From NCBI GenBank assembly GCA_002315945.1, contig DCIJ01000078.1, positions 1,884 through 65,883 on the forward strand: a stretch of 64,000 bases of DNA, written 5' to 3'. The position numbers and the translations under genes were made by a program. Under the pieces are notes generated by a model. The model did no database searches. It saw nothing but the letters and a program-made list of their open reading frames with translations, and was not told the DNA's origin. The DNA comes from Lachnospiraceae bacterium UBA1729 (GTDB taxonomy: Bacteria > Bacillota > Clostridia > Lachnospirales > Lachnospiraceae). Below, in pieces: positions 1-64,000 of this stretch (positions are counted from its first letter, which is position 1; every line of letters starts with the position of its first letter).

Positions 1-64
1 GGAACCCCGTCCCCCGGGTTCAAAAAAATGAACCTAGAACCCCGTCCCCCGGGTTCAACCCCGT
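1..64. repeat. REP/MITE-like intergenic repeat, family 1 (core GAACCCCGTCCCCC); two full units plus a partial third
   Basis: The 21-nt unit GAACCCCGTCCCCCGGGTTCA occurs at 2-22 and 37-57. Each unit is self-complementary (GAACCC..GGGTTC). The same core recurs near 11938, 12966, 15857 and 22630. Confidence 0.85.
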
Positions 65-1191
65 TTCTCGGGTTTAAATTTGTTGGCAGGATCACTTGAT
101 AGCCACTGTCTACCGTGAGCTGATCCCCATAATTCATCAAAGTTTATCTCATTTACAAAGCGCTCAACATATGATCTGAATTCTCTTCTGTCACCCTTTG
201 TCTTATCAGAATTAAAATGTGCAGCAAAATCTCTAAAATATGTATTATTCTGAAATGCTGAAATCTGCCAGAGATCTCTTGCATATCCCCACAGATTTGG
301 ATAATCAACCAGTCTGTGTTTTGTGGGTCCAAAATTCTGTGCATATGCAATATCCAGGCGCGCAAGTGTAACATATAATCTAACATCCGAATCAGTTACA
401 TAATCGCCAAACAGAAATCTCTTATCTGCCAGTCTGTTTTCAAGAATATCCATGGCTGCATAAAAATTATCATATGCATTCTGATATGCTCTAAGGCTCT
501 GAGCAAACTGGATTTTATACACTCCGTTATTAATATTATGGAAAAGCCAGTCATTTAGTTTATCAATTTCCTCGCGTAATTCCTCTGGATACAGGTCAGG
601 CGCCCCTGCCTTATGAAATGGCTTAAATTCCACCTCAAAATAGTTAGTGAGCCTGTGATAATCATTATTAACCACTTTTCCTGTTTCTATATCAATAAGT
701 GATGGAACTGTAGCCCTTCCAGCAAATCCAGGGATACTCTTTACATAGTGCTCAGCGAGAAATCTCGTTCCCAAAACTGGATCTCTGTGCTGCTCGTTGT
801 ATACAAATTCCCATCCGTATCCAATATCGTCTGATGAAAAACTAACCAGGTTTACACTGATAGCATCCTGAAGACCTAATAGCTCCCTTACAATAGAAGC
901 TCTGTTTGACCAGTTGCATCCCTTGGCCCATACTAATCTGTACTTTCCAGCTGCTACAGGATTCAATCCCTCAGTCTCACCAAATCCAGTAGTAAACAAG
1001 TTCTGTTGTCTGATAAAATTACCATTCGCATCTACTTCAGAATTCTGAATATTGGGTCTGGGACTAATATCCTTAACATCCTCAGCTGTAACTGGTACAA
1101 AATCAGTAGGTTCCGGATATTTTCCATCAGTTACAGATTTAAAATTTCTTGGCTCCGACTCAACCGGTGCCCCTACAAAACAGCATGACAT
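55..1191 (-). CDS. Xi-class glutathione S-transferase-like / glutathionyl-hydroquinone reductase family protein (YqjG/ECM4-like), paralog 1
   Basis: 378-aa ORF. WAKGCNWSNRASIVRELLGL matches the catalytic-Cys loop (CPWAHR in YqjG), followed by a GST-like C-terminal helical region. It is a clear paralog of 5621-6766. RBS GGAGGA lies upstream of the ATG. Confidence 0.75.
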   Translation of the reverse strand: MSCCFVGAPVESEPRNFKSVTDGKYPEPTDFVPVTAEDVKDISPRPNIQNSEVDANGNFIRQQNLFTTGFGETEGLNPVAAGKYRLVWAKGCNWSNRASIVRELLGLQDAISVNLVSFSSDDIGYGWEFVYNEQHRDPVLGTRFLAEHYVKSIPGFAGRATVPSLIDIETGKVVNNDYHRLTNYFEVEFKPFHKAGAPDLYPEELREEIDKLNDWLFHNINNGVYKIQFAQSLRAYQNAYDNFYAAMDILENRLADKRFLFGDYVTDSDVRLYVTLARLDIAYAQNFGPTKHRLVDYPNLWGYARDLWQISAFQNNTYFRDFAAHFNSDKTKGDRREFRSYVERFVNEINFDELWGSAHGRQWLSSDPANKFKPEKRG

Positions 1192-1224
1192 ATCTTTATC
1201 CTCCTACTACCATCTAATTTCAAA

Positions 1225-1261
1225 AATTCAAAACGACCATTAAATAATTCAAAACAACCAT
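1225..1261 (-). promoter_or_regulatory. Pair of 16-nt direct repeats (putative operator) upstream of GST-like paralog 1
   Basis: On the minus strand, ATGGTTGTTTTGAATT and ATGGTCGTTTTGAATT start 21 nt apart, in the 80-nt gap between the M20 stop and the GST start. Confidence 0.4.
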
Positions 1262-1271
1262 TATGTCGCTT

Positions 1272-2372
1272 TTATCTCGTAATTAACTCTTCAACCAATC
1301 TGGCTCCCTTTTCAAGATTTTCTATGGTTACATATTCTTCTGTAGAGTGGACATTCTCCATTCCACAGGATACTACGATTCCTTTTATTCCATGTGCATT
1401 AAACTGATGATTGTCGGCACCCCCCAGGGTTTGTGTAACAATGGGGTTGATTCCAAGATGCACACAGCCTTCCTTAAATCTTCTTATTACGGCTTCGTCC
1501 TCATCCACTTCATAGGCTTTAAAATGGATCTCATAGGAAAAATCAACTTTTGCCCCAGTCTCTCCTGTCGCATTTTCAAATCCCATAATTATCTGACTCA
1601 ATAATTCCAAGGCCTTTGAATGACTAAAGCTTCTGATTTCTCCAGCTACTGTACAGGCTTCTGAGACAATATTTGTGGCTTTTCCACCTGATATTGTACC
1701 TATGTTCACTGTTGATTCCTCATCAACCCGCCCCTGCTTAATGTTAGAAATTGCATAGGCTGCTGCCTGGATTGCATTTATCCCATCTTCGGGAGCAAAA
1801 CCGGCATGAGATGCTTTTCCCGTAATCTTAGCGTTAAATGAAATTAACGAAGGCGCCCTTCTGGCAGCTGTGCCCACATCCCCGCTCAAATCAAAGCAGT
1901 AGGCTTCTTTGGCCTTGATTTTTCCATAATCAAATGCCTGCGCACCCTTTGTATAAACTTCCTCTGCCACAGTAAAAAGTATCTCAACTGTCCGGTGAGT
2001 TTTCCCACTTTCCTTAACTCTTCTGATACCCTCGATAATTTCAACCACGCCGGCAATATCATCTGCGCCAAGAACTGTGGTTTTATCACTGAATATTACC
2101 TGGTCTCTGACAACAGGTTTCTTGCCTGTACCCGGACCAACTGTATCCAGATGTGCTGATAATAATATGGGGGGCCTTGAGGCATCTCCTTCAAACACAC
2201 CATATAGATTACCTGCATTCCCACCAATAGTGTTTGCCACATTATCCTCAACTGCTTCAATACCGATTTCATTAAGCAGCTTTACTACCTGGTCAGCTAC
2301 CTGGCGTTCTTGATAGCTTTCTGCATCAATACTTGTAAGACTGAGAAAATCCTCAACAATTCTTTCACTCAT
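1272..2372 (-). CDS. M20/M25/M40 family metallohydrolase (peptidase T-like / amidohydrolase)
   Basis: 366 aa. Motifs SAHLDTV, GADDIAG and TVAEE are typical M20 metal-binding motifs. It overlaps the upstream GNAT gene by 4 nt. Confidence 0.8.
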   Translation of the reverse strand: MSERIVEDFLSLTSIDAESYQERQVADQVVKLLNEIGIEAVEDNVANTIGGNAGNLYGVFEGDASRPPILLSAHLDTVGPGTGKKPVVRDQVIFSDKTTVLGADDIAGVVEIIEGIRRVKESGKTHRTVEILFTVAEEVYTKGAQAFDYGKIKAKEAYCFDLSGDVGTAARRAPSLISFNAKITGKASHAGFAPEDGINAIQAAAYAISNIKQGRVDEESTVNIGTISGGKATNIVSEACTVAGEIRSFSHSKALELLSQIIMGFENATGETGAKVDFSYEIHFKAYEVDEDEAVIRRFKEGCVHLGINPIVTQTLGGADNHQFNAHGIKGIVVSCGMENVHSTEEYVTIENLEKGARLVEELITR

Positions 2373-3361
2373 AATGTTTCATCCACAAATCTGTAACCTG
2401 CCGGTAAAATAAATCCTTTTGCAATTTCAGGTGGCATATCAGGATGTGCAGGATACAACAGTGCAGTCTTGTTTCTTCTAAAGCCCCTGCGATTATAAAA
2501 TCCCACTCCACCAGGATGGGTATTCAAAAAAATATTCTGCCCCTTCATCTGTTCAGCAAGTTTTGTAACAATATTCCATCCCAGATGAATGCCCTGGTAT
2601 CCGGGATCAATTGCCACATTCAGGATAAAGCCCTGGGTTTTACAATCCGACACTGCTCTTGCGCAGCCTATCAGTTTATCTTTATCAAATGCAAATTCAT
2701 AATACTGACTGTTTTCAAATGCCCCTCTTGTAACATTGATGTCCCGCTCATGCCCTCCAAAGGCAACCGACAGTATCTCATTTACCCTGTTATAGTCCAC
2801 ATTTATGGCACTATCAGTATATTTCACATCTTCGGCTGATATTGTCGCCTTGCTTTTTATCCCCTGGGGAAAATCCCCCACTACCGGATAAAATTCATTC
2901 TCGTATCTATATCCAAGTGGTAAAAAGTAAGTACTGTTACTAATACTGTCATCCAGTTCTGAGTCATCAGTTCCTGAGTAGGTAAAAGCATTTTTGGATC
3001 TGAAAAATCCCTGACCTTCAAAGACTGATATGGTTTCAGGACTTGTATATGCAAATATTTCATGCCCCTTAAACCTGTCTGTGACTTTATTTATCAGTGT
3101 TTCCCCTATGCCCTGATTTTCATATTCAGGAAAAATCCCATAGTCTGATATCAGTGTCCATTCATACTCATCCGACAATACTCTGATAAATGCTACAAGC
3201 TTTTCATCATCATATGCCCCCAAAACATAAGTACTATTGCCAATCAGACTCTTAACGGCCTCCTCATCAAATGACTTTTTTACCGAAGCCTGCGCCTCTA
3301 AAAAAGTACGTACCTGTGAGTAATCAGTATTCTCTTTTCCTTCCTTATATATAATATTCAT
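2369..3361 (-). CDS. GNAT family N-acetyltransferase (tandem GNAT domains)
   Basis: 330 aa with two acetyl-CoA binding-like segments (NQGIGETLINKV and YQGIHLGWNIVTKL). Confidence 0.7.
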   Translation of the reverse strand: MNIIYKEGKENTDYSQVRTFLEAQASVKKSFDEEAVKSLIGNSTYVLGAYDDEKLVAFIRVLSDEYEWTLISDYGIFPEYENQGIGETLINKVTDRFKGHEIFAYTSPETISVFEGQGFFRSKNAFTYSGTDDSELDDSISNSTYFLPLGYRYENEFYPVVGDFPQGIKSKATISAEDVKYTDSAINVDYNRVNEILSVAFGGHERDINVTRGAFENSQYYEFAFDKDKLIGCARAVSDCKTQGFILNVAIDPGYQGIHLGWNIVTKLAEQMKGQNIFLNTHPGGVGFYNRRGFRRNKTALLYPAHPDMPPEIAKGFILPAGYRFVDETL

Positions 3362-3405
3362 GGTTCCTAAACACTCTTCCTACCCTGAGCTCAATAACTT
3401 GCGTA

Positions 3406-4557
3406 TTATAATTTTGCATTATTTAGGGCCTGGTTCAGATCCTCAATAAGATCCTCTACATCTTCAATTCCGGGAGATACCCGGATAGTTCTCTCATATA
3501 TGCCAAGCTCCTTCTGAAAATCTGGTGAGAGGCTTCTATGAGAAGATGTGGCAGGATGTCCAATCAGTGACTCTACTCCTCCCAGGCTTGCTCCGTGAGT
3601 AAATATCTTTACCCCATCCAGGAATTTGGCCGGGCAGTATTCATCAGTTAATTCGAAAGCAATCATTGCCCCACCATTTTTTGCCTGAGATTTTTGTATT
3701 GCATATCCTGGATCAGATTTGAGTCCTGGATAGTGAACTGCCTTTACTGCCGGATGTCCCACAAGGAATTCAGCTATTTTTTCTGTATTTGCTACCTGTC
3801 TGTCCAGTCTGACTCCCAGGGTTTTAATGCTTCTGATTAGCAGATATGCATCAAAGGGCTGAATAATCCCACCTAACACCGCCTGAATCTTGTGGAGTCT
3901 TTCAGCTAACTGCTGGTCATTCACTGCCACGATTCCGGCTATGATATCACTATGTCCACCAAGATATTTTGTAGCACTTTCCACTACAATATCGACTCCA
4001 AGTTCAAGTGGCCTCTGGAGATATGGTGACATGAAGGTATTATCAAGAATGGTCAGGATATTGTGTCTCTTCGCAATAGCTACCACTGCTCTAATGTCTG
4101 TTACCTTTAATGTCGGATTGGCAGGGGTTTCAAAGAAAATGCCCTTCACATTGTCTGTGATTTTACCTTCAAGCTCTTCCAGACTGTCTGAATTGACTAT
4201 CTCATACTCAATTCCAAATCTTGAGAAAACATCCTTTAATACATCGTATGTTCCTCCATAGATAGCTCCTGAAACCAGAATCTTATCTCCATTATTAAAA
4301 AGACTGAAAGCTGCTGATGATGCAGCCATTCCGGATGCAAAGGCAAATGAAGCCTTTCCTCCTTCCAGTTTTGCAATAAGGGTTTCAAGAGCCTCTCTGG
4401 TAGGATTATTTCCACGGGCATATCCATACCCACTGTGGTCTTCAAAGCTTTTCTGAATAAAAGTCGATGTCAGATATACTGGAACATTGACCTCTCTCGC
4501 CTCAGTAATTTTATCATTAGCACCATGTATTAGTTGTGTATCGACTCTTTCACTCAT
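3406..4557 (-). CDS. Cys/Met-metabolism PLP-dependent enzyme (cystathionine beta/gamma-lyase or gamma-synthase family)
   Basis: 383 aa. NPTREALE, the SATKYLGGHSD PLP-lysine motif and SLGGVESL are typical of the trans-sulfuration family. Confidence 0.85.
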   Translation of the reverse strand: MSERVDTQLIHGANDKITEAREVNVPVYLTSTFIQKSFEDHSGYGYARGNNPTREALETLIAKLEGGKASFAFASGMAASSAAFSLFNNGDKILVSGAIYGGTYDVLKDVFSRFGIEYEIVNSDSLEELEGKITDNVKGIFFETPANPTLKVTDIRAVVAIAKRHNILTILDNTFMSPYLQRPLELGVDIVVESATKYLGGHSDIIAGIVAVNDQQLAERLHKIQAVLGGIIQPFDAYLLIRSIKTLGVRLDRQVANTEKIAEFLVGHPAVKAVHYPGLKSDPGYAIQKSQAKNGGAMIAFELTDEYCPAKFLDGVKIFTHGASLGGVESLIGHPATSSHRSLSPDFQKELGIYERTIRVSPGIEDVEDLIEDLNQALNNAKL

Positions 4558-4598
4558 AATATCGTCTCCCCCAAAATGCTTTGTTTTAAATATTTGTA

Positions 4599-5450
4599 TT
4601 ATTTTTTAACGCTTAGCGCATCAAGTGCAGGTGAATAATCACCGCCAAAGAATTCTTCATTAATCTTTTTTGAAGTACCATCAGCTATTACTTCATACAG
4701 TGCTTTGTTGATATCCTCAACAAGCTGTTCATTACCCTTTGATACTACAAAGAAGCTGTAATTTCCTTCGATATCATCGCTAAGAACGATTTTAGCTGTT
4801 GGAAGATCATATCCAAACTCAGGCACGTAGTAACCAAAATACATAGGTGCATCAATGATGGTAAAATCAGCTGCTCCTGATTGAACCTGATCAATCTGAA
4901 TGTTGAGATCCGCATCTGTATAAGTAATAGAAATTGCTTCATCAGGATGGGCTTCATTAAAGTTTTCAACTGCAGAAGTATATGTGATTGCTGTTGCACC
5001 AATATATGTAAGTCCTGCAAGGTCCTCAATATTTACCTCGTCTCCAAGAGCAATATTTGAATTGGCAACTACAATGAATTCATTTTCAAACATGGGATCT
5101 GTAAATAAGTATTTTTCCTGTCTCTCTGCATTTTTGCTGAGGTTGTTAACTCCCAACTGATACTTATCAGAATCAAGACCAGCAAATATTGAAGGGAAAT
5201 CTGTTACCTCCCACTCCAGCTCATACTGTGGAAGTCTGTCAAACACTGCTTCAATAAGCTTAATATTATGTCCTGTAAGATTATTGTCATCACCGTAAAA
5301 AGCAAAAGGTCTTGGCATAGCTGCTGTAACAGCATGAATTGTGACCACGTCACTTTCTTCCTTCTTTGCTCCACAGCCGGTAATCGTTCCAAGGATTAAT
5401 GCTCCCAATGCTGTAACTGCTACTAATTTTTTAAATAAATTTTTTTTCAT
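4599..5450 (-). CDS. Polar amino-acid (cystine-type) ABC transporter substrate-binding lipoprotein
   Basis: Signal peptide plus lipobox (LILGTITGCG). The start is placed at the ATG ending at 5450, which has GGAGGAGAAAG upstream. The ORF-track start at 5513 lacks an RBS. Confidence 0.8.
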   Translation of the reverse strand: MKKNLFKKLVAVTALGALILGTITGCGAKKEESDVVTIHAVTAAMPRPFAFYGDDNNLTGHNIKLIEAVFDRLPQYELEWEVTDFPSIFAGLDSDKYQLGVNNLSKNAERQEKYLFTDPMFENEFIVVANSNIALGDEVNIEDLAGLTYIGATAITYTSAVENFNEAHPDEAISITYTDADLNIQIDQVQSGAADFTIIDAPMYFGYYVPEFGYDLPTAKIVLSDDIEGNYSFFVVSKGNEQLVEDINKALYEVIADGTSKKINEEFFGGDYSPALDALSVKK

Positions 5451-5536
5451 ATCTTTCTCCTCCATCTTTCTCCTACCTTTTCGATAGGTTTTATCATAGT
5501 TGTATCTTATCACAGGTTTTCTTGTTAGAAAAATAC
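5451..5536 (-). promoter_or_regulatory. Promoter and leader module (copy 1), near-duplicate of 9245-9362
   Basis: On the minus strand: GTATTTTTCTAAC..TGTGATAAGATACA (extended -10, TAAGAT at 5504-5509)..AAAACCTATcgaaAAGGTAGG. The same ordered blocks occur upstream of cysK. Confidence 0.6.
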
Positions 5537-5581
5537 AAAAAAAATAGGACTGGCTATAAATTTTATTTATAGCAGCCCTAT
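5537..5581 (-). terminator. Rho-independent terminator after GST-like paralog 2
   Basis: Minus-strand hairpin TAGGGCTGCTATAAAT/ATTTATAGCCAGTCCTA followed by T8. Confidence 0.75.
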
Positions 5582-5620
5582 CCCCTCACGCTTCGCCAGC
5601 GTCCTTATGGTATGTACCTA

Positions 5621-6766
5621 TTATTTAACTGTATTCCAGTCAAACTGACTGATTTTTGAATAATACTGTTCAGGGGTCTCTCCCGCTGGATGTCTTAAGA
5701 ATTTTTCATCCGGAGTACGGCTCAAAAGCTTACGGTTTTGAGGCGCAGACCATATTGCTTCATAATCAATTTCATCAACAAATCTTGCATTGTATGAATT
5801 GAAGATTCCAGGTTTTTTCCTTTCACGTGAAAAATCACGGAAATATGTATTATTTTTAAACGCAGGAATTTCATAGAGATCTCTTGCATATGCCCAGATA
5901 TTTTTATGATCAATCATTCTCTTTTCAAGAGGCCCTAAGTTTCTGTAATAATATGAATCCCATCTTGCAAGTGTAACGTAAAATCTGATATCAGCATCAG
6001 TTACATAGTCACCAAAAAGGAATCTGTTAGTTTCAAGTCGTTTGTCAAGCTTGGCCATGGCAGAAAAGAAATCTTCATATGCTTCATTATATGCCACCAG
6101 GCTCTGGCCGAAGGCCATTCTGTAATGGGCATTATTAATATTGGGGAAAAGCCAGTCGTTTAATCTGTCTATTTCCTCACGCAGTGCAACAGGGTATAAA
6201 TCCGGAGCATCCGCAGGCTGATACTTTCTGAAATAAACCTCTAAATAGTTGGTTAATCTGTGATAATCATTATTTACCACCTTGTTAGTTGATTTATCCA
6301 CAAGAGCAGGCACAGTAGCTCTTCCTCTGTATTCTGCATCAGCATTTAAATATGCTTCACTTAAAAATTTGAGACCTGTCTGGGCATCAGTTCTATCAGG
6401 CTGATCTGTAAATCCCCAGCCATAGATATTTTTGATTCCCGTATGGTCAACAATAGATACACTAATGGCATCCTCTAAGCCAAGAAGCTCTCTGACGATA
6501 GAAGCTCTGTTAGACCAGTGGCAAAGCTTTGCCCAGAATAAATGGTACTTTCCACTTTCAGCAACCAGCTCTCCCTCCTTGGTTCCAAAGGGGGTTGTAA
6601 ATCTGTTGGGCTGACGAATAAAAGCCCCCCTGTGATCTATCTCTTCCTTAATTTCCTGAGGACGTGGTAACACGCCTCTTTCCCTGGCATCTTTTTCAGC
6701 CAGTTCATCACTATATATTGTCTCCTGAATATCCTGTACATCAGGACTAAATCCACAGCATCCCAT
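5621..6766 (-). CDS. Xi-class GST-like / glutathionyl-hydroquinone reductase family protein, paralog 2
   Basis: 381 aa. WAKLCHWSNRASIVRELLGL is present and the protein is collinear with 55-1191. It begins MGCC, where the paralog begins MSCC. Confidence 0.75.
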   Translation of the reverse strand: MGCCGFSPDVQDIQETIYSDELAEKDARERGVLPRPQEIKEEIDHRGAFIRQPNRFTTPFGTKEGELVAESGKYHLFWAKLCHWSNRASIVRELLGLEDAISVSIVDHTGIKNIYGWGFTDQPDRTDAQTGLKFLSEAYLNADAEYRGRATVPALVDKSTNKVVNNDYHRLTNYLEVYFRKYQPADAPDLYPVALREEIDRLNDWLFPNINNAHYRMAFGQSLVAYNEAYEDFFSAMAKLDKRLETNRFLFGDYVTDADIRFYVTLARWDSYYYRNLGPLEKRMIDHKNIWAYARDLYEIPAFKNNTYFRDFSRERKKPGIFNSYNARFVDEIDYEAIWSAPQNRKLLSRTPDEKFLRHPAGETPEQYYSKISQFDWNTVK

Positions 6767-6812
6767 ATTTTGCCTCCATTCACTGCTATTATCATATTTT
6801 TCAACGCATTTT

Positions 6813-7580
6813 TTAAATCACATAGTTATCAGGGTCCTCGAGCATATTGATATTGCGTAAAAATGCTTTCAGGCGTTCATTGCTTGGATCCTCAAATATT
6901 TCCTTCGGAGTACCATCAGCAACTATTTTTCCGCTTTCCAGAAAAATAATTCTGCTGGCTACAGACTTTACGAAGTTCATTTCATGTGTAACTAACAGGA
7001 TTGTATTTCCCTCCTTGGCAGCACGTCTTACGGTAAGCAGAACCTCGTTTACAAGCTCCGGGTCCAGAGCAGACGTTGGCTCGTCCATTAGTAACAGCTC
7101 TGGATCCATCGCCAGAGCCCTGGCAATAGCAACTCTTTGCTGCTGTCCTCCTGATAGATGTTTTGGGAAATGGTACAGTCTGTCACTCATTCCAACCTTT
7201 TCAAGTTCCAGAAGCGCTCTCTTTTTTGCTTCTTCCTTAGGAATTTTCTTAACAACAGTAAGTCCTTCCATAACATTTTCCAAAGCATTTTTGTTTTTAA
7301 ACAAATTAAACTGCTGAAAAACCATTTCTGTGTGATGTCTTAATTCCAGTTTTTCCTTAGCAGATTTGGATGTAAGATTATAGGTATTTCCATTTATTGT
7401 AATTTCGCCCTTTTCCGGTTTTTCTAACAGATTCAGGCATCTGAGAAGTGTTGATTTTCCAGTACCGGAAGGGCCGATAATTGCAACAACCTCCCCTTTT
7501 TCAATCTTTAGATCTACATTATCAAGGACCACATTGCTACCATATTTCTTACTTACTCCACGTATTTCTAACAGACTCAT
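6813..7580 (-). CDS. Polar amino-acid ABC transporter ATP-binding protein
   Basis: Walker A GPSGTGKST, signature LSGGQQQRVAIARA, Walker B LLLMDEPTSALD. Confidence 0.95.
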   Translation of the reverse strand: MSLLEIRGVSKKYGSNVVLDNVDLKIEKGEVVAIIGPSGTGKSTLLRCLNLLEKPEKGEITINGNTYNLTSKSAKEKLELRHHTEMVFQQFNLFKNKNALENVMEGLTVVKKIPKEEAKKRALLELEKVGMSDRLYHFPKHLSGGQQQRVAIARALAMDPELLLMDEPTSALDPELVNEVLLTVRRAAKEGNTILLVTHEMNFVKSVASRIIFLESGKIVADGTPKEIFEDPSNERLKAFLRNINMLEDPDNYVI

Positions 7581-8302
7581 GCCTCTACCACCTCCGGAGC
7601 TTCATCAGGAATACTGATTTTTTTCTCAATAAGCTTAAGTATTCTTTCAAAAATAAAAGTTATCACCCAGTATATGATTGCAAGTGAGCAGTACACTTCG
7701 AAATATCTGTAATTTTTACCTGCAAGAATCTTACCAGCTGCTGTAATTTCCACTACAGAACATGTAAATGCCAGGGATGTACCTTTTATCAGTGCAATTA
7801 GTGAGTTGCCCAGTGGAAGGAGGGCAACGGTTGAAGCCTGGGGGATAATCACCCTTTTTAGCACCTGCCATCCAGACATTCCCATTGATTTTGCAGCTTC
7901 AAGCTGCCCCTTATCTACAGATAAAATTGCTGATCTGATTGTCTCGGAATCAAATGCTGACTGGTTTAGTCCCAAGGCCACCATAGCAAATACGATTCCT
8001 GGAATTCCATTGATATCATAATCTGTCCCGTAATAGTAATTGATATATTTAAGAGCTATGGGAATTCCAAAGTATGTGATATATAACTGCACAATTATTG
8101 GTGTACCACGCATGATTGATACAAAAGCTACTGCCAGCTGACTAAGTACCGGGATCTTATTAATTCTGATCACTGCGATGATTAATCCCAGGACCAGTCC
8201 TATAAATAGTGCTATCAGTGTTAAAAATAGTGTTGTAGGCAGATATTTGAGCAAATCCGGTATTGCCGTAAATACCAATGCTCCATCAAATAATTTTGCC
8301 AT
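7577..8302 (-). CDS. Polar amino-acid ABC transporter permease
   Basis: 241-aa multi-TM protein in the His/Glu/Gln/Arg-opine permease style. It overlaps the ATPase gene by 4 nt. Confidence 0.9.
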   Translation of the reverse strand: MAKLFDGALVFTAIPDLLKYLPTTLFLTLIALFIGLVLGLIIAVIRINKIPVLSQLAVAFVSIMRGTPIIVQLYITYFGIPIALKYINYYYGTDYDINGIPGIVFAMVALGLNQSAFDSETIRSAILSVDKGQLEAAKSMGMSGWQVLKRVIIPQASTVALLPLGNSLIALIKGTSLAFTCSVVEITAAGKILAGKNYRYFEVYCSLAIIYWVITFIFERILKLIEKKISIPDEAPEVVEA

Positions 8303-8314
8303 GATTAACCTCTC

Positions 8315-9244
8315 TTATTCATATAAGTCGCCTGACAGATAATGATCACCATTATCAGCAAAGATAACTACAATATTTTTTCCTTTGTTCTCTACTCTCT
8401 TTGCCACCTGGGTAGCTGCATGTAGTGCTGCTCCGGCTGAAATACCAATGGAAAAGCCTTCAATCTTTGGAAGTTCTCTTGCAGCTTTGTAAGCCTGCTC
8501 ATCTGTCACATCAATGACCTCATTAAAGAGACTTACATCTGTAACTGGAGGAATTGCGCCTCCACCGATACCCTGAATCTTATGAGGTCCCGGCTCTCCA
8601 CCATTTAGTACTGCACTTCCGGTTGGCTCAACTGCAATTATCTGAACATCTGGATTCTTTTCACGCAGGAATTTTCCAACACCACTTATGGTTCCGCCTG
8701 TACCTGCTGCTGCCACAAAAATATCAACCTTACCATCCGTATCCTCCCATATTTCAGGACCTGTTGTCTTGTAGTGTGCACCAGGATTATTTGGATTGCC
8801 TCCCTGACCTATGACAACCGAATTCTCAGTCTGCTCTAAAAGCTCCTGTGCCTTGGCACCTGCACCTGCCATATTCAGCTCACCTGGAGTTAAGTAAAGT
8901 TCTGCGCCAAAGGATTTTAGAAGAGTTCTTCTTTCTATTGATACATTATCAGGCATAGCTATTTTTACCTTGTATCCAAGGGCTGCACCAATGGCTGCCA
9001 AACCTATTCCTGTGTTTCCACTTGTTCCTTCTATAATAGTGCCGCCCGGCTTGAGTTCGCCGCTTTCTTCTTTTGCACGGATTATGTTGTAAGCGATTCT
9101 ATCCTTTACGCTTCCGTTAGGATTGAAGTATTCAAGCTTTGCTAATAATTTTGCTTCCAGCTGTTCTTTTTTTTCATAATTTGTAAGTTCCACCAAAGGT
9201 GTCTTTCCTATTAACTCCAAAATACTCTGATAAATCTTTGCCAT
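8315..9244 (-). CDS. cysK: Cysteine synthase A (O-acetylserine sulfhydrylase)
   Basis: 309 aa. PLP lysine in NPNGSVKDR, GTSGNTGIGLA and the GTGGTISG loop. Confidence 0.92.
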   Translation of the reverse strand: MAKIYQSILELIGKTPLVELTNYEKKEQLEAKLLAKLEYFNPNGSVKDRIAYNIIRAKEESGELKPGGTIIEGTSGNTGIGLAAIGAALGYKVKIAMPDNVSIERRTLLKSFGAELYLTPGELNMAGAGAKAQELLEQTENSVVIGQGGNPNNPGAHYKTTGPEIWEDTDGKVDIFVAAAGTGGTISGVGKFLREKNPDVQIIAVEPTGSAVLNGGEPGPHKIQGIGGGAIPPVTDVSLFNEVIDVTDEQAYKAARELPKIEGFSIGISAGAALHAATQVAKRVENKGKNIVVIFADNGDHYLSGDLYE

Positions 9245-9362
9245 AATTTTTTCCTCCCTCTGTTAACATGATATTAATCTGCGTCTTTTTAACGCCTACC
9301 TTAGTAATAGGTTTTGTCTGTAAATGTATCTTATCATTACCATTCACGTTTGAATAATACGC
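9245..9362 (-). promoter_or_regulatory. Promoter and leader module (copy 2), near-duplicate of 5451-5536
   Basis: On the minus strand: GTATTATTCAAAC..ATGATAAGATACA (TAAGAT at 9328-9333)..AAAACCTATtactAAGGTAGG, then RBS GAGGGAGG. Confidence 0.6.
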
Positions 9363-9404
9363 AAAAAATAAGACTGGCTATAAATACAGCTTATACCCAG
9401 TCTT
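9363..9404 (-). terminator. Rho-independent terminator after the patB-like gene
   Basis: Minus-strand hairpin AAGACTGGGTATAAG..TTATAGCCAGTCTT followed by a T-run. The 3' arm (TTTATAGCCAGTC) resembles the terminator at 5537-5581. Confidence 0.75.
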
Positions 9405-9437
9405 TTGATATTTTTCTTCATTTACCATGAAACTATA

Positions 9438-10646
9438 TTAAATTGTCGTTTTTTCCTCAAAAGCATCCCTGATTCTATCCAGTGCCTCTGTAAGAACTGC
9501 CCTTGGGCAGGCTACATTAATCCGTTGGAATCCTTTTCCCACATCTCCAAAAATTGATCCACTGTCAAGCCACAGTCCAGCCTTGTGAATTATGAGATCA
9601 TCTATCTGTCTGTCACTGAGTCCATATTTACCAAAATCAAGCCATATCATGTAGGTTCCCTCAGGCTTTTTAAATACAACCTTTGGAAGATGTGTCTTTA
9701 TATATTCTTCAGCAAAATCAATATTTGCTTTAATATACCTGCTTACAGCTTCATACCATTCCTGTCCATGATCATATGCCGCCTGACTGGCAATGATGCC
9801 GGCAGCATTCAGCTGGCTGTAGCCAGAGGCATTATATGCTTTTCTGAACTTAGTATATATTTCCCTGTTAGGAATAAAAATGTTAGAAACCTGCAGCCCT
9901 GCAATATTAAAAGTCTTGCTGGGAGAGGTCGCTGTAATTGAAATTTTAGCATATGCCTCATCAAGCTTGGCAAACACCTGGTGATTGCCAGACCAGACAA
10001 AATCTGCGTGTATCTCATCGGAAAATACTATAACACCATGCTTAACACAGATATCCCCTATTTTTATTAATTCTTCTTTTGTCCATACTCTTCCAACAGG
10101 GTTATGAGGATTACACAAAAGAAAGAGTTTAACTTTGTTTTCAACTATTTTTCTTTCAAAATCTTCAAAATCAATTGTGTAATATCCGTTTCCATCATTT
10201 ACCAGATCACTGCTGATAAGTGTTCTTTCATTATCATTGATAACTTCGCTGAAAGGATAATATACCGGCTGCTGGATAAGTATTGCATCACCCTTCTTTG
10301 TAACTGCCCTCACAGCAGTTGCAATGGCAAATACCACTCCCGGAGTCTTGTGAAACCAGCTCTTGTGCACATCCCACCCATAATGATTATTTATCCATCT
10401 GTGAACACTCTCAAAATAATCGTCATCCACTTCTGTATATCCATAGATAGCATGTTGCGCCTGCTTAACAAGGGCATCTTCTATATATGAGGACGTCTTA
10501 AAGTCCATGTCGGCAACCCACAACGGAAGCACTCCCTCCGGGAGTCCCCTCTTTTTTGCAAAATCATATTTGAGGCATTTAGTGCCTTTTCTATCAATTA
10601 AGCTGTCAAAATTCAGATTTCTTTCTGCCATATTACTCACCAACAC
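9438..10646 (-). CDS. patB: MalY/PatB-family PLP-dependent C-S lyase (cystathionine beta-lyase type, aminotransferase class I/II)
   Basis: 402 aa. Starts with NFDSLIDRKGTKCLKYD, and SPSKTFNIAG contains the PLP lysine. Confidence 0.8.
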   Translation of the reverse strand: MLVSNMAERNLNFDSLIDRKGTKCLKYDFAKKRGLPEGVLPLWVADMDFKTSSYIEDALVKQAQHAIYGYTEVDDDYFESVHRWINNHYGWDVHKSWFHKTPGVVFAIATAVRAVTKKGDAILIQQPVYYPFSEVINDNERTLISSDLVNDGNGYYTIDFEDFERKIVENKVKLFLLCNPHNPVGRVWTKEELIKIGDICVKHGVIVFSDEIHADFVWSGNHQVFAKLDEAYAKISITATSPSKTFNIAGLQVSNIFIPNREIYTKFRKAYNASGYSQLNAAGIIASQAAYDHGQEWYEAVSRYIKANIDFAEEYIKTHLPKVVFKKPEGTYMIWLDFGKYGLSDRQIDDLIIHKAGLWLDSGSIFGDVGKGFQRINVACPRAVLTEALDRIRDAFEEKTTI

Positions 10647-10658
10647 TTCTTTTTTATT

Positions 10659-11828
10659 CTATCCATTAAAGGCCTGGTCTAAATCGCTAATCAGGTCATC
10701 AATATTTTCTATTCCAACTGACATCCTCAGTGTTCTCTCTGTCAGACCACTTTTTTCAAGCTGCTCCTTTGGTACATCTGCATGGGTCTGTGTAATGGGA
10801 TATGTTAGCAGGGACTCAGTTCCTCCAAGACTTTCAGCATATTGGACCAGTCTGATTTTTTCTAATATTCTCCTGACACTTTCCACACTGTCTACATCAA
10901 ATGCCAGCATTGCACCGGCACCCCTTGCCTGTTTTTTATTAAGCTCATATCCGGGATGTTCCTGAAGCCCCGGATAGATAACCCTTTTAACAATTTTCTG
11001 ATTTTTTAACCAGTTTGCAAGCTTCAAAGCATTCTCCTGCGCCCTGTCCAGTCTTACAGCCAGTGTCTGAATGCCTCTGATTACGAGCCAGCTGTCAAAG
11101 GGAGACAGATTTGCACCTACAGTTTTATAAGCAAACCTGAGTTTTTCTGAAATAGCTTCATCCCTCACAATTGTGAATCCGGATAAGGTATCATTGTGTC
11201 CTGAAAGATATTTTGTTCCACTGTGAATAACAATATCTGCCCCTAAATCCAGAGGATTCTGAAGATATGGAGACATAAATGTATTGTCCACTATGAGAAT
11301 AGCATTATTCTCGTGGGCTATTTTTGCTGTTTTTTCAATATCCGTGATATTCATTAGTGGATTCGTGGGAGTCTCGATAAAGAGTGCTTTTGTATTGCTC
11401 TTAATATATTTCGTAACATCCTCTTTACTGAAATCAATATAGCTGAATTCAATTCCGTTCTTTTCACTTATAGTTCTAAAAAGTCGTGTTGTTCCACCAT
11501 AGATATCCACATCAACAATTAAATGGTCCCCTGAATTAAACAGTTCCATTGTATTGGAAATTGCAGCCATTCCGCAGGAAAACGCGATTGCGTCTGTTCC
11601 ATGCTCAAGAGATGCTACTATTTTTTCCAATTGCTCCCGTGTAGGATTCTGAACCCTGGTATAGTCATAACCTGTACTCTGTCCCAGACCAGGATGCGCA
11701 AATGTAGCTGTCTGATAGATTGGCACGCTGATTGCCCCAAATCGCGCCTCCTTATTATCACGCTCCAAATGTATACATCGACTTTCTATTGCTAACGATT
11801 TACTCATATTTGTCTCCCCTTTTTCCAC
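10659..11828 (-). CDS. Cys/Met-metabolism PLP-dependent enzyme (cystathionine gamma-synthase / gamma-lyase / methionine gamma-lyase family)
   Basis: 389 aa. NPTREQLE, SGTKYLSGHND and SLGGTESL. Second member of this family in the cluster. Confidence 0.85.
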   Translation of the reverse strand: MEKGETNMSKSLAIESRCIHLERDNKEARFGAISVPIYQTATFAHPGLGQSTGYDYTRVQNPTREQLEKIVASLEHGTDAIAFSCGMAAISNTMELFNSGDHLIVDVDIYGGTTRLFRTISEKNGIEFSYIDFSKEDVTKYIKSNTKALFIETPTNPLMNITDIEKTAKIAHENNAILIVDNTFMSPYLQNPLDLGADIVIHSGTKYLSGHNDTLSGFTIVRDEAISEKLRFAYKTVGANLSPFDSWLVIRGIQTLAVRLDRAQENALKLANWLKNQKIVKRVIYPGLQEHPGYELNKKQARGAGAMLAFDVDSVESVRRILEKIRLVQYAESLGGTESLLTYPITQTHADVPKEQLEKSGLTERTLRMSVGIENIDDLISDLDQAFNG

Positions 11829-11937
11829 TGACCCGTCAATATTATCGTCTCCGGATAAATTAGCAATAGTATATATAATTCAGACCACTTTGGATAATAT
11901 GCTCTTGTTATGATTCGCTATAACCTGGGCCTATAAA

Positions 11938-12005
11938 TGAACCCGGGGGACGGGGTTGGGGGGTCAAAAAAGTGAACCCGGGGGACGGGGTTCTAGGTTC
12001 ATTTT
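11938..12005. repeat. REP-like repeat family 1, two units in opposite orientation to 1-64
   Basis: TGAACCCGGGGGACGGGGTT at 11938-11957 and 11973-11993. Positions 11973-12005 are the exact reverse complement of 25-57 (33 nt). Confidence 0.9.
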
Positions 12006-12850
12006 GCTGAAAAAGATAATATGGTATACACAGTTGCGTCCCCGATGGCATTACCATAAGGATTCTCTAATTTACAGTATCCACCGCTTCTTTCTAAATC
12101 AAAGGATGGGGTGCAGTATACAACTTCAGCCATCACTGATTTGAAATTAATTTCATGTGTTACACGATCAACCTCAACTCTTAAATCAACACGCCTGTCT
12201 GCAATCTGCCCGCAATCATTTACGTTAGCCAGCAGGTTATGAAATACTGGGAAATCTCCCCGTAAAGTGTAAACATACACATCCAATGTATTATATGGAT
12301 TATTCCAGATATAAAGTGTCGCATCATCAAAATTAGTAGGCATCCCATTTGAAGCCAGTGTTCCAAGCAAGACCTCATAAGAATTTTGACATTTTCTTAC
12401 ATCTAATCCATAGGTTTTGTTGTAATCAATCGCTGTGCCCCCGGCATTGCTATATCCAGAAGGATATCTAATTGCACTTGCACTTTTACCTGCTGTAATA
12501 TTTGAAACAATTCTTTCAACAAAGTTCTCTGTATCGAGACCTGACCATCTGTTTGTCGTAAACTGCTCCACTTTAAATGTCTTTTTTTCTTTATATTTGT
12601 TCATAGCGACCGCTAAAATCGGATTTGTAAAATCATGAAATGAATATGGATCGTACATATTAATTGCAGTGGCATGTGCCAGTTCATCTTGAGAATTTTG
12701 TCCTAATTGTCCTACAGTTTCCGCTGCAAAAACCGTAATGGGTGCAAACAGAATCATATGCATGAAAGCTACTGCCACAACAAACCTCAACGTAGTAAAG
12801 ACTACGGTCCTTTTATTTTTTACCTGTCTTCCAATAATTGTGTATGCCAT
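11999..12850 (-). CDS. Hypothetical secreted or membrane-anchored protein
   Basis: 283-aa ORF with an N-terminal hydrophobic segment (VVAVAFMHMILFAPITVFAAE). I recognise no family. It is flanked on both sides by family-1 repeats, and its stop codon lies inside one. Confidence 0.55.
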   Translation of the reverse strand: MAYTIIGRQVKNKRTVVFTTLRFVVAVAFMHMILFAPITVFAAETVGQLGQNSQDELAHATAINMYDPYSFHDFTNPILAVAMNKYKEKKTFKVEQFTTNRWSGLDTENFVERIVSNITAGKSASAIRYPSGYSNAGGTAIDYNKTYGLDVRKCQNSYEVLLGTLASNGMPTNFDDATLYIWNNPYNTLDVYVYTLRGDFPVFHNLLANVNDCGQIADRRVDLRVEVDRVTHEINFKSVMAEVVYCTPSFDLERSGGYCKLENPYGNAIGDATVYTILSFSAK

Positions 12851-12965
12851 TGTATCTCCCTCTCTTTATGTCCATCGTTCTATTTACTATTACCCAATAA
12901 AAAAGTCGGGCAAAAGTGCCAACCAGGCTTTATTTTATCACAATCTATTATTCTTGCCGAGATAA

Positions 12966-13040
12966 TGACCCCAGGGGACGGGGTTCTAGGGTCAAAAAAG
13001 TGAACCACTAACCCCGTCCCCCTGGTTCACCCTGGTTCAC
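12966..13040. repeat. REP-like repeat family 1, inverted pair plus 10-nt tandem tail
   Basis: CCAGGGGACGGGGTT (12970-12984) pairs with AACCCCGTCCCCCTGG (13010-13025). CCCTGGTTCA is then repeated twice. Confidence 0.85.
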
Positions 13041-14816
13041 ATATATGGTGTATTGCTCATCGGTGACTTCATATAATGGGAGGAATATAGTTTCCCTATT
13101 GCCAGAGTATGCTCTGTAGCTTGACTGCTTCCATGGATAGGCCTCATAGGTATGCTCTACAAATGGGGTTAAGGCTTCATCAATTGACCTTCCTTCCAAA
13201 GAGAACTCTTTTCCTTCTTCTCCAACGGCCGCCAATGCGATTGGTCCGTCCAAAATTGCACATATACCCTTATTATCAGAAAGCGACTTGGTGGACAGGC
13301 TTGCCACAAAGCCGACAGCCAGATCTTTGTTCTCGAATTTTTCCTTTATCACGTAATAATCTGAGCTTACAGTATGCAGCACACCATCAATTAGTATTTT
13401 TCCATCTGACCAGGAAGGTATTCTGATTTGTAAGGTAATCTCTTCCTCGGAATTTACTTTTATTAAAAAATTCCATCTGGACTTAGCCCTGTGCCCATTT
13501 TCTTCTCCAAACAGTGCCCCCGAACAGTAGTCCATATTTACCTCAGTAGAGACTGACACCTTTTTCCCATTCATTTCAAAGGCAGCTGATGAGTTAATAA
13601 ACTGATCAATTGACACCAGTTTTTTTTCTTCATCCTTATAATATATCAGTGATGGATAAATAGTCTGGGCCTGGACCATGGTACCATAGCAGCACCAGAA
13701 GGATCTTGTTCTGGTTCCCCATACCTTTCTGCTTCCAGGTCTCATTGGGAGAAAATATGTGGGCATTCCGGTAAATTTATTCTGCTGAACAAGGAAAGCA
13801 TTATACAGCGTTCTTTCTATATAATCACTGTATTCCCGTTCGCCTGTAAAACGATACAGATACTCTGCCAGTCTGACCATGTTGTACATAGTACAAAACT
13901 CCTGAGTTCTGTCGCTCATGGACTGATAGAACTGATGGGGTGGAATCCAGAATTCTCCGGCATTTTGTCCACCAGTCGCATAGGCTTCTCTATCATATAC
14001 AGCCTGCTTCCAGAATTCTTTTGTGATTTCCAACCATCTAGTATCGTTAGTCACTTCATACATGCAGGCTGCCCCATGGGCTTCAGGAATTGATGCATTT
14101 GTATGATTATCAGTCAGGGCATCTTCCCCCTTTTCAAGAAGAGCAAAATCCTTGTATATGCTATAGGCGTTAGCCAGCTTCAGATATTTCGCATCCTTTG
14201 TAAGCCCGTACAATCTTGCCCAGATTTCCAGCATTCCTCCTGCTTCACCCTTGACAACAACCCCTGGCTTGTCAGCAAGACTGTCAACCCAGTCAATATA
14301 CCAGTCAGCCGCATTATTTAAAATCTCCAGCGCCACTTCATAGCCTGTCCACTCATAGGTATCCAGCAGCCCCATCAGCGTCTTGTGCAGGGTATACTGG
14401 GGCGACCAGATGTAATCACCGTTTTCAAGACGTCTGAAATATTTTTCTGGAATTGAACCAATCCATTTGCCACCATTATTTTCCTGACATATTTTTAACT
14501 CATCAACAATGGTAAAAAGCTTGGCCTCCAGCTCCCTATCTTTGTTAGAAGCAGACAGATGAGCAGCCGCTGACATCCAGTGCCCCAGAAAATGTCCCCT
14601 CAGCTGGCAGGTTGGAGATTCCCAGCCCCAATGGACATAGGCATCCTCCGGATCCCCGATAAACTGCAGATTTGGAAGCATAATGCCTGCCTCCAGATAG
14701 AAATTTTGCAAAAGGGCTCTGTTATCCAGTTCCATTAGATAGTCCCTGTTTATTGCTTCTCTTTCTTTGAACAAACCGTTGGTTAATCTTACTTCTGAAA
14801 TTTTTAGTGCCTCCAT
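13008..14816 (-). CDS. GH127-like (DUF1680) beta-L-arabinofuranosidase family glycoside hydrolase
   Basis: Starts with LFKEREAINRDYLMELDNRALLQNFYLEAG and carries the WCCYGT Cys pair. The start is set at the ATG ending at 14816, preceded by GAGGAGGAAAAAT. The last 10 codons (VNQGEPGGRG) are repeat-encoded. Confidence 0.75.
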   Translation of the reverse strand: MEALKISEVRLTNGLFKEREAINRDYLMELDNRALLQNFYLEAGIMLPNLQFIGDPEDAYVHWGWESPTCQLRGHFLGHWMSAAAHLSASNKDRELEAKLFTIVDELKICQENNGGKWIGSIPEKYFRRLENGDYIWSPQYTLHKTLMGLLDTYEWTGYEVALEILNNAADWYIDWVDSLADKPGVVVKGEAGGMLEIWARLYGLTKDAKYLKLANAYSIYKDFALLEKGEDALTDNHTNASIPEAHGAACMYEVTNDTRWLEITKEFWKQAVYDREAYATGGQNAGEFWIPPHQFYQSMSDRTQEFCTMYNMVRLAEYLYRFTGEREYSDYIERTLYNAFLVQQNKFTGMPTYFLPMRPGSRKVWGTRTRSFWCCYGTMVQAQTIYPSLIYYKDEEKKLVSIDQFINSSAAFEMNGKKVSVSTEVNMDYCSGALFGEENGHRAKSRWNFLIKVNSEEEITLQIRIPSWSDGKILIDGVLHTVSSDYYVIKEKFENKDLAVGFVASLSTKSLSDNKGICAILDGPIALAAVGEEGKEFSLEGRSIDEALTPFVEHTYEAYPWKQSSYRAYSGNRETIFLPLYEVTDEQYTIYVNQGEPGGRG

Positions 14817-15046
14817 ATTTTTCCTCCTCATGGTTTCTATCAACAAATACTTTTTAATTTTTGAAAAAAATAGTAATTTTTATATTACATGTAATATAAT
14901 CTAATAATAGCCTGTAAAAAATGGCATTTTTTAATTATTATATGTAAAAAAGTCGTCTGAACTAAATACTATGCGTTAAATATGCGTATTGAAAATATAT
15001 TCTAAAAAAAGTTCTAAATTTGAGTGATAATTTGGAGGATATTATT

Positions 15047-15859
15047 GTGAATGAAATTGTTCTCACCGATCTGGATGGGGTTTTTGTGGAACAGATAGAT
15101 CTGCTTACCGCCAATGTCCCCTTTTTTCATGTGGACAGAATTGCCAAAACCAATGTACTAATCTATGTGTTGTCCGGGTGCATATATGTAACCGAGGAAG
15201 GAACTGACTATGCCATTAATCCTGGAGAAATGATTTTTTTAAAAAAGGGTACTCATCAATACGGTCACCGTCTTATCAAAGCGGAGACCTCCTGGATATA
15301 TGTGCACTTTCAAATTAATCAGATGGGAAATAGTGAAGCTTTCTCTGATACTTCTATTCAAAAGATTGTATTGCCCAAGAACATCAAGGAACTGGATAAA
15401 ACAGAGTTTCCTAAGGAGCTTAAGAATATTCTCAGGATTTCCAGTACCTCTAAGAAAATGAAGAACAGTCGTGTATCAACAGCTTTTCACAGATTTTTAT
15501 TAAATGTATATGATCAAAATGACACCGCTGCCAAGGATGGAATCACTGATCGTATTCTTAATTTTTTACAGGAACACATCCATGAAGACCTGTCTGCAGG
15601 CGATTTGGAAGATCATCTGCATCTGACATATAAATATCTTGTAAGAGTTTTTAAGAAGGATATCGGAATGGGGATAATGAAGTATCATAATATGCAAAGA
15701 ATATATGCTGCCGCCAGTGAACTTCGTTCAACCAGCAAATCTATATCTGAGGTCAGTGGGGAATTCGGCTTTGGCGACCCCCTGTATTTCAGCAAATGCT
15801 TCAAAAAACAGATGGCGATGTCCCCCAGAGAATATAGAAAAATTCAGTCGATATTTTGA
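15047..15859 (+). CDS. AraC family transcriptional regulator (cupin sensor plus HTH)
   Basis: C-terminal AraC HTH (SEVSGEFGFGDPLYFSKCFKKQMAMSPREYR). A GTG at 15047 lies 8 nt after GGAGG. The ORF-track start at 15020 is a TTG without an RBS. Confidence 0.8.
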   Translation: MNEIVLTDLDGVFVEQIDLLTANVPFFHVDRIAKTNVLIYVLSGCIYVTEEGTDYAINPGEMIFLKKGTHQYGHRLIKAETSWIYVHFQINQMGNSEAFSDTSIQKIVLPKNIKELDKTEFPKELKNILRISSTSKKMKNSRVSTAFHRFLLNVYDQNDTAAKDGITDRILNFLQEHIHEDLSAGDLEDHLHLTYKYLVRVFKKDIGMGIMKYHNMQRIYAAASELRSTSKSISEVSGEFGFGDPLYFSKCFKKQMAMSPREYRKIQSIF

Positions 15860-15988
15860 ACCAGGGGGACGGGGTTCTAGGGTCATTTTTGTGAGCTAGG
15901 GGGACGGGGTTGGGGGTTCATTTTTTGAAAAATGAACCCCCAACCCCGTCCCCCTAGCTCACCCTAGCTCACCCTAGCTCACTTTTGC
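15857..15988. repeat. REP-like family 1 cluster with a 27-bp perfect palindrome; probable bidirectional terminator
   Basis: GGGGGACGGGGTTGGGGGTTCATTTTT / AAAAATGAACCCCCAACCCCGTCCCCC (15898-15955). One extra unit at 15857-15877 and a 3x tandem ACCCTAGCTC. It lies between convergent genes. Confidence 0.85.
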
Positions 15989-16918
15989 TTATTCCTCTTC
16001 CAGCATTTTTATTACTGCAGTGTTAGCATAGGTAATCGGTGCATTATGAATAAAGAAAATGGTTCCATTTAACGGAGAATAAAGCGTCTCCAGGATTGTT
16101 CCCTCATAGGGATTGATGATATGGGCCAGAGGTGTTCCGGCTTCAACCTTGTCCCCTGCCTTGACTAACGCATCAAAAAATCCAGATTTTTCCGTTTTCA
16201 CTGAAATAAATTCTGCGTCATCAATAATTCTGATCTTTTTAGCTCCAATGGCACTGTATTTTATTACTCCATTGTTGGCCAGGAAATTCATTACCGACAG
16301 TACCGCCTGTCCGGCACCGGTATTACTGATACGTTCAGTTGTATTTGTATACAGAGAAAAAGCAATTGTATCCCAAACCTGCCAGTTGTAGTTAAGGGTC
16401 GCTGTATCATATGGTCTTACATTTCTCTCAACAATGTATTTCAGGCCAAATTTTTTAGCCTCCTCCTGTGTGGAGAACCCTTCCTTCATGTATCTGACAT
16501 GGGGGACAAAATCACCTGGCATATAAAAGGAAGTAAACTGGATTCCATATTTGTAATCCTTGATTTCATTAAATACGCCATCCGCAATACGCTGTGTGGT
16601 TTCCCCCAGATTGTATCCTGGAAACATTCTGTTAATATCAGTATTGTCTGTAGACCAGAAACGTTTTTGAATATTAACTGAATATGGATTAATTGATGGA
16701 ATAATCAGAATTTTATTGCCTTCAATAATTCTGTTTTCTTCCTCAAGCTGCTTCATTTTTTTTATAAGCTGGGAGCAGCAGTAAATCTGCTGTATCTCAT
16801 TTCCTCTTGAATTTCCAACAATACAGACAGTTTTTTCACCCTCGCCAAATTCATATCCGGTCACTCTGAAATCATCCCGGTACATTCCCTTTATCTCAAA
16901 GAGGACTCTCTTATTCAT
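15989..16918 (-). CDS. Succinylglutamate desuccinylase/aspartoacylase (M14-like) family protein, apparently degenerate active site
   Basis: 309-aa paralog of 16911-17864. It has GNSRGNE where the paralog has GIHGDE. It overlaps the upstream gene by 8 nt. Confidence 0.65.
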   Translation of the reverse strand: MNKRVLFEIKGMYRDDFRVTGYEFGEGEKTVCIVGNSRGNEIQQIYCCSQLIKKMKQLEEENRIIEGNKILIIPSINPYSVNIQKRFWSTDNTDINRMFPGYNLGETTQRIADGVFNEIKDYKYGIQFTSFYMPGDFVPHVRYMKEGFSTQEEAKKFGLKYIVERNVRPYDTATLNYNWQVWDTIAFSLYTNTTERISNTGAGQAVLSVMNFLANNGVIKYSAIGAKKIRIIDDAEFISVKTEKSGFFDALVKAGDKVEAGTPLAHIINPYEGTILETLYSPLNGTIFFIHNAPITYANTAVIKMLEEE

Positions 16919-17864
16919 ACTTGCAGACCTCCTCTTTTAATATGCGTCCCATTAATGAGCCTTCATCAACTATAGGAAAATCTCTTATGGTAAATAACAT
17001 GCCAGCCTGTGGCGCCCTGACTTCATCAAGTACCGTTCCGCACAGAGGATCAACAATCTTTCCAATCAGTTCGCCCTCCTTGAGTCTGGCTCCATGACTA
17101 ACCTCTGGGACAAACAGACCACTGGCAGTAGCATTCAGATAACTTACATCATCACCGTCCTGGGATATCATTGGTTCCCTGACCACCACCGGGTCACCAC
17201 TCCATATCCCAAGCTCCCTCATCAGGTTAAATATGCCCTCCACCATCTGGTTTCCGTATGCTTTGGTAATTCTCATTCCAACACCCATCTCTACCACCAG
17301 AACAGGAGTCCCAATACTGTTTAAGCTGTGGGCAAATGTAGATTCCAAAACCGTGCTGGCACCATGAACCCAAATAAAATCAACATTGGCGCATTTTGCC
17401 AGGGGAACAAGAAAATCCTTATGGAGTTCATTTATTCTGATTTGAGGTATCTCAGTCAGATAAATATTGCTGGCATGAATATCTACAACACAATCAGAGC
17501 CAGCCACATCCTTAACAATTCCAGCAGCCAGATATTCTGTCATATTTCCTTCAATATCACCAGGGAATAGCCTGTTCATGTCCAGATCAAATGCCGGAAT
17601 TCCTCTTGTGATGGAATCAATTCCCAATGGATTCATAGCTGGATATATATCAACAATTCCTGTAAGCTTATCTTTTTCCATTGCAATACGTCTTTGAAGT
17701 TCATAACAGACGTACTGTCCCTCCAGCTCATCACCATGTATTCCTGTAACTATACTGATTCGTTTCAAATGAGCTTCTTTTTTTCCATCAGGAATAATTC
17801 GGTTCTTTTTTATCATAAGTTTCTCATCAATAGGCAATCCTACCGATGCAACAACTTCAACCAT
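16911..17864 (-). CDS. Succinylglutamate desuccinylase/aspartoacylase (M14-like, COG3608-type) deacylase
   Basis: 317 aa. VTGIHGDELEG and VVDIHAS are zinc-ligand style motifs. Confidence 0.7.
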   Translation of the reverse strand: MVEVVASVGLPIDEKLMIKKNRIIPDGKKEAHLKRISIVTGIHGDELEGQYVCYELQRRIAMEKDKLTGIVDIYPAMNPLGIDSITRGIPAFDLDMNRLFPGDIEGNMTEYLAAGIVKDVAGSDCVVDIHASNIYLTEIPQIRINELHKDFLVPLAKCANVDFIWVHGASTVLESTFAHSLNSIGTPVLVVEMGVGMRITKAYGNQMVEGIFNLMRELGIWSGDPVVVREPMISQDGDDVSYLNATASGLFVPEVSHGARLKEGELIGKIVDPLCGTVLDEVRAPQAGMLFTIRDFPIVDEGSLMGRILKEEVCKYE

Positions 17865-17874
17865 GCTGTTCTCC

Positions 17875-17904
17875 CAAAATGAGCCTGGTCATACGCAGGC
17901 TCAT
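17875..17904 (-). promoter_or_regulatory. Intra-operon stem-loop (partial terminator or stabiliser) between the transglutaminase and deacylase genes
   Basis: Minus-strand hairpin AATGAGCCTG-cgtatgac-CAGGCTCATT followed by TTGGGAGAA, which contains the next RBS. Confidence 0.5.
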
Positions 17905-17925
17905 TAATTTTTCATTATTTTAATT

Positions 17926-18720
17926 TTAATAGTATTTTTCTACAGACACCTGCACTGCCTGTGTCTGAATTCCGCCGCCCCACATGACGCCTCTGTTAAT
18001 TGCGCAGTCAACAGCATCCCTGCCGACTCCCAGCTTGATATATTCATCTGTGATTTCACAGTTATGTGTGGGATCAAATGCGATAAAAATGTCATTGCAG
18101 GCAGCCTCTACCCAGGAGTGACTTTTGCCCTCACCCACAATCAGTCCACAGGTATACCTTGCCGGTATCCCAAATATTCGTAGCAGACAGATAAAAATGT
18201 GGGAAAAATCCTGGCAGACACCTTTTCCTTCGGAAAAACTCTCTTCAGAAGTGGTCTCAACCTGTGTGCTTCCCTGCTCATAGATCATTTTTTCATGAAG
18301 CCTGTCCATGATACAGATACATTTTTCTCTGGTGCTGGCGCATCTGTCAATTTCAGCTCTTATTTCATTAGAAAAGCTGATAATATTATCTCCCGGGATA
18401 CATTTTCCATGGGGATATTTGTACATTCCCAAGGTGCTATTTTGTACTCCTCCAATGGTACACAGAGGACGCGTTTCCACCAGACCTTTGATTGTAAACA
18501 GATATTCAGAATGAGGTTCAATAATACGGCCAATAATCTGCTTATTTCCGAATGAATCCATCCCCTCTGAATAGGTTGCCTGGGGAGACATGTTAATGTC
18601 ATAGGAAATACTAATCTGTCTGAAATCATTAGCTGGAATCGGCTTCAGAGTAAAGTAACAGGTATCCACTTTTTCCGAATAGCTGATTTTCATCTTATAT
18701 TGATAGTTTAAAAAAGCCAT
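17926..18720 (-). CDS. Transglutaminase-like cysteine protease family protein
   Basis: 264 aa. GVCQDFSH (Cys), HSWVEA (His) and FDPTH (Asp) form the triad pattern. The N-terminal region resembles the bacterial transglutaminase N-domain. Confidence 0.8.
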   Translation of the reverse strand: MAFLNYQYKMKISYSEKVDTCYFTLKPIPANDFRQISISYDINMSPQATYSEGMDSFGNKQIIGRIIEPHSEYLFTIKGLVETRPLCTIGGVQNSTLGMYKYPHGKCIPGDNIISFSNEIRAEIDRCASTREKCICIMDRLHEKMIYEQGSTQVETTSEESFSEGKGVCQDFSHIFICLLRIFGIPARYTCGLIVGEGKSHSWVEAACNDIFIAFDPTHNCEITDEYIKLGVGRDAVDCAINRGVMWGGGIQTQAVQVSVEKYY

Positions 18721-18737
18721 ATTTTTCTATATTATCT

Positions 18738-19403
18738 CTAAGCGATAATTGCCTCCACACTATATATTACCTTTGAGTAATCAATATCAGCCTCATTTAT
18801 CAGAGTGCTTACCCTGCTTAAGGCTGCCTCATTGTATTTAATTCCGCTTCGTAATACTCTGGGGATCATTCGTTTTACTTCCCGCTCAATATCCTTGCGA
18901 TCAATTTTCAGTCTGGCATATAAATCGATTCGTTCAATACGCTTTCCGGCTTTTATAATATTTCTAATCTGCTCAGCATCTATCTGATCGTCAACACTGC
19001 CCCAGAATGACAGAATATCATCTGTAATCTGCTGCAGTTCAATAAGGGGCGAATCACTTCTGGCAGCATTGTTCATTGCATAAATAGCCATCTGAATATA
19101 TGAAAGGGCATCTGACCCTATTGTTTCCCTCAGCACAATAGCATTGTCATAGGCTCTGTTCAGGTTGCTGATGATGGAATCCATTATTGTTTCATCAAAA
19201 GGATATCTATTAAGAAAATCCTCCTGGGATTTGTATATGTCAGGAATATCCAGTGATTTACAGTAATTTGTATAAATATCACTGCTGTCATCAATCATGA
19301 TGTCATAGCTTTTTGCAAATAGTTTTAAGGTTGAATACACACGTTCCGTATACCGGCCAAGCCAATAGAGGTGATCAACCTGTTCTACTGAGATAATACC
19401 CAT
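18738..19403 (-). CDS. Alpha-E domain protein (COG2307-like), short form
   Basis: The N-terminal HLYWLGRYTERVYSTLKLF is the alpha-E signature. At 221 aa it is shorter than the roughly 300 aa I recall for this family. It overlaps the ATP-grasp gene by 19 nt. Confidence 0.7.
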   Translation of the reverse strand: MGIISVEQVDHLYWLGRYTERVYSTLKLFAKSYDIMIDDSSDIYTNYCKSLDIPDIYKSQEDFLNRYPFDETIMDSIISNLNRAYDNAIVLRETIGSDALSYIQMAIYAMNNAARSDSPLIELQQITDDILSFWGSVDDQIDAEQIRNIIKAGKRIERIDLYARLKIDRKDIEREVKRMIPRVLRSGIKYNEAALSRVSTLINEADIDYSKVIYSVEAIIA

Positions 19404-20710
19404 GTGTCTTTAAATCCTCCTCCCTGTGATGAATTAACAATATATGAATCCGGATTTCTGGAAAATCTTGTGAGTCCGCTTGCCCACACAAGCGGCTCCT
19501 CTGCCATAAGAACAAAGGCTCGCAAATCTGCTTTTCTTGGAACGACTTCACCCTCATCCACAATGTCCAAATCCTGAAAATCAATAACTTCCTGGGCAAT
19601 GAACCTCCTTGGTTCTGCTTTCAGTAGTTCAATAAAGTCCTCCTTCTGCTTGGCTGTCATGGTATTGCCAAAGACAACTCCATATCCTCCCGCTTCTGCC
19701 ACATCTTTTAAAACCAGATCATCAAAGTGCTTCAGCACATAATCCATGTCTTCCTCATAAAAAGGAAGATACGTGGGAGCATTTTTCAAAACAGGTTCCT
19801 CTTTCAGATAGTATTTAATCATTTTGGGAACGAAGTAATATATGCCTTTATCATCTGCAACTCCATTGCCTGGTGCATTAATTAAAGCCACATTACCTTT
19901 TCTAAATACATCATAGATATGCGGAATTCCGATGAGAGATTCCGGATTGAAATTCATTGGATCCAGGTATTCATCAGAGATACGTCTGTAAACCACTCCT
20001 ACCCTTTCTTTGACACCACTGGCACTTACATAGTACAAAATGTCATTTTCCACAAAGAGTTCTGACCCGGTTACAAGATGGGCCCTGGTCTGTTCGGCCA
20101 GGTAGGAATGTTCAAAATATGCCGCATTATATCTGCCCGGAGTCAGAATAACCGTATGGCCTCCTGGGTTTACATAATCCATTGTTTTTCTTAATAATTC
20201 AGCATAGTTCCTGTTATCAGCAAGTTTTACATTATGAAAGGTTTCCGGGGAGCTCTTTCTGCAAAGATCCCTTGCTATCATGGGATAGGATGCTCCCGAA
20301 GGAACACGCAGATTATCCTCTAAAATGTACCACTCATTATCTTTTCCCTTTACCAGGTCTATTCCCGAAATATGGGAATATATCCCCTTGGGAGGCATGA
20401 CCCCTTCACACTCAGCCATATAGCCTGATGATGCAAAAATAAAGTCTTCAGGTACGACACCATCCTTCACAATTTTTTTATCAGAATAGATATCTTTTAG
20501 AAAAAGATTAAGCGCTTTAACCCTTTGCTTAAGGCCTCTTTCCAGCATTTCAAATTCATCATGTTCAATGATTCTGGGAATTGCGTCGAATGGAAATAGC
20601 TGCTCTTTAAAAGTATTGTTTTTATAAATTCCAAACTTTACTCCATAACGGGCTAACAAACTATTAATCTTCTGGGTATGCACTACCAGTGCCTGCTCGT
20701 GTTTCTTCAT
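19385..20710 (-). CDS. Circularly permuted type-2 ATP-grasp protein (COG2308-like)
   Basis: 441 aa. FPFDAIPRIIEHDEFEMLERGLKQRVKALNLFLKDIY is typical of this family. RBS CTGGAGGA lies upstream. Confidence 0.8.
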   Translation of the reverse strand: MKKHEQALVVHTQKINSLLARYGVKFGIYKNNTFKEQLFPFDAIPRIIEHDEFEMLERGLKQRVKALNLFLKDIYSDKKIVKDGVVPEDFIFASSGYMAECEGVMPPKGIYSHISGIDLVKGKDNEWYILEDNLRVPSGASYPMIARDLCRKSSPETFHNVKLADNRNYAELLRKTMDYVNPGGHTVILTPGRYNAAYFEHSYLAEQTRAHLVTGSELFVENDILYYVSASGVKERVGVVYRRISDEYLDPMNFNPESLIGIPHIYDVFRKGNVALINAPGNGVADDKGIYYFVPKMIKYYLKEEPVLKNAPTYLPFYEEDMDYVLKHFDDLVLKDVAEAGGYGVVFGNTMTAKQKEDFIELLKAEPRRFIAQEVIDFQDLDIVDEGEVVPRKADLRAFVLMAEEPLVWASGLTRFSRNPDSYIVNSSQGGGFKDTWVLSQ

Positions 20711-20748
20711 TTTGTTGGTCCTCCAGCTTGGCGCATAGCCATATGGTA

Positions 20749-20788
20749 AAAAAAAGGGCGCTCATGTATTTCTACATAAGCGCCCTTG
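20749..20788 (-). terminator. Strong intrinsic terminator 40 nt upstream of the ATP-grasp start codon (candidate attenuator)
   Basis: Minus-strand hairpin GGGCGCTTATGTA-gaaa-TACATGAGCGCCC followed by T8. A candidate promoter (TTGACA-17-TGGTAATTT) lies upstream at about 20800-20836. Confidence 0.7.
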
Positions 20789-21040
20789 CTCTCATAATTT
20801 AAAAGTAAAATTACCATATGTGCATAATATTGTCAATATCTGTTAAATCTCCGGGCCTGTTATCCACTAGGCCTCCAGCTCTGCCATCCTGGAGAAAAAC
20901 AGCTTCAGTCTTTTACTCAGCATACTTGCCAATGCACATAATTACAAAAAACCACTGCAGCGTAAAATGCATGGTATACAGGGGAAGAGGAATATCAAAT
21001 TTTAAAACAAGGATACTTTTTGTTACTAATATGGCTAATC

Positions 21041-21553
21041 CTATGGAAGCAACGAATTTTCAAAGCAGCAATTCAGGTAAATTATATGAGATACAGCTAT
21101 TACAACACTTCTTAACACTTTTTTTTCATAAGGCATATCCCCTGAGACTGTCTCTTTATCATCCAGTTTTTCAAAGGTCATTCTTATTCTGTACTCCAAT
21201 TCATGGCAAAAATAATTATAGGCAATCTCTAATGAATAAGTTGACTTCTGCAAATCAAATAATTTTGCTATATTTTCCATGCTCAGCACCTGCTTAGCCA
21301 CAACAATAAAAATAAGATAAGCAATCTGTTCTGCGTGGTACTGCTTATTAACAGGTCTGTCAATATACCCCTTTTTTACATAATTACTCAGCATGGATGG
21401 AGTTATTGACAGGTTAAAGGGTCCAAGCACTTCATTAATGTACTTAACAACCTGCTCCAGGTATAGTCCCACATTAGGTATCACCTTATACCGAGGCATT
21501 TTATGATGTGAAACATATTCAATTAGCCCGCTCGCGCTGTTTGTATTATCCAT
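21041..21553 (-). CDS. DUF1836 domain protein (usual DegV partner)
   Basis: SITPSMLSNYVKKGYIDRPVNKQYHAEQIAYLIFIVVAKQVLSMENI matches my recollection of DUF1836. The start is uncertain (21553 or 21592). Confidence 0.65.
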   Translation of the reverse strand: MDNTNSASGLIEYVSHHKMPRYKVIPNVGLYLEQVVKYINEVLGPFNLSITPSMLSNYVKKGYIDRPVNKQYHAEQIAYLIFIVVAKQVLSMENIAKLFDLQKSTYSLEIAYNYFCHELEYRIRMTFEKLDDKETVSGDMPYEKKVLRSVVIAVSHIIYLNCCFENSLLP

Positions 21554-21640
21554 ATTTTCTATCCGTCCCCCTGATTTTTCAGATACTACCATATAATTAT
21601 AAATTTTAAATAAAAAAACTTCAATATCCGAAAAGCGGAC

Positions 21641-21668
21641 TTGACACAGGTGTTTCGCGTTCTATAAT
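21641..21668 (+). promoter_or_regulatory. Sigma-70 type promoter for degV
   Basis: TTGACA (21641-21646), 16-nt spacer, TATAAT (21663-21668). Confidence 0.7.
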
Positions 21669-21722
21669 AGCCTTTGTAGAGTTTTTGAAAAACCGTAGAT
21701 GTAGTATTGTATATCTCACCGC

Positions 21723-21773
21723 TGTTATTAGGGCATTTGGGGGTGTTATTAGGGCATTTTGGGGTGTTGTTTG
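21723..21773 (+). repeat. Two and a half tandem 21-nt repeats in the degV 5' leader
   Basis: TGTTATTAGGGCATTTGGGGG, then TGTTATTAGGGCATTTTGGGG, then TGTTGTTTG. Confidence 0.8.
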
Positions 21774-21804
21774 AATTATTACAGTTATTAACAGGAGGGT
21801 TATT

Positions 21805-22638
21805 GTGAATTACAAAATAGTATCAGATTCATCAGCAAATCTTTTTAAACTGAAGGAGCTTGATTTCCAGTCAGTTCCTCTTCATATCATAGTGGCGGAC
21901 AAAGATTTCGAGGATAGTGAGACATTGGATCTCAATGAAATGCAAAATAGTCTGTCTTCCCATAACGGAAAATCATCCACCTCCTGCCCCAGTTCGCAGG
22001 AGTGGATGGATGCTTTTGGCAACGCTGATGTGATCTTCTGTGTTACCCTCACAAGTGGCCTGTCCGGTGCATACAACTCTGCCAAAATTGCGGCATCCAT
22101 GTATGAGTCAGATTATCCTGGACGCAAGGTTTATGTTATAGACTCTTTATCTACCGGACCTGAAATGGTTCTGTTAATTCACAAAATCGCAGAACTCATC
22201 CAGTCTGGCACCGAGAGTGATGTAATTTTTAACAAAGTCTGTGAATATAAAAAAAGAACCCACCTGTATTTTGAACTTTCTTCTCTGGATAACTTTGTAA
22301 AAAACGGAAGAATCAATTCTGTAGTTGCAAAAAGTATTGGAATGCTTGGAATAAAAATAATTGGGACAGCCAGCGATGAGGGAACCCTCAAGCCTGTCGA
22401 CAAGTGCCGTGGAAGCAGGCGTGGCTACTGCTGCCTTATTTCTCATATGAAAAAATGTGGATACTCTGATGGCCAGGTTATTATTTCTCATACAAATAAC
22501 CCCTCCGGTGCAGAAGAAATGAATGAACTTATTCAATCCAATTTTAATTATCACGATGCAGTGATTATGGAAAATCGTGGACTGTGCAGTTACTATGCAG
22601 AGCCTGGTTCTGTGCTAATTGGCTTCGAAGTGAGCTAG
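21805..22638 (+). CDS. degV: DegV family fatty-acid-binding protein
   Basis: 277 aa. IVSDSSANL start and overall DegV layout. GTG start 5 nt after GGAGGG. The stop codon lies inside a family-1 repeat. Confidence 0.85.
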   Translation: MNYKIVSDSSANLFKLKELDFQSVPLHIIVADKDFEDSETLDLNEMQNSLSSHNGKSSTSCPSSQEWMDAFGNADVIFCVTLTSGLSGAYNSAKIAASMYESDYPGRKVYVIDSLSTGPEMVLLIHKIAELIQSGTESDVIFNKVCEYKKRTHLYFELSSLDNFVKNGRINSVVAKSIGMLGIKIIGTASDEGTLKPVDKCRGSRRGYCCLISHMKKCGYSDGQVIISHTNNPSGAEEMNELIQSNFNYHDAVIMENRGLCSYYAEPGSVLIGFEVS

Positions 22639-22712
22639 GGGTGAGCTAGGGGGACGAGGTTGGGGGTTCATTTTTGCAAAAAATGAACCCCCAACCCCGT
22701 CCCCCTAGCTCA
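22630..22712. repeat. REP-like family 1 palindrome; probable bidirectional terminator
   Basis: TGAGCTAGGGGGACGAGGTTGGGGGTTCA (22642-22670) pairs with TGAACCCCCAACCCCGTCCCCCTAGCTCA (22684-22712). It is nearly identical to 15892-15960 and lies between convergent genes. Confidence 0.85.
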
Positions 22713-22717
22713 TTTTA

Positions 22718-23122
22718 TTACTGTCCACGATGATTCAGGTACAAATATGACCCCCAGAAGAGAACCAGCATGAGGCAAATTGAATAACTGCAAACCAGCA
22801 TGAGGTCTCTTTTTCCTACAACCATACATATAATAGTGGCTATTCCAAGGATAATAACCATCATATATCCTGCCCATGACCAGGCCTGCATTCTCAGATA
22901 TCTGTTTCTCTCATCATTAATTTCAATATCTACCTTCTCCTTATACTCGCTATTATTAATATATTTCACATTCCTGGCCAACTGGATTACTCCAACAGTC
23001 AGCAATCCGCCTGCGAAACCAGTATACGTATCGTCTATAATTCCAAAAGCCTTGCATGCTATCAGCGCTATACCAATAACAATATAAAATATGTTAAACA
23101 TTACATTTCTCTTACCGTTCAT
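22718..23122 (-). CDS. Small multi-pass membrane protein, coupled to the Xre regulator
   Basis: About 134 aa from MNGKRNVMFNIFYIVIG, with 4 predicted TM segments. The ATG at 23122 overlaps the Xre stop by 11 nt. The longer ORF-track version overlaps the Xre CDS. Confidence 0.65.
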   Translation of the reverse strand: MNGKRNVMFNIFYIVIGIALIACKAFGIIDDTYTGFAGGLLTVGVIQLARNVKYINNSEYKEKVDIEINDERNRYLRMQAWSWAGYMMVIILGIATIICMVVGKRDLMLVCSYSICLMLVLFWGSYLYLNHRGQ

Positions 23123-23321
23123 CTTCTTCCTCCTCAAAGCAAAATACATCTTCAATAGTAAGTCCAAAAAATTTTGAAATATTGTACGCCAAAAAAATGG
23201 ATGGATTATATCGCCCATTCTCCAAAGAACTGATTGTCTGCCTGGAAACCTTAAGCACTTTTGCCAATTCTTCCTGATTTATCCCTCTGGCCTTTCTAAT
23301 TTCCTCTATTCGATTTTTCAA
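23112..23321 (-). CDS. XRE-family HTH transcriptional regulator
   Basis: INQEELAKVLKVSRQTISSLENGRYNPS is the HTH_3 motif. A TTG start lies 5 nt after AAGGAGG. The ORF-track GTG at 23354 lacks an RBS. Confidence 0.8.
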   Translation of the reverse strand: MKNRIEEIRKARGINQEELAKVLKVSRQTISSLENGRYNPSIFLAYNISKFFGLTIEDVFCFEEEEDER

Positions 23322-23385
23322 AAAAACCTCCTTAGTAACAGCTATATTTCCCACTCAAATACACTTGTCAAAAAAATAAAAAAAT

Positions 23386-23451
23386 ATGTAAAGTTTTCTT
23401 TACATCCGCCATTATATAACATTGCTCGCAAATGTCAAGTTCACTTTACAT
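23386..23451 (-). promoter_or_regulatory. Consensus promoter flanked by two ATGTAAAG-type palindromic operators
   Basis: On the minus strand, TTGACA (23433-23438), 16-nt spacer, TATAAT (23411-23416). Palindromes ATGTAAAGnnnnCTTTACAT (23386-23405) and ATGTAAAGTGAACTTGACAT (23432-23451). Confidence 0.75.
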
Positions 23452-23488
23452 ATTCTATGTTTTTCATATTATGAATGGACGCTCTCCC

Positions 23489-23548
23489 CGTTGCAGAGTG
23501 ACACTCCTCGTTACAGAGGGACACTCCTCGTTGCAAAAGAACCGTCCC
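23489..23548. repeat. Repeat family 2: three tandem 20-nt units ending in GAACCGTCCC
   Basis: CGTTGCAGAGTGACACTCCT, CGTTACAGAGGGACACTCCT, CGTTGCAAAAGAACCGTCCC. Confidence 0.85.
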
Positions 23549-23551
23549 CAA

Positions 23552-24886
23552 TTACGATCTTTTCATTTTGGATATTCCACAAATAACCTGGAAAGTAGCC
23601 AAGTTAAATCCCATTTTAATTTTTTTAATTTTGCCTATTCCTTCTGACAACTCCAACGTCTGAAGCTCAGAACACTTTATTCCAGTCTCTTCAAAACACT
23701 GGCAGAGAGCCTGTGCATATTTTTCACCATCAAAGCATGTGGTCAGGGAAAAATAAAATCTGTCATTAATAGAATTAATTTCTAAAACAGGCGTTACACT
23801 ATCAACAAAGGAGTACAGCGACTTAATATGCCTGTCAATACTTCCATAGGACATCCTGCCTGCATAACTCACACTTGCAGTACAACGGGCACGCTCTACA
23901 CACTTTTTAGCCAAAATCCTTTTTGCATCCACAGAAGGCATATACGAAAATGCCTTGTCAAGCTTAAGCATACCCTTTAGCTTTGGAATCATTACGATAT
24001 CTGATGAATCAACAATAGTCTTTCCTCTGACACATGTATCTAACATCTCCGTATCCATTTCAAAAGATTTCTTTTCAAAACGGAAGGTACAGCTTTGCAG
24101 GAAGGGAGGATATGATCTGCTGACTCCCAAAATGTTTTTCCCATTTACAGCCACAGAAATATCAATCCCCTGGTTAACCGCCTCCGGATGCAGCTTATTG
24201 ACTGCTTTTGCCATAAGTATCTGTGCTATTGAATTTGGCGAACCATCGTTTAATCGGGCGAATTCCATTATTTGAGCCGAATCACATTCAAACATGTATA
24301 CTTTTCCCAGATAGCTTTTCTTTTCTGGAAAAAAGAAACACTCTCCACCCATTTCCGAATTGAGCTTCTTGCCTTCTTCTTCAACTGGAAAACGACTCTC
24401 AGGAAGAGTGGTTTCCTCCAGACTCATGTCTTCAAGAATCCATTCATAACTAGCGTTACACTTTATTTCTTCACCCTTTAATCGATAATACTCAAGTAGA
24501 ATACGGCCAACAAATGCCCCCATTCCGCTGCCGTCTGTCAGCCCATGAAAAAAATATGCTGTCAACTGATTATCACAGACACTAATTCGATATAAAAAAT
24601 CATCATTATCGCGCCCATTAATCACATAAGCTTTACTATCCTCATATATCCTTGGCTCTTTATCATGCTTGACCCAGACCAGGGATTTATCCTTCTCAAA
24701 CAACTTTACCTGAAAATATGGAAATCTTTTCGCACTGATTTTCAGAGCTTCATCCATCATTTTTACATCTATCTTTTCATCAAGAGTATATCTCATTGCT
24801 GCAAAAGTAGAATGCTTTCCATCCATGGCATATGCAAATAGTTTTGCTCCAACAGACATCTCAAACTCTGGTATTTTTTTTGTCAT
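23552..24886 (-). CDS. Stand-alone condensation-domain-like / HxxxD acyltransferase superfamily protein
   Basis: About 444 aa, which is C-domain size. FFHGLTDGSG matches the HHxxxDG catalytic motif. The ATG at 24886 lies 8 nt after GGGAGAAG. Confidence 0.6.
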   Translation of the reverse strand: MTKKIPEFEMSVGAKLFAYAMDGKHSTFAAMRYTLDEKIDVKMMDEALKISAKRFPYFQVKLFEKDKSLVWVKHDKEPRIYEDSKAYVINGRDNDDFLYRISVCDNQLTAYFFHGLTDGSGMGAFVGRILLEYYRLKGEEIKCNASYEWILEDMSLEETTLPESRFPVEEEGKKLNSEMGGECFFFPEKKSYLGKVYMFECDSAQIMEFARLNDGSPNSIAQILMAKAVNKLHPEAVNQGIDISVAVNGKNILGVSRSYPPFLQSCTFRFEKKSFEMDTEMLDTCVRGKTIVDSSDIVMIPKLKGMLKLDKAFSYMPSVDAKRILAKKCVERARCTASVSYAGRMSYGSIDRHIKSLYSFVDSVTPVLEINSINDRFYFSLTTCFDGEKYAQALCQCFEETGIKCSELQTLELSEGIGKIKKIKMGFNLATFQVICGISKMKRS

Positions 24887-24913
24887 TATATTAACTTCTC
24901 CCAAAACTTACTT

Positions 24914-25019
24914 CGTTGCAGAGGGACACTCCTCGTTACAGAGGGACACTCCTCATTACAGAGGGACACTCCTCGTTGCAAAAGAACCGTCCCCAACAGT
25001 GGACAAAAGAACCGTCCCC
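24914..25019. repeat. Repeat family 2: five tandem units, same orientation as 23489-23548
   Basis: CGTTGCAGAGGGACACTCCT, CGTTACAGAGGGACACTCCT, CATTACAGAGGGACACTCCT, CGTTGCAAAAGAACCGTCCC, then CAACAGTGGACAAAAGAACCGTCCCC. Confidence 0.85.
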
Positions 25020-25501
25020 ACTTCGGAAAGGGTTTCCTCCAGGCTAAGGCCGTCCTCTTTTACGATAATGTCTGCATATTTTTCATACAGGGGTGTTCTT
25101 TCGTTATATAAATCAAGCAGGGTCTGCCCCTCTCGAAGCACAACACCTCGTCCCTTCAGATTGGATAATCGCTTTTCCAGTTCTTCATATGCCAAAGATA
25201 GGTAGACAACTGTACCTATCTCCTTCAGATGCTCCATGGCATCAGCCTCATACACTACACTTCCGCCTGTGGAAATAATACTGTTGTGGCAATCAATACT
25301 GGCGTTGACTTCTCCTTCGATTTTCAAGAAGCCCTCCACACCTTCTGCTGCAATTATTTCTCTCAACAGGCGCTTTTCTCTCTTTTGAATCAGCAGATCA
25401 GCATCTACAAATTCATATCCCAGCTCTTTGGCAGCAATTACACCAATGGTGCTCTTGCCTACAGCTGGCATACCAATCAATACTATATTATCCTTAATCA
25501 T
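24956..25501 (-). CDS. aroK: Shikimate kinase
   Basis: LIGMPAVGKSTIG P-loop and overall AroK layout. The last ~21 codons (..LLSTVGDGSFATRSVPL) run into repeat family 2. Confidence 0.85.
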   Translation of the reverse strand: MIKDNIVLIGMPAVGKSTIGVIAAKELGYEFVDADLLIQKREKRLLREIIAAEGVEGFLKIEGEVNASIDCHNSIISTGGSVVYEADAMEHLKEIGTVVYLSLAYEELEKRLSNLKGRGVVLREGQTLLDLYNERTPLYEKYADIIVKEDGLSLEETLSEVGTVLLSTVGDGSFATRSVPL

Positions 25502-26090
25502 CTATTTTCTCCCTTTGCATTCCAACATAATAATCATATGTTTCCTGGGTTATTGGGTCAATATTAGCATTCTTACTATTAAGGAACTCCAGACAGCTCT
25601 TTAATTCCAGCTTAACCGCTTCATCAATATCTCTAAAGGAAAGCTGCCTTATCTCCTCCAGATATGGAATATTCTTTCTTGCCGGTTCAATATAGTCAGC
25701 CACATATACTATTTTTTCCAAAAGACTCATATCCGGACGACCGGTAGTATGCCACCTGATGGCCGATAGTATTTCTTCATCCTCTATTCCATACTGGTGT
25801 CTGGCCACACCGGCACCCAGCTTTGCATGAATCAGAGCCGGACTCTCAAGTTCAGCCTTAGTCAGATCAATTCCATATTTTTTACACAGCTTAAGCTGTT
25901 TTTCAACATCCATACACTTGGCACAGTCATGAAGCAAGCCTGCAAAAAGGGCTTTTTCAAAATCATAGCCTTGAGCCATCGCCATACTGCAGGCGCAATA
26001 GGCTACTCCCAGAGTATGATCAAAACGCTTTGGTGTCAGTTCCTTTGAAAGCTTTTTTCTTATTTTTTCTAATTCTTCAGTATTATGCAT
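25494..26090 (-). CDS. yqeK: HD-domain protein YqeK (bis(5'-nucleosyl)-tetraphosphatase family)
   Basis: 198 aa. RFDHTLGV and LLHDCAK are HD motifs. It overlaps aroK by 8 nt. Confidence 0.8.
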   Translation of the reverse strand: MHNTEELEKIRKKLSKELTPKRFDHTLGVAYCACSMAMAQGYDFEKALFAGLLHDCAKCMDVEKQLKLCKKYGIDLTKAELESPALIHAKLGAGVARHQYGIEDEEILSAIRWHTTGRPDMSLLEKIVYVADYIEPARKNIPYLEEIRQLSFRDIDEAVKLELKSCLEFLNSKNANIDPITQETYDYYVGMQREKIDD

Positions 26091-26147
26091 CTTTTTCCCT
26101 CTTCTATTAAGCTATTATACCACTCTCATCCAATGTAAAGAAACTAT

Positions 26148-26176
26148 TTGACAAATTATCGGTAGACCGATACATT
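26148..26176 (+). promoter_or_regulatory. Promoter with an embedded palindromic operator
   Basis: TTGACA (26148-26153), 17-nt spacer, TACATT (26171-26176). The spacer contains the palindrome ATCGGTAGACCGAT (26158-26171). Confidence 0.6.
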
Positions 26177-26196
26177 GATGCTAAGAGGTGATTTCT

Positions 26197-26721
26197 ATGG
26201 ATTTTGTTGTTGAATTAAAAAAACAGAATATGAATATAAGAATTTGCTCACAGAAGAGTGGAATTCCTTATGCGACTCTTTATCCCATTATAAAGGGACA
26301 GGTGGATATAGGTACCTGCGCTTACTATACAGTAGAAAAATTAGCTAAAACTCTTGGCTATCGTCCGGATCAGATTGTTTATCATAAGGAGGATTTTCAG
26401 ACCTTTAGAAATAACCTGCACCATGATATCAAGAGGAATGATTTGCAGACAGTACTAGGAATTATTGAGCATGAAGATGTGGAATATTACCGCTTGCATC
26501 ATGATTACATCAAAATGCTTTACCTTGTTGCAACAGTAGATTATATCAGTAAAAAATATAGTATTCCACTTAGCAACAAATATGATGAAATAAGACAGAT
26601 GAAGCTTGAGGAACCATTTTTCGTGGGCGATGCGGTGCTTCTTGGAAAGAAAAAGGAAGCCGGAATTGAAGAGTTTGCAAAATACAATATCATAGAGGGG
26701 GATTTGTATGATGCCGTCTGA
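26197..26721 (+). CDS. HTH-domain protein (putative antitoxin or regulator of the downstream nucleotidyltransferase)
   Basis: N-terminal HTH-like segment (ICSQKSGIPYATLYPIIKG). The ATG at 26197 lies 6 nt after AGAGGTGA. Its 3' end overlaps the next gene by 14 nt. Confidence 0.55.
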   Translation: MDFVVELKKQNMNIRICSQKSGIPYATLYPIIKGQVDIGTCAYYTVEKLAKTLGYRPDQIVYHKEDFQTFRNNLHHDIKRNDLQTVLGIIEHEDVEYYRLHHDYIKMLYLVATVDYISKKYSIPLSNKYDEIRQMKLEEPFFVGDAVLLGKKKEAGIEEFAKYNIIEGDLYDAV

Positions 26722-27430
26722 TAAAAAGATTACAAGAGAGAATGCGCCGTATATTATAAAACAGTTTGCAAAAGAATATCGTAAGGAATTGGGAAAGGTT
26801 CCCGGAGAAATTATTATCGTTGGTGGCGGTAGCATTATGCTTAATTACAAATTTCGCAATGCTACACAGGATTTTGATGTGATTCTTAAAACGGTATCTG
26901 GCGTAACAGATATTATTAAGAAATTTGCTGACGAAAACGGACTCCCCAGGGACTGGATGAATACGGATTTTATCAAGACTGCATCCTATTCAGATATGTT
27001 ATCTGAAGTATCAAAACACCTATGGACTCTTAATAACGGAACCTTGGAGATTAGAACGGTTTCAGGAGTATATCTGATTGCAATGAAACTGATTGCTCAT
27101 AGGGACTATCGAAATGATATTTCTGATGCAATTGGCATCTTGATAGAGGAGCGAGAAAACGGCGCAAGTATAACATATGATGATATTGTTATGGCTTATC
27201 AAAAATTATATAGGTGTGATATTCCTGAGGAAATAGCAAAAATTGTTAGGGAATTCTCAGTGCTTCCAATATTGGAACTTAAAGAGTTTTATGAGAATCA
27301 AAGGAATTCTGAGCATGAAATTGGCGGGAAAATTATCACATATATAGATGAAGGGGCAGATATCAATACCAGAAATGTAGAGGATGTTATCGAAGCAATA
27401 AAGAGAAAAATGAAGGGTGATGAAAGATGA
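26708..27430 (+). CDS. Nucleotidyltransferase-fold protein (AbiEii / DUF6036-like)
   Basis: IIVGGGSIMLNYKFRNATQDFDVIL fits the G[GS]-x(9-13)-DxD minimal NTase motif. Confidence 0.55.
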   Translation: MMPSDKKITRENAPYIIKQFAKEYRKELGKVPGEIIIVGGGSIMLNYKFRNATQDFDVILKTVSGVTDIIKKFADENGLPRDWMNTDFIKTASYSDMLSEVSKHLWTLNNGTLEIRTVSGVYLIAMKLIAHRDYRNDISDAIGILIEERENGASITYDDIVMAYQKLYRCDIPEEIAKIVREFSVLPILELKEFYENQRNSEHEIGGKIITYIDEGADINTRNVEDVIEAIKRKMKGDER

Positions 27431-27482
27431 GAACATTTGAAAGCGAAGAGGAACGTCCCGGAGGGGGCAATTACACAAATGC

Positions 27483-27511
27483 TTGCATAATGAAAACATA
27501 TCTGATAATAT
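27483..27511 (+). promoter_or_regulatory. Promoter of the queT transcript
   Basis: TTGCAT (27483-27488), 17-nt spacer, extended -10 TGATAATAT (27503-27511). Confidence 0.6.
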
Positions 27512-27523
27512 ACCTCAGGCATT

Positions 27524-27566
27524 GGTCAGTTCGAAACCTTCCTGACCTAAAACAAAACTAAAGGAG
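27524..27566 (+). promoter_or_regulatory. preQ1-I riboswitch (translational, RBS-sequestering)
   Basis: P1 GGTCAG/CTGACC with loop TTCGAAACCTTC, then tail TAAAACAAAACTAAAGGAG. Compare B. subtilis ..CCCUCUAUAAAAAACUAAGGA. It sits directly upstream of queT. Confidence 0.7.
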
Positions 27567-27573
27567 AAAAATC

Positions 27574-28101
27574 ATGAATAGTAAAACACTTCACTTAACC
27601 CGCGGCGCTCTCATTGCCGCTCTCTATGTCATACTGACATATGTTGCCAATGCATTTGGACTTGCCAGTGGCGACATCCAGGTTCGTATCAGCGAGGCTC
27701 TTACAATCCTTCCCCTGTTTACCTTTGATGCAGTTCCAGGCTTATTTATCGGATGCATATTGAGCAATATGCTGACAGGCTGCATGCCTTTGGATACAGT
27801 ATTTGGTTCTCTGGCAACCCTGCTGGGAGCTTTGGGAACCTATGCAATCGGCAGAAAAATTGGATTTATGAATCCTGGCTTTAAGGATTCAAAGCTTAAT
27901 AAGCTTAAATTCTTAGGCTGCCTGCCTCCTATCCTTGCTAATACCATTATTGTTCCGTTCATTCTTGCATATGTATATATGGTTGAAGGTGCCATCCCTG
28001 TATTTATGCTTACTGTAGGAGCTGGGGAGGTTATCTCCTGTGGTATTCTGGGAATTATCTTTATGCTTTCCCTGGAAAAATATAAGACAATATTTAAATA
28101 A
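27574..28101 (+). CDS. queT: Queuosine-precursor transporter QueT (ECF S-component type)
   Basis: 175-aa multi-TM protein. GALIAALYVILTYV..IQVRISEALTILP is typical of QueT. Confidence 0.8.
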   Translation: MNSKTLHLTRGALIAALYVILTYVANAFGLASGDIQVRISEALTILPLFTFDAVPGLFIGCILSNMLTGCMPLDTVFGSLATLLGALGTYAIGRKIGFMNPGFKDSKLNKLKFLGCLPPILANTIIVPFILAYVYMVEGAIPVFMLTVGAGEVISCGILGIIFMLSLEKYKTIFK

Positions 28102-28113
28102 TATTTCATTAAT

Positions 28114-28144
28114 AAAGGTGCGCCTTACGGCGCACCTTTTAAAT
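28114..28144. terminator. Bidirectional terminator
   Basis: AAAGGTGCGCC-ttac-GGCGCACCTTTT, between convergent genes. Confidence 0.85.
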
Positions 28145-28148
28145 CCTT

Positions 28149-29174
28149 TTAAATTCTCACCATATCTCTTGTAATCTGGGAAATACTTCTGGCTCCACAC
28201 ATATACATGGTATCTGTCAGTTCAGCCCTAAGCTTGTCAAAGTAGCACTCCAGCCCTGCCTGTCCTCCACCAAAGTAAGAGATAATTACAGGACGGCATA
28301 TCATACAAATATCTGCACCCAAAGCATATGCCTTGAACATATCAATTCCTGAGCGAATACCACCGTCTACAATAATAGTAGCTTTTCCATTAACTGCCTG
28401 GGCAATCTCTTCCAGCACCTCAGCAGTAGCAGGAGTGTCTGAAAGTACTCTTCCACCATGGTTTGAAACTATGATGGCATCAGCCCCGGCTTCAATTGCC
28501 TTCAGTGCACTTTTCGCTGTCATAACACCCTTAATTACAAGTGGCACACCGGCTGCTTCCTTAAGCATACGAATCTGCTCCACTGATTTGGTTCCTCCTG
28601 AACCATGGCATTCCTTCAGGTGAGGCAGACCAGCACTGTCCACAACCACAGATATTGCTAATGGTGACTGTCCCTCATTACATCGCTTCATCTGAGCAAC
28701 GATATTTTCATCAGCTTCAGGATTGATTACAGGAACTCCATTATTTCCATGAGCCATACGTGATTTAATTGCTGCTACATGAGTAAGCTCTTCAAGACCT
28801 GTGCTGTAAAAATGCATAAGTCCACGAGTCTCGCAGGCTGCCATGCACTGTTCATTAAAATCCTTCACATCACTGTCAGGATGATACTGAAGCCTTATTG
28901 AACCAACCGGTGCTGTCAGCAGAGGCATGTCAAGCTTTCTGCCAAATAGACTGGTGCTGGTATCAATCTCAGTGTTAGCAACAATAGTATCCATATTAAG
29001 TTTAATTTTGTGCCATGCATTGTAGTTATCATTGGCTCCATTTCCAGGTCCCTTTGAGCCAGGTCCTGGCAAAGTATTTCTGCAGGCCAGTCCGTTACAC
29101 ACTGGACACACCTTGCAGGTAGTACCAATGTTTTGTTTCGCTGTTTCTAAAACCTCTGAATAGTTCATTTTCAT
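28149..29174 (-). CDS. FMN-dependent alpha-hydroxy-acid oxidising enzyme family protein
   Basis: 341 aa. TIM-barrel FMN motifs (VSNHGGR, DGGIRSG) and an N-terminal Cys cluster CKVCPVCNGLAC. Confidence 0.8.
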   Translation of the reverse strand: MKMNYSEVLETAKQNIGTTCKVCPVCNGLACRNTLPGPGSKGPGNGANDNYNAWHKIKLNMDTIVANTEIDTSTSLFGRKLDMPLLTAPVGSIRLQYHPDSDVKDFNEQCMAACETRGLMHFYSTGLEELTHVAAIKSRMAHGNNGVPVINPEADENIVAQMKRCNEGQSPLAISVVVDSAGLPHLKECHGSGGTKSVEQIRMLKEAAGVPLVIKGVMTAKSALKAIEAGADAIIVSNHGGRVLSDTPATAEVLEEIAQAVNGKATIIVDGGIRSGIDMFKAYALGADICMICRPVIISYFGGGQAGLECYFDKLRAELTDTMYMCGARSISQITRDMVRI

Positions 29175-29273
29175 GTCTCCCCCAGTTATTATTTACTATA
29201 TTTTTTTACTATATTGTTTTGCCATATTGTTTTGATTCATTGTTATTATATATGATTTTGCTGCATTGTTGTC

Positions 29274-29666
29274 CTACATAATCCTGTCCATCCCGGGAGA
29301 TGTACCAAGCTTCTCCAGGGTCTTTTCAGGATTGATTATTAACTCCTTCATCATTTCAAAGGATAGAAGCACTAACCGTTCCTTGGAACAGTCTGCTGTA
29401 TTTTTCCCGGTGTCATGAACCAGATTATACCTGTCCATACAGTAAAAATACAGGTCCAGAAGGGTGTACCCATATTGGGAAAGCTTACCCAGAATTGCAT
29501 TGTTTTCCAAATAATAGAAAAGTTCCTCTGTAAGCTCCGGACTGCTGACAATCTCAAGCCACAATCCGCTGCCCCACTCCCTGGAAAACCCACAGTAGTC
29601 GGTCAGGGATTCGAAGGCTTCCAATAGTTTGATTTTTCTGGCATCATATATTATTCCCGAATTCAT
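29274..29666 (-). CDS. Hypothetical protein
   Basis: 130-aa ORF, 21 nt downstream of the 1095-aa gene. I recognise no family. Confidence 0.5.
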   Translation of the reverse strand: MNSGIIYDARKIKLLEAFESLTDYCGFSREWGSGLWLEIVSSPELTEELFYYLENNAILGKLSQYGYTLLDLYFYCMDRYNLVHDTGKNTADCSKERLVLLSFEMMKELIINPEKTLEKLGTSPGMDRIM

Positions 29667-29687
29667 CTATAATCCCTCAAAGTTAAT

Positions 29688-32600
29688 CTATACCTGCTCA
29701 AAGGCCTCAAGACTGTCAAAGCCGTAGAGCATTGCCGTATTACTCATGGTTTCATGGGCTATATTAACGCCGCCCTGATAAGCCATGACCACGTATCTTC
29801 CATAGAGCTGTAGCATCTTGTCAGAATATGTACTGATTTCGCCTCTGAGATAGGTTTCATATGAGGTATCTATAATGCTGTCCTCATAGGTATGAAGTGT
29901 CCTTGCATTGCCTGCCACCTTGGGATGAATCTGGGCAAAAGTTTCCATCATTTCCATCTGAATGGCAACAATCTGCTCTATTACAGCCTTTTTCTCATCA
30001 GAAAGCTCGGGGAAATTCTCCTTTATCTCCAGCCATCTCTTACTGTCTGTACTTTCCATCATTCTGCCATATTTTTCAGTAATCAGGTTATGGCCTCTGC
30101 TATATTCCCTGGAAAAATCATAATAGTACTGAATCAGCATTGTACTGTCCCAGGTCAGATACTGGCTTTTTCTCATTACACTAAATGTGGGCCAGTCGTT
30201 CTGACAGTAGGCTCTTCCGCCCTCATTTTTCACCTTGTCAAAGGCTTCAAATTCAAGCTTTACAATCCGATCTACCAATTCCTTTCTGTCAAGTTCACAG
30301 ATTCCAGCCTTAAAAAGTATCTCCTCAGTGTGGTAATCCAGATAAGGCTCCACATCACTGATTATCTCCTCATCATACATTAATCTGGCCAGATATGCGG
30401 CCAGCTCCTCCACAGGTTCACTTACTTTTTTCTTGTCCACCGCTGTAAGAAAACTGTTTGATACTTTGTCGATACAGGTGATAAAAGTATCATCTCCAGG
30501 CTTGGAAGCATCCATGCACAGATTCTGGGCACTCTTATACAGCCATTTGTCATGAGGTGGATACTGGTTGCAGATATAGTGATAAAGCTTTAGAGCATTT
30601 TTTATTCCATCAGACAGCATAATGGATGCTGTAAGCTCATCCTCTCTGTCAAGCATTCGCAAATAATTGTACTGGGCTGTCTGGGCAAAGCCTGCTGCAG
30701 CCTCAGCCACTTTAAGTAATCGGATTCTTTCAGGGAAACCGGCCTTTAGCTGATTTCTGATTTTTGAAAAAATGCCAGCCTTGTCGGAAAATACCTCTCC
30801 ATTTACACTGGCAGCCAGTGAATAATACGGAATACTCTGGAAGTTAATATTCTTAACTCCAATATCATCAATAATATTATCTTCAATACTATTATCCACA
30901 ATTATTATTTCTTCCCCCAGAAACTTCTTATAAAAGTCAGAAATCCTGCTTACACCCCTCCTGCCCTGGGCAAAAGTAGTTGTATTTCTGGAAAAGCCTT
31001 CAAACTCATCAGGTAATTCTTCATATGCCGCCTGTAATGCTTCTCCAATTTCTTCATAGGTGGCATCATCCAGCCACATACAAAATTCAGGTCCCCAGTC
31101 GTGGTCCCTTGACAGTGCATCATCATAGCCAAAGCAGTCTGAGCCCTCGCCAACCAGTCCAACTGCGATTCTGTCCTCATATTCTGAAAACTTTTCATGT
31201 ATCATGGGTGCACCAAAGGCCTCATAGTAAGCCCTGGACAGCTCCATTCCATTTCTGTCATCTCCTGTCCTCTTTGATACACAGTTTGCAACACTCTCCA
31301 TAAGTCTCTCATACTGACTATTTTTTCCTATGGTAGAAGCAACTATCTGTGCCGCTTCACGATATATTCTCTCTGCCTTAGCATATTCCTTATTTTTAAA
31401 ATGGTATCCAGCCAACGCTGACAGTGCGGCACAATAGTGAGGATCCCTGAGGCCTCTGGCTTTAGACAGACGTATTGCTGTATAAGCATAATCCCTGGCT
31501 TCCTCATAATTTTTCCCCTGAAGACAGGTATTTGCCAGATTAGCATAGGTAACTGCTATCTCAAAGCCTGCCTTATTATATAGAGAAATCTCCAGAGCCT
31601 TTTTAAGGCTTTCACCAGCCGATTCAAAATCCCCCATCTCCTGGTACAGCAGGCTCATATTGTTGCACAGGCCTGCAACCAGCATGTCCATCCTGTCAAG
31701 CTGGCCCATTTCCATACATTTATCATATATAGTCTGAGTTTTATGATAGTAGTCCATGGCCATTTCCAGCTTTCCCATGGAACGGTAGGCATTGGCTATG
31801 TTCAGGTAGACTGTTGCCGCCTGCAGTGTATTCTCTGAACCAGCTGACTCCTCTGAAACCTTGATAGCTGCTATGGAAGCATCTATTATTTCCTGCAATT
31901 TATCCTTCTCAGAGGTCTGTCTGTAGTATCCTATCAGCTCGTTCAGCACAGTTAGTAACAACGCCTGATCCTGTTCCCGTCCCGCTACACTTCTCATATT
32001 AATCAGATAGCTTTCAGCGTCCTTTGGTTTGTTCTCATCAAACAGACTGTCCACAGTGTTAAGAACCTCCTGCTTTCTTCTCTCCTGGTAGGTCTCCCTT
32101 ATCCCCTGCCCAAGAGATGTATAATTTGCATTTAACTTTCCAGAATGAATGGTAACATACGTTTCGCTTTCATTCTGTGTCAATGGGAAGGGCAGTGGAA
32201 TCTGTCTTTCATTGATTTCAGCCACAGAAACCATGACTTTTTCAATATTCATTCCCATTCCGTATTCCAGAGCCTTATGGAAGTCCTGATAGCTGTAGCA
32301 TTTTTCTCCCACAATATTAAAGCAGGTGTTTTTGCATTTCGTTTCACCAATAATTCCTAATATAACTTTTGCCAGATCTTTTACATACACAGCCTGAAAA
32401 TGTCCATCCCCATCCTCAGGGATGATAATCTGGCCTGCCTTTTCGGCCCAGTTGAAAAAAATCTCCTCTCTGGCAGCATAATTTCCAGGTCCATAAATAA
32501 AAGCTGGTCTCACTGAATTGAACGCAATACCATATTCCTCAGCCACCCGGCACAATTCCTTCTCAAGCTTAACCTTTCCAAGGATATATTCTCCAGCCTG

Positions 32601-32975
32601 ACCACCAAAATCTCTGGTCTCCAGCTCACCCTCTTCGTCAACAGGCTTTCCTGTTCCCCTTTTATATACGTCACTGGTGCTCACAAAGATATACTGACTG
32701 GTTTTTCCATCTATGGCCCTGACTACCGACTCAATATCTCCCTCTGTATAGGCACAAAAGTCAACAACACAGTCAAAACCATCTGCTATGTATTCTGACA
32801 GCATGGCTTTGTCAATATCATGCCTGTCAGATACTATATGACTGATATGGGCAGGGTATGGAAAAGATACCTTCCTGCTCCCTCTATTGATAAGAACTAC
32901 CTCATTATCCCTGCAGACTTCATCTACAAATGCTTTTCCAAGAAAATATGTACCACCAATTACAAGAATTCTCAT
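29688..32975 (-). CDS. Multidomain protein: NAD-dependent epimerase/dehydratase (SDR), TPR repeats, NTase-like/DUF4037, DUF4125-like
   Basis: N-terminal MRILVIGGTYFLGKAF Rossmann motif. About 5 TPR-like repeats lie around residues 390-560. GLVGEGSDCFGYDDALSRDHDWGPEFCMWL is DUF4037-like. NEGGRAYCQNDWPTFSVMRKSQ is DUF4125-like. Confidence 0.65.
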   Translation of the reverse strand: MRILVIGGTYFLGKAFVDEVCRDNEVVLINRGSRKVSFPYPAHISHIVSDRHDIDKAMLSEYIADGFDCVVDFCAYTEGDIESVVRAIDGKTSQYIFVSTSDVYKRGTGKPVDEEGELETRDFGGQAGEYILGKVKLEKELCRVAEEYGIAFNSVRPAFIYGPGNYAAREEIFFNWAEKAGQIIIPEDGDGHFQAVYVKDLAKVILGIIGETKCKNTCFNIVGEKCYSYQDFHKALEYGMGMNIEKVMVSVAEINERQIPLPFPLTQNESETYVTIHSGKLNANYTSLGQGIRETYQERRKQEVLNTVDSLFDENKPKDAESYLINMRSVAGREQDQALLLTVLNELIGYYRQTSEKDKLQEIIDASIAAIKVSEESAGSENTLQAATVYLNIANAYRSMGKLEMAMDYYHKTQTIYDKCMEMGQLDRMDMLVAGLCNNMSLLYQEMGDFESAGESLKKALEISLYNKAGFEIAVTYANLANTCLQGKNYEEARDYAYTAIRLSKARGLRDPHYCAALSALAGYHFKNKEYAKAERIYREAAQIVASTIGKNSQYERLMESVANCVSKRTGDDRNGMELSRAYYEAFGAPMIHEKFSEYEDRIAVGLVGEGSDCFGYDDALSRDHDWGPEFCMWLDDATYEEIGEALQAAYEELPDEFEGFSRNTTTFAQGRRGVSRISDFYKKFLGEEIIIVDNSIEDNIIDDIGVKNINFQSIPYYSLAASVNGEVFSDKAGIFSKIRNQLKAGFPERIRLLKVAEAAAGFAQTAQYNYLRMLDREDELTASIMLSDGIKNALKLYHYICNQYPPHDKWLYKSAQNLCMDASKPGDDTFITCIDKVSNSFLTAVDKKKVSEPVEELAAYLARLMYDEEIISDVEPYLDYHTEEILFKAGICELDRKELVDRIVKLEFEAFDKVKNEGGRAYCQNDWPTFSVMRKSQYLTWDSTMLIQYYYDFSREYSRGHNLITEKYGRMMESTDSKRWLEIKENFPELSDEKKAVIEQIVAIQMEMMETFAQIHPKVAGNARTLHTYEDSIIDTSYETYLRGEISTYSDKMLQLYGRYVVMAYQGGVNIAHETMSNTAMLYGFDSLEAFEQV

Positions 32976-32986
32976 ACCTTTTTCCT

Positions 32987-34303
32987 CTATTTTATAAAAT
33001 ATGTCCCATCGCCTTCACATATAATTTCACTATTATAAAATGCTTCGCAGGCAACTATAAGATATTCTGTATCCTTTACTCCGGCAGTCTCATAGCTTGA
33101 ATGCATTGATAGCTGTGGGAGTCCAATGTCCACTGCATTTAAGGATACCTGTTTCATTGCCAGATTGCCTAACGTGCTGCCCCCCGGTGCATCTGAACGG
33201 TTGGCAAAATATTGTAAGGGCACCTGAGCCTTGTTACATATAGTTTTAAACAGCGCAATGCTGACTCCATCACTGGTATATTTCTGATCAGCATGGATTT
33301 TTACTACCAGCCCCTCGTTTAGATATACACAGTTGCTGGCATCAGTTTTGTCCGGGAAATTTGGATGAACTGCATGAGCATTGTCACAGCTTAACATCAT
33401 ACTGGAGGTAAGTGCCCTTAGATAATCCTCCTTGCTAAAGCCCAGTGACTCACTTATTCTGTACAGAACATCTGCCAGAAATGTTGATTCTGCTCCCTGC
33501 TTGGTTCCGCTGCCCACCTCTTCATTATCAAAGCAGGCAAATACATTAACCCCTGACACAGGGCTTGACTTAACAAATCCCTTTAAGGATCCGAATGCAC
33601 ACTGCAGGTCATCCAGATGAGGACCCGAGAAGAATTCACTATTTGCGCCCCATACACTGGGTGTTGTTCGATTATACAGGAACAAATCCTTTGAAAGGAT
33701 GTCTGATTCCTCAATGCCCAGTTCTTTTGCCACCAGCCTGTCAAGTTCGCCCTCTTTGAAGTTCCCGTCTCCAATCAGTGGTAGCATGTCCACCTGTTTA
33801 TTAAAGGTGTGTCCTTCATTCTGCTTTCTATCCATGTGAATAGCAAGACTGGGAATCAACATGAGATCTCTGTCAAAGCATATTAATTTACTGACTACCC
33901 TGTCTCCATCCTTAATAACTACCCGTCCGGCAAGAGACAGGGGTCTGTCCAGCCAGGTTGACATAATCATTCCACCATAGCCTTCTGTATTAAGCTTTGA
34001 GTACTTTTCCCTAACCACTATCTCAGCCTTTTCCTTTACTCTGAAGGCTGGAGAATCTGAGTGAGAAGCTGCAATTCTAAAGGACAGACTGTCCGTCCTG
34101 CCTGCAATCTCAAAGGCTATTATAGAGGATTTATTTCTTGTACAGTAGTACTTACCCCCTGGTAACAGGGCCCAGTCTTTTGATTCCTGCAGTTCAATAA
34201 ATCCTTCATTTTTAAGTATTTTTTCAATATTATTTACTGAATGAAACGCAGTTGGTGATTTTGCCAAAAAATCCGCCAGCTCTGCAGTAGAAAACTTTTC
34301 CAT
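32987..34303 (-). CDS. M18 family aminopeptidase
   Basis: 438 aa. The start (LADFLAKSPTAFHSV), AASHSDSPAFRVK and FDNEEVGS are characteristic of M18. Confidence 0.85.
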   Translation of the reverse strand: MEKFSTAELADFLAKSPTAFHSVNNIEKILKNEGFIELQESKDWALLPGGKYYCTRNKSSIIAFEIAGRTDSLSFRIAASHSDSPAFRVKEKAEIVVREKYSKLNTEGYGGMIMSTWLDRPLSLAGRVVIKDGDRVVSKLICFDRDLMLIPSLAIHMDRKQNEGHTFNKQVDMLPLIGDGNFKEGELDRLVAKELGIEESDILSKDLFLYNRTTPSVWGANSEFFSGPHLDDLQCAFGSLKGFVKSSPVSGVNVFACFDNEEVGSGTKQGAESTFLADVLYRISESLGFSKEDYLRALTSSMMLSCDNAHAVHPNFPDKTDASNCVYLNEGLVVKIHADQKYTSDGVSIALFKTICNKAQVPLQYFANRSDAPGGSTLGNLAMKQVSLNAVDIGLPQLSMHSSYETAGVKDTEYLIVACEAFYNSEIICEGDGTYFIK

Positions 34304-34336
34304 AATTCGTCTCCGTTTACATAATTTTTAAAACTC

Positions 34337-34417
34337 AAAATAGTTATAATTCATAATAGTTATAGTTCATAATAGTTATTGTTCCGTAATAGATATTGTT
34401 CCATAACTGTAACTATT
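34337..34417. repeat. Array of 4-5 tandem 16-17-nt repeats upstream of the M18 aminopeptidase
   Basis: AAAATAGTTATAATTC, ATAATAGTTATAGTTC, ATAATAGTTATTGTTC, CGTAATAGATATTGTTC, CATAACTGTAACTATT. Confidence 0.8.
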
Positions 34418-34462
34418 ACCAATACTAATATAATACTGTATTTTCATCCTATTTTCATTAAG

Positions 34463-34492
34463 AAAAAAGCCATGTGACAAGTGTCACATGGC
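34463..34492 (-). terminator. Rho-independent terminator after the MCP gene
   Basis: Minus-strand hairpin GCCATGTGACA-ct-TGTCACATGGC followed by T6. Confidence 0.85.
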
Positions 34493-34535
34493 CAGATATT
34501 TAATTAAATAACCGTCTACAGCACAGTCTCTATTC

Positions 34536-36608
34536 TTAGCTAAAGTAGCTTGCTGACTCTTTGAGTCTGTTAGCTGTTTCTTCCAGATTAGTAACCACAT
34601 TGGCAAGTCCATTAATACTATCATTTACCAACTGAGCAGATGCAGATACCTCCTCGCTGGATGCACTTGTCTGCTGGGATACAGCACTTAAGCTTTCGGC
34701 AATATCTGTAACGCTGTTCTTAATATCAGTAATATTACCCATATTGTCAGAAACAGAATTTGTATTGCTTCCGATATCATTAATCTGGCTAATTACCCTG
34801 TTGAACATATCTCTGGTAGTATCCAGCTTTTCTAACTGAACACCTGCAGAATTTACCAGATCATCAGCGATGGTATTAGTTTCGTTAATAGTTTCAATGA
34901 GCTTCTGAATAATCTCTTTGATATTATTTGTCTGCTGAGCTGAATTATCAGCCAGATTTCTGATTTCACTGGCTACAACAGAGAAACCTCTTCCAGCCTC
35001 TCCGGCTCTTGCTGCTTCTATGGAAGCATTGAGAGACAGCAGATTGGTCTGTGAAGAAATATCAGAAATAGCTTCAGTAATAGTATTGATTTCTTCAGCA
35101 GCTCTAACATTTTTCTCAGACTGAACTGAAATTGAATCAATATTGTTCTTTGTAATATTAGTGATATCTATCAGTTCACTCATAAGTGTATGAGCCTGTC
35201 TTGACAGTTCAACAGTAGAATCTGTCATGCTTCTTACACTGATGATTTCATCATTGGACTCATCAATATTAGCACCCAGCTCCTGAACACTGGCCATCTG
35301 GGTTGAAACATTGGCTGCCAGATCTGTATTGCCCTGAGCCACCTCATTAATTGCTGAGCTAATCTGTCCTATTGACTCAATGGAAGTATCTACCGTATTC
35401 TTCAGTTCAACACTGTCATCAATCAGACTATTGGTTGCGTTCTGAATATCATATACAACGCTGGTAACTTTATCCTTAAGGATATTCAGATTATCTAATA
35501 AAGTCTTAATTTCACTAATCTTGCTATTTCTTGCGAATTCAACGGACAGGTCACCACCAGCAAACTGTCTGCATCCCTTTGCAACCATATCAATAGGTTT
35601 AGTAATTCTGGATGCTAATACAACTGCTATTGTGCCAAACAACAGTATGAGAATAATATCAATAATTACAGCAGCAACCACCATCTTTCTGGAGCCAGAC
35701 ATGATATCGTCCTTGTCCCCAGTTACAACTACTATTGAACTATTATCAGGAGCTACATAGTAACTTGCATATTTGGTTGTCTGATTAAAATATGTAATAC
35801 ACTCAGATTCAGGATGTTCTCCTGCCTTGATTCTATCCATAAGGCCCGTTACAAAAGCATTGGTAACAGGGGTACCAATCTTCTCAACCTTAGGAGTAGC
35901 TGCAAAATTACCGTTAGCATCAACGATATATCCATAAGCAGAATCTATTCCCAGACTGCTTACATCAATTATTCTATCTGAAATAGGCTTAAGATAGCTT
36001 CCACCACCTACATAACCAATAGGTGTATCCCCATCATAGATAGGAGAATACATAGAGATTGTAAGCTGTCCTGAAGCCGGTGAGGTAAGAATACCAGCAC
36101 AATACACCCCATCCTTGTTTGCTGCCAGAGCGTCCTGAAGCTGTTTAAGTCTGTCACCCTCACGTACAGGCTTGCCAACAACCTCTCTAACCGGATGAGC
36201 AAGAGTTACCGAATCCCAGTTTGATATGTATACAGACTCCCAGCCATCCAGCTTTCCAAGGAATTCATCAGTATAGTCCTGAGCAATCTGCTGTAAGACA
36301 GGATCATCAGGATTCTTAAGGAAATTTACTACCTCTGCCGAAGTTGTAAAACTTTTTAGAATTGACTCATTTGTCTTGATTGCATCGTTAAACTGTTGGC
36401 CCTTACTTATTGCCATGCTGTAGATACTGTTAGAAACAGACTTATCCAACAATTTAACACTCTGAGAAACCAGAAGCATTGATGTAATAATACTTCCAAT
36501 TATTAACGGAATAATACACAATACCGGGAGAATACTTTTCAGTGACAATTCTCCTTTTTTCGCTTGCTTAGGTTGCTTTGTGGTCCCACTTTTAGTCTTA
36601 GTCCTCAT
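34536..36608 (-). CDS. Methyl-accepting chemotaxis protein (Cache-type sensor, HAMP, MA domain)
   Basis: C-terminal signalling domain ([31 protein letters not shown]). The ATG at 36608 lies 8 nt after GGAGG. The longer ORF-track start overlaps the upstream gene. Confidence 0.9.
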
Positions 36609-36714
36609 AACGTATACCTCCGTAAACCTTCCTTCACCCACCCAACGGATAGGTAAAAAAATACCCTCTATGTACATGTTAAACCATGTACACAGAGAGG
36701 TCAATATTTTTTTA

Positions 36715-38226
<1,512 letters not shown>

Positions 38227-38237
38227 CTACTCCTTTA

Positions 38238-39077
38238 TTAACCTTTTACACTACCTGCAGACATACCTGCAATGAAAGTTTTCTGATTCAGCAGGAATAC
38301 TACCATAATTGGCAGTACACTCATAACTGCGCCAGATAATAGTAAATCATAGTTATTACCGTAGGGTGTAAGCAGTGACTGAAGTCCCAGTGGCAGTGTC
38401 TGCATCTCTGTAGTTCTTAATACTATCATAGGCCAAACCATTGCATTCCAGCTGTTCATGGACAAAAGAATTGTCATGGCACCATAAGCAGGAAGCATCA
38501 GAGGCATCATAAGCTTAAAGAAGATACTGAATTCTCCACAGCCATCAATTCTGCCTGACTCCATAATTTCAGTAGGAAGTCCTATCGCAAACTGTCTGAA
38601 GAAGAATACTCCAGTGGCAGGAACCACAAAAGGAAGAATTACACCGGCATAGGTATTAATCATTCCAAAGGTATTAATCTGCTTGTACAGAGGCAGAATA
38701 AGAATTTCAACAGGTACCATCATAACCAACAGTACTAATACAAAAATAAGGTTACGACCTTTGAATCTGTACTTTGCAAGACCATATCCTACAAGAGATG
38801 ACAGGAATAATCCCACTACTACCTGCAGCACCATGATAATAACGCTGTTCTTGTACCAGTCAATATACATTCCGTCTCTGTCTGTTGTGAGGAGACCATA
38901 GTTTACGAGACTATAATTTTCAAAGTCGAATTTAAACTGTAGACCATTTCTAATCATCTCACTTCCCGGTTTGAAGGAAGATATTAACAGAAAGAAGAAT
39001 GGCATAAGTGCGCATATCGCAAATATCAGCATAAGGGCAGTTGCCAGAATTGATAAAAATGTCTTTTTCTTTTTCAT
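38238..39077 (-). CDS. Carbohydrate ABC transporter permease
   Basis: 279-aa MalG-like permease with an EAA-like loop (ESGRIDGCGEFSIFFKLMMP). Confidence 0.9.
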   Translation of the reverse strand: MKKKKTFLSILATALMLIFAICALMPFFFLLISSFKPGSEMIRNGLQFKFDFENYSLVNYGLLTTDRDGMYIDWYKNSVIIMVLQVVVGLFLSSLVGYGLAKYRFKGRNLIFVLVLLVMMVPVEILILPLYKQINTFGMINTYAGVILPFVVPATGVFFFRQFAIGLPTEIMESGRIDGCGEFSIFFKLMMPLMLPAYGAMTILLSMNSWNAMVWPMIVLRTTEMQTLPLGLQSLLTPYGNNYDLLLSGAVMSVLPIMVVFLLNQKTFIAGMSAGSVKG

Positions 39078-40006
39078 TATTCTGCCTCCTTACCAAGTGA
39101 TCCGTTAAATTTAAGCTGGATAATATTAATTATCAGCACGCTTCCTAACAGAACAATACCTGCTGCTGAAGCGATACCAAAGTTATTTCTGTTGAAGCCC
39201 TGTGCATAGATGTAACTAACAATAGTAGCACCAATATCACCAGGAGTTCTGGCACCATTAAACAATGTGAAGGATTCAGCAAACATTGAGAAACCACCAT
39301 AGATTGAAATGGTAAGTACATATATAATAGTAGGCTTTACACAGGGAACTGTGATGTGCATAAATCTTTGCCAGCTGTTTGCACCATCCAGCTCTGCCGC
39401 TTCGTATAAATCCTTGGGAACTGTCTGAAGAGCAGACAGATAATATACAATGTTAACACCCATCCATTTCCAGCAGCAGAAGATTACAAGTACAATCCAG
39501 GTGGTTGTTCTCTTCTCAAGCCAACCCTGAGCTGGCATTCCCAAAGAGGTCAACACACTGTTAAATAGTGCTTCTGCATTGGATGAAAAGGCATATCTGA
39601 AGAACAATCCTGCCATAACAACGCTGGTTAAGGCTGGAATAAACATTGCGCTCTTAATTCCGTCAGCCTGTTTTACAAAACCAGAATTAATCAGGTTGGC
39701 AAGAATCAAAGGCAGCGGTATCAGTATCAGGCATGTAAAGAAGGTATACATAGCTGAGTTTTGCACTGATTTCATAAAAAATTCATCCATCAGCAGCTTA
39801 TAGTTTGCAAATCCGGCAAAATGTGGAGGTGCAAAACCTACCTGCTGACACAGACTCTGATAAAAGGTCTGACATATCGGATACAGGAAAAATATTAAAA
39901 AGTATAGGACAAAGGGGCTCACAAAGATGTAAGGAGCTATGTCCTGCATTCTTATTTTCTTTTTTGAAGCAGAAATCTGTTTTGCTCCATTATTATTATT
40001 AGCCAT
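39077..40006 (-). CDS. Carbohydrate ABC transporter permease
   Basis: 309-aa MalF-like permease (EAAELDGANSWQRFMHITVP). Confidence 0.9.
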   Translation of the reverse strand: MANNNNGAKQISASKKKIRMQDIAPYIFVSPFVLYFLIFFLYPICQTFYQSLCQQVGFAPPHFAGFANYKLLMDEFFMKSVQNSAMYTFFTCLILIPLPLILANLINSGFVKQADGIKSAMFIPALTSVVMAGLFFRYAFSSNAEALFNSVLTSLGMPAQGWLEKRTTTWIVLVIFCCWKWMGVNIVYYLSALQTVPKDLYEAAELDGANSWQRFMHITVPCVKPTIIYVLTISIYGGFSMFAESFTLFNGARTPGDIGATIVSYIYAQGFNRNNFGIASAAGIVLLGSVLIINIIQLKFNGSLGKEAE

Positions 40007-40074
40007 TATAATTCCTCTTTTGTCTTACCATAACGTCGCGCGCTTAGCACATGTCCTTATGGTATTTACACACA

Positions 40075-40101
40075 GCGGGAACGATTATAAACCGTTCCCG
40101 C
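40075..40101 (-). promoter_or_regulatory. Intra-operon stem-loop after the binding-protein gene
   Basis: GCGGGAACG-N9-CGTTCCCGC, a 9-bp stem with no T-run. Typical of an mRNA-stabilising hairpin in ABC operons. Confidence 0.55.
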
Positions 40102-40133
40102 CATATTAGATATCTTTATTTAATCAACAAATT

Positions 40134-41516
40134 TTACTGCATTGCACGGAGCTGATCTGCTGCTTCCTTAAGTGCTTCTGCAGGAGTCTTGCTCTTCTCA
40201 CTGAGCACTTCGAACATAACTGTCTTCTGTACTAATGTAAGTGCCTGAGGATACAGAGGGTTAGATGTTGACAGTGATGTGATTGATGCAGCTGTATCAT
40301 TCATAACCTGATATACATCATCGCCAAAGTAATCTGTAAATCTGTTAGGAGCTGTCATAACGGGATCTGAGTAGATATCTTTTCTGATAGGATCAAATCC
40401 TAAGTCAGTCCATGTCTTAATAGCACCTTCCTGTGAAACTTTAGCAAAGTACAGGAAATCCTTGCAAAGCTGAGGATCCTTAGCCTGGTTGGTTACAGAT
40501 GTACCTGTTCCACCAAGACCTGCTGAGTTAGCGCCGCCTTCTTTCCATACAGGCATTGTTCTAACTGCCATCTTCTGATCAAGGTCAGGCATGTAATCTG
40601 TGAATCTGTTCAGGTACCACAGAGGCATTGCGATTGCAGCTACGTTACCTTCGTTCATGTAAGCGTACCACTCTTCACTATGGCAGAAGCCACCTGGCAT
40701 TGTGCAGAAGATATCATCGTTGATACCATCAAGGAGCCACTGAAGTGTGTCAATGTTAATCTGGTTGTCAAGGATTACTTCGCCGGTCTTAGGATCGAAG
40801 AAATCACTTCCCTGCTCTGTAATCAGAGGATAGTAGGTCCAGTGCTCAGTTGTCTCGCAAGCCATGATGTACTTGCCAGTCTTCTCACGGATAACCTTAC
40901 CAGCTTCCTTGAAGTCATCCCATGTTACGATTGAGTTGATATCAACGCCTGCCTGCTCAAAGATTTCCTTGTTGTACATCATTGCAGCAGCACCTACGTG
41001 ATAGTCAACACCGTAGTAGTTTCCATGGTTAGCATAGTTGTCAAATCTACCCATAATGAGGTTGTCCTTATCAGGCTCAATTACATCATTAAGAGGAAGA
41101 AGGGGAATGCTTGCTTCATCACCAGTGATGAAGTTAGCGTACATAGCGATTTCGATATCAACGATATCAGGAGCGCCGGTACCTGTCTGTAAAGAAATCA
41201 TCAGGTTGTTATGTAAGTCATCATAACCCAATGTTTCAGGCTGAAAATCAATAGGTCTGTCAGGGTTCTGCTCGTTCCATCTCTTAGCTGCATCTTCCAT
41301 AAATGTCTGATGAGCTGCCTGGAATGTCCAGAATGTAACAGGTGTTGCTCCTGCGGGTGCAGGCTCTTTTGCTTCATCTGCAGCGGCTTCAGCTGGAGCT
41401 GCTTCTGTTGTTGCAGCTGCATCACTTGTAGCGGGTGCAGTCTCAGTCTTTCCACATGCACACAATGATAATACGGTGCAAAGAGAAAGTACGATTGCAA
41501 GTGCTTTCTTTTTCAT
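40134..41516 (-). CDS. Carbohydrate ABC transporter substrate-binding lipoprotein
   Basis: 460 aa with lipobox LSLCACG and an Ala/Glu/Thr-rich linker. Confidence 0.9.
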   Translation of the reverse strand: MKKKALAIVLSLCTVLSLCACGKTETAPATSDAAATTEAAPAEAAADEAKEPAPAGATPVTFWTFQAAHQTFMEDAAKRWNEQNPDRPIDFQPETLGYDDLHNNLMISLQTGTGAPDIVDIEIAMYANFITGDEASIPLLPLNDVIEPDKDNLIMGRFDNYANHGNYYGVDYHVGAAAMMYNKEIFEQAGVDINSIVTWDDFKEAGKVIREKTGKYIMACETTEHWTYYPLITEQGSDFFDPKTGEVILDNQINIDTLQWLLDGINDDIFCTMPGGFCHSEEWYAYMNEGNVAAIAMPLWYLNRFTDYMPDLDQKMAVRTMPVWKEGGANSAGLGGTGTSVTNQAKDPQLCKDFLYFAKVSQEGAIKTWTDLGFDPIRKDIYSDPVMTAPNRFTDYFGDDVYQVMNDTAASITSLSTSNPLYPQALTLVQKTVMFEVLSEKSKTPAEALKEAADQLRAMQ

Positions 41517-41630
41517 TTGTAATCCTCCTTAAGATTAATAAATTGCTACTCTCCAAAGATAAGGCGCCGTTTTTGTGCACCTTGCACAAGCAGCAACCTT
41601 TTCCTCATGCCATAATGATAATTGTGCACA

Positions 41631-41720
41631 TTTGGATTGTCAAGAGCTATTTTGACTTTTTTTGAATTATTTTGGATTTTTATATTTGTTTTGGATTTTC
41701 CTATTTATTTTGGTTTTTTC
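41631..41720. promoter_or_regulatory. Four spaced TTTGGATT/TTTGGTTT boxes in a divergent promoter region
   Basis: TTTGGATT at 41631, 41671 and 41690, and TTTGGTTT at 41710. The region lies between the sugar ABC operon and the ArsR-like regulator. Confidence 0.45.
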
Positions 41721-41788
41721 CAAATATTTGTAGACAGGTTCGATATATAATGCTAGAATAGAATCAGTTTTGGGGAAAGGTTGGAAAA

Positions 41789-42703
41789 ATGAGAAATATT
41801 CAGGACTTATCAAATGCATTACCGCTATTAAAATGTCTGGGTTCAGATATCAGAGTAGCTATTCTGGAACTGCTAATTCAAGAAGGCCCTCAGCAGATGA
41901 GTGATATTTCCAGTAGTCTGGGTATCACTTCAGGTTCTCTGTCTCCACATATGAAGATGCTGGCAGACAATGGACTTATTAGTATAAAGTTTGATTCCGG
42001 CAAACGGGGAATTCAAAAGATATGCAGTATTGCTGAAGACAGAATCATAATAGATTTAGAAAATTATGAGAACAAGAACAATATGTACGAGGCTGAGATT
42101 GGGGTTGGACAGTATTCAGACTATAAGATTTATCCTACCTGTGGAATTTCCACTCCTGATCATGTAATCGGCGATGTTGATTCAGCCAGATTCTTTGCTT
42201 CTCCGGAGAGATTCAATGCTGGCATCCTTTGGTTCACTGAAGGTTATATTGAATATATGATTCCCAACTATATCACCGAATACCAGAGTGTAGTTGAACT
42301 GCTCTTTTCCTTCGAAATAAGTAGTGAAGCCCCAGGTGTTCGTGAGGACTGGCCCAGTGATATCCAGTTTTCAATCAACGGTGTGGAATTATGCACCTGG
42401 ACCTCTCCCGGTGACTTTGGAACCCACACCGGTATATATACTCCTGAATGGTGGAATCCCAACTGGAATCAGTATGGACTTCTCAAATTCCTTTCTATCA
42501 ACGAAACCGGTACTTATATTGATGGATTCAAAAAGTCGGATGTAACTATTTCCGAGCTTAATATCACTGCCGAATCCAGCATCAAATTGAGAATGACTGT
42601 ATCAAAGGAGAGTGAGCACTGCGGAGGTCTCACACTATTCGGCCGTTCCTTTGGTAACTATAACCAGGATATTAAAATCCGTATGCACTACAAAGAGACC
42701 TGA
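41789..42703 (+). CDS. ArsR-like winged-HTH regulator with a ~210-aa uncharacterised C-terminal domain
   Basis: N-terminal LKCLGSDIRVAILELLIQEGPQQMSDISSSLGITSGSLSPHMKMLADNGLI. I do not recognise the C-terminal Trp/Gly-rich part. Confidence 0.7.
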   Translation: MRNIQDLSNALPLLKCLGSDIRVAILELLIQEGPQQMSDISSSLGITSGSLSPHMKMLADNGLISIKFDSGKRGIQKICSIAEDRIIIDLENYENKNNMYEAEIGVGQYSDYKIYPTCGISTPDHVIGDVDSARFFASPERFNAGILWFTEGYIEYMIPNYITEYQSVVELLFSFEISSEAPGVREDWPSDIQFSINGVELCTWTSPGDFGTHTGIYTPEWWNPNWNQYGLLKFLSINETGTYIDGFKKSDVTISELNITAESSIKLRMTVSKESEHCGGLTLFGRSFGNYNQDIKIRMHYKET

Positions 42704-42743
42704 TGCAGATTTTCGTGCTGGCACGAATCTGCACTTGGACATC

Positions 42744-42765
42744 AAAAAAAACACCACACAGGTGT
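42744..42765 (-). terminator. Weak terminator after the three-gene cassette
   Basis: Minus-strand hairpin ACACC-tgtgt-GGTGT followed by T7. Confidence 0.45.
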
Positions 42766-42820
42766 CCTTATGGTAAATCGGGTAGGAGGTAGATAATTAT
42801 TTTATCTACCGACCTCCCAC

Positions 42821-42853
42821 AGCACCGTACGGTTCCGTATTCGGTGCTTTTCT
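42821..42853 (+). terminator. Plus-strand stem-loop plus T-run (terminator of the ArsR-like transcript or of a small RNA)
   Basis: GCACCGTACGG-ttc-CGTAttCGGTGC followed by TTTTCT. It is preceded by a second long hairpin at 42780-42818. Confidence 0.5.
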
Positions 42854-42970
42854 AGTTTTCAGTAATCCTCCGATTGGCGAACACTTCTACATACTCTTTC
42901 TGTTTTCCAGATACCAATTGCAGATAGTCCTCTATACAAAGTTGTCTGTCTTTAAATCCATCATTGGTTA

Positions 42971-43408
42971 CTATTCCAATGCTTTTTTTAGTCTGAAATT
43001 TGTCCTGCCAGATTTTTTTTCATTAGCGAGTTCATAAATCTCATCTTGTTGTAACAAAAGTCCACTTGGATTTCTGCCTATTATGATATATTGATTTACC
43101 GAATCTGAAGCTATATACTGTCGCATTTTATCATTTAAAAGAATATCGGCATTATCAATTACAAAGATCTTGCCATTACTGGTTGTTCTTTTGATAGCAG
43201 TCTTATAACCTTTATTTTGATCCAGATAGTTAAAGCATTTTATTCTCTTATCTTCTGCAGACAATTCCTGCAAAAAAGAAAAAACAGCAGACTTTCCAAC
43301 TCCTGAGTCGCCGACTATAAATGTTATATTCTGGGTCAAATCTAGGTCTACATCATAGGATGTATGCTTTGTAACTATTTTATTTGTAATTATCGGTTTA
43401 ATTTTCAT
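42971..43408 (-). CDS. Mini P-loop NTPase (Walker A and Walker B only)
   Basis: 145 aa. GDSGVGKS is Walker A and KIFVIDNAD is Walker B with DN instead of DE. There is no ABC signature. It overlaps the upstream gene by 11 nt. Confidence 0.7.
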   Translation of the reverse strand: MKIKPIITNKIVTKHTSYDVDLDLTQNITFIVGDSGVGKSAVFSFLQELSAEDKRIKCFNYLDQNKGYKTAIKRTTSNGKIFVIDNADILLNDKMRQYIASDSVNQYIIIGRNPSGLLLQQDEIYELANEKKSGRTNFRLKKALE

Positions 43409-43838
43409 CAGACCACCACTCCTTTAATTCATCGTAGGAATTAATATCAATAGTGCCTTTCTTTCCTACTGCTTTTACCTTTTTCATTTCAAATGAAATT
43501 AACGGATAATCACAAGTAATATTCCCGTTATCTAAGGAATAAATAACATCTAATGCATTTTCTCCACACTCTCGTATATCGAAGATCTTATCCTTGTTAT
43601 ACATAATATTAAGAACAGTTTTGCACCCAGTAGAAAGCTTATCAATATTTAAAATCCCACCATCAAAGCGCGATCTAATAGTAAATTTATCCACCATTTC
43701 AGACTGATCAATTTTAAAAATTATATCAATAGCCTTCTCATCAAGTTTTTCAGACGTATATTTATTAAAAAAAATATCATTAAGTTTAATCAATTCCATA
43801 TCTTTCGGTATAGTTTTCATTTTATATACTGCTATCAT
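43398..43838 (-). CDS. Small protein with an ABC-signature-like segment and no P-loop
   Basis: 146 aa. LSTGCKTVLNIM resembles the LSGGQ-type signature. IFDIRECGENALD follows 13 aa later and resembles a degenerate Walker B plus D-loop. Confidence 0.55.
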   Translation of the reverse strand: MIAVYKMKTIPKDMELIKLNDIFFNKYTSEKLDEKAIDIIFKIDQSEMVDKFTIRSRFDGGILNIDKLSTGCKTVLNIMYNKDKIFDIRECGENALDVIYSLDNGNITCDYPLISFEMKKVKAVGKKGTIDINSYDELKEWWSDEN

Positions 43839-44527
43839 AATAGTCCTACCCCGCTAAAAGATTTTTTTAACGACGATTTCTCAACAAGCGTTTTTCTCTT
43901 CATTTCATGATCTAAACGATCGACATCCAAACCACAAATATCATCTGACTTCCTTTTTGTCCAAGTACAGCAATCATTAACAAAACATTCCCCAAGCTCA
44001 CTTTTATCGGTTTCAAAACCCGTATTTCTTGTAATATCCCTAATCAATGAAGCTGCAAGCTGCTCAGAATTCTTACTTACATCGTATTTTGTCAGTTTCC
44101 AGAATAGTTTGCGTTCTTCATTGTCAATTCCTTCAAATATCATTTTCAAAAATATTTCTCGAGCCAAGAGATAATTTTCTCTTTTATCCTTTAAGTTGTC
44201 TTCTTTTGCAAATACCCATTCTCCTAATAGTTCAAATGACAACAATGCAAATTCAAAAGAATGGATTTTAACTATGTATACATTATCCTTGGCCTTAGCA
44301 ATTTTATTTACTCTTTGTGTCTCGCGCAATACATCTATATTATCCATCGGCATATCCATGAACACATAATATATGTTGTCATCTTCAGGAATCTGCTCTA
44401 CTGCTTTCCTCAGCTCCGAATTATTCTTTTTTGACTGTACAATTATTTCTTTGTCTAAAACCTCAAATATTTTGCACCAAAATTCGTATCCGGCACCAGT
44501 GTCCTCACACCATACATATTTTTTCAT
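43835..44527 (-). CDS. Putative Toprim/DUF4435-like domain protein
   Basis: 230 aa. KKYVWCEDTGAGYEFW has an acidic residue after strand 1. YYVFMDMPMDNID is DxD-like, and IHSFEFALLS follows. It overlaps the next gene by 4 nt (ATGA). The assignment rests on motif resemblance only. Confidence 0.45.
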   Translation of the reverse strand: MKKYVWCEDTGAGYEFWCKIFEVLDKEIIVQSKKNNSELRKAVEQIPEDDNIYYVFMDMPMDNIDVLRETQRVNKIAKAKDNVYIVKIHSFEFALLSFELLGEWVFAKEDNLKDKRENYLLAREIFLKMIFEGIDNEERKLFWKLTKYDVSKNSEQLAASLIRDITRNTGFETDKSELGECFVNDCCTWTKRKSDDICGLDVDRLDHEMKRKTLVEKSSLKKSFSGVGLL

Positions 44528-44547
44528 CCAGTACTCCTATATTGTTC

Positions 44548-44829
44548 TCATGCGAATTTCTTTGATTCATGTATCAAGACGCAACCATCCATATATCTGG
44601 AATAATACTTAATCTGGAGTTTTTCCTTAATCATTATATCAAAGCCATCAAGATAATATAATGCAAACCATTGACTTGTCTGATTACCAAGTGGTAGCCC
44701 TTTGCCTGGAGCAACTTCATAACTATCAATGATTAGATACAGTAGTTCTAATACCTCAACATCTTTAACCCAGGACTTTAATTTATTTTCTCCCTTTTTC
44801 AGGAAAGTGTCCCTAATGCTTAGGAACAC
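44548..44829 (-). pseudogene. Reverse transcriptase remnant (motifs 4-5 only)
   Basis: GKGLPLGNQTSQWFALYYLDGFD is RT motif 4. YSRYMDGCVLI is motif 5 with YMDG in place of YxDD. Motifs 1-3 and the thumb are absent, and the upstream flank is AT-rich non-coding sequence plus a terminator. Confidence 0.7.
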
Positions 44830-44936
44830 CTAATACTATGAATAATACCACATTTTATACATTTTTTATTTATTTTCCTAGTGTGGGATTTATTTTTACT
44901 TACTGATTTTCTCTTTGAATTAGATTTGAATTTTAG

Positions 44937-44967
44937 AAAAGCCCTTAGCTTTTGACTAAGGGCTTTT
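44937..44967 (-). terminator. Terminator after the K+ channel gene
   Basis: AAAAGCCCTTAG-N7-CTAAGGGCTTTT. Confidence 0.8.
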
Positions 44968-45049
44968 CTCTACTTAATTCCAAACAATTTACCCAACTTG
45001 GCTTGTCTACCTTGTTTGGTTGTTGGTATTCCACTTTTCTTCTTTGCCA

Positions 45050-45781
45050 TTACTTTGTATCCGCCTTCTTACCCTTAAGTTCTTCTAATTCTTCTTGATA
45101 ACCAGCAATTATAATACCAGCTGGTAAAGCTACAATTGCAACTCCTAAGATAGCAGATATCATTGTAATAAACTTTCCAATATCACTTGTAGCATACATA
45201 TCTCCATAGCCAACAGTAGTTAAGCTAATTGTAGCCCAATAAATAGCATCGTACATTGTCTTAAAAGTCTCTGGTTCAGCATTGAAAATAACCAATGCTG
45301 ATACAAGCACATAAGCTATGGCAAATCCAAATACAACCATTAAGCTGTCCCTTTGTTTCCTAAAGACATTTAATACCATATTGATGTTCTTTGAATATCT
45401 GAAAGCCTTAAATACTCTAAATACCTTGAATGTTCTAAATAGTCTAAATATCTTCAGTAGACGATATCCATCAGCAAGCACAGTTAATGATGGTAAAATT
45501 GAAAGCAGGTCAATAATTGCCATGAAACTAAATGGATATAATAAGAAAGATAATATTCCTCTATTAAGCTTGATATCAGCGGTAGCAAGTCTTAGTAAAT
45601 AATCTACAATAAATATTACAACTGTTACTTTGTCTATTACATTGAACAGCGAGTTAGTACTATGTGTCCATAATGGAATGATACTTATTATTATGGTCAA
45701 CATCATAAACACATCATAGACTCTGCTGGCTTTATCTTGTTCTGTTCCTACTTCAATAATTTCATAAAATCTTTTCCTCAT
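45050..45781 (-). CDS. Voltage-gated-type (6TM) potassium channel
   Basis: S4-like RLLKIFRLFRTFKVFRVFKAFR and the selectivity filter TTVGYGD. Confidence 0.85.
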   Translation of the reverse strand: MRKRFYEIIEVGTEQDKASRVYDVFMMLTIIISIIPLWTHSTNSLFNVIDKVTVVIFIVDYLLRLATADIKLNRGILSFLLYPFSFMAIIDLLSILPSLTVLADGYRLLKIFRLFRTFKVFRVFKAFRYSKNINMVLNVFRKQRDSLMVVFGFAIAYVLVSALVIFNAEPETFKTMYDAIYWATISLTTVGYGDMYATSDIGKFITMISAILGVAIVALPAGIIIAGYQEELEELKGKKADTK

Positions 45782-45947
45782 TGGCTAATTGCTCCTTGCA
45801 TCTATAGGTTGAGTATATCCTTTTTAGATACTTGGTTGCAAGCATAAGAATTTCACTCCTCGTACGACCAGTTGCTGAAGCTACCTTATCAAGATCCTCA
45901 AGCATGTTCTTTGGCATCCTCATTGATACAACTGAACTTTCACCCAT
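45762..45947 (-). CDS. Ribbon-helix-helix (CopG-like) protein
   Basis: MRMPKNMLEDLDKVASATGRTRSEILMLATKYL fits the RHH strand-helix-helix pattern. It overlaps the channel gene by 20 nt. The exact start is uncertain (45947, 45923 or 45917). Confidence 0.55.
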   Translation of the reverse strand: MGESSVVSMRMPKNMLEDLDKVASATGRTRSEILMLATKYLKRIYSTYRCKEQLANEEKIL

Positions 45948-45973
45948 TAGAGCGCGCCCATGGCGCGTAAACC

Positions 45974-46006
45974 AAAAAGAGTAGCCTCAACTGGCTACTC
46001 TTTTTT
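45974..46006. terminator. Bidirectional terminator
   Basis: AAAAAGAGTAGCC-N6-GGCTACTCTTTTTT. Confidence 0.85.
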
Positions 46007-46026
46007 ATTATATTATTTTTCTATAT

Positions 46027-46383
46027 TCAGTTTTTATTGATTTTATTCTGATAGACTATGTATTCATTGTTGTGGAGAGTCTTCACATACACTGAAAGTC
46101 TTTCATATAAGGGTTCACATTTTTCTCCAAACTCTTCCTTAACCAGCTTTCCAATATCGTAGACACTTTTTACTCCATCCATATTCTGCCATACAAATGA
46201 GCCAAAATCTTCCAGCTCAATCTGACTGGTTTTGGGGCGCTTGAACAATAGCTGCGCTATGCGGTTAAACAGGCCAGTATTAGGCTGGTTTATCTCCACA
46301 TGCCCCTGGTCATTAACAGCCCACAGGAAACGCGAGTTGTGTTTTGGAATATAGTCCAGAAAATTTTCTTTATTCCCCTTCAT
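46027..46383 (-). CDS. PqqD-family (RRE-like) small protein
   Basis: 118 aa. FGSFVWQNMDGVKSVYDIGKLVKEEFGEKCEPLYERLSVYVKTL resembles PqqD-like winged-helix proteins. Its start overlaps the OPT stop by 1 nt. Confidence 0.55.
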   Translation of the reverse strand: MKGNKENFLDYIPKHNSRFLWAVNDQGHVEINQPNTGLFNRIAQLLFKRPKTSQIELEDFGSFVWQNMDGVKSVYDIGKLVKEEFGEKCEPLYERLSVYVKTLHNNEYIVYQNKINKN

Positions 46384-48305
46384 TATTTACTCTTCTTGCC
46401 GATTACAGCCTTGCACAGAGTAGCTGCAAGTAATGCAAATACAAACAGTCCGCCCCAGTTGCCAAGGTTGATCATACCAGAGAGATTTAATGCATCACCA
46501 AGTGAAAGCTCAGGATTTACCTTGATAATTGCAAATACTGCAAGCAGGATACCTACTACACCTTCACCGGCAATAAGACCTGATGAATAGAGAATACCCC
46601 TCTCCACTCCAGCCTTCTTTTTCTGCTCAGCCTCGGCGCCTTCAGTCTTTTTGTGTTCAAAGAACCATCTGATAAGACCACCTACCATCATAGGAGTACT
46701 CAGGTGAATTGGCAGGTACAGACCTACTGCAAATGGAAGTACAGGTATATGTAAGATTTCTACTACAATTGCAATAAATACACCTACAAATACAAGTGTC
46801 CAGGGAAGGTTTCCACCCATAACACCTTCAACAACCATCTTCATAAGAGTTGCCTGAGGAGCTGGAAGCTCTGCTGAACCATAGCCCCATGCAGCACTTA
46901 ACAGATAGAGTACACCACCAATGGCAAGGGCTGATACAACTACACCAATCAGCTCACCAATCTGCTGCTTCTTGGGAGAAGCACCTACAATGTAACCTGT
47001 CTTTAAATCCTGTGATGTATCACCTGCAATAGCAGCAATGATACAAATAATAGAACCAATTGAAATTGATGCCACCATACCAGGCATTCCAATTGTACCA
47101 GTTCCCTTAAGGATGATTGTTGCAATAAGAAGAGTTGCAATAGCCATACCAGATACTGGGTTATTTGAGCTTCCTACAATACCAACCATTCTTGATGATA
47201 CTGTAGCAAAGAAAAATCCGAAAACAATAATAATGATAGCTCCCAGAAGTGAAACTGGAATTGTAGGAATCAGCCACATAGCAATAGCGATAACTCCAAC
47301 AGCAATCATAACAATGTTCATGGAAAGATCTGTATTCAGTCTGTCCTGAACAGATCCCTTCTTGCCATAGCCCTTGAGAGCATCCCTGAAGGTTGTAACA
47401 ATCATGGGCAGGTTCTTGATAAGACTCATGATACCGCCTGCAGCAACTGCACCGGCACCAATATATCTTACATAATTACTCCAGATTGCCCATGTTCCAC
47501 CAGCACTAAACAGTTCCTCAATAGATATTGAAGCTGGGAACATAACAGTCTGACCACCTACCAGCACAATAAGGGGCATCAGCACAAACCATGCAACAAC
47601 ACCACCGGCTAACAGATATGAAGAAACCTGAGCTCCACAGATATAACCTACACCAAGCAGTGCAGGAAGTACGTCCATACCAATTCCAGATCCCTTGTAT
47701 GCATTGAAACTGAAATCTGCTTCGCTTGGGAAAATCTTAAGACCGTCTGCTACAAATTTGTAAAGTGCTGCAATACCAAGACCGGTAAATACTGTTGATG
47801 CCTTGGCACCACCCTCTTCGCCGGCTACCAGCACTTCTGCGCAGGCCTGACCTTCAGGATAAGGAAGCACTCCGTGCTCCTGCACTATCAGTGCGTGGCG
47901 AAGTGGAATCATAAAAAGCACACCCAGGACACCACCTACCAGTGCTATTAATGCAATTACGTCTAATGAGGGAGCCTTGTCACCACTTTCAGCTGCCCAC
48001 ATAAAAAGTGCCGGAAGAGTAAATATTGCTCCGGCTGCTACTGATTCACCGGCTGAGCCGATGGTCTGTACCATGTTATTCTCAAGTATAGACTCTCTCT
48101 TAAGAATAACGCGGATAATACCCATTGAAATAACAGCTGCAGGAATTGATGCTGATACTGTCATACCAACACGCAATCCCAGGTAGGCATTAGCGCCACC
48201 AAAGATTACTGCAAGAATTACACCAATGATAATTGATGTAACTGTTAACTCGGGCATTACTGTGTCCGCAGGTACATAAGGTTTGAATTCTTTCTTTTCG
48301 TTCAT
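46383..48305 (-). CDS. OPT family oligopeptide transporter
   Basis: 640 aa with about 16 TM segments and a Gly-rich OPT-like organisation. Confidence 0.8.
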   Translation of the reverse strand: MNEKKEFKPYVPADTVMPELTVTSIIIGVILAVIFGGANAYLGLRVGMTVSASIPAAVISMGIIRVILKRESILENNMVQTIGSAGESVAAGAIFTLPALFMWAAESGDKAPSLDVIALIALVGGVLGVLFMIPLRHALIVQEHGVLPYPEGQACAEVLVAGEEGGAKASTVFTGLGIAALYKFVADGLKIFPSEADFSFNAYKGSGIGMDVLPALLGVGYICGAQVSSYLLAGGVVAWFVLMPLIVLVGGQTVMFPASISIEELFSAGGTWAIWSNYVRYIGAGAVAAGGIMSLIKNLPMIVTTFRDALKGYGKKGSVQDRLNTDLSMNIVMIAVGVIAIAMWLIPTIPVSLLGAIIIIVFGFFFATVSSRMVGIVGSSNNPVSGMAIATLLIATIILKGTGTIGMPGMVASISIGSIICIIAAIAGDTSQDLKTGYIVGASPKKQQIGELIGVVVSALAIGGVLYLLSAAWGYGSAELPAPQATLMKMVVEGVMGGNLPWTLVFVGVFIAIVVEILHIPVLPFAVGLYLPIHLSTPMMVGGLIRWFFEHKKTEGAEAEQKKKAGVERGILYSSGLIAGEGVVGILLAVFAIIKVNPELSLGDALNLSGMINLGNWGGLFVFALLAATLCKAVIGKKSK

Positions 48306-48430
48306 AACATACCTCTAAAAATTTTTTTTGCTAGGGCATGTTACCACACAATGCGCAATCTTTCCATCAAATATACAAGGTAAATAATAATTTCATGACA
48401 ATTCACAAAATATAACGTTATTTTTTGTGC

Positions 48431-48464
48431 AAAAAAGCAGAATGATATTATACATTCTGCTTTT
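48431..48464. terminator. Terminator
   Basis: AAAAAAGCAGAATG-N8-CATTCTGCTTTT. Confidence 0.85.
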
Positions 48465-48506
48465 CCCATCAAATTCTATTAAACTTTTGTAATTCAATGC
48501 ATTATG

Positions 48507-49046
48507 TCAACCAAAAGGTCTCATGAAGTTAGCCATGGGCTTAACCACACTATACAGATCCTTAATAGCTGCATTCAGCGTATTAATATCCAACGCATCT
48601 ATCTTCTTCATAGCCTCAGATAAATCCTGCTGGCTTGAAACAACCAGTCCATTTACATTATTAAGCATTCCACTAATATCTGCCTTGGCCAGATCGGTTG
48701 TTACCACTTCCAGCTCAGATGCAACATTTTCAAGCTCTGCCAGTGTGGAATTGGCCTGTTCCAGCGTAGCCAGAGCAGGTGGCACCAGAATAACTGCAAT
48801 GGCAATTACTACTACCAGTATAATAAAGGTAAAGAAAGCACTAAGCCCTGCCATACGGCTCTGCTTTTTAGCATATCTGGCCTGAATATCATTAGATTCC
48901 TTCATCTGATTCATCCAGGCAGAATAGTCAGCCTCTGAAATCTTAATTTCTGTTACCTGCTCAGACATTTTTTCTGTGGTACCTGTTGTATTATCTGTTA
49001 TGTTATCTGTTGTCATACTTGTAACAGTGTTCATTTCATTACCCAT
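48507..49046 (-). CDS. Hypothetical single-pass membrane protein with a coiled-coil-like ectodomain
   Basis: 179 aa with one TM segment (LSAFFTFIILVVVIAIAVILVPPAL). I recognise no family. Confidence 0.55.
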   Translation of the reverse strand: MGNEMNTVTSMTTDNITDNTTGTTEKMSEQVTEIKISEADYSAWMNQMKESNDIQARYAKKQSRMAGLSAFFTFIILVVVIAIAVILVPPALATLEQANSTLAELENVASELEVVTTDLAKADISGMLNNVNGLVVSSQQDLSEAMKKIDALDINTLNAAIKDLYSVVKPMANFMRPFG

Positions 49047-49123
49047 AATTGCCTATTCCTCCCATAAACATCTCTAGTCAGGGATTATCCAGCATTCCCT
49101 CATCTGGAAGCTTTCCGTCCCTT

Positions 49124-49345
49124 TCAGTCGCATTCAGCCAGATCAAACAATTTTCCCGTGGCAAAGGGACTTCCCACGTCGCATCTTCCATGATGAGACC
49201 TCTTTGTATACTCACCCTGAAGCATTTCCTCAGACATATCCACCTTAAGTCTGCTGACTCCACCTTCCATCATGGAATCCAGCATTCCAATCAAAGCATC
49301 TGCGTCTATGCCGTTATCTGTCTTTGATTTAACTTCTTTATCCAT
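49124..49345 (-). CDS. Hypothetical small protein
   Basis: 73-aa ORF co-directional with its neighbours. It contains HHGRCDVGSPFATGK. I recognise no family. Confidence 0.4.
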   Translation of the reverse strand: MDKEVKSKTDNGIDADALIGMLDSMMEGGVSRLKVDMSEEMLQGEYTKRSHHGRCDVGSPFATGKLFDLAECD

Positions 49346-49350
49346 AGTGT

Positions 49351-50382
49351 TTACTGTACCTTAACCTCTCCTGCCAACACAAGCTTGTAATCTTCATAAT
49401 TTTTCTTAAGCAGAGCAGGGGTATCCAGACTATAGGGGCATTTATTATGACATGCATTACAGCCGGTACACTTTTCTATCTTCTTCATTTCCTGCTGCAT
49501 ATTCTCTGACAGCCAGCCGGCTGAAGGTGCTCTTCTGAGCATCAGGGACATGCGGGCACACTGATTTATCATAATGCCCTGGGGACATGGCATACAGTAG
49601 CCACAGCCTCTGCAGAATTCTCCCATTATCTCAGACTGTTCCTTCTCAATGTAGGCTTTAATCTCTGCATCCATGGAAGGAGCCTCCTCCATATATGCAA
49701 GCCACTCCTCCAGTTCATGCTCTCTCTGAACTCCCCAGATAGGAAGCACATTGTCATACTGTCTGATAAAAGCCATGGCAGCCTTAGAATTTACAATTAG
49801 ACCACCTGCCAGACCCTTCATGGCAATAAAACCAACATTTTTCTCTTTGCACAGCTGCACCAGCTCAATTTCTCTGGGTGCTGCCAGATAACTGAAGGGA
49901 TACTGCATAGTCTCGTACAGACCGGAATTCACACAGTCAAAGGCCACCTCCAGCTTGTGAGTGGTAATTCCAATATGACGAATCTTCCCTTCCGCTTTTG
50001 CCTGAAGCATACACTCATACATACCGGTTCCGTCACCAGGTTTGTAACACTGGTCTACACAATGGAACTGATACACATCAATGTAATCGGTCTTTAACAG
50101 TTTTAAAGAGGTCTCCAGCTGCTGCCAGAAGGCTTCAGGTGTTCTGGCCATGGTCTTTGTGGCAATATACACCTTCTCTCTCATACCTTCAAAGGCTTCG
50201 CCAACCTTTTCCTCAGAATCACTGTATGCTCTGGCTGTGTCAAAAAATCTCATTCCGCCCTGGTAAGCGCGCCTTAACAATCCCACTGCCACTTCTTTGG
50301 AATCTCTCTGAATTGGCAATGCACCAAAAGCATTCTGTACAACTGTTATTCCGGTACTTCCTAATGTAACGCTGTTTATCAT
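49351..50382 (-). CDS. Aldo/keto reductase with a C-terminal 4Fe-4S ferredoxin-like segment
   Basis: 343 aa. AKR N-terminus (FDTARAYSDSEEKVG) and the motifs CRGCGYCMPCP and CTGCNACHNKCP. Confidence 0.8.
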   Translation of the reverse strand: MINSVTLGSTGITVVQNAFGALPIQRDSKEVAVGLLRRAYQGGMRFFDTARAYSDSEEKVGEAFEGMREKVYIATKTMARTPEAFWQQLETSLKLLKTDYIDVYQFHCVDQCYKPGDGTGMYECMLQAKAEGKIRHIGITTHKLEVAFDCVNSGLYETMQYPFSYLAAPREIELVQLCKEKNVGFIAMKGLAGGLIVNSKAAMAFIRQYDNVLPIWGVQREHELEEWLAYMEEAPSMDAEIKAYIEKEQSEIMGEFCRGCGYCMPCPQGIMINQCARMSLMLRRAPSAGWLSENMQQEMKKIEKCTGCNACHNKCPYSLDTPALLKKNYEDYKLVLAGEVKVQ

Positions 50383-50418
50383 ATCTCCACCCGCCTGAGT
50401 AATTCATTGCAACAAAAT

Positions 50419-50964
50419 TTATGTTGCCATCATCATAACCATTTGTGCCGTTTCAAGCAAGCTTCTTCCACAATCCATACTACTTTTTTGAAGATACCTG
50501 AAGGCCTCCGGTTCAGTCATGGCATTTCTATCCATAAGTACTGCCTTTGCCCTGTCGATAATACGTTTTTCCTCATCGCTTCTCTGCTTAGGTCCAGCCT
50601 TTTTCTTTCTCCTTGGTCTGATAAAGCTGGAGGTCAGCATCTCAATGGTTGCTATCAGATCCCGCCCCTTAAAGGGATACATAAGCTTTACACAGCCCTC
50701 CCTTACAATCTCTACACTTGGATCTGATGTCAATACAATCATGCAAAAGAATTCCGGCATATAGTCTGCCAGTTCTGAAGCAGACATATCCCTGAGTCTT
50801 TTTGTGCATATGACCACGCCGAAATCCCTGTCATTAATAATTCGTAAGACTTCGGCTCCATTCTGACAGACTTCTATGTCCATCATCAGTCCTGCACTTC
50901 TGATCACACCTGCGATTTTGTTAGCATCATCAACCTTGGGCATTGATATTAATATATTGCCCAT
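50419..50964 (-). CDS. ANTAR-domain RNA-binding regulator with a pseudo-receiver N-domain (NitR/GlnR-like)
   Basis: C-terminal IIDRAKAVLMDRNAMTEPEAFRYLQKSSMDCGRSLLETAQ is an ANTAR motif. It lies 11 nt downstream of glnA. Confidence 0.8.
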   Translation of the reverse strand: MGNILISMPKVDDANKIAGVIRSAGLMMDIEVCQNGAEVLRIINDRDFGVVICTKRLRDMSASELADYMPEFFCMIVLTSDPSVEIVREGCVKLMYPFKGRDLIATIEMLTSSFIRPRRKKKAGPKQRSDEEKRIIDRAKAVLMDRNAMTEPEAFRYLQKSSMDCGRSLLETAQMVMMMAT

Positions 50965-50975
50965 ATTTCACCTAC

Positions 50976-52271
50976 TTACATCTTCGCAAGATACTTTTCT
51001 ACTTCCCAGTCAGATACCTGTAACATATAGTCATTCCACTCATTGTATTTCATCTGAGTGTATAATTTTACAAACTTTTCTCCCAGAACAGCCTTCATCA
51101 TTTCGTCCTTTTTCAGCTTTTCAAGGGCATCCTTCAGATTTCCTGGCAAACTCTTGGCATTTCTTGCATTGCACTCTCCAGGGCTAACCTTTCTCTCGAT
51201 TCCATCAAGGCCTGCCTGAATACATACTGCTATTGCAAGATATGGATTAGCCGCAGGATCGGGGAATCTGAGCTCGATTCTGCTGTCCTGATTTTTTGCA
51301 TGATATTTTATCAGGGATTTTTCTCCCTTAACATCCCATGAGATATCCCTGGGAGCATCAAAGCCTGAGAGAATTCTCTTGTAGGAATTTACTATTGGAT
51401 TGCATATTGCACACAGCGCCTGGGCGTGTTCCATAATACCCCCAATAAAGTATGATGCAATTTCATTGGGCGCAGGGTTCATGGTGTCTTCAGTCTGCAT
51501 GTTGTCAAACAGATTTACTCCATCCTTGTACATGGAGATATTCAGATGCATTCCGCTGCCTGCTATGTCTCCTCTGGGCTTTGGCATAAAAGTAGCATAC
51601 AGACCAAATCTCTTGGCTATGGATCTGATTGCAAATTTAAAGGTCATAAGTGCATCTGCTGCATCCATTGCTTCTGACTGGGCAAAATCAATTTCATGCT
51701 GGGCAGGCGCCTTCTCATGATGAGAGGATTCTATCTCAAAGCCCATATCCTCCAAAGTCAGAACCATATCTCTTCTGGCATTCTCACCTAAATCAGCAGG
51801 TCCTACATCCAGATAGCCTGCCTTCTCATGAGTGATTGTAGTAGCCACTCCATTCTCATCTGTATGGAACAGAAAAAATTCACACTCAGGATCAATTTCA
51901 AATGAATATCCCTTCTTATGAGCGGCTTCCAGAGTCTTACTTAATATTGCACGGGGACTCATATCAAAGAGCTTTCCATTAATATCACAAATATCACAAA
52001 TCAGCTTGCAAACCTTGCCCTGCTGTGGTCTCCAGGGAAGGATTACAAAAGAATCAAAATCCGGAGTCAGATACAATTCTTCCTCTGGATCATATAAATC
52101 GTCAAAAAGGGCTGAAGCCTCAAAAGCATATTTGTTGCTTTCAGTCTTTTCAAGCTGAACGGTAGTAATGGCAATATTCTTCAGATTGCCAAAAATATCT
52201 GTAAACTGGAGACGGACAAATTCCACGTCCTCCTCTTCGATTATCTGCATAATTTCCTGCTTAGTTCTCAT
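50976..52271 (-). CDS. glnA: Glutamine synthetase, type I
   Basis: VEFVRLQFTDIFGNLKN and SGMHLNISM motifs. The ATG at 52271 lies 5 nt after GGAGG. The ORF-track start at 52283 sits within the RBS. Confidence 0.9.
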   Translation of the reverse strand: MRTKQEIMQIIEEEDVEFVRLQFTDIFGNLKNIAITTVQLEKTESNKYAFEASALFDDLYDPEEELYLTPDFDSFVILPWRPQQGKVCKLICDICDINGKLFDMSPRAILSKTLEAAHKKGYSFEIDPECEFFLFHTDENGVATTITHEKAGYLDVGPADLGENARRDMVLTLEDMGFEIESSHHEKAPAQHEIDFAQSEAMDAADALMTFKFAIRSIAKRFGLYATFMPKPRGDIAGSGMHLNISMYKDGVNLFDNMQTEDTMNPAPNEIASYFIGGIMEHAQALCAICNPIVNSYKRILSGFDAPRDISWDVKGEKSLIKYHAKNQDSRIELRFPDPAANPYLAIAVCIQAGLDGIERKVSPGECNARNAKSLPGNLKDALEKLKKDEMMKAVLGEKFVKLYTQMKYNEWNDYMLQVSDWEVEKYLAKM

Positions 52272-52331
52272 TTTTTCCTCCATTTAAACCTGGTTTTCGA
52301 TTAAAAAGAAATGCCTACTGGCTTGTGTAAC

Positions 52332-52362
52332 AAAAATAAAGCCCCGCCTAAAAGCGGGGCCT
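52332..52362 (-). terminator. Terminator after gltD
   Basis: Minus-strand hairpin GCCCCGC-ttttag-GCGGGGC followed by TTTATTTTTG. Confidence 0.8.
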
Positions 52363-52367
52363 GATAA

Positions 52368-53879
52368 TTATCTCAGTGTAGTGTATCCCATGAGAGATTC
52401 ATCTACTGCTTTGGCTACGCTTCTGCCTTCTTTTATAGCCCATACTACCAAAGACTGACCTCTGTGCATATCCCCTGCAGTAAAAATATTTTTCTGACTT
52501 GTTTCATATTCATCTGCATTGGTCTCAACATTGGTTCTGCCATTAAGCTTTACCTTAAATGCATCTGCCACATAGCTTTCAGTTCCTAAGAATCCGGCTG
52601 CTATCAGAACTAAATCAGCCTTAATTTCCTGTTCACTGCCCTCTACAGGTACAAAGTTCACTCTGCCTGTTTCATCTGCTTTTCTCTCAAGCTTAACTGT
52701 CTTAACAGCACTTAACGCGCCCTTTTTATTTTTTACAAATTCTGTAACAGTGGTGGAAAAGATTCTGGGATCCTTGCCAAATTTGAATATTGCCTCCTCC
52801 TGACCATAATCGGTCTTAAGAAGTCTGGGCCACTCTGGCCATGGATTGCTTTCTGCACGAACCAAAGGTGCGGCAGGCATCATTTCCAGCTGTACTACAC
52901 TGTCAGCTCCCAGACGGATACTGGTTCCAACACAGTCATTTCCAGTATCTCCACCACCAATAACTACAACCTTCTTTCCTTTTAGGGAACCGAAGGAAAA
53001 GCTCTTGGTTGACATAATTTCTTCACTGTCATAATCGGCATCGATTAACTTCTTGGTAACCTCTGACAGAAAATCAACTGCAAAATATATATTCTTGGCA
53101 TCTCTTCCAGGAGCCTGAATGTCTCTTGGATTGGATGCACCACAGCACAGAATTACTCTGTCAAACTGACTGCAGATTTCTTCTGATGAAATGTCAACAC
53201 CCACATTAACATTACATCTGAACTCAACGCCCTCAGCTTTCATGAGTTCAACTCTTCTGTCTATGGAACGCTTATCTAACTTCATGTTAGGAATTCCATA
53301 TCTGAGCAGTCCGCCTACTCTGTCTCTTCTCTCAAATACAGTAACCAGGTGTCCCCTGTGATTCAACAGGGCTGCTGCTGCCAGACCAGAAGGTCCACTT
53401 CCTATAACAGCTATCTTCTTGCCAGTTCTGACCTTAGGAATCTCTGGCTTAACCAGTTCATTTTCAAAAGCATAATCAATTATGGCTCTTTCATTATTTT
53501 TGGTTCCTACAGCCTTCTCTCCCATAGCTGAACAGGTACATGCCGCCTCGCACAGTGCAGGGCAGACTCTTGAAGTAAATTCAGGAAAGCTGTGGGTCTT
53601 CATAAGTCTGATATACGCCTGCTCTAAATTGCCATTGTATACCAGGTCATTGGTCTCTGGCACCAGGTTGTGCAGAGGACATCCTGATACCATTCCTGAA
53701 ATCATTGTTCCAGACTGGCAAAAGGGCACACCGCAGGCCATACATCTGGCTGCCTGCTTTTTTGTTTCCTCCAATGGAAGTCCTGTGTGAAATTCGTTAA
53801 AATTCTTTATTCTGTCTTCCGGACTGATACATACATCGTCCATTCTCTCATATTCTAAAAAGCCTGTTGGTTTTCCCAT
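52368..53879 (-). CDS. gltD: Glutamate synthase (NADPH) small subunit
   Basis: 503 aa. N-terminal Fe-S Cys clusters (CMACGVPFC) and the FAD/NAD folds VIGSGPSGLAAA and VIGGGDTGNDC. Confidence 0.92.
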   Translation of the reverse strand: MGKPTGFLEYERMDDVCISPEDRIKNFNEFHTGLPLEETKKQAARCMACGVPFCQSGTMISGMVSGCPLHNLVPETNDLVYNGNLEQAYIRLMKTHSFPEFTSRVCPALCEAACTCSAMGEKAVGTKNNERAIIDYAFENELVKPEIPKVRTGKKIAVIGSGPSGLAAAALLNHRGHLVTVFERRDRVGGLLRYGIPNMKLDKRSIDRRVELMKAEGVEFRCNVNVGVDISSEEICSQFDRVILCCGASNPRDIQAPGRDAKNIYFAVDFLSEVTKKLIDADYDSEEIMSTKSFSFGSLKGKKVVVIGGGDTGNDCVGTSIRLGADSVVQLEMMPAAPLVRAESNPWPEWPRLLKTDYGQEEAIFKFGKDPRIFSTTVTEFVKNKKGALSAVKTVKLERKADETGRVNFVPVEGSEQEIKADLVLIAAGFLGTESYVADAFKVKLNGRTNVETNADEYETSQKNIFTAGDMHRGQSLVVWAIKEGRSVAKAVDESLMGYTTLR

Positions 53880-53893
53880 GGCGCAATCCCCCC

Positions 53894-60068
<6,175 letters not shown>

Positions 60069-60110
60069 TCAGGATTACGGTTTGCTTAAATATTTATTAT
60101 TTTGTTAACC

Positions 60111-60158
60111 ACCATAATTTCACGAAAAAGCTATACAGCTTCTCCGTGAAATCATGGT
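60111..60158 (-). promoter_or_regulatory. Long nested hairpin between amt-PII and pyrG (terminator or attenuator candidate)
   Basis: On the minus strand: ACCATGATTTCACG-gag-AAGCT-gtat-AGCTT-ttt-CGTGAAATTATGGT. Confidence 0.5.
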
Positions 60159-60235
60159 TTACTTCTTTGTATATTTATAATTTGGAAAACAATACTTTAG
60201 AAAATACTTAAGTATCTTCTTCAGTATGTACCAGC

Positions 60236-62023
60236 TTATTCAACATCCTGCATTGCTGCGTAATCTTCCTCACCAGTACGAACCTTTACAACTTTCAGTA
60301 CATTGTATACGAAGATCTTTCCATCTCCGATATGACCTGTGTAAAGAGCACGCTTAGCTGCTTCAATTACGTCTGCTACAGGAATCTTGCTGACTACCAC
60401 TTCAACCTTAATCTTAGGAAGAAGAGTTGTATCCATCTCAACTCCACGGTAGAATTCACCAGCACCCTTCTGGATACCACAACCCATTACCTGAGTTACT
60501 GTCATACCGGTTACACCCAGATCGTTCATAGCTTTCTTAAGTGAATCAAACTTGGCAAGCTTTGCAATGATTGTAACCTTGTGCATGCCAGTATTGAAAA
60601 TTGGAACACCGTTTGCATCTGTCTCTGTGCTTGAAGCCACAACAGGAATTGCTGCGTCCTTCTTGAACTCAGTTGCTGTGTCATAGTTACTGTCACCAAG
60701 ATCTGTGTTGTCATTAATATCCATTGTTGCACTCATATCACTGATTGCAAAACCAGCATATGCACTGGGAAGACCATGCTCTGTTGCATCAAGACCAATG
60801 ATTTCTTCCTCTTCAGTAACTCTCAGACCAAATAATGCTTTGATTAAGAAGAATGCTACTGTAATTGTAACTGCTGTCCACAGTGCAACTGCTACAAATC
60901 CGAAAAGCTGAATTCCTAAAAGTTCAAATCCACCACCGTAGAAAAGTCCAACGATTTCTGTTCCTTCTGCATTAGCGATTGAATAACCAGGAGCAGTATT
61001 TGTAGCAAAAAGACCAACTGCCAGTGTACCCCAGATACCGTTCAGGCAGTGAACTGCAACAGCACCTACAGGATCATCAATACGAAGAACATAATCTAAG
61101 AACCATACACCAAAGCAAACCAGAAGTCCTGCTACTGCACCGATTACGATTGCTCCAAATGCATCTGTTACATCACAGGGAGCTGTAATAGCTACAAGAC
61201 CTGCCAATGAAGCATTGAGACACATTGAAACATCAGGCTTGCCATATTTAATCCATGTAAAGATCATACATACTACAGTTGCAATTGCCGGAGCAATTGT
61301 AGTTGTTACAAATACTGAACCAAGCTGTTCTACTGTTGTGCAGGCTGCACCGTTAAATCCGTACCAGCCAAGCCAGAGAATAAATACACCAAGTGCACCA
61401 ATTGGAAGGTTGTGACCAGGGAAAGCATTTACCTTTGTAATCTTGCCACTCTTGTCAGTTACAAACTTACCAATTCTGGGTCCAAGGATTTTTGCACCAA
61501 TCAAAGCTGAAATACCACCAACCATATGAATTGCACAGCTACCTGCGAAATCATGGAAGCCCATCTGAGCTAAGAAGCCGCCGCCCCAAATCCAGTGTGC
61601 TTCAATGGGATAAATCAAAGCTGAAATAATACCAGAATAGATACAGTAGGATAAGAACTTGGTTCTTTCAGCCATGGCACCTGATACGATAGTTGCTGTT
61701 GTTGCACAGAATACCAGGTTGAATACAAAGTTGGACCAGTCAAAGGTTGCATAGCTTGTAAAAATATCAAAACCAGGCTTTCCAATGAAACCACACAGGT
61801 CCTCACCCAACAGAAGTCCAAAACCAATCAGGATGAACACTACTGTACCAATACAGAAGTCCATCAGGTTTTTCATAAGAATGTTGCCGGCATTTTTTGC
61901 TCTGGTAAAACCAGCCTCTACCATTGCAAATCCAGCCTGCATCCAAAATACAAGTGCTGCACCGATTAAGAACCAGACACCAAATACCTGGCCTCCTATT
62001 ACGCTCATAATTTCATCATTCAT
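60236..62023 (-). CDS. amt: Ammonium transporter fused to a C-terminal P-II (GlnK/GlnB-like) domain
   Basis: The Amt core spans about 410 aa (AGFAMVEAGF, HMVGGISAL). A ~70-aa linker follows, then the P-II domain (HKVTIIAK..GVTGMTVTQVMGCGIQKG..FYRG..GDGKIFVY). The ATG at 62023 lies 7 nt after GGGGAG. Confidence 0.85.
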   Translation of the reverse strand: MNDEIMSVIGGQVFGVWFLIGAALVFWMQAGFAMVEAGFTRAKNAGNILMKNLMDFCIGTVVFILIGFGLLLGEDLCGFIGKPGFDIFTSYATFDWSNFVFNLVFCATTATIVSGAMAERTKFLSYCIYSGIISALIYPIEAHWIWGGGFLAQMGFHDFAGSCAIHMVGGISALIGAKILGPRIGKFVTDKSGKITKVNAFPGHNLPIGALGVFILWLGWYGFNGAACTTVEQLGSVFVTTTIAPAIATVVCMIFTWIKYGKPDVSMCLNASLAGLVAITAPCDVTDAFGAIVIGAVAGLLVCFGVWFLDYVLRIDDPVGAVAVHCLNGIWGTLAVGLFATNTAPGYSIANAEGTEIVGLFYGGGFELLGIQLFGFVAVALWTAVTITVAFFLIKALFGLRVTEEEEIIGLDATEHGLPSAYAGFAISDMSATMDINDNTDLGDSNYDTATEFKKDAAIPVVASSTETDANGVPIFNTGMHKVTIIAKLAKFDSLKKAMNDLGVTGMTVTQVMGCGIQKGAGEFYRGVEMDTTLLPKIKVEVVVSKIPVADVIEAAKRALYTGHIGDGKIFVYNVLKVVKVRTGEEDYAAMQDVE

Positions 62024-62039
62024 AATTTTTCTCCCCTGC

Positions 62040-62072
62040 AAAACAGGGCACGTACCCCTTGGTACGCGCCCT
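62040..62072 (-). terminator. Terminator between glnN and amt, abutting the amt RBS
   Basis: Minus-strand hairpin AGGGCGCGTACC-aagg-GGTACGTGCCCT followed by GTTTTG, then immediately CAGGGGAGAAAAATTATG. Confidence 0.7.
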
Positions 62073-62124
62073 TGCGTTTATTTTACTTTATTTAATATGC
62101 AAATCCATGAACCAGCTCTAAACA

Positions 62125-64000
62125 CTATACATAGAACAGCATATCAGCATAGCTTGGATATGGAAGAGCTCCTTCAGGAAGCATTTCCTCTGTAGCATCA
62201 GCAAGCTTACGAACCTTGTCCATATCAGCAATGATTTCTGACTGATAGAATTTAGCAAGCTCAAGTGCATCCTCCATAGCCTCTGCCTTGGCAGTATCTT
62301 CAGCAAGCTTCTCAACTGCTTCGTAGATACCATCATATTTATCAGTAAGCTTCTCAAGAATTGCAACCTCTGTCTTAACTGAAAGACCTGCAAACTGTTT
62401 TTTCTTGGTAGCAACTGTAGCAGCCTTATCAATAGTTTCAAGAACTGCTGGCAGGAACTGATGATTAACCATGTCAATCAGAGTCTTTGCCTCGATATGA
62501 AGTGTCTTTGAGTAGTTCTCAAGGAGGATTTCATATCTTGAATGGATTTCGCTCTCTGTAAAGATATGATGCTTTGTGAAGAGCTTAACATTCTTATCTT
62601 CGATAAATACTGGAAGTACATCCGGAGTTGACTTGTAGTTGTACAGGCCACGCTTAGCAGCTTCTTCAACCCACTCATCTGTATATCCATTACCATTAAA
62701 GATTACTCTCTTGTGCTCGATAATGGTCTTCTTAATCAGTTCGTGTACTGTTTCCTCAATCTTGTCAGCAGGTACATCTTTGATTGCCTCAGCAAAAATG
62801 CTTAAAGCCTCAGCTACTGCTGTATTAAGGATTACGTTAGGTCCTGATACTGAAAGTGATGAACCAAGTGATCTGAACTCGAACTTATTACCTGTAAATG
62901 CGAAAGGTGAAGTTCTGTTTCTATCGGTTGTATCCTTAGTAAAATGAGGAAGAACCTGTGCACCTATATCCATGGAAACCTTCTGCTGTTTGCCGAAGAA
63001 TGTTCCATTTTCAATCGAATCAAGAACTGCTGTCAGTTCATCACCAAGGAAAATTGAAATGATAGCGGGAGGTGCTTCATTTGCTCCAAGGCGATGATCA
63101 TTACCAGCGCTGGCTACTGACAGTCTCATAAGATCTGCATACTTATCAACTGCAGAGATAACCGCTGTCAGGAATACCAAAAACTGAATATTTTCTGCAG
63201 GTGTCTTGCCAGGATCAAGCAGGTTAACACCTGTGTTAGTTGTCATTGACCAGTTGTTGTGCTTACCACTTCCGTTGATGCCATCGAAGGGCTTCTCATG
63301 AAGCAGACATACAAAATCATGTTTGTCAGCAACTTTTTTCATAATTTCCATGGTCAGCTGATTGTGATCAACTGCCACATTAGTTGTATCAAATACCGGA
63401 GCCAGCTCGTGCTGTCCAGGAGCAACTTCGTTGTGTTTTGTCTTGGCAGGGATGCCTAATTTCCAAAGTTCTTCATCAAGCTCATGCATGTAAGCTGCAA
63501 CTCTGGGCTTAAGAGTACCAAAGTAATGATCTTCCATCTCCTGTCCCTTAGGAGGCATTGCACCAAGAAGTGTTCTTCCTGTGAAAATCAAATCTTTTCT
63601 CTTCTTGAAAGCTTCCTTCTCTACTAAGAAGTATTCCTGCTCAGGACCAACTGTTGTTGCTACACTTGATACCTCTGTGTTGCCAAGGAGGTGAAGTACC
63701 TTGGTTGCTTCTCTGTTAAGAGCTTCCATTGAACGAAGAAGAGGAGTCTTTTTATCAAGAGCTTCGCCGCTGTATGAACAGAAGGCTGTTGGAATGCAAA
63801 GTGTTCCATCCTTGATAAAAGCAGGTGATGTAGGATCCCATGCTGTATAGCCTCTTGCTTCAAATGTAGCTCTTAAGCCACCTGAAGGAAAGCTTGATGC
63901 ATCAGGCTCACCCTTAATCAGCTCTTTGCCAGAGAAATCCATGATTACCTCTCCACCTTCGATAGGAGAAATGAAGCTGTCATGCTTCTCTGCTGTAAAA
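62125..64000 (-). CDS. glnN: Glutamine synthetase type III (5' end outside the window)
   Basis: [15 protein letters not shown] and the overall GSIII layout. The frame stays open upstream of the ORF-track Met (63942) to the window edge (..[22 protein letters not shown]..). Confidence 0.85.

Follow-up and report, generated by a model that had tools for sequence, protein, structure and literature searches.

Organization of the gene block

The 64,000-nucleotide stretch analysed here (the window) contains, at positions 55-11828, 11 genes that in the open reading frame list are all on the minus strand. The gene inventory of an earlier note (cysK, a patB-like gene, two genes for PLP enzymes, a GNAT, an M20 hydrolase and two GST-like genes) was recovered with the following coordinates and family matches.

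11939..11993, no strand: REP-like hairpin GAACCCCGTCCCCCGGGTTC in two copies, upstream border of the block
10659..11828, minus: Cys/Met-metabolism PLP enzyme 1 (cystathionine gamma-synthase / beta- or gamma-lyase type); PF01053 (Cys_Met_Meta_PP), 485 bits
9438..10646, minus: PatB-family C-S (cystathionine/cysteine-conjugate beta-) lyase; TIGR04350, 454 bits (cut-off 340)
9245..9437, minus: intergenic terminator hairpin plus promoter-like cassette (GTATTATTCAAAC ... TGATAAGATACA) before cysK, read from the sequence
8315..9244, minus: O-acetylserine sulfhydrylase CysK; TIGR01139, 382 bits (cut-off 351)
7577..8302, minus: polar-amino-acid ABC permease; open reading frame, orthologs elsewhere called BPD_transp_1
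6813..7580, minus: ABC ATPase of the same importer; open reading frame with Walker motifs
5621..6766, minus: Xi-class GST-like paralog B; GST_C_2/GST_N_2, loop CHWSNR, MGCCG N-terminal arm, NNDY for NES
5451..5620, minus: second terminator plus promoter-like cassette, before the binding-protein gene, with the same block order as 9245-9437
4599..5450, minus: lipoprotein substrate-binding protein, SBP_bac_3; PF00497, lipobox ITGC
3406..4557, minus: Cys/Met-metabolism PLP enzyme 2; PF01053 (Cys_Met_Meta_PP), 463 bits
2369..3361, minus: acetyltransferase with two GNAT domains; PF00583, PF13673 and PF13508, two stretches each
1272..2372, minus: M20B PepT-like metallohydrolase, candidate deacylase; TIGR01883, 309 bits (cut-off 274)
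55..1191, minus: Xi-class GST-like paralog A; GST_C_2/GST_N_2, loop CNWSNR, MSCC N-terminal arm, NNDY for NES
2..56, no strand: REP-like hairpin GAACCCCGTCCCCCGGGTTC in two copies, downstream border of the block

Based on the ribosome-binding site, the true start of PLP enzyme 1 is likely the ATG at 11807; the binding protein starts at the ATG at 5450, not at the GTG at 5513. The two PLP enzymes are paralogs (43% identical), and for enzyme 1 the best NCBIfam models all scored under their equivalog cut-offs. The CysK of the block is an extra copy, a second cysK being located on contig C53 of the assembly. The description of the locus as one minus-strand block was right in strand and coordinates, but the block is not a single plain operon, since cysK and the binding-protein gene each have a terminator-plus-promoter cassette in front. 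Exact TGATAAGATACA occurs in the 2.03-Mb assembly only at these two cassettes. The hairpin GAACCCCGTCCCCCGGGTTC is present in seven copies in the window, where none is expected by chance, and one hairpin of the upstream pair is in addition scored as a terminator for the gene before it. A gene for a LysR-type regulator, which probably controls the block, lies directly downstream, just outside the window.

The GST-like proteins and the thiol background

Paralogs A and B share 53% identity across 333 residues, and their strong structure matches were only to Xi-class enzymes (4pts, 8.5e-65; 3m1g, 1.3e-63; E. coli YqjG 3r3e, 1.7e-43). An AlphaFold model of paralog A (pLDDT 87) likewise gave Xi-class proteins for all of the top 32 Foldseek chains; it predicts disorder in the N-terminal arm, with a pLDDT under 50 for residues 1-20. 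Alignment to YqjG reproduced the loops CNWSNR and CHWSNR in place of CPWAHR, and the Met-x-Cys-Cys starts were also borne out, MSCC and MGCC each having a good ribosome-binding site upstream. In the phylogenetic tree the GST-like proteins form a distinct clade with the motif CxWSNR, in which paralog B belongs to an 11-row subclade (support 100/98), most of whose members have an N-terminal Cys arm. Invariant positions are the catalytic Cys, the loop's Trp and Arg, TVP with the cis-Pro, Tyr195 and Tyr253 (YqjG numbering); the Xi-class Tyr triad is conserved in two positions and lost in the third. Throughout the clade the gamma-Glu-binding Glu-Ser of the G-site is replaced by Asp-Tyr, as in actinobacterial relatives, whereas canonical glutathione-using Xi representatives retain N-E-S. 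The family is Cys-poor (0.53%), yet 41 of 120 members have terminal Cys clusters: M-x(1-5)-[AC]-C in all N-extended forms, and GCCG-like C-terminal tails in forms of about 630 aa.

Genes for the synthesis of glutathione, bacillithiol and mycothiol were not detected in this rumen Lachnospiraceae bacterium. In its genome and in four relatives of 99-100% completeness, we did not find Glu-Cys ligase, the gshA/gshF product whose search the earlier note had proposed, nor GGT, BshC or MshD, and glutathione reductase had no match above the cut-off in the five genomes. A gshA-like open reading frame occurred in only 1 of 18 GST-bearing genomes.

Conservation of the cluster

Co-conservation of the GST-like and sulfur genes, the lack of which would have refuted the earlier note's reading, was examined in 29 other loci (Lachnospiraceae, Oscillospiraceae and Lacrimispora-like). 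In 24 of these the GST-like genes adjoin an uptake ABC system, in shuffled gene orders; the 2.03-Mb genome has only three polar-amino-acid permease loci, so that adjacency by chance would be about 2%. Orthologs of the permease (56-83% identity) adjoin GST-like genes in other loci, and those of the ATPase in related loci share 59-84% identity. M20 is found in 13 of the 29 loci, CysK in six, Cys_Met_Meta_PP in seven and orthologous GNATs, with one or two domains, in 11; GNAT is absent from more than half, some of them on truncated contigs. Importer, hydrolase, GNAT and sulfur amino-acid genes thus show strong co-conservation with the GST-like genes, and on this point the earlier note's reading was not refuted. 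The number of GST paralogs per cluster ranges from one up to three to five. Apparent fusions of GST to binding-protein or ATPase domains were observed in metagenomic gene calls.

The gene orders GST-SBP-GNAT-permease-ATPase-GST-M20 (L059) and LysR-PLP-M20-GNAT-GST-GST-SBP-permease-ATPase (L061) parallel the YxeK-L-MNO-P layout of the B. subtilis scm/yxe locus (PMC9706529), with GST in the slot of the monooxygenase or lyase. In L062, M20 is replaced by Amidohydro_1, which fits a need for deacylase activity and not for a specific peptidase.

These arrangements bear on whether the GST-like proteins could be ordinary detoxifying reductases of hydroquinones or quinone adducts, placed among sulfur genes by chance and with no role in cysteine supply. 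The clear Xi-class fold and catalytic Cys would agree with such a function, as would the few family members outside sulfur contexts (L045, L052) and an ArsC-like LMWPc gene adjoining the GST-like gene in L060. We consider it very improbable, given the importer adjacency in shuffled orders well above the chance level, the apparent fusions and the unavailability of glutathione as co-substrate.

The importer and the M20 hydrolase

The transporter had been described as cystine-type; it is a polar-amino-acid importer, but its binding protein is nearer to GshT than to the cystine-binding YtmK. The best matches, 4eq9 (3e-33) and 4c0r (5.8e-32), are both glutathione-binding GshT (PMC5287219; bioRxiv 10.1101/2024.02.13.580100), compared with 2.2e-22 for YtmK (2o1m). 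Nor is the hydrolase of the B. subtilis deacetylase type: by TIGR01883 it is M20B PepT-like and not M20D like ScmP/YxeP, it reached just 64.5 bits against TIGR01891 (M20D amidohydrolase type; cut-off 153.75), and its best PDB matches were 3gb0 and 3rza. ScmP/YhaA/YtnL-type M20 enzymes have been shown to deacetylate N-acetylcysteine.

Both results would fit scavenging of glutathione, in which GSH, GSSG or GS-conjugates from a host or from plants would be imported and deglutathionylated by the GST-like enzymes, with the PepT-like M20 helping in peptide breakdown to cysteine. Of the residues described as contacting GSSG, the binding protein has the NN(I/L)S and Thr positions, M20 falls in a tripeptidase-like clade, and Xi-class Cys-GSTs act on GS-conjugates. 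In L044 a GST-like gene is paired with an Opp/Dpp-type ABC system and M20; transporters of this type import glutathione in some bacteria (PMC10355420). Such scavenging nevertheless seems unlikely, as the glutathione gamma-glutamyl-binding residues that GSH-using Xi representatives keep are replaced clade-wide, neither GGT nor glutathione reductase was found in the five genomes, the cluster has no gamma-glutamyl-cleaving enzyme and GNAT would be left without a role.

A putative oxygen-independent salvage pathway

Judged from gene content and sequence, we tentatively favour, at somewhat short of an even chance, a reading of the block as an oxygen-independent acetylate-cleave-deacetylate module of the scm/yxe kind that would scavenge sulfur from S-linked cysteine derivatives. 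The Xi-class GST-like thiol transferases would fill the breakdown step of the FMN monooxygenase YxeK/ScmK or the lyase 2SL. A mixed disulfide or a thioether adduct, for instance with a quinone, phenacyl-type or succino group, would be brought in by the binding-protein-dependent ABC system and acetylated on its amino group by GNAT. The Cys of CxWSNR may then attack the substrate sulfur, so that the non-cysteine part leaves and an enzyme-S-S-(N-acetyl)cysteine mixed disulfide is formed. As the organism lacks glutathione, resolution by the vicinal cysteines of the N-terminal arm (MSCC, MGCC), thioredoxin or a free thiol is proposed; the arm cannot be a general solution, because many clusters have no tail-bearing GST (e.g. 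L036, L037). M20 would finally take off the acetyl group, and CysK, PatB and the two trans-sulfuration enzymes would pass the recovered sulfur to cysteine and methionine.

The earlier suggestion that the GST-like proteins replace the monooxygenase step is thus partly supported: it is backed by their slot position, co-conservation, invariant Cys and the lack of glutathione genes, and weakened by the incomplete Tyr triad, the M20B assignment and the restriction of GNAT to about 11 of the 29 loci. The GshT-like binding protein also counts against the pathway, and a succino thioether would offer a poor leaving group for reductive cleavage. Known substrates of Cys-GSTs are aryl or alpha-keto thioethers and disulfides.

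Some relatives combine GST with duplicated CysK and importers of the sulfonate or oligopeptide type, which equally suits a disulfide, S-sulfocysteine or glutathione-conjugate reading; for CysK-GST-CysK with sulfonate-type importers, a role on disulfides or S-sulfocysteine is at least as good a fit as the salvage pathway. The GST-like proteins would then be glutaredoxin-like, forming a disulfide or S-sulfo reductase module that, in a glutathione-free cell, turns imported or CysK-made cystine, mixed disulfides, persulfides or S-sulfocysteine into cysteine, with GNAT and M20 as accessories. This is rather unlikely, but has several observations on its side: CysK-GST-CysK is flanked by a sulfonate-type (NMT1) ABC system in L042, L048 and L053, a thioredoxin-reductase-like gene follows the L048 cluster, the terminal Cys pairs are suited to disulfide exchange, and strong thiol-transferase (disulfide) activity is a property of Xi enzymes, MstX among them. 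Thioredoxins and glutaredoxins reduce S-sulfocysteine in E. coli (PMC3528435). Against such a module, the recurrent GNAT and deacylase pair and the change from M20 to Amidohydro_1 would be without a role, up to three to five GST paralogs per cluster exceed the need of one disulfide substrate, both flanking CysK copies score as CysK and not CysM, and siroheme sulfite reductase, for the sulfite from S-sulfocysteine, is absent in four of the five genomes. The rumen is strongly reducing, and cystine is therefore expected to be scarce.

Comparison with known systems

The GST-like proteins share with the Xi-class enzymes E. coli YqjG, PcpF and yeast ECM4 the fold, and with YqjG the conserved residues listed above. 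In the CxWSNR clade, however, the Pro after the catalytic Cys is Asn, His, Ala or Gln, the triad's third Tyr and the G-site Glu-Ser are gone, the C-terminal HxxINPxGI segment is replaced and terminal Cys tails are present, in a host without glutathione synthesis genes. Terminal Cys tails are known from thioredoxin reductase (GCUG/SCCS), the C-terminus of ribonucleotide reductase R1 and MerA (C-terminal Cys-Cys). By analogy only, those of the GST-like proteins may be comparable to these redox-active tails, having vicinal or close cysteines on a flexible terminus of an otherwise Cys-poor redox enzyme. The closest solved relatives are actinobacterial (3m1g, 4pts; about 1e-64) and, like C. glutamicum MstX (NCgl1216), have N-D-[FY] where others have N-E-S. 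MstX uses mycothiol, an N-acetylcysteine-based thiol, and Xi enzymes are thus workable with a non-glutathione thiol (PMC6815410). It differs in retaining CPWA, in being a stress-induced redox enzyme outside any importer/acetylase/deacylase cluster, and in its thiol, as mycothiol synthesis (MshD) was not found in the genome of the block.

The importer resembles the streptococcal glutathione importer GshT-TcyBC in coupling a binding protein most similar to GshT to a cystine-type permease and ATPase. Identity to GshT is only about 35-40%, the named GSSG contact Thr12 is Met, and streptococci use glutathione reductase on GSSG, for which no gene was found in this genome.

The B. subtilis loci scm (yxeK-Q, for S-(2-succino)cysteine) and ytmI (for S-alkylcysteine) share a general scheme in which the substrate is acetylated, broken down and deacetylated (PMC9706529, PMC12757645). 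In common with the block they cluster a GNAT, an SBP_bac_3-type ABC importer, a metal-dependent amidohydrolase and a breakdown enzyme in a sulfur amino-acid context, with a LysR-type regulator nearby. In contrast, the host of the block is a strict anaerobe, the present loci have between one and five Xi-class GST-like proteins where B. subtilis has an O2-dependent FMN monooxygenase, and an M20B PepT-like hydrolase (or Amidohydro_1) instead of the M20D ScmP, and the block includes CysK, PatB and trans-sulfuration genes. A literature search found no paper describing this GST-like salvage cluster. In Enterococcus italicus and Dickeya dadantii, yxe loci carry the S-(2-succino) lyase 2SL, a precedent for exchange to an oxygen-independent breakdown enzyme. 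2SL is of the class I fumarate-lyase type and eliminates fumarate, whereas a Cys-GST would cleave reductively through a mixed disulfide and require a reductant. Of 102 yxe loci, 11 are without both YxeK and 2SL (PMC9706529), which leaves an open slot for another breakdown enzyme.

Gene content of the sulfur block

Pfam and NCBIfam searches confirmed the gene set that an earlier note had read from the sequence. The block consists of eleven minus-strand genes at 55-11828, encoding a CysK and a PatB-family C-S lyase (both above the NCBIfam model cut-offs), two Cys_Met_Meta_PP enzymes with a mutual identity of 43%, a polar-amino-acid ABC importer made up of permease, ATPase and SBP_bac_3 lipoprotein (4599-8302), an M20 hydrolase, a double-GNAT protein and two proteins of GST fold. 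No luciferase-like monooxygenase or lyase-1 domain was detected by Pfam among the eleven products. The host assembly is a 2.03 Mb metagenome-assembled genome (MAG), 69.8% complete, whose nearest relatives are rumen Lachnospiraceae MAGs. CysE is encoded elsewhere in this genome, and siroheme sulfite reductase was absent from four of the five genomes searched.

The GST-like proteins are divergent members of the Xi class

The two GST-like proteins share 53% identity and belong to the Xi class by both fold and sequence homology:

55-1191, minus strand, paralog A, active loop CNWSNR
5621-6766, minus strand, paralog B, active loop CHWSNR

A phmmer search of the PDB returned Xi entries only (8.5e-65 to 3e-31), and Foldseek, used with the AF2 model of paralog A (pLDDT 87, pTM 0.88), ranked Xi-class structures at positions 1-32 (2e-27 to 3e-18), with the next classes following from 6e-9. 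Alignment with YqjG, the Escherichia coli reference, agreed with the earlier reading of the active loops, where YqjG has CPWAHR, and the reported Met-x-Cys-Cys start of both proteins also held, with good Shine-Dalgarno sites ahead. Cys63, Trp65 and Arg68 of YqjG are retained in the CxWSNR family, as is the cis-proline (TVP). The proline after the catalytic cysteine is lost, being replaced by Asn or His in the window and by Ala or Gln in relatives. The tyrosine triad of YqjG (Tyr195/Tyr253/Tyr296), to which the earlier note had drawn attention, proved to be incomplete; Tyr195 and Tyr253 are invariant and Tyr296 is lost; paralog A has Phe there and paralog B has Arg, and the clade as a whole varies at this position. 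In PMC6345682 both the proline and the triad are given as invariant features of Xi GSTs. In addition, the C-terminal HxxINPxGI segment of YqjG is replaced, and the G-site residues N-E-S, which bind the gamma-glutamyl end of glutathione, have become N-D-Y. When the wider family was surveyed through representatives at 50% identity, N-E-S was seen in the canonical YqjG-like proteins and N-D-[YFHV] in the CxWSNR clade and in actinobacterial-looking relatives.

The nearest solved relatives of the paralogs are proteins from Gordonia and Corynebacterium. Corynebacterium MstX uses mycothiol, the reactive part of which is N-acetylcysteine (PMC6815410). N-D-[FY] is the sole feature shared with MstX among those tested, whereas the CPWA motif is absent here. 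The CxWSNR proteins group as a long-stemmed 100/100 clade in a maximum-likelihood tree, with paralogs A and B in two separate old subclades, and clostridial paralogs combining CPWAHR with NNDY are placed near MstX and YqjG. The CxWSNR family appears to be a glutathione-independent, divergent branch of the Xi GSTs. A fourth GST-like subfamily with the loop CPH[AS][HN]K, in which Trp and Arg are replaced, also occurs in clusters of this kind:

L003:11221-12150, CPH[AS][HN]K member
L044:14078-15094, CPH[AS][HN]K member, adjoining an Opp/Dpp-type ABC system and an M20 gene
L054:~4310-5188, CPH[AS][HN]K member

Low-molecular-weight thiols, importer and M20 hydrolase

The earlier note had pointed out that many Clostridia are not known to make glutathione, and in line with this, neither PF04262 nor TIGR01435 gave a match above cut-off in UBA1729 or in any of four relatives with 99-100% completeness. 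Since the UBA1729 assembly is incomplete, the thiol argument leans mainly on these relatives. In the same five genomes GGT (PF01019) was not found and no glutathione reductase scored above cut-off, and a gshA-like ORF was detected with the gshF model in only one of 18 GST-bearing genomes. A match to the GCS2 family (carboxylate-amine ligases) was obtained just once in the five genomes, at G180:C3:228492-228881, ~3.5 kb from the CysK-GST pair of locus L044. Two PF02955 matches in UBA1729 were rejected as gshB, being weak ATP-grasp hits to a non-specific model that also matches in Bacillus subtilis. Bacillithiol was likewise rejected, as BshC (PF10079) was not detected in the five genomes, and MshD, expected of a mycothiol producer, was not found in any of them. 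The double GNAT protein was rejected as an MshD (mycothiol synthase) analogue, because TIGR03448 gave only weak GNAT matches (<=27 bits, cut-off 163) and the GNAT of most relatives is a single-domain protein. Glutathione may nevertheless reach the cells by uptake.

The start codon of the binding-protein gene is the ATG at 5450, which gives a lipoprotein signal peptide. Its importer, described as cystine-type in the earlier note, is of the polar-amino-acid ABC type, and the binding protein is nearer to the glutathione-binding GshT proteins, its best PDB matches (4eq9, 4c0r; 3e-33), than to the cystine-binding YtmK (2e-22). Two of the four GSSG contacts named for GshT are kept (equivalents of Ser71 and Thr119), with Val115 replaced by Ala and Thr12 by Met. 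The M20 hydrolase is similarly present but is a PepT-like M20B enzyme (TIGR01883, 309 bits) and not an M20D enzyme (TIGR01891, 64.5 bits, cut-off 153.75). The three N-acetylcysteine deacetylases of B. subtilis are, in contrast, of the M20D type, and by sequence the M20 of the block is at best analogous to ScmP/YxeP. A GshT-like binding protein together with a tripeptidase-like M20 would suit a locus that scavenges glutathione or its conjugates; however, the changed G-site residues and the failure to find GGT weaken the case for such a function, which we consider quite unlikely.

Conservation of the gene cluster

The association of GST-like and sulfur genes presupposed by the earlier note was examined in 29 other loci with GST-like family members, drawn from 17 other Lachnospiraceae genera, one Oscillospiraceae MAG and metagenomic contigs (one Lacrimispora-like). 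The association was recovered, the importer genes being conserved neighbours: an uptake ABC system adjoins the GST-like genes in 24 of the 29 loci, mostly with a permease and an ATPase that share 56-84% identity with those of the window. A PepT-like M20 was found in 13 loci, a GNAT (Pfam) in 11, Cys_Met_Meta_PP in seven and CysK in six; since several loci end at contig ends, all locus counts are floors. Polar-amino-acid permease loci number just three in the 2.03 Mb of UBA1729, giving a probability of chance adjacency of ~2%. Gene order among the related loci is shuffled, a pattern that speaks for selected association rather than inherited synteny. That the paralogs are detoxifying reductases unrelated to the sulfur genes around them is, in our judgement, highly improbable.

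Some layouts match the YxeK-L-MNO-P order of the B. subtilis S-(2-succino)cysteine salvage locus, scm/yxe (order from PMC9706529), with a GST replacing the breakdown enzyme. L059, L061 and L056 in the list below have such layouts; the last entry is a variant module.

L059: GST-SBP-GNAT-permease-ATPase-GST-M20
L061: LysR-PLP-M20-GNAT-GST-GST-SBP-permease-ATPase
L056: LysR, PLP, PatB-like, CysK, GST, SBP, permease, ATPase, GNAT, GST-GST fusion, M20
L042, L048, L053: NMT1-type lipoprotein SBP-CysK-GST (N-terminal Cys arm)-CysK-ATPase-permease

At L062:5382-6641 an Amidohydro_1 gene fills the M20 position of a GST-SBP-GNAT-permease-ATPase-GST module that is otherwise unchanged, a non-orthologous displacement pointing to a need for deacylase activity. 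An Opp/Dpp-type system serves as the importer in one of the 29 loci and an NMT1/sulfonate-type system in three (L042, L048 and L053), where the GST is flanked by a CysK on each side. Two of these three have an M20, and a thioredoxin-reductase-like gene near the cluster was seen in L048 only, after the module. An S-sulfocysteine synthase beside the GST was considered and rejected, as both flanking CysK copies score as CysK, not CysM. The CysK-GST-CysK variants, together with Trx/Grx precedent (PMC3528435), favour a module for reduction of disulfides or S-sulfocysteine, a function that we nonetheless regard as unlikely.

The distribution of the family is patchy, with 17 of 300 other Lachnospiraceae genera sampled and, outside the Lachnospiraceae, one genome among ~386 Clostridia sampled (E <= 1e-60).

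Terminal cysteine tails

The cysteine content of the GST-like family is very low (0.53%), yet the terminal 12-14 residues hold cysteines in 41 of the 120 closest homologues. All N-terminally extended forms begin with M-x(1-5)-[AC]-C (MSCC, MGCC, MSAC, MANAC, MSGCGC); in the AlphaFold model of paralog A, residues 1-20 have a pLDDT below 50. Members of ~620-634 aa combine a full Xi domain with a second, GST_C-only domain (P0029-P0097 type; L059:9001-10905; L062:9001-10902) and often end in GCCG-like cysteine-rich tails such as SCGCCCG, CGCACSLGSK and GGCCQ, and in proteins of ~655 aa a CPWAHR unit is fused in tandem with a CHWSNR unit. The tails belong to separate subclades and are either N- or C-terminal. 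Redox-active cysteine tails are known from thioredoxin reductase, ribonucleotide reductase and MerA, and by analogy the terminal cysteines are candidate resolving thiols that would replace a second glutathione. Such tails cannot be the whole story, because many clusters are without a tail-bearing member.

At L060:2718-5310, a 632-aa member with an SCGCCCG tail adjoins an LMWPc (ArsC-like) gene and a Tn916-type integrase/Xis, and no importer was found near it in this locus. The 90% cluster of this protein has 2942 member sequences.

Repeats, promoters and regulator

The repeated and regulatory elements in and around the block are as follows.

2-56, 11939-11993, 12967-13028 and 15858-15877, REP-like GC-rich hairpin GAACCCCGTCCCCCGGGTTC, 7 copies against 0 expected
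1226-1261, a pair of 15-nt direct repeats, ATGGTTGTTTTGAAT and ATGGTCGTTTTGAAT, preceding paralog A at a start-to-start spacing of 21 nt
5451-5620 (before the binding-protein gene) and 9245-9437 (before cysK), duplicated terminator-plus-promoter-like cassette, GTATTWTTCWAAC ... TGATAAGATACA ... AAACCTAT
G000:C101:933-1838 (contig coordinates), minus strand, LysR-type regulator gene directly downstream of paralog A, just beyond the window

Both copies of the cassette interrupt the block. A genome-wide regulon of this cassette was rejected, since its exact -10-like block occurs in the assembly at the two in-cluster sites only. The LysR protein is the probable regulator of the sulfur module; a LysR 43% identical to it heads the gene set of L056, and a different LysR heads L061. 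The 15-nt repeats, which have no further copies in the assembly, may form an operator. An Rfam scan of 1-20000 for riboswitches and T-boxes gave nothing relevant, only hairpin look-alikes at a REP palindrome (15857-15988).

The REP-like hairpins flank the block on both sides. The gene at G000:C101:~100-868, outside the window and ~1 kb upstream of its start, resembles a REP-associated tyrosine transposase (NF047646, 71 bits against a cut-off of 80). Upstream of the sulfur block, between REP clusters, a 283-aa ORF with a hydrophobic N-terminal segment (11999-12850) gave no Pfam or NCBIfam match.

Proposed function and comparison with known salvage systems

In the proposed route, which develops the idea put forward in the earlier note, an S-linked cysteine derivative would be imported, N-acetylated, cleaved by the thiol transferase via an enzyme mixed disulfide and then deacetylated, after which the product would enter Cys/Met metabolism. 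Of the readings considered, this salvage route is the one that gives each recurrent gene a role, and we consider it a serious possibility, if somewhat short of probable. Within it, the CxWSNR proteins could be self-resolving Xi GSTs that operate independently of glutathione: the active-site cysteine would take the cysteinyl sulfur from the N-acetylated S-conjugate, and the vicinal cysteines of a flexible N- or C-terminal tail would act in place of the second glutathione, passing the disulfide on to thioredoxin. The family would then add a third type, reductive and independent of oxygen, to the breakdown enzymes of scm/yxe-like cysteine-salvage loci in gut and rumen anaerobes, a proposal that we make tentatively and regard as somewhat unlikely in this full form.

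No paper on the GST-like family or the cluster, in Lachnospiraceae or elsewhere, was found in the searchable literature. To our knowledge, salvage of S-modified cysteines is so far known from aerobes, which use monooxygenases, and in a lyase variant. A compact module conserved in strict anaerobes of gut and rumen, with a putative thiol transferase in the breakdown slot, is a concrete candidate for the chemistry missing from loci that have neither enzyme, and its GST-like proteins would offer a natural example of a GST-fold enzyme operating without glutathione. Quinones, fumarate and other electrophiles are abundant in plant digesta and bile, and the module bears on how anaerobes without glutathione handle the thiol adducts of such compounds. 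The system is also small, with eleven genes, two soluble enzymes, and one active-site cysteine and one cysteine pair per enzyme.

An scm/yxe locus is defined by clustering of at least three of YxeK, YxeL, YxeMNO, YxeP and YxeQ, and 11 of 102 yxe loci have neither the monooxygenase YxeK nor the lyase 2SL (PMC9706529); these loci, together with the comparative genomics, strengthen the salvage reading. The SBP_bac_3-type ABC importer is common to scm/yxe loci and the window, and the recurrent GNAT is a candidate counterpart of the YxeL-type N-acetyltransferase of the former. In contrast, neither YxeK nor 2SL was recognised by Pfam in the block, which is a candidate scm/yxe-like salvage locus with a new candidate breakdown enzyme, the place of YxeK or 2SL being occupied by the GST-like proteins.

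Follow-up and report, generated by a model that had tools for sequence, protein, structure and literature searches.

The repeats described here come closest to RAYT-like transposase systems of the TIRYT/TIRtron class (Di Nocera 2013; Quentin 2018, subclass 2.1), an assignment made by shared features rather than with the authors' own profiles. In the passages of Quentin et al. (2018; PMC6006769) considered here, TIRtron/TIRYT elements are equated with TnpA-REP subclass 2.1, and genes of this subclass are described as having no REP-like sequences nearby. The corresponding passages of Di Nocera, De Gregorio & Rocco (2013; PMC3733652) report TIRtron repeats that are moderately abundant in S. maltophilia and K. 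versatilis and occur as singles, dimers and clusters. In the REP/BIME and REPIN systems with their RAYT proteins (Nunvar 2010, PMC2817692; Bertels & Rainey 2011, PMC3116915; structure 4ER8), a single-copy Y1 gene lies between repeats of its own, every paralog has a separate family, and copies lie outside genes, at gene ends. These REP/BIME and REPIN traits recur in the family analysed in this study. It was found in a window of Lachnospiraceae bacterium UBA1729, that is, the whole stretch of 64,000 nucleotides that was analysed, and its members are probably non-autonomous copies of a RAYT/TIRYT-type element, as judged from sequence comparison.

The repeat unit is 29 nt long, TGA(A/G)C(C/T)NN-GGGGACGGGGTT-NNNGG(G/T)TCA, and most units carry a T-run, usually T4-5, directly after it. 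Each unit contains three G-runs, which might form a G-quadruplex. A search with the core GAACCCCGTCCCCC, allowing up to 2 mismatches, gave 11 matches in the window (0.11 expected; none of 100 shuffles reached 11). All 11 fall at exactly the five loci listed by the first-pass annotation, which had also correctly described direct pairs and inverted pairs in a background of ~40% GC, the value found across the whole window. Direct pairs lie at 1-57 and 11938-12001, inverted pairs at 12966-13029 and 22642-22712, and a triplet, direct then inverted, at 15857-15961. The first pair is on the minus strand. It begins with a partial unit (1-22, the 3' part), of which the full copy, C101:1877-1905, starts 6 nt before the window, and continues with the unit at 29-57 (TGAACCCGGGGGACGGGGTTCTAGGTTCA as read on the minus strand), whose TCA (55-57) serves as stop codon for the minus-strand ORF 55-1191. 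The second pair consists of plus-strand units at 11938-11966 and 11973-12001 separated by AAAAAG, and the terminal TCA of the latter (11999-12001) is the stop codon of the minus-strand ORF 11999-12850. In the inverted pair at 12966-12994 (plus) and 13001-13029 (minus), with a 6-nt spacer, the partners are different at 7 of the 8 variable positions and therefore look like independent neighbours. The 10-nt tail behind them (CCCTGGTTCA, 13030-13039) repeats once more the outermost 10 nt of the unit before it.

The triplet starts with a plus-strand unit at 15857-15885, the first TGA of which (15857-15859) is the stop codon of an AraC-type gene (15020-15859). A palindromic doublet of a TGAGCT-armed subfamily follows, with its left half on the plus strand (15892-15920), a 12-nt spacer (TTTTTTGAAAAA, 15921-15932) that forms the loop and inner stem of the hairpin, and a minus-strand right half (15933-15961) that shows no difference from the left one at any of the 8 variable positions; the outer end of the unit is then repeated in two further 10-nt copies (CCCTAGCTCA) at 15962-15981. 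At the last site, the gene at 21805-22638 runs into an 11-nt tail (TGAGCTAGGGG, 22631-22641), likewise an extra copy of the unit outer end, and stops at its TAG. The palindromic doublet behind it has a plus-strand left half (22642-22670), a 13-nt spacer (TTTTTGCAAAAAA, 22671-22683) identical to what the two inner ends of the transposase cassette would give if fused, and a minus-strand right half (22684-22712). This doublet is the near-identical inverted copy previously placed at 22647-22707; it extends over 22642-22712 and has one mismatch in the core of its left half (GACGAGG). Tandem Repeats Finder confirmed three tails of the 10-nt tandem type reported earlier, CCCTAGCTCA x3.1 at 15952-15982, CCCTGGTTCA x2.1 at 13020-13040 and GTGAGCTAGGG x2.1 at 22630-22652. 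The supposed solo half-site near 21563 exists as an 11-nt match (CCGTCCCCCTG, 21563-21573), which is missed by the unit profile and is either a relic or a chance match, the two being indistinguishable. A core match in a cobD-like gene (C22:2457) was set aside as a probable chance match.

Inverted pairs of the window fold into near-perfect hairpins of ~33 pairs (-67 to -92 kcal/mol; z -10 to -12 against shuffles). The pairing extends beyond the ~27-bp stems of the first-pass annotation, since the T and A runs pair too. Single units and direct pairs reached z -1.3 to -1.6, which is no better than shuffled sequence, and the arm complementarity of single units is inconsistent between genomes. The single unit as a hairpin was therefore rejected, and the idea that units occur singly as self-hairpins is also at odds with the window, which holds no lone unit. 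The GTAG tag is absent from the unit, and CGTC (on the complement strand) sits in the middle of the core and not at the unit end. A search of the whole window against Rfam at gathering thresholds gave no match. In the literature searched, the core sequence matched only eukaryotic Sp1- or G4-type items, no paper joined Butyrivibrio or Lachnospiraceae to REP, RAYT or TIRYT, and no description of the repeat family was found, in line with the initial impression that it is unlike the catalogued families.

The genome is a 70%-complete MAG with 69 units at 35 sites on 12 of its 110 contigs, and assembly and binning could have distorted both these copy numbers and the regional clustering. Two of the contig ends, as well as one run of N, lie inside units. 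The 12-nt core is near-invariant among the units of the genome and the arms are variable. The dispersed forms are single 29-nt units, head-to-tail pairs and, most prominently, inverted doublets in which the T-run ends point towards each other.

The first-pass annotation had proposed to look for a cognate RAYT gene, and such a gene is located ~1 kb upstream of the window start (C101:98-871). It encodes a Y1/HUH transposase of 257 aa, and this paralog is present in one copy in the 70%-complete genome. The protein matches Pfam Y1_Tnp (PF01797) with 47.7 bits (cut-off 23) and NCBIfam REP_Tyr_transpos (NF047646) with 71 bits, which is under the curated cut-off of 80; the score against the NCBIfam IS200 model is 18 bits. 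In an alignment to E. coli TnpA-REP (4ER8) the HUH motif falls on H60-I61-H62, and the tyrosine is Y119 within YIHNNP. Both are kept in 13 homologs, and a WSS motif is conserved among the homologs as well. A C-terminal HTH is indicated by weak matches at residues 224-256 (E about 1e-3, below cut-offs). The cassette (C101:1-932) consists of a unit on the G-rich strand, TTTTT, a promoter/leader, the transposase gene and a unit on the C-rich strand, so that inverted units enclose the gene, and its TGA stop codon forms the first three bases of the flanking unit. This unit-gene-unit arrangement with inverted flanking units was observed in 6 of 6 orthologs, and the genes flanking the six cassettes are unrelated to one another. 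The second RAYT paralog of the genome (contig C25) lies between copies of another dispersed repeat, in which GGGGACGG is likewise present. Flanks of the GGGGAC type are found beside more distant Lachnospiraceae paralogs, and G051 has GGGGACAG.

Measured against the passages of PMC3733652 and PMC6006769 on TIRtron/TIRYT elements, the likeness comprises a RAYT-like Y1 protein with HUH and tyrosine motifs, a putative serine motif after the tyrosine (the conserved WSS here) and a long C-terminal extension with a putative HTH (weak matches here), a gene located between inverted repeats instead of GTAG-tagged hairpins, and dispersed, moderately abundant copies as singles, dimers and groups. The TIRtron motif GGGGWSAS given there is matched by GGGGACGG at 7 of 8 positions and by GGGGACAG of G051 at all 8. 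The units act more like TIRYT terminal inverted repeats than like classical GTAG-tagged REPs.

Neighbouring inverted units are arranged as '><' in 58 cases versus 4 as '<>', and '><' is the orientation of the cassette. The usual doublet spacer, TTTTT plus GCAAAAAA, corresponds to the innermost nucleotides of the cassette, 5 from one side and 8 from the other, brought together. From their sequences, inverted doublets look like internally deleted cassette copies. Partners with a 12-13-nt spacer differ at 0-1 of the 8 variable positions, against 4.1 in random pairs, the TGAGCT-armed doublet is present in 7 copies, and two copies of an 84-nt doublet (spacer 26 nt) lie in opposite orientations; this supports the idea that doublets may be copied as whole entities. 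A unit-bounded ORF of 747 bp is 97.5% identical in two species and has unrelated flanks, which, like the unrelated neighbours of the six cassettes, points to movement from one genomic context to another. No direct repeats that would indicate a target-site duplication flank the doublets, and the lack of such a duplication is expected for Y1 enzymes. The relatives in the collection all belonged to other genera and none was usable for nucleotide synteny, looking up a neighbouring gene by exact protein match gave no result, no relative emerged when metagenomes were scanned with a neighbouring protein, and a comparison of 40 kb of NK4A179 with 44 congeners yielded short syntenic pieces with one-sided boundaries only. 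None of this gave a clean pair of filled and empty orthologous sites, so that transposition is inferred rather than directly seen.

Beyond this genome, the unit was found in Butyrivibrio, Pseudobutyrivibrio, Oribacterium, Lachnospiraceae bacterium NK4A179 and [Clostridium] aminophilum. Together with its spread over 12 contigs, this bears out a dispersed REP/MITE-like family and not a local duplication. In a survey of 301 Lachnospiraceae genera, one genome per genus, orthologs of the transposase with at least 59% identity were present only in G000, G005, G069, G134, G239 and G261, and at least 20 units only in G000 (62), G005 (69), G069 (81), G134 (40), G261 (69) and G251 (27). Five of the six ortholog-bearing genomes thus hold 40-81 units (2x2 table of ortholog and at least 20 units 5/1/1/294; Fisher p = 2e-9, a statistic that ignores the relatedness of the genomes). 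The two exceptions are G239, which has the cassette without dispersed copies, and G251, in which no transposase was seen in a 70%-complete assembly. A few genomes contain 1-6 units without an ortholog, and within the genus of G005 both ortholog and repeat were found in G005 only. In G261 a variant core, GGGACGGAGGTT, is present in the cassette and in the 69 dispersed copies. A plasmid or phage vector was considered and rejected, as the top matches reach only 32% identity for plasmids and 27% for phages; a doublet was found in 1 of 2.9 million viral contigs.

All copies had been described as intergenic and located at gene 3' ends. Most sites are indeed at 3' ends, but in the window the terminal TGA/TCA is itself part of a gene, as the stop codon, at three positions (55-57, 11999-12001 and 15857-15859), and across the genome there are also units in divergent or 5' regions, as well as a doublet that is read through in frame. 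Of 540 unit ends, 54 provide, with their terminal TGA, the stop codon for an ORF of 100 codons or more, and in the two remaining frames only 15 ORFs of this size run into a unit; TGA accounts for 15% of the stop codons in the genome. Two proteins that stop at a unit TGA are full length when compared with curated models, and in one related genome that lacks the unit the gene likewise ends in ...AAATGA. Unit ends thus coincide with TGA stop codons of intact genes far above chance, possibly a new trait of such elements. It is tempting to speculate, although only tentatively, that the Y1/TIRYT family targets A-rich TGA, in practice the TGA stops of genes, and that unit pairs could carry passenger genes between genomes. 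With such targeting, a doublet would be deposited exactly at the end of an ORF and leave the protein unaltered. If true, this would represent a stop-codon-directed mobile 3'-end element.

The position at gene ends could alternatively mean that the units are primarily host regulatory, as factor-independent terminators or mRNA 3'-end stabilisers conserved for this function, and that the transposase gene merely happens to use them as its terminators. Besides the preference for 3' ends, the stable folds of the doublets and the T-runs of the units agree with this, as does the finding that 22 of 32 gene 3' ends facing a cluster lie within 13 nt of it. However, terminators do not need an invariant, non-palindromic 12-nt core common to 69 sites and several genera, and single units and direct pairs fold no better than shuffles. 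A T-run follows the 3' arm of the doublet at some sites only, single units are mixed in orientation relative to transcription, a terminator consensus scan picked up one unit, and the genome has ordinary terminators too, for example at 20787-20754. A terminator role of the units is plausible, but only plausible, because doublets lack a consistent T-run and the orientation of single units is mixed. A primarily regulatory origin would also leave the link to one transposase clade and the core variant of G261 unexplained, and we consider it unlikely.

Less likely still, and in our view improbable, is that the core is the site of a host DNA-binding protein or an uptake-type signal spread by recombination. 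An invariant 12-mer in variable surroundings and inverted pairs behind genes would fit, since Neisseria DUS and Pasteurellaceae USS also form inverted pairs behind genes, and the associated protein has an HTH domain, albeit with weak matches. Yet copies are counted in tens and not in the thousand or more typical of uptake signals, they are clustered on a few contigs, their occurrence is patchy even inside one genus, and the repeat tracks an HUH/Y1 nuclease gene with intact catalytic motifs. Local duplication, or an artefact from assembling or binning the MAG, to which the restriction to 12 contigs and the contig ends and N run inside units might point, is refuted for practical purposes by the presence of units in many independent assemblies, including cultured isolates, and in five other sampled genera, with a reversed-pattern control giving only 0-1 matches.

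For a RAYT/TIRYT-type element, the following course of events may be envisaged. The single-copy transposase would recognise the invariant 12-nt core and, in the manner of IS200/IS605 and E. coli TnpA-REP enzymes, cut and rejoin single-stranded DNA at the TGA...TCA ends, so that units and doublets could spread in trans. New copies would favour A-rich TGA sites, very often the TGA stop codons of genes, and also the neighbourhood of the transposase gene. Once placed, the doublet hairpins would probably act as mRNA 3'-end structures, either as barriers to transcription or as exonuclease blocks.

With REPINs the family shares the inverted doublet with a short spacer and a long hairpin that replicates as one unit, which for the present doublets is deduced from their sequences. 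Unlike REP/RAYT systems, the family has no GTAG or terminal CGTC tag, its copies are in the tens and not in the hundreds, and its protein has an extra HTH domain (weak matches) and an NCBIfam RAYT score below the cut-off. The classical REP is a 20-40-nt unit that is itself an imperfect palindrome, which the present units are not. The doublets, with terminal inverted repeats and the appearance of a parent with its interior deleted, agree in these features, though not in a target-site duplication, with a MITE derived from an IS. With IS200/IS605 elements such as IS608 and ISDra2 the family shares the HUH/Y1-type catalytic domain and, with IS608, which inserts 3' of TTAC, the apparent insertion beside a short specific sequence without target duplication. 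Unlike in IS200/IS605, the transposase is not multiplied with the element and the ends are inverted repeats instead of two different subterminal hairpins, and the IS200 score is low; in lacking a significant hairpin, single units also differ from the studied substrates of RAYT and IS200/IS605 enzymes. BOX, RUP, SPRITE, Bcr1, EFAR and Correia/NEMIS are, as here, small intergenic repeats with inverted ends and possible transcript hairpins; DDE-type IS transposases are regarded as the enzymes behind these MITEs of Firmicutes and Neisseria, whose insertion duplicates the target. We recognise no sequence similarity to any of them.

In summary, the family is a new example, from rumen Lachnospiraceae, of a known kind of bacterial miniature mobile DNA. 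Rumen Lachnospiraceae are named in neither the text of PMC3733652 nor that of PMC6006769 as far as considered here, and the exact overlap with TGA stops, the palindromic doublets resembling deleted cassettes and the 10-nt end duplications are likewise unreported in their passages on these elements. The palindromic doublets break short-read assemblies of rumen MAGs and could serve as strain-typing markers. A definite biochemical substrate is provided by the invariant core of 12 nt, together with the fixed ends (TGA...TCA) and, in one genus, a core variant that cassette and dispersed copies share. The coincidence with TGA stops suggests a simple target rule, which could explain the position of the repeats at gene ends. 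An HTH-bearing subclass that was reported without nearby REPs in the passages on subclass 2.1 is now tentatively linked to abundant dispersed repeats, and RAYT/TIRYT biology gains Gram-positive, anaerobic and culturable hosts, among them NK4A179 and isolates of Butyrivibrio and Oribacterium, all from the Hungate collection.

The 29-nt G/C-rich repeats are genuine and form a dispersed family associated with a transposase. Alignment of all genome copies gave the consensus TGA(A/G)C(C/T)NN-GGGGACGGGGTT-NNNGG(G/T)TCA. Copies hardly vary in the 12-nt core or in the terminal TGA and TCA, the inner arm bases are variable, and a run of 4-5 T usually lies 3' of the unit. The first-pass annotation had described palindromic repeats sharing a core at five loci of the window, and all 11 occurrences of GAACCCCGTCCCCC (≤2 mismatches; 0.11 expected from shuffling) indeed fall inside these loci. 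They comprise direct pairs at 1-57 and 11938-12001, an inverted pair with a 6-nt spacer at 12966-13029, a unit triplet at 15857-15961 and a palindromic doublet, i.e., two inverted units with a short spacer, at 22642-22712. The ~40% GC background holds across the whole window, and the tandem tails proved to be 10- to 11-nt, perfect tandem copies of a unit's outermost bases. Inverted pairs with 12-13-nt spacers form hairpins of ~33 pairs (-67 to -92 kcal/mol, z -10 to -12), whereas for direct pairs, folding is not stronger than in shuffled sequence. Therefore, the palindrome is the doublet and not the single unit, for which a self-hairpin had been claimed.

A search for a cognate RAYT had been proposed for these repeats. 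We observed a RAYT-like Y1 transposase gene bracketed by units ~1 kb upstream of the window (C101:98-871, same contig), one of two Y1_Tnp genes in the source genome. Its 257-aa product matches Pfam Y1_Tnp. Against the NCBIfam models for RAYT and IS200 it reaches 71 bits (RAYT cut-off 80) and 18 bits, respectively, and residues 224-256 give weak HTH matches. In an alignment to E. coli TnpA-REP (4ER8), H60-I61-H62 correspond to the HUH motif and Y119, within YIHNNP, to the tyrosine; these residues and a WSS motif are kept in 13 Lachnospiraceae homologs. The contig begins within a G-rich-strand unit; TTTTT comes next, and 72 nt later the transposase gene starts. The TGA that ends this gene doubles as the opening triplet of a C-rich-strand unit, with another C-rich-strand unit behind it. 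The 3' end of contig C63 likewise lies inside a unit, and at C68:41744-41792 the middle of a doublet is replaced by a run of N; palindromic doublets seem to cause breaks or gaps in the assembly.

The transposase and the units co-occur across genomes. Searching one genome for each of 301 Lachnospiraceae genera, orthologs (≥59% identity, E ≤1e-100) were found in six (G000, the source genome, G005, G069, G134, G239 and G261), the next-best homologs being ≤52% identical. Units were counted in the same genera with a loose pattern accepting lineage-specific arms and a core variant. Counts of at least 20 were reached only in G000 (62), G005 (69), G069 (81), G134 (40), G261 (69) and G251 (27); the remaining genomes had ≤4 each and the reversed-pattern control gave 0-1. 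The resulting 2x2 table (5/1/1/294) has a Fisher p of 2e-9, uncorrected for relatedness. In G251, a 70%-complete, very fragmented MAG, no ortholog was seen. G239 carries the gene and no dispersed copies, its sole pattern match being a unit flanking that gene. The outer arms of this cassette, the unit-gene-unit arrangement, are degenerate (C32:8209-9110), and the cassette may lack activity or be a recent arrival. The genus of G005 (Lachnospiraceae bacterium NK4A179) was covered with 45 species, of which only G005 combines the ortholog with many units; six others hold 1-6 units. In the NK4A179 ortholog (C20:48400-49161), an in-frame TGA lies immediately ahead of the position matching query residue 3, which may reflect an alternative start or N-terminal damage; the genome holds 69 units nevertheless. 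All six orthologs share the cassette layout, the genes flanking the six cassettes are mutually unrelated, and in four of the six the downstream unit starts with the stop TGA. The variant core GGGACGGAGGTT of G261 occurs in its cassette and in its dispersed copies alike. Distant paralogs in other genera are bracketed by other inverted repeats, also with GGGGAC.

The other Y1 gene of the source genome (C25:253-1101, 282 aa) is RAYT-like, 38% identical to the first and not flanked by 29-nt units. Instead, it is bracketed by inverted copies of CTCGTYGCAAAAGAACCGTCCCC plus 20-nt tandem units (locus C25:1-1101). This second family consists of 20-nt tandem units (CTCCTCGTTGCAGAGGGACA) ending in CTCGTYGCAAAAGAACCGTCCCC, with 16 terminal copies on 12 contigs; two of its arrays lie in the window, at ~23484-23550 and 24913-25010, and flank one gene. 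Since both Y1 genes are bracketed by different dispersed repeats, each paralog has its own dispersed repeat, as is also described for RAYT systems. A 21-nt direct repeat at 21723-21768 (TGTTATTAGGGCATTTGGGGG x2.2, 96% matches), just upstream of a gene starting at 21805, is unrelated to the 29-nt unit family.

Across the source assembly (2.03 Mb, 110 contigs, ~70% complete), in which the window corresponds to C101:1884-65883, a profile search detected 69 units, which group into 35 clusters and occupy 12 contigs. Scanning prokaryotes with the exact pattern, one genome for each species, gave at least 117 matching stretches; those among the matches listed all came from rumen and gut Lachnospiraceae, with cultured Butyrivibrio, Pseudobutyrivibrio and Oribacterium strains, NK4A179 and [Clostridium] aminophilum among the carriers. 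With units on 12 contigs and in other genera, the family is therefore dispersed, as had been proposed, and is not a local duplication. No Rfam family matched the repeat. The 12 contigs holding the clusters compare with 26.6 expected (minimum 18 in 5000 simulations). On C101, all six clusters lie ≤25 kb from the transposase gene and none in the other 49 kb, and in G069 the copies listed are spaced ~1-2 kb apart around the transposase gene. This clustering suggests local spreading, with MAG binning as a caveat.

In all DNA compared, adjacent inverted units are arranged '><', with T-run ends inward as in the cassette, 58 times versus four times '<>' (p = 3e-13). With a 12-13-nt spacer, the two partners show 0-1 differences over eight variable positions, random pairs 4.1; partners with a 6-nt spacer or with longer ones in most cases do not appear related. 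The most frequent spacer, TTTTTGCAAAAAA, reads as the 5 nt that follow the left cassette unit fused to the 8 nt that precede the right unit. A TGAGCT-armed doublet occurs seven times, and an 84-nt doublet with a 26-nt internal palindrome is present in two copies of opposite orientation ~1 kb apart (C68:48783-49908). Orientation, partner similarity, spacer and repeated doublets are what would be expected if the doublet propagates whole. This likewise fits the REPIN idea of a doublet propagated as one entity, and doublet and cassette resemble the classical relation of a MITE to its parent element. The two 84-nt doublets bracket a single ~315-codon PAP2-like gene, which terminates at the TGA of the second doublet. 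At C82:24091-24160, outside the window, another palindromic doublet carries GGA and not TGA at both outer ends; it is read through in frame by a 322-codon frame comprising a lipoprotein-like glycosidase-type gene and a short, unrelated C-terminal segment.

A unit, an ORF of ~200 codons and two inverted units together make up a 747-bp segment that NK4A179 (contig C24; L151:17451-18195) shares at 97.5% identity with its congener G320 (L154:1384-2130). The flanks are unrelated, and other homologous stretches found in this genus are mostly 65-90% identical. The ORF appears to be a passenger gene that moved as a cassette bounded by units. No clean filled-versus-empty orthologous site was obtained, including between NK4A179 and its congeners; transposition and trans-mobilisation, and likewise any RNA role of the units, are inferred. 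Stopping RNA polymerase or 3' exonucleases is a proposed role for REPs, and doublet hairpins directly behind ORFs could act by analogy. The T-run 3' of the doublet is missing at many doublets, single units have no consistent orientation relative to transcription, and the window also holds ordinary terminators. A 3'-end role of doublets is plausible and secondary.

Among described kinds, the TIRtron/TIRYT class comes closest. It comprises RAYT-like genes bracketed by inverted repeats with GGGGWSAS in common, with moderately abundant dispersed copies in dimers and clusters in a few species (PMC3733652). According to Quentin et al., TIRYTs are TnpA-REP subclass 2.1, long proteins with a C-terminal HTH, and REP-like sequences near these genes were not found (PMC6006769). 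Bertels et al. note Group 1 RAYTs in Clostridia, with only weak repeat association (PMC5581495). Lachnospiraceae are not named in the text of these three papers, and our literature search found no paper on the 29-nt unit family.

Stop-codon placement was analyzed for 270 units with enough flanking DNA and ORFs of ≥100 codons. The terminal TGA is the ORF stop codon at 30 left and 24 right ends (neighbouring offsets, 0-7 each), and nine and six ORFs enter the unit in the other two frames (54 vs 15, expected 1:2, p = 3e-14). TGA accounts for 15% of stop codons in the source genome. Biotin synthase and an M20 amidohydrolase ending at a unit TGA are full length against curated models. In one cross-species comparison, the gene end ...AAAAAGAAATGA is common to a unit-bearing and a unit-free genome, and the unit starts at that TGA; such comparisons recovered no empty site with its right-hand boundary. 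IS608 inserts 3' of TTAC. By analogy, the stop-codon coincidence suggests that the units may insert at A-rich TGA sequences, and their stop-codon-precise placement may be the one new trait of this family.

Follow-up and report, generated by a model that had tools for sequence, protein, structure and literature searches.

The closest described relative of the locus considered here is the canonical triad of a circularly permuted type-2 ATP-grasp (cpATP-grasp) protein (COG2308), an alpha-E protein (COG2307) and a transglutaminase-like protein (COG1305), which is often accompanied by the Anbu peptidase (Valas & Bourne 2008, PMC3235984; Fuchs et al. 2017, PMC5666114; also Iyer et al. 2009). In Burkholderia the canonical triad is NtrC/sigma-54-dependent under nitrogen limitation (PMC5491218). 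A preliminary description of the present DNA had called the function of the triad still unassigned, and the literature searched indeed gives no established one (PMC3235984, PMC5666114).

A compact variant of this system is found in a gut Lachnospiraceae bacterium, within the 64,000-nucleotide stretch of DNA that was analysed (the window). Five genes at 15989-20710, all on the minus strand, encode a cpATP-grasp ligase, a short alpha-E protein, a small Cys-His-Asp transglutaminase-fold protein and two AstE/AspA-family paralogs, AstE1 and AstE2. The three domain families and their order are identical to those of the canonical triad, no function is assigned in either system, and the ligase is about 40-45% identical to proteobacterial members (8e-116 to PDB 3n6x). 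The first three proteins have 441, 221 and 264 aa here, whereas those of two plasmid examples have 483-488, 316-343 and 842-1114 aa; the AstE-family pair that follows the triad here is absent from both plasmid examples; and the system occurs here in anaerobic gut Firmicutes and a Treponema in place of Proteobacteria, Cyanobacteria or Actinobacteria. A further difference is the missing gene for the Anbu (NTN-hydrolase) peptidase, frequent but non-obligatory in triad operons, of which no copy is present in or beside the cassette.

The five-gene unit and its putative control elements

The five co-directional, tightly packed genes had been noticed in the preliminary description, and the reading frames lie exactly where it placed them, with overlaps of 19 nt between the ligase and alpha-E genes (19385-19403) and 8 nt between AstE1 and AstE2 (16911-16918) and with gaps of 17 nt (alpha-E/transglutaminase) and 61 nt (transglutaminase/AstE1); all the motifs it quoted are present in the translations. 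The five-gene order is kept in 75 of the 77 independent related loci that have enough sequence, which belong mostly to Lachnospiraceae and other Clostridia but include a Treponema, and whose flanking genes vary; as these loci are the best matches to the query, they sample a single clade. Purifying selection acts on all five genes (dN/dS 0.02-0.09 in unsaturated comparisons). Judged from gene order and selection, the arrangement is not due to chance and the deacylase-family pair, which the preliminary description had tied to the triad and which proves tightly co-conserved with it in this clade, is a member of the unit. The five genes are one operon, a variant of the known but uncharacterised triad system. 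Neither the survey nor the profile searches pointed to AstE genes that lack co-conservation or are transcribed separately, or to triad genes of other families, the two outcomes that had been named as fatal to this grouping. A search with anti-phage defence models (PADLOC) gave no match for any of the five proteins at E <= 0.01.

The adjacency could still be fortuitous if the triad ended at a hairpin in the 61-nt gap between the transglutaminase gene and AstE1 (17878-17905, folding energy -15.3 kcal/mol) and the two AstE genes formed a separate operon, for which a weak promoter-like match at 17942-17914 might also be cited. Such a split is contradicted by the synteny, since adjacency and order persist in divergent hosts amid unrelated flanks; the hairpin is followed on the sense strand by about 4 U only and then by UUUUGGGAG, the ribosome-binding site; and promoter-like matches are no commoner in this region than in shuffled sequence. 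The orthologous spacers, usually 1-60 nt long, are mostly unstructured and most have no hairpin, indicating that this element is specific to this genome and not a conserved terminator. The preliminary description was right that a hairpin exists, although it lies at 17878-17905 and not at 17875-17904, and right in treating the unit as undivided by it. We give the separate-operon explanation next to no probability.

A putative sigma-70-type promoter is located at 20808-20836 on the minus strand, with TTGACA at 20836-20831, a 17-nt spacer and an extended -10 element TGgTAATTT at 20816-20808; its weak -10 hexamer explains why a simple consensus scan missed it, and the same arrangement, TTGACAA-N-TATGGTAtTTT, recurs in alignment ahead of the operon in many orthologous loci with unrelated upstream genes. 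It is followed by a promoter-proximal, terminator-like leader hairpin (20742-20790, minus strand) with a 15-bp stem, GAGCAAGGGCGCTTATGTA-loop-TACATGAGCGCCC and then T8. Some 30 nt further downstream comes the ligase gene's ribosome-binding site, GGAGG (20720-20724, minus strand), which was read from the sequence; AAGGAGGA is kept in orthologs. The 95-nt leader stretch containing the hairpin (20711-20805) folds at -35.5 kcal/mol (z = -5.7), and the leader family, RRCAAAGGCG-stem-loop-stem-CGCCTTTTT, is represented by 50 distinct instances in one or two copies, almost exclusively on the operon strand. A search of the Rfam 15 riboswitch and leader families gave no gathering-threshold match in the window or in 9 related loci, only sub-threshold terminator-like matches. 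The promoter-proximal terminator hairpin appears to gate expression of the operon. At its other end, directly after the AstE2 stop codon, there is a perfect 35-nt inverted repeat (15891-15962; arms 15891-15925 and 15928-15962, 100% complementary, -81.8 kcal/mol), which is one copy of a dispersed REP-like element whose core occurs 11 times in the window against 0.5 expected and which probably terminates transcription in both directions for the convergent AstE2 and AraC genes, between which it lies.

Ligase, alpha-E and transglutaminase-fold proteins

The ligase (441 aa; 19385-20710, minus strand) matches CP_ATPgrasp_2 (PF14403) at 6.6e-136 over profile positions 1-373 of 374, PF04174 at 1e-124 and, over its full length, PDB 3n6x at 8.3e-116, a structure deposited as a 'putative glutathionylspermidine synthase'; it is a circularly permuted type-2 ATP-grasp carboxylate-amine ligase, 70-92% identical over 75 loci, with a dN/dS of about 0.03. 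The alpha-E domain protein (221 aa; 18738-19403, minus strand), the start of which overlaps the ligase gene, matches PF04168 above the cut-off (4.6e-20), the match being limited to profile positions 6-164 of 294, and its WLGRY-ER motif is kept in 100 orthologs, identifying it as a ligase-adjacent alpha-E protein with the ER motif. It had been suspected of being shorter than usual, and against the 316 and 343 aa of canonical members on proteobacterial plasmids it belongs to a genuine short subfamily, its orthologs having about 200-240 aa. The AlphaFold2 (AF2) model is all-helical (pLDDT 86.6), and no PDB fold match to it was found.

The small transglutaminase-fold protein (264 aa; 17926-18720, minus strand) matches Transglut_core (PF01841, 4.1e-16), Bact_transglu_N (PF08379, 6.5e-9) and PDB 3isr (3.9e-14), and the GVCQD, H-W-E and DPT motifs of its Cys-His-Asp triad are kept in 95/95 orthologs, as befits the third member of the gene triad. 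The Pfam and PDB matches thus agree with the preliminary assignment of the first three genes to the cpATP-grasp/alpha-E/transglutaminase triad. Other gene callers start the transglutaminase-fold gene at 18693, giving a product of 255 aa.

Glutathionylspermidine synthetase/amidase offers a parallel, as in it the bond made by an ATP-dependent carboxylate-amine ligase is hydrolysed by a papain-like thiol amidase. The pairing of ligase and thiol enzyme is common to both systems, whereas here the two are separate proteins, the ATP-grasp is circularly permuted, and an alpha-E partner and the AstE pair are added.

The AstE1 and AstE2 paralogs

AstE1 (317 aa; 16911-17864, minus strand) matches AstE_AspA_cat (PF24827) at 2.1e-23 and is predicted to be a catalytically competent zinc deacylase of the AstE/AspA family. 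It has the His-Glu-His zinc triad and the catalytic Glu, in motifs that align to solved family members and are kept almost without exception in orthologs (HGDE in 92/93, DIHAS in 93/93 and the Glu of VEMG in 92/93); the nearest solved relatives are 3cdx, 3na6, 2qj8 and DoeB (6twm). Catalytic motifs are thus intact in the ligase, the thiol enzyme and AstE1. AstE2 (309 aa; 15989-16918, minus strand), which starts within AstE1 through the 8-nt overlap, matches the same profile only partially (1.5e-10) and has lost two of the three zinc ligands and the catalytic Glu: the first His is replaced by Arg (RGNE) in 87/88 orthologs, the second by Gln in 87/88 and the Glu by Tyr in 88/88. Its NRMFPG motif is kept in 87/88 orthologs, its dN/dS is 0.022-0.043, and its AF2 model retains the fold (TM about 0.7 to AstE-family structures). 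Given these substitutions at zinc-ligand and catalytic positions in about 88 orthologs, AstE2 is, on sequence grounds, a member of the AstE family by descent and a conserved pseudoenzyme, not a predicted enzyme, and is probably a partner subunit. The 'two deacylases' of the preliminary description are thus both AstE-family proteins, but AstE1 alone keeps the zinc ligands and catalytic Glu, and AstE2 is a constrained, non-catalytic paralog.

Identification of either protein as a DoeB, AstE or aspartoacylase equivalog was rejected, as the scores fall far under the curated NCBIfam cut-offs: AstE1 reaches 60.5 against 402.7 bits for DoeB and 16.9 against 180 for aspartoacylase and is also below the AstE cut-off, and AstE2 reaches 35.6 against 402.7 for DoeB and 16.4 against 170 for the succinylglutamate desuccinylase subfamily. 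CphZ, an AstE-family hydrolase, carries out the last step in degrading cyanophycin, the polymer that cyanophycin synthetase makes; its corresponding H-E-H triad binds zinc and its Glu is essential (PMC9974463). These residues are common to AstE1; the two enzymes are nevertheless distant, and AstE1 was rejected as a CphZ cyanophycin dipeptide hydrolase (AbCphZ/PaAotO) because its match to 8ein reaches only E = 0.006. CphZ is a homodimer, whereas an active and a dead paralog are paired here. We infer the AstE1-AstE2 heteromer, like a complex of the ligase with the alpha-E protein, solely from overlapping reading frames and co-conservation.

A possible amide cycle

Genes on the same strand as the cassette in related loci give some indication of its metabolic setting. 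An ArAE/FUSC+HAD fusion membrane protein is encoded upstream or downstream of the cassette in 26 loci, an SBP_bac_3 polar amino-acid ABC importer together with a Cytidylate_kin2 protein in about 14, a PuuD-like peptidase C26 in 8, NADP-isocitrate dehydrogenase in 9 and citrate synthase in 5 (these sit at two different sites, one being between the alpha-E and transglutaminase genes), and an ArgD/AstC-family transaminase passing the TIGR00707 cut-off together with an Fe-ADH in 4. As none of these genes occurs in this window and most related loci are also without them, they are hints and not core parts; by their annotation they point to small-molecule, glutamate-family nitrogen metabolism.

Deprotection by an AstE- or carboxypeptidase-type enzyme is the last step of several acyl-protection pathways, including the AST pathway (with the AstC transaminase and AstE), the degradation of ectoine (DoeB) and the route that uses the LysW/ArgW carrier (with the ATP-grasp enzyme LysX, LysJ and LysK), and in the LysW pathway an ATP-grasp ligase installs a protecting amide that a metallohydrolase removes. 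AstE1 is of the same family as AstE and DoeB, though far under the equivalog cut-offs, and the transaminase of some cassettes is of the ArgD/AstC/LysJ family; the differences are that no acyl-CoA transferase or LysW-like carrier is present here and that the transaminase is found in 4 loci only.

It is proposed, with a probability of roughly 0.5, that the products of the operon act together in the cytoplasm, first building an amide bond on a small metabolite of the acidic-amino-acid type, or on a short isopeptide, and later taking it off again. The cpATP-grasp ligase and its short alpha-E partner, translationally coupled through the 19-nt overlap, would convert a carboxylate to an acyl-phosphate and join it to an amine; the transglutaminase-fold Cys-His-Asp enzyme would cleave or transfer the amide via a thioester intermediate; and AstE1 would free the terminal amino acid from an N-acyl or isopeptidyl compound, as AstE, DoeB and CphZ do, probably in a heteromer with AstE2. 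That dead paralog, translationally coupled by the 8-nt overlap, retains the NRMFPG loop that binds carboxylate. Because of the genes repeatedly recruited to the cassette in related genomes, the most likely role of the amide would be that of a transient protecting group or handle, or of a small nitrogen reserve, within glutamate-family metabolism. The making and breaking of a gamma-glutamyl or aspartyl-type amide that the preliminary description suggested is plausible, and the accessory genes and, by analogy, the cyanophycin/CphZ precedent strengthen it. Against the proposal, a ligase beside hydrolases of its own product would cycle futilely unless regulated or separated from them by intermediate steps, and no such steps are encoded in the five genes.

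ATP-grasp/M14 make-and-break pairs also act on proteins, as do RimK on ribosomal protein S6 and the TTLL ligase and CCP carboxypeptidase on tubulin. The ATP-grasp enzyme could likewise add amino acids such as Glu to the C-terminus or a side chain of a protein, from which the carboxypeptidase-fold AstE1/AstE2 and the transglutaminase-fold peptidase would remove them: the AstE fold lies within the carboxypeptidase A superfamily, a non-catalytic paralog could serve as the target-recognition subunit, and the triad was predicted to be a peptide synthesis/tagging system (Iyer et al. 2009, as cited in PMC5666114). However, neither within nor next to the cassette do the locus maps contain a conserved gene that could supply a tag or a target, the genes recruited there encode metabolic enzymes and an amino-acid importer, and the nearest characterised relatives of AstE1, DoeB and CphZ, work on small molecules, making protein tagging and trimming unlikely.

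Cyanophycin metabolism (CphA1, cyanophycinase, CphZ; PMC9974463) resembles the cassette in that an ATP-dependent amide ligase is genomically linked to an AstE/AspA-family zinc hydrolase undoing an isopeptide-type bond. The ligase family is not the one found here, and the intermediate hydrolase is a serine cyanophycinase in place of a transglutaminase-fold thiol enzyme. In an analogous reserve cycle the ligase would polymerise amino acids via their side-chain carboxylates into an oligo- or poly-isopeptide rich in nitrogen, which the transglutaminase-fold enzyme would depolymerise, and AstE1 would split the isodipeptides set free, as CphZ does beta-Asp-Arg. CphZ genes cluster with those of cyanophycin synthetase and cyanophycinase (PMC9974463), the structures that match the AstE2 fold include those of CphZ, the canonical triad is nitrogen-controlled, and some related loci link genes for 2-oxoglutarate/glutamate supply to the cassette. 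Genes for cyanophycin synthetase or cyanophycinase were seen in none of the locus maps. Beyond the weak match of CphZ to AstE1, which is closer to the DoeB-like group, polymerase activity and primer dependence are unsupported for the ligase, the cassette is without the second (Mur-type) ligase module used by cyanophycin synthetase, and the ArgD-type transaminase, Fe-ADH and C26 neighbours better fit the transformation of a protected monomer; a polymer reserve is improbable.

More speculatively, the proposed amide cycle may be a minimal, undescribed one of gut anaerobes, in which the cpATP-grasp/alpha-E ligase makes a new glutamate-family conjugate or short isopeptide (e.g. a gamma-glutamyl- or dicarboxyl-acyl amine) for a thiol amidase and an active/dead heteromeric deacylase, under a promoter-proximal terminator switch of a new type, too short for an aptamer; as a whole this picture is doubtful. 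The compact cassette represents a small, testable version of a system without an assigned function since 2008-2009. If the picture is true, solving the cassette would lay open the chemistry that underlies the COG2308/COG2307/COG1305 triad as a whole, the Anbu operons among them.

The five-gene cassette and its conservation

The cassette consists of five minus-strand ORFs, which lie exactly where the preliminary description had placed them: the genes for the cpATP-grasp ligase (19385-20710, 441 aa), the alpha-E protein (18738-19403, 221 aa), a transglutaminase-fold thiol enzyme (17926-18720, 264 aa) and the two AstE/AspA-family paralogs AstE1 (16911-17864, 317 aa) and AstE2 (15989-16918, 309 aa). 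The ligase and alpha-E genes overlap by 19 nt and the AstE1 and AstE2 genes by 8 nt, the other gaps being 17 nt and 61 nt. Pfam assigns the ligase to CP_ATPgrasp_2 (6.6e-136), the alpha-E protein to Alpha-E (4.6e-20), the thiol enzyme to Transglut_core plus Bact_transglu_N, and both paralogs to AstE_AspA_cat (2.1e-23 for AstE1; 1.5e-10 for AstE2, over residues 29-120 only). Among solved structures the ligase matches 3n6x (8e-116), a structural-genomics entry titled 'putative glutathionylspermidine synthase'; the thiol enzyme has a relative in 3isr, and AstE1 in 3cdx, 3na6, 2qj8 and the DoeB structure 6twm. DoeB is the nearest NCBIfam model for both AstE1 and AstE2, which score far under every equivalog cut-off. 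Close homologs are annotated in Lachnospiraceae metagenome-assembled genomes from herbivore guts, and a JGI metagenome carries an identical copy of the cassette locus; cluster look-ups gave metagenome-assembled genomes only, with no cultured host found. The triad formed by the first three genes (COG2308, COG2307 and COG1305) is itself already known, being present in many bacterial phyla and tied to the proteasome relative Anbu (PMC3235984, PMC5666114); no report of its substrate or product was found in the literature searched.

A scan of species-representative genomes with AstE1 as the query gave 31 loci, and a ligase alignment searched against metagenomes added 80 further loci, 69-90% identical; the hosts include Lachnospiraceae, other Clostridia and one Treponema. 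The order ligase, alpha-E, transglutaminase, AstE1, AstE2 is kept in 75 of the 77 independent loci that extend 3.7 kb or more past the ligase gene, and the genes flanking the cassette vary from locus to locus. One exception (L085) has a 2-hydroxyacid dehydrogenase gene after the alpha-E gene; in the other (L033) most of AstE2 is replaced by genes whose products are AbiE-like, as judged by eye and not profile-tested. At this second locus (L033:11763-13100) an AstE2 remnant of ~32 codons is followed by two genes that by eye resemble an AbiEi/AbiEii-type toxin-antitoxin pair, apparently a mobile insertion into the cassette. Identity to the window protein is highest for the ligase (70-92%, median 82%), followed by AstE1 (57-86%, median 68%), AstE2 (44-86%, median 58%), the alpha-E protein (41-80%, median 58%) and the transglutaminase-fold protein (29-68%, median 38%), and unsaturated pairwise comparisons give dN/dS of 0.02-0.09 for all five genes, indicating purifying selection.

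With the order kept so widely and all five genes so constrained, the AstE genes of this clade are conserved together with the triad and belong with it, as had been proposed. Operon-like packing, synteny and purifying selection are all directly observed, and a chance adjacency of unrelated units is effectively excluded. An AstE1 relative (48% identical) stands alone without the cassette at the related locus L031, and two proteobacterial triads whose ligases are 42-45% identical have no AstE gene, suggesting that the AstE pair is a clade-specific addition to the triad; the related loci are best-scoring matches that sample one clade. Among ligase relatives the loss of the pair would fall somewhere between ~45% and 69% identity, the collection scans covering best matches only.

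The AstE paralogs and the size of the triad

Three enzymes of the cassette have intact catalytic motifs and a fourth has a degenerate site. The HxxE and DIHAS zinc ligands of AstE1, together with its VEMG glutamate, are preserved in 92-93 of 93 orthologs; in CphZ, an AstE-family enzyme, the equivalent H-E-H triad holds the zinc and the glutamate is indispensable (PMC9974463). In AstE2 the first His is replaced by Arg and the second by Gln (87/88 orthologs each) and the catalytic Glu by Tyr (88/88), and the NRMFPG loop is retained in 87 of the 88. The earlier assignment of two deacylases thus holds for AstE1, which keeps its catalytic residues, and fails for AstE2. AstE2 nevertheless has a dN/dS of 0.022-0.043, a constraint at least equal to that on AstE1, and its model superposes with AstE-family structures at a TM of ~0.7. 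We infer that AstE2 is a non-catalytic partner or a ligand-binding subunit, and its role as a partner fits the 8-nt overlap with AstE1, which is conserved in many Lachnospiraceae loci. The public annotation of AstE2 orthologs (P0410, P0423, P0448 and P0490) as 'M14 family metallopeptidase' is probably an over-annotation of proteins that lack the zinc ligands, and the active/dead pair offers a clear example of a conserved pseudoenzyme under that current label.

The suspicion that the alpha-E protein is unusually short is well founded: it has 221 aa, compared with 316 and 343 aa in the two proteobacterial triads, all 120 of its closest homologs have 218-224 aa, and its Pfam match ends at profile position 164 of 294. 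Only 432 matches at E <= 1e-3 were obtained from a library of 1.84 billion representative proteins, and among the best 150 of these the full-length ones are mostly ~200-240 aa. The AlphaFold (AF2) model is an all-helical bundle (pLDDT 86.6), for which Foldseek against the PDB gave generic helical matches only (best E = 0.33) and no significant neighbour; a sequence search of the PDB gave no credible match. The transglutaminase-fold protein has 264 aa here, compared with 842-1114 aa in the same two canonical triads, and the whole triad is miniaturised in the cassette.

Leader, spacer and repeat elements

A putative TTGACA-type promoter common to many loci lies 5' of the first operon gene, followed ~3-35 nt downstream by one or two copies of a terminator-like hairpin placed just 5' of the ribosome-binding site (window 20742-20836, minus strand). 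The base of the hairpin is conserved (RRCAAAGGCG ... CGCCTTTTT), its upper stem is variable and co-varying, and a U-run completes it; the promoter/hairpin element stands 5' of the operon's first gene in dozens of species (for example at the related loci L001:6920-7050, L007:2350-2445 and 14277-14330, L019:4524-4561 and L045:4018-4062). In the window the hairpin occupies 20742-20790, and a 95-nt leader stretch around it (20711-20805) has a folding energy of -35.5 kcal/mol (z = -5.7). Under a strict pattern scan the motif has a single occurrence in the 64-kb window and, in related loci, lies nearly always on the operon strand. Where the operon is led by a transporter, ArAE, GNAT or C26 gene, the motif precedes that gene, and in L007 an additional copy lies 5' of a GDSL hydrolase gene. 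The scan itself required pairing, which makes the pairing statistics partly circular; stem positions outside the required ones are 89-96% paired, with several pair types. Rfam at the gathering threshold gave no match in the window or nine related loci, and permissive scans of the leader gave sub-threshold terminator-like matches only. The leader is too short to hold a conventional aptamer, and a leader peptide was rejected, the ATG within the ATGAGAGCAAAGG motif not being conserved. The stretch from the leader to the ligase gene contains decayed remnants of GNAT and peptidase C26 genes at L019:4569-4925 and L020:1190-1260, suggesting that these accessory genes were lost recently in some rumen lineages.

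A second hairpin, in the spacer between the transglutaminase and AstE1 genes (17878-17905, -15.3 kcal/mol), had raised the possibility of a full terminator splitting the triad from the AstE genes. On the sense strand this hairpin is followed by UUUUGGGAG, the ribosome-binding site of the AstE1 gene, and a consensus scan finds it terminator-like on the opposite strand only. Orthologous spacers are usually 1-60 nt long and without stable structure, and we therefore reject a conserved terminator: the hairpin is a local feature and marks no conserved operon boundary.

A REP-like dispersed intergenic repeat with the core GGGGGACGGGGTT occurs in 11 copies in the window, compared with a chance expectation of 0.5, and the copies are usually arranged in inverted pairs (3-50, 11945-11992, 12973-13022, 15864-15962 and 22649-22705). 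The copy directly 3' of the AstE2 stop codon forms a perfect 35-nt inverted repeat (-81.8 kcal/mol) flanked by three 10-nt tandem units. Elsewhere in the window, a 1095-aa protein (29688-32975, minus strand) combines an NAD-dependent epimerase domain, TPR repeats, DUF4037 and DUF4125 in an unusual architecture, and two minus-strand ORFs of 450 aa (23552-24904) and 283 aa (11999-12850) have no Pfam match at E <= 1e-5.

Recruited neighbours and a proposed make-and-break cycle

Accessory genes were counted as same-strand neighbours of the cassette in related loci. The commonest sixth gene encodes a protein that joins a Cof-type HAD hydrolase to an ArAE_1/FUSC_2 membrane domain (26 loci, on either side of the cassette and always on the same strand; for example L018:12506-13789, L001:11879-13171 and L040:1966-3138). 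An SBP_bac_3 polar amino-acid ABC importer with a Cytidylate_kin2-family protein occurs in ~14 loci, NADP-isocitrate dehydrogenase in 9, peptidase C26 (best NCBIfam match, gamma-glutamyl-GABA hydrolase) in 8, a PPDK_N-domain protein in 8, citrate synthase in 5, and an acetylornithine/succinylornithine-family transaminase (above the TIGR00707 cut-off) with Fe-ADH in 4. Citrate synthase and/or NADP-isocitrate dehydrogenase genes lie between the alpha-E and transglutaminase genes in some loci (L007:4514-7141, L011:5766-7151, L015:186-2828 and L057:1893-4436) and 3' of AstE2 in others (L018-L022, L026 and L034); these two different arrangements argue for functional recruitment and not an inherited neighbourhood. 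The 64-kb window itself contains no ArAE-HAD, citrate synthase, isocitrate dehydrogenase, GNAT, Fe-ADH or class-III transaminase gene. An AraC regulator was rejected as a cassette part: the convergent AraC gene pairs with the adjacent GH127 gene and is not conserved beside the cassette. Sulfur amino-acid genes occur a few kb from the cassette in the window (8315-11828, minus strand; by Pfam a PALP enzyme, a class I/II aminotransferase and a Cys/Met PLP enzyme), at L001:4346-5284 and at L002:10008-12239 (O-acetylhomoserine sulfhydrylase and cysteine synthase, by eye from N-terminal sequence only), and their proximity may reflect residual synteny or a functional connection.

Taken as a group, the accessory genes suggest small-molecule nitrogen and glutamate-family metabolism, covering the supply of 2-oxoglutarate, the transamination of N-acylated intermediates and the hydrolysis of gamma-glutamyl amides. 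They speak against defence, and a defence system was rejected, with no PADLOC matches. We favour, with a probability of about one half, a 'make, use, unmake' cycle of a small molecule or short isopeptide tied to glutamate-family metabolism. The ligase and alpha-E protein would form an amide through an acyl-phosphate, the thiol enzyme would cleave or transfer that amide, and AstE1, partnered by AstE2, would release a terminal amino acid. The AST and DoeB deprotection steps, the LysX/LysJ/LysK carrier pathway and glutathionylspermidine synthetase/amidase follow the same logic. So do cyanophycin synthetase, cyanophycinase and CphZ (PMC9974463). A cyanophycin-like polymer as the product and protein tagging are the alternatives, and each seems unlikely to us. 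The canonical triad is NtrC/sigma-54-dependent and induced under nitrogen limitation in Burkholderia (PMC5491218), and in marine metagenomes it varies together with urea-metabolism domains (PMC3597751).

The literature searched held nothing relevant on COG3608/ATP-grasp links or recent functional work on the triad, and in it the active/dead AstE pair, the miniaturised components, the recruited neighbours and the leader element are undescribed; an earlier mention of AstE-like genes beside triads in Iyer et al. 2009 is possible. The cassette is a compact system of five small soluble proteins, a variant abundant in Lachnospiraceae of the herbivore gut and rumen; one of the five is predicted to cleave the product and comes from a family in which the characterised enzymes use N-acyl amino acids and isodipeptides as substrates, and the recruited neighbours restrict the chemistry to be considered to glutamate-family amino acids and amines. 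These properties make the long-standing question of the triad directly testable by reconstitution and metabolomics, and the main value of the cassette is as a compact experimental way into the chemistry of the whole triad.

Follow-up and report, generated by a model that had tools for sequence, protein, structure and literature searches.

AbiL/RloA-RloB systems pair a small ATPase with a Toprim-like protein and are classically located inside type I R-M loci. In the OLD family (Class 1, P2 Old and TsOLD; Class 2, GajA), the ATPase precedes and controls the Toprim nuclease domain in proteins of 500–700 aa, which contain a complete ABC domain with its own signature and a helical insertion; in Class 4 the two parts are encoded by adjacent genes. 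In asymmetric ABC/SMC heads, i.e., those of heterodimeric ABC transporters and SMC/Rad50, the signature of the partner completes the ATP site in trans. GajA is described as a nucleotide sensor that has lost hydrolysis, and Cran1, an OLD-family protein from archaea, has its role in the progression of the cell cycle, not in defence (PMC12796447). The ATPase and Toprim parts of PARIS are encoded on separate genes or fused, and the characterised bacterial systems that pair an ABC ATPase with a Toprim domain are all defensive (PMC10568477).

The locus described here lies in a window of 64 kb (the whole stretch of DNA that was analysed) and comprises three small genes, A, B and C. Its organization resembles that of PARIS in that a putative ATPase and a Toprim-like effector are carried on separate adjacent genes; however, PARIS has no third, signature-only subunit, and AriA is a complete ABC ATPase of ~55 kDa with coiled-coil elements. 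AbiL/RloAB differ in consisting of two genes, not three, and in having a far larger ATPase, and in contrast to the OLD proteins the ATPase candidate here has only ~140 aa and no signature, the latter being found instead on a separate, apparent pseudo-ATPase. The features of the locus, with the source of each assignment, are:

42747..42769, minus strand: terminator-like hairpin and T-run, ~200 nt 3' of gene C (consensus scan)
42900..45950, strand not applicable: low-GC islet with the cassette, the RT fragment, an ion-channel gene and the RHH-like ORF (GC scan)
42971..43408, minus strand: gene C, 145 aa, minimal P-loop NTPase (ORF list)
43398..43838, minus strand: gene B, 146 aa, DUF4869 (ORF list and Pfam)
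43835..44527, minus strand: gene A, 230 aa (ORF list)
44548..44829, minus strand: RT fragment, 93-aa ORF with GTG start, palm motifs 4 and 5 only (ORF list and profile matches)
45762..45947, minus strand: RHH-like small ORF, 61 aa (likeness to the upstream ORF of the closest relatives)

A conserved three-gene cassette in a low-GC islet

Genes A, B and C are intact and overlap by 4 nt at the A/B junction (ATGA) and by 11 nt at the B/C junction (ATGAAAATTAA), and a gap of 20 nt separates the RT fragment from gene A. Lengths, overlaps and gap are as given in a preceding sequence-only reading, and the motifs it quoted for A, B, C and the RT fragment are all found in the translations. Every residue that is invariant in the three protein families is intact in the window copy.

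The cassette islet is the lowest-GC 3-kb stretch of the window, with a GC content of 0.327 (42.9–45.95 kb) compared with a window median of 0.406 and a 5th percentile of 0.370. The AT-rich islet that had been noticed by eye at 42.9–45.0 kb is thus real, but its right edge lies at ~46.0 kb, further than claimed. The terminator-like hairpin is weak evidence for an end of transcription, as the consensus scan returned three sites where 1.5 are expected by chance, and the promoter consensus scan of the window performed no better than on shuffled sequence. Upstream of the RT fragment, as far as the hairpin that follows the channel gene, the sequence is AT-rich and contains no coding region, and the promoter of the trio is probably located in the fragment or just upstream of it. 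Housekeeping genes are among the gene neighbours in the window.

Full-length A, B and C in the same order were found in 30 of 39 species-level genome loci, and five further loci have intact B and C with a damaged A. At each of the 36 distinct loci the B and C genes overlap, most often by 11 nt (29 loci) and otherwise by 4–35 nt. The recurrence of the same genes, in the same order and with overlapping B/C junctions, across dozens of unrelated contigs is far beyond chance. This bears out the earlier proposal of a translationally coupled trio that belongs to no named system, and shows the unit to be conserved; neither PADLOC nor NCBIfam nor the literature supplied a name, and no papers were found on DUF4869, PF16163 or five RefSeq proteins of the two-gene form described below. 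The hosts are many gut and rumen bacteria, and a neighbour census yielded 134 Pfam families in 145 neighbouring proteins, none of them in more than three. The best description of A-B-C is a self-contained module of three genes that moves horizontally.

The RT fragment is a real piece of a reverse transcriptase (phrog_1423, E 3e-23; PADLOC Drt3a, E 2.6e-9, covering only positions ~143–207 of the 417-position profile) and keeps the motifs GLPLGNQTSQ and YMDG. Its nearest relatives are RTs of Butyrivibrio and Faecalibacterium phages, with 47–55% identity. The RT could have been a functional partner, making the locus a decayed retron/DRT/Abi system with A, B and C as effectors; the fragment does lie 20 nt upstream on the same strand, and at one other locus (L014) an AEP-RT protein is encoded two genes upstream of a trio. 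This is nevertheless very improbable. Beside other trios no counterpart of the fragment exists (0 of 47 loci), its closest relatives are from phages, and no RT recurs in the neighbour census; a tblastn search with the window fragment found nothing at L014, hence the AEP-RT belongs to a different RT family. In the closest relatives of the window locus (L041, L048–L050), it is a small RHH-like ORF that ends ~45 nt upstream of gene A, and the 61-aa RHH-like ORF of the window, for which Pfam gave no match, is 69% identical to this ORF over residues 2–40 and is possibly a displaced regulator of the cassette. The link between RT and trio that had been drawn from their proximity is not supported, and the fragment is an incidental remnant, unrelated to the module. 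Membership in the retron, DRT and Abi RT groups was considered and rejected for a fragment that has motifs 4–5 only, carries YMDG in place of YxDD and is absent beside other trios.

Genes B and C and the DUF4869 two-gene system

Gene B is a member of Pfam family DUF4869 (PF16163; 40.2 bits against a cut-off of 28.9, E 3.7e-10), and PF16163 is present in every listed B homologue. The family comprises 461 clusters of ~146 aa (133–152 aa among the best 120 matches). The protein carries LSTGCKTVLNIM and IFDIRECGENALD, which had been interpreted as an ABC/SMC-type signature in a protein without a P-loop, and structure prediction strengthens this view. Among the best 50 Foldseek matches of the AF2 model (pLDDT 94.9), nearly all are SMC3, Rad50, PtuA, AriA and ABC-transporter nucleotide-binding domains, at modest similarity (best E 1e-3, probability 0.9, TM 0.36–0.39). 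The signature motif reads LSTGCKT in the window protein and LSGGVKT in canonical DUF4869, with S, G, K and T invariant; across both DUF4869 forms only LSxGxKT and a CG(D/E)N loop are invariant. In the model, the signature starts the helix 70–80, which is followed by strand 84–87. A Walker A motif GxxxxGK[ST] is absent, the equivalent helix beginning with 'LNDIFFNKYT', and the P-loop and Walker B positions are degenerate throughout the family. Judged from the model, gene B does look like a compact ABC-head-like pseudo-ATPase that has kept the signature and lacks the P-loop. PADLOC and NCBIfam gave no match to gene B, and comparison of the B profile with PDB profiles and with the ordinary ABC_tran and AAA_15/21 proteins of the fetched loci was not significant. 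The top hhalign alignment of B placed LSGGVKT on the signature region of AAA_21.

Gene C is a P-loop protein with Walker A (GDSGVGKS) and Walker B (in IFVIDNAD) and without a signature motif, just as the sequence-only reading described it. The family comprises 433 clusters of ~143 aa (142–151 aa among the best 120 matches), in which Walker A, Walker B and an H-loop-like GRNP are invariant. In the Walker B sequence IDNAD an Asn occupies the position of the catalytic Glu in all 60 of 60 sequences, and in GRNP an Arg replaces the H-loop His. The N-terminal part of C gives weak matches to AAA_15, GajA, AriA, PtuA, LmuB, Rad50 and SMC_N; the best matches in the defence library are the ABC-type heads GajA, AriA, PtuA and LmuB. 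The Pfam score for AAA_15 is 21 bits against a cut-off of 32, AAA_21 reaches only E 0.026, and the PADLOC AriA model matches residues 19–132 with E 1e-4. The non-ABC P-loop families AAA_22, AAA_14 and nSTAND are matched as well, all of these hits being below gathering scores; NCBIfam and PADLOC returned only sub-threshold P-loop matches, and the C profile was not significant against PDB profiles or ordinary AAA_15/21 and ABC_tran proteins. The ABC classification of C by sequence is accordingly weak.

A related two-gene system places these proteins in a wider context. At locus L040, a canonical DUF4869 protein (189 bits) is followed by a 322-aa protein, residues 11–136 of which match the C profile (hhalign E 1.8e-8) and residues 159–306 the A profile (E 2.2e-8). 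The canonical DUF4869 proteins of L040 and L018 (189–199 bits) align to the B profile. The same pair, annotated as 'DUF4869' and 'hypothetical protein', occurs in R. albus, A. rectalis and Collinsella, e.g., Ruminococcus albus 7 pRUMAL02 RUMAL_RS19445/19450 and Agathobacter rectalis V3C14_RS19090/19085, and in 63 of the 72 metagenome DUF4869 loci with enough downstream sequence; gut and rumen metagenomes contain at least several hundred DUF4869 loci. The two systems thus share a homologous DUF4869, a C-like P-loop domain and an A-like acidic domain (hhalign E ~1e-7 to 1e-8) in tight linkage. They differ in that C and A form one polypeptide of 320 aa downstream of DUF4869, whereas the window has separate A, B and C genes; in that canonical DUF4869 has 'FNAS' where trio B has the acidic 'FDIRE'; and in an extra Cys cluster in trio A. 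Furthermore, Walker B of the fusion is the canonical FIDE ('DE'), in contrast to 'DN' in trio C. A PDB profile search with the fusion proteins gave nothing significant, and against phage P2 Old only the N-terminal strand and the P-loop of the fusion profile align (E 0.028), with no match to Toprim. The trio is a variant of this far more widespread, equally uncharacterised two-gene system, and the fusion of C to A in the latter argues, at the level of sequence, that C and A would work together in an OLD-like order.

These comparisons do not lend support to the suggestion that B and C are one ATPase that was divided and permuted: in the more than 400 clusters found for each, B and C are without exception separate genes of constant size, no B-C fusion was seen among the listed homologues, and in the sister system it is to A that C is fused. 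A further candidate, that B and C are duplicated halves or paralogs, is ruled out by hhalign, which detects no homology between them (probability 0.4). A better reading is that B and C are distinct subunits, each resembling a nucleotide-binding domain and one of the two degenerate. It is also exceedingly improbable that a single larger ATPase-nuclease gene has been broken by frameshifts into A, B and C. The overlaps could superficially suggest frameshifts, and a single-polypeptide C-A fusion does exist, but the order A-B-C is not collinear with B followed by C-A, each family keeps its full length across hundreds of clusters, in which starts, stops and overlaps are conserved, and the invariant residues have all been retained in the window. 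The constant lengths and conserved loci effectively refute decay from one gene.

Fold and invariant residues of gene A

Gene A carries KKYVWCEDTGAGYEFW, YYVFMDMPMDNID and IHSFEFALLS and belongs to a conserved family of full-length proteins (205 clusters in the homologue search, 471 representative clusters in the wider family; listed homologues 226–248 aa). Its AF2 model (pLDDT 91.8) has beta-alpha-beta-alpha-beta-alpha-beta topology, with E8 following strand 3–7, D58 closing strand 52–58 and E92 likewise located at a strand end. E8, D58 and E92 are the sole invariant positions of the wider family (63 diverse members), and they coincide with the acidic residues that had been singled out by eye. 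A Toprim fold has a four-stranded parallel sheet with a conserved Glu after strand 1 and a DxD after strand 3. The canonical DxD is not conserved in the A family: a second Asp is found at +4 (D62) in the trio and is absent in the fusions.

Foldseek ranks OLD Toprim domains second and fifth (E 0.019–0.036, TM ~0.3), and AriB is also among the matches; flavodoxin, TIR, CheY-like receivers and other three-layer alpha/beta folds appear among the top matches with the same E-values. DUF4435 was detected below threshold in 9 of 62 and 2 of 63 family members in the Pfam scans (best E 6e-6), and the PADLOC AriB model in one of 63 members (E 4.7e-4). The window protein itself has no Pfam, PADLOC or NCBIfam match, including DUF4435, AriB and RloB, and no significant sequence match to any Toprim, OLD, RloB or AriB model. 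PADLOC gave no consistent family over the 63 diverse members, hhalign of the family profile against phage P2 Old gave no Toprim match (probability 0.3), a PDB sequence-profile search with A and the wide A family found nothing significant, and comparison of the model with a viral fold library was uninformative. One A homologue is named 'RloB-like protein' in UniRef; the Pfam scans did not reproduce RloB.

Of the earlier assignment of A to Toprim/DUF4435, the topology and the acidic residues therefore stand, whereas the links to OLD and DUF4435 are weak and the DxD is missing. We describe the product of gene A as a putative metal-dependent nuclease of Toprim-like type, whose C-terminal region is helical and which has a cluster of four Cys. 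The contrary view, that A is no nuclease and B and C no ABC pair, the three forming an unrelated complex (e.g., with a Rossmann- or flavodoxin-like subunit) with convergent motifs, draws on the flavodoxin, TIR and CheY-like matches of A at OLD-level E-values, on the lack of a significant profile match for A and on the matches of C to generic P-loop families. We consider it improbable, as B matches almost purely ABC heads and has LSxGxKT exactly at the start of the signature helix, the acidic E/D/E are the only invariant residues of A, DUF4435 is the only biologically sensible recurring sub-threshold family of A, and the sister fusion, ATPase first and then the A-like domain, reproduces the OLD architecture.

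Candidate mechanism and role

With support and doubt nearly in balance, we tentatively read the cassette as an undescribed OLD/PARIS-like module, likely anti-phage, whose ATP site would be assembled from two polypeptides. C would be a stripped-down ABC-type nucleotide-binding domain that binds ATP through its P-loop and has no signature of its own, and B (DUF4869) a pseudo-ATPase with a degenerate P-loop and a retained LSxGxKT signature. A B:C heterodimer would then contain one composite ATP site, formed by Walker A and B of C and the signature of B, and ATP-dependent engagement of the two may be the sensor or switch by which A is held in check or licensed, A being a predicted Toprim-like metal-dependent nuclease with an acidic site at E8/D9, D58 and E92. 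Since Asn replaces the catalytic Glu in trio C, the three-gene switch would likely respond to the binding of ATP rather than to its turnover, in the way suggested for GajA, whose lost hydrolysis parallels the Glu-to-Asn change.

Completion of the ATP site by the partner's signature would be shared with asymmetric ABC/SMC heads, and SMC3, Rad50 and ABC nucleotide-binding domains are the best structural matches of B. In contrast to those heads, each partner here would have lost half of its motif set, leaving a single predicted site in two ~145-aa proteins without coiled coils or transmembrane domains. The likeness to the OLD family lies in the ATPase-then-Toprim order, which is that of the sister fusion, and in the OLD Toprim domains among the best fold matches of A; there is, however, no significant sequence similarity, and A lacks the DxD. 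The ATPase and A-like genes are adjacent in the window, and neither is significant against OLD models or P2 Old. With respect to PARIS, AriA and AriB are among the fold matches of B and A, respectively, and DUF4435, the AriB family, is the only recurring Pfam match of the A family, at sub-threshold level, but the PADLOC AriA and AriB models miss B and the window A and match only the P-loop region of C.

Should this model prove correct, DUF4869, a Pfam domain of unknown function, would gain both a function and a mechanism, and the OLD/Gabija/PARIS theme would extend to a radically minimised form in which two tiny proteins share an ATP site. The cassette would then offer a tractable model for nucleotide or trigger sensing by composite ABC sites as well as a new defence candidate from under-sampled anaerobic Firmicutes. 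The fused C-A protein and the separate A, B and C, with their reciprocal Walker B changes, provide a ready-made comparison. A broader proposal, that DUF4869 systems in both their two-gene and three-gene forms are a widespread unstudied immune family of gut and rumen anaerobes, in which a minimal ABC switch made of a P-loop-only and a signature-only polypeptide of ~145 aa each gates a divergent Toprim nuclease, is possible and should be held with appreciable doubt. On that proposal no smaller OLD-like sensor-effector would be known, and the ABC ATPase would be a natural 'split-site' one.

A defence role of the trio is plausible by analogy: OLD, Gabija, PARIS and AbiL suggest that it would likely serve anti-phage or anti-mobile-element immunity, possibly of the abortive kind. 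Some genomic contexts are consistent with this. In a sheep-rumen MAG lineage the trio sits between hsdS and hsdR of a type I R-M operon, which recalls AbiL/RloAB, although the window proteins have no Pfam match to RloB (PF13707) or AAA_21. At other loci the trio lies beside type III R-M, beside Fic, PDDEXK_9 and IS605, or beside AAA_15/HipA/SocA. Defence genes are found beside the trio only occasionally, type I R-M genes being directly next to it at ~3 of 38 loci. IMG/VR holds only one contig with a relative.

The same architecture could also serve a non-immune purpose, either as a selfish addiction or TA-like module or in accessory DNA/RNA processing for variable surface-polysaccharide or mobile-element regions. 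Many trio loci are polysaccharide biosynthesis or housekeeping regions and not defence islands, the window with its housekeeping neighbours among them, and Cran1 shows that an archaeal OLD-family protein can serve cell-cycle progression (PMC12796447). We regard such a role as rather unlikely, given that embedding in a type I R-M operon and nearby conflict genes fit immunity and that the characterised bacterial systems with an ABC ATPase and a Toprim domain are without exception defensive (PMC10568477). A core cellular function is countered by patchy distribution, low GC and frequent decay among the loci (L038, L040–L047). Small HTH or RHH genes lie directly upstream in several loci, as in TA modules, which would suit an addiction role, and at L004 an ORF with a weak RHH_1 match is found upstream of the trio.

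The A-B-C cassette and its conservation

Four collinear ORFs, with all the motifs that the sequence-only reading had quoted from them, are found in the window as that reading stated. They share a low-GC islet with an ion-channel gene and a small RHH-like ORF.

Features of the low-GC islet (window coordinates, strand, description)
42971..43408, minus: gene C, 145 aa
43398..43838, minus: gene B, 146 aa
43835..44527, minus: gene A, 230 aa
44548..44829, minus: reverse transcriptase (RT) fragment, 93 aa, GTG start
45050-45781, minus: ion-channel gene, voltage-gated type (Pfam Ion_trans 1e-25, Ion_trans_2 2.5e-13)
45762..45947, minus: RHH-like ORF, 61 aa, sharing 69% identity in residues 2-40 with the ORF upstream of A in the closest relatives

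In the window, the overlap is ATGA for A/B and the 11-nt sequence ATGAAAATTAA for B/C. The suspected low GC content is borne out, as 42.9-45.95 kb is the lowest-GC 3-kb stretch within the 64 kb (0.327 vs a window median of 0.406), and the ion-channel gene has the same low value as the cassette (0.32). A hairpin at ~44945-44975, after the ion-channel gene, resembles the terminator of that gene, and the RHH-like ORF has a diverged C-terminus that overlaps the channel gene start. The 270-nt spacer 3' of gene C (42703-42970) matches none of the fetched loci; it holds two hairpins as well as short ORF remnants, one of them ending in ...EDYLQLVSGKQKEYVEVFANRRITEN.

All three proteins belong to large families of uniform length. 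The A family forms 205 clusters when grouped at 90% identity and 471 representative clusters at 50%, and the B and C families form 461 and 433 clusters; among the top 120 listed for each, the homologs measure 226-248, 133-152 and 142-151 aa, respectively. A pattern scan with one genome per species yielded 39 loci, mainly from rumen and gut Clostridia, with two from Anaerolineae and a remnant from Paludibacteraceae. The order A-B-C with all three genes at full length is present in 30 of these, five have a damaged A beside intact B and C, and four are remnants or cut by contig ends. The B/C overlap is kept in all 36 distinct loci, and is 11 nt long in 29. The trio is thus a genuine unit, and the possibility that it represents decay is rejected, since every protein is a member of a full-length family and the gene order recurs. 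Damaged copies, in which A is truncated or internally deleted or only short A, B and C remnants are left (loci L038, L040, L041 and L043-L047), indicate frequent loss, as expected of accessory genes.

The three proteins and a two-gene sister system

Protein B is a member of Pfam DUF4869 (40.2 bits; cut-off 28.9) without a P-loop. Its AlphaFold2 model (pLDDT 94.9) has PDB neighbors in Foldseek that are almost exclusively ABC-type heads, i.e., SMC3, Rad50, retron Ec78 PtuA, AriA and many transporter nucleotide-binding domains, with moderate scores (best E 1e-3, TM 0.36-0.39). The signature lies at the start of a helix (residues 70-80), followed by a strand at the Walker B position (84-87) and a helix at the D-loop position, and the predicted layout is that of an ABC signature region. 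When both forms of the family are aligned, invariance is confined to four positions of LSxGxKT (S, G, K and T), a single Phe and a CG(D/E)N loop.

Protein C has an invariant Walker A (GDSGxGKS), a Walker B (IDNAD) with Asn at the catalytic-Glu position in 60 of 60 sequences, and an invariant Q-x-hhhh-G-R-N-P segment that resembles the H-loop strand of OLD/AAA_15. Profile matches are weak and N-terminal, and include AAA_15, GajA, AriA, PtuA, LmuB, Rad50 and SMC_N as well as generic P-loop families.

Protein A has no match in Pfam, NCBIfam or PADLOC. The model (pLDDT 91.8) consists of a β-α-β-α-β-α-β core followed by a helical region, and across 63 members, down to 20% identity, only E8, D58 and E92 are invariant, D9 and three cysteines being nearly so. 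Strands 1 and 3 each end in one of these acidic residues and the third comes directly after strand 4, an arrangement that in outline is the Toprim pattern (Aravind et al. 1998, as cited in PMC12796447), with the strict DxD absent. The fold search places OLD Toprim domains at ranks 2 and 5 (E ~0.02, TM ~0.3), DUF4435 is detected below threshold in 9/62 and 2/63 members of the family (E down to 6e-6), and hhalign against P2 Old found nothing. Stand-alone A proteins have a fully or almost fully conserved cysteine cluster (C181, C186, C187 and C198; C-x4-CC-x10-C; window 43934-43987) that fusion proteins lack in their A-like domain. It is a possible zinc site, in a part of the model with lower confidence (pLDDT ~81). 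P0485 (384 aa), also from the A-family search, has an A-like N-terminus (residues 2-142) and a C-terminal ABC half with canonical signature, Walker B and H-loop (LSNASAGQK...LLLDQPEDDLD...VVTHNAN); it is a natural fusion or a product of chimeric assembly. One A-family member matches PADLOC Ppl at 1e-39.

Two loci, L040 and L018, carry a diverged second system besides the trio, composed of a canonical DUF4869 gene (189-199 bits, motif LSGGVKT) and a gene for a single protein of ~322 aa, of which residues 11-136 match the C profile and residues 159-306 the A profile (hhalign E 1.8e-8 and 2.2e-8). The pair is also found on replicons of Ruminococcus albus 7, Agathobacter rectalis and Collinsella aerofaciens, annotated as "DUF4869 domain-containing protein" and "hypothetical protein". 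A metagenome scan with the B alignment gave at least 519 loci; in 63 of the best 80, a C-like and then an A-like segment come after DUF4869, another eight are too short to be classified, and the remaining nine are variants or remnants. The sister family of the cassette is large and unstudied. Among fusion proteins, an alignment of eight shows conservation of GxSxTGKT, of a canonical Walker B (FIDE) and of the Arg at the H-loop position, together with E166/D167, D213 and E240/E243 in the A-like domain. The gene fusion shows C and A to be working partners, arranged like the domains of OLD nucleases, and shows DUF4869 to be their obligate partner. Separate and fused arrangements of ATPase and Toprim domains are known from PARIS (PMC10568477), and the two architectures fit that theme.

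Comparison of the C alignments (trio and fusion) and the B alignments (both forms) reveals a reciprocal swap of acidic residues at the Walker B position: the trio combines "DN" in C (IDNAD) with FDIRE in B, and the two-gene form "DE" in the C domain (FIDE) with FNAS in B. In L018, the two-gene system (8458-9533), whose fusion gene breaks off at 184 aa, directly behind EDSNSGFEFF, lies ~470 nt upstream of an intact trio (10001-11558), placing related systems in tandem.

Genomic context and the RT fragment

When the two genes closest to the trio on either side were tallied at 38 loci, 134 Pfam families turned up among 145 proteins, none of them more than three times; the trio is therefore without a constant partner and behaves as a mobile accessory cassette. 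In a sheep-rumen MAG, it is flanked by hsdS and hsdR within a type I R-M operon; in Ruminococcus sp. NK3A76 its neighbors are a type III R-M pair, and in [Clostridium] aminophilum they are Fic, PDDEXK_9, Mob_Pre and IS605. Other copies are near AAA_15, HipA and SocA genes or in polysaccharide loci, and defence genes do not dominate the neighborhoods.

The RT fragment is a genuine piece of an RT (phrog_1423, E 3e-23; Drt3a, E 2.6e-9) that spans palm motifs 4-5 only and carries YMDG. A link to the trio does not hold: no counterpart is found beside the trio in 47 loci examined, and the nearest relatives of the fragment are RTs of Butyrivibrio and Faecalibacterium phages (47-55% identity). In the loci closest to the window trio (L041, L048-L050), a small RHH-like ORF instead ends ~45 nt upstream of A. 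Between the window counterpart (45762..45947) and A lie the channel gene and the RT fragment; this arrangement suggests a rearrangement, or an insertion of these two, between the possible regulator and the cassette. The fragment is incidental.

At L014, an AEP-RT protein unrelated to the window fragment is encoded two genes upstream of the trio, consistent with co-location of conflict genes rather than functional coupling. This 839-aa AEP-TOTE primase and RT (RVT_1) protein and an 896-aa protein without Pfam match (4541-9747), directly upstream of the trio and on the same strand, are probably a separate conflict system.

Proposed mechanism and function

The reading of B and C as one ATPase split in two is rejected as wrong. 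C holds every element of the ATP site but the signature and B keeps essentially the signature alone, so the simplest model is a B:C heterodimer in which the two proteins would jointly make up a single composite ATP site, like that of asymmetric ABC or SMC heads. This site would control the putative nuclease A. Fixation of the catalytic Glu of C as Asn suggests, for the three-gene form, a switch driven by ATP binding and not by turnover, comparable with the proposal for GajA (PMC12796447).

By our analysis, the best reading is that the cassette would work as an OLD-, PARIS- or AbiL-like ATPase-plus-Toprim module, although the membership tests place it outside PARIS and AbiL and, for OLD, find the putative ATPase and Toprim parts on adjacent genes but neither part with a significant match to OLD models or P2 Old. 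Its most likely function would be in defence or abortive infection, given the family resemblance, mobile-cassette behavior, low GC, frequent decay and occasional embedding in R-M loci. From the initial interpretation, a real, undescribed candidate module is retained, without the RT and without the split ATPase. The cassette is absent from PADLOC v2, and the searchable literature has no mention of DUF4869, PF16163 or the RefSeq accessions of the two-gene form; a recent OLD phylogeny contains 11 uncharacterised clades (PMC12796447). What is genuinely unusual in the cassette is the combination of a signature-only third subunit with a minimal P-loop subunit.
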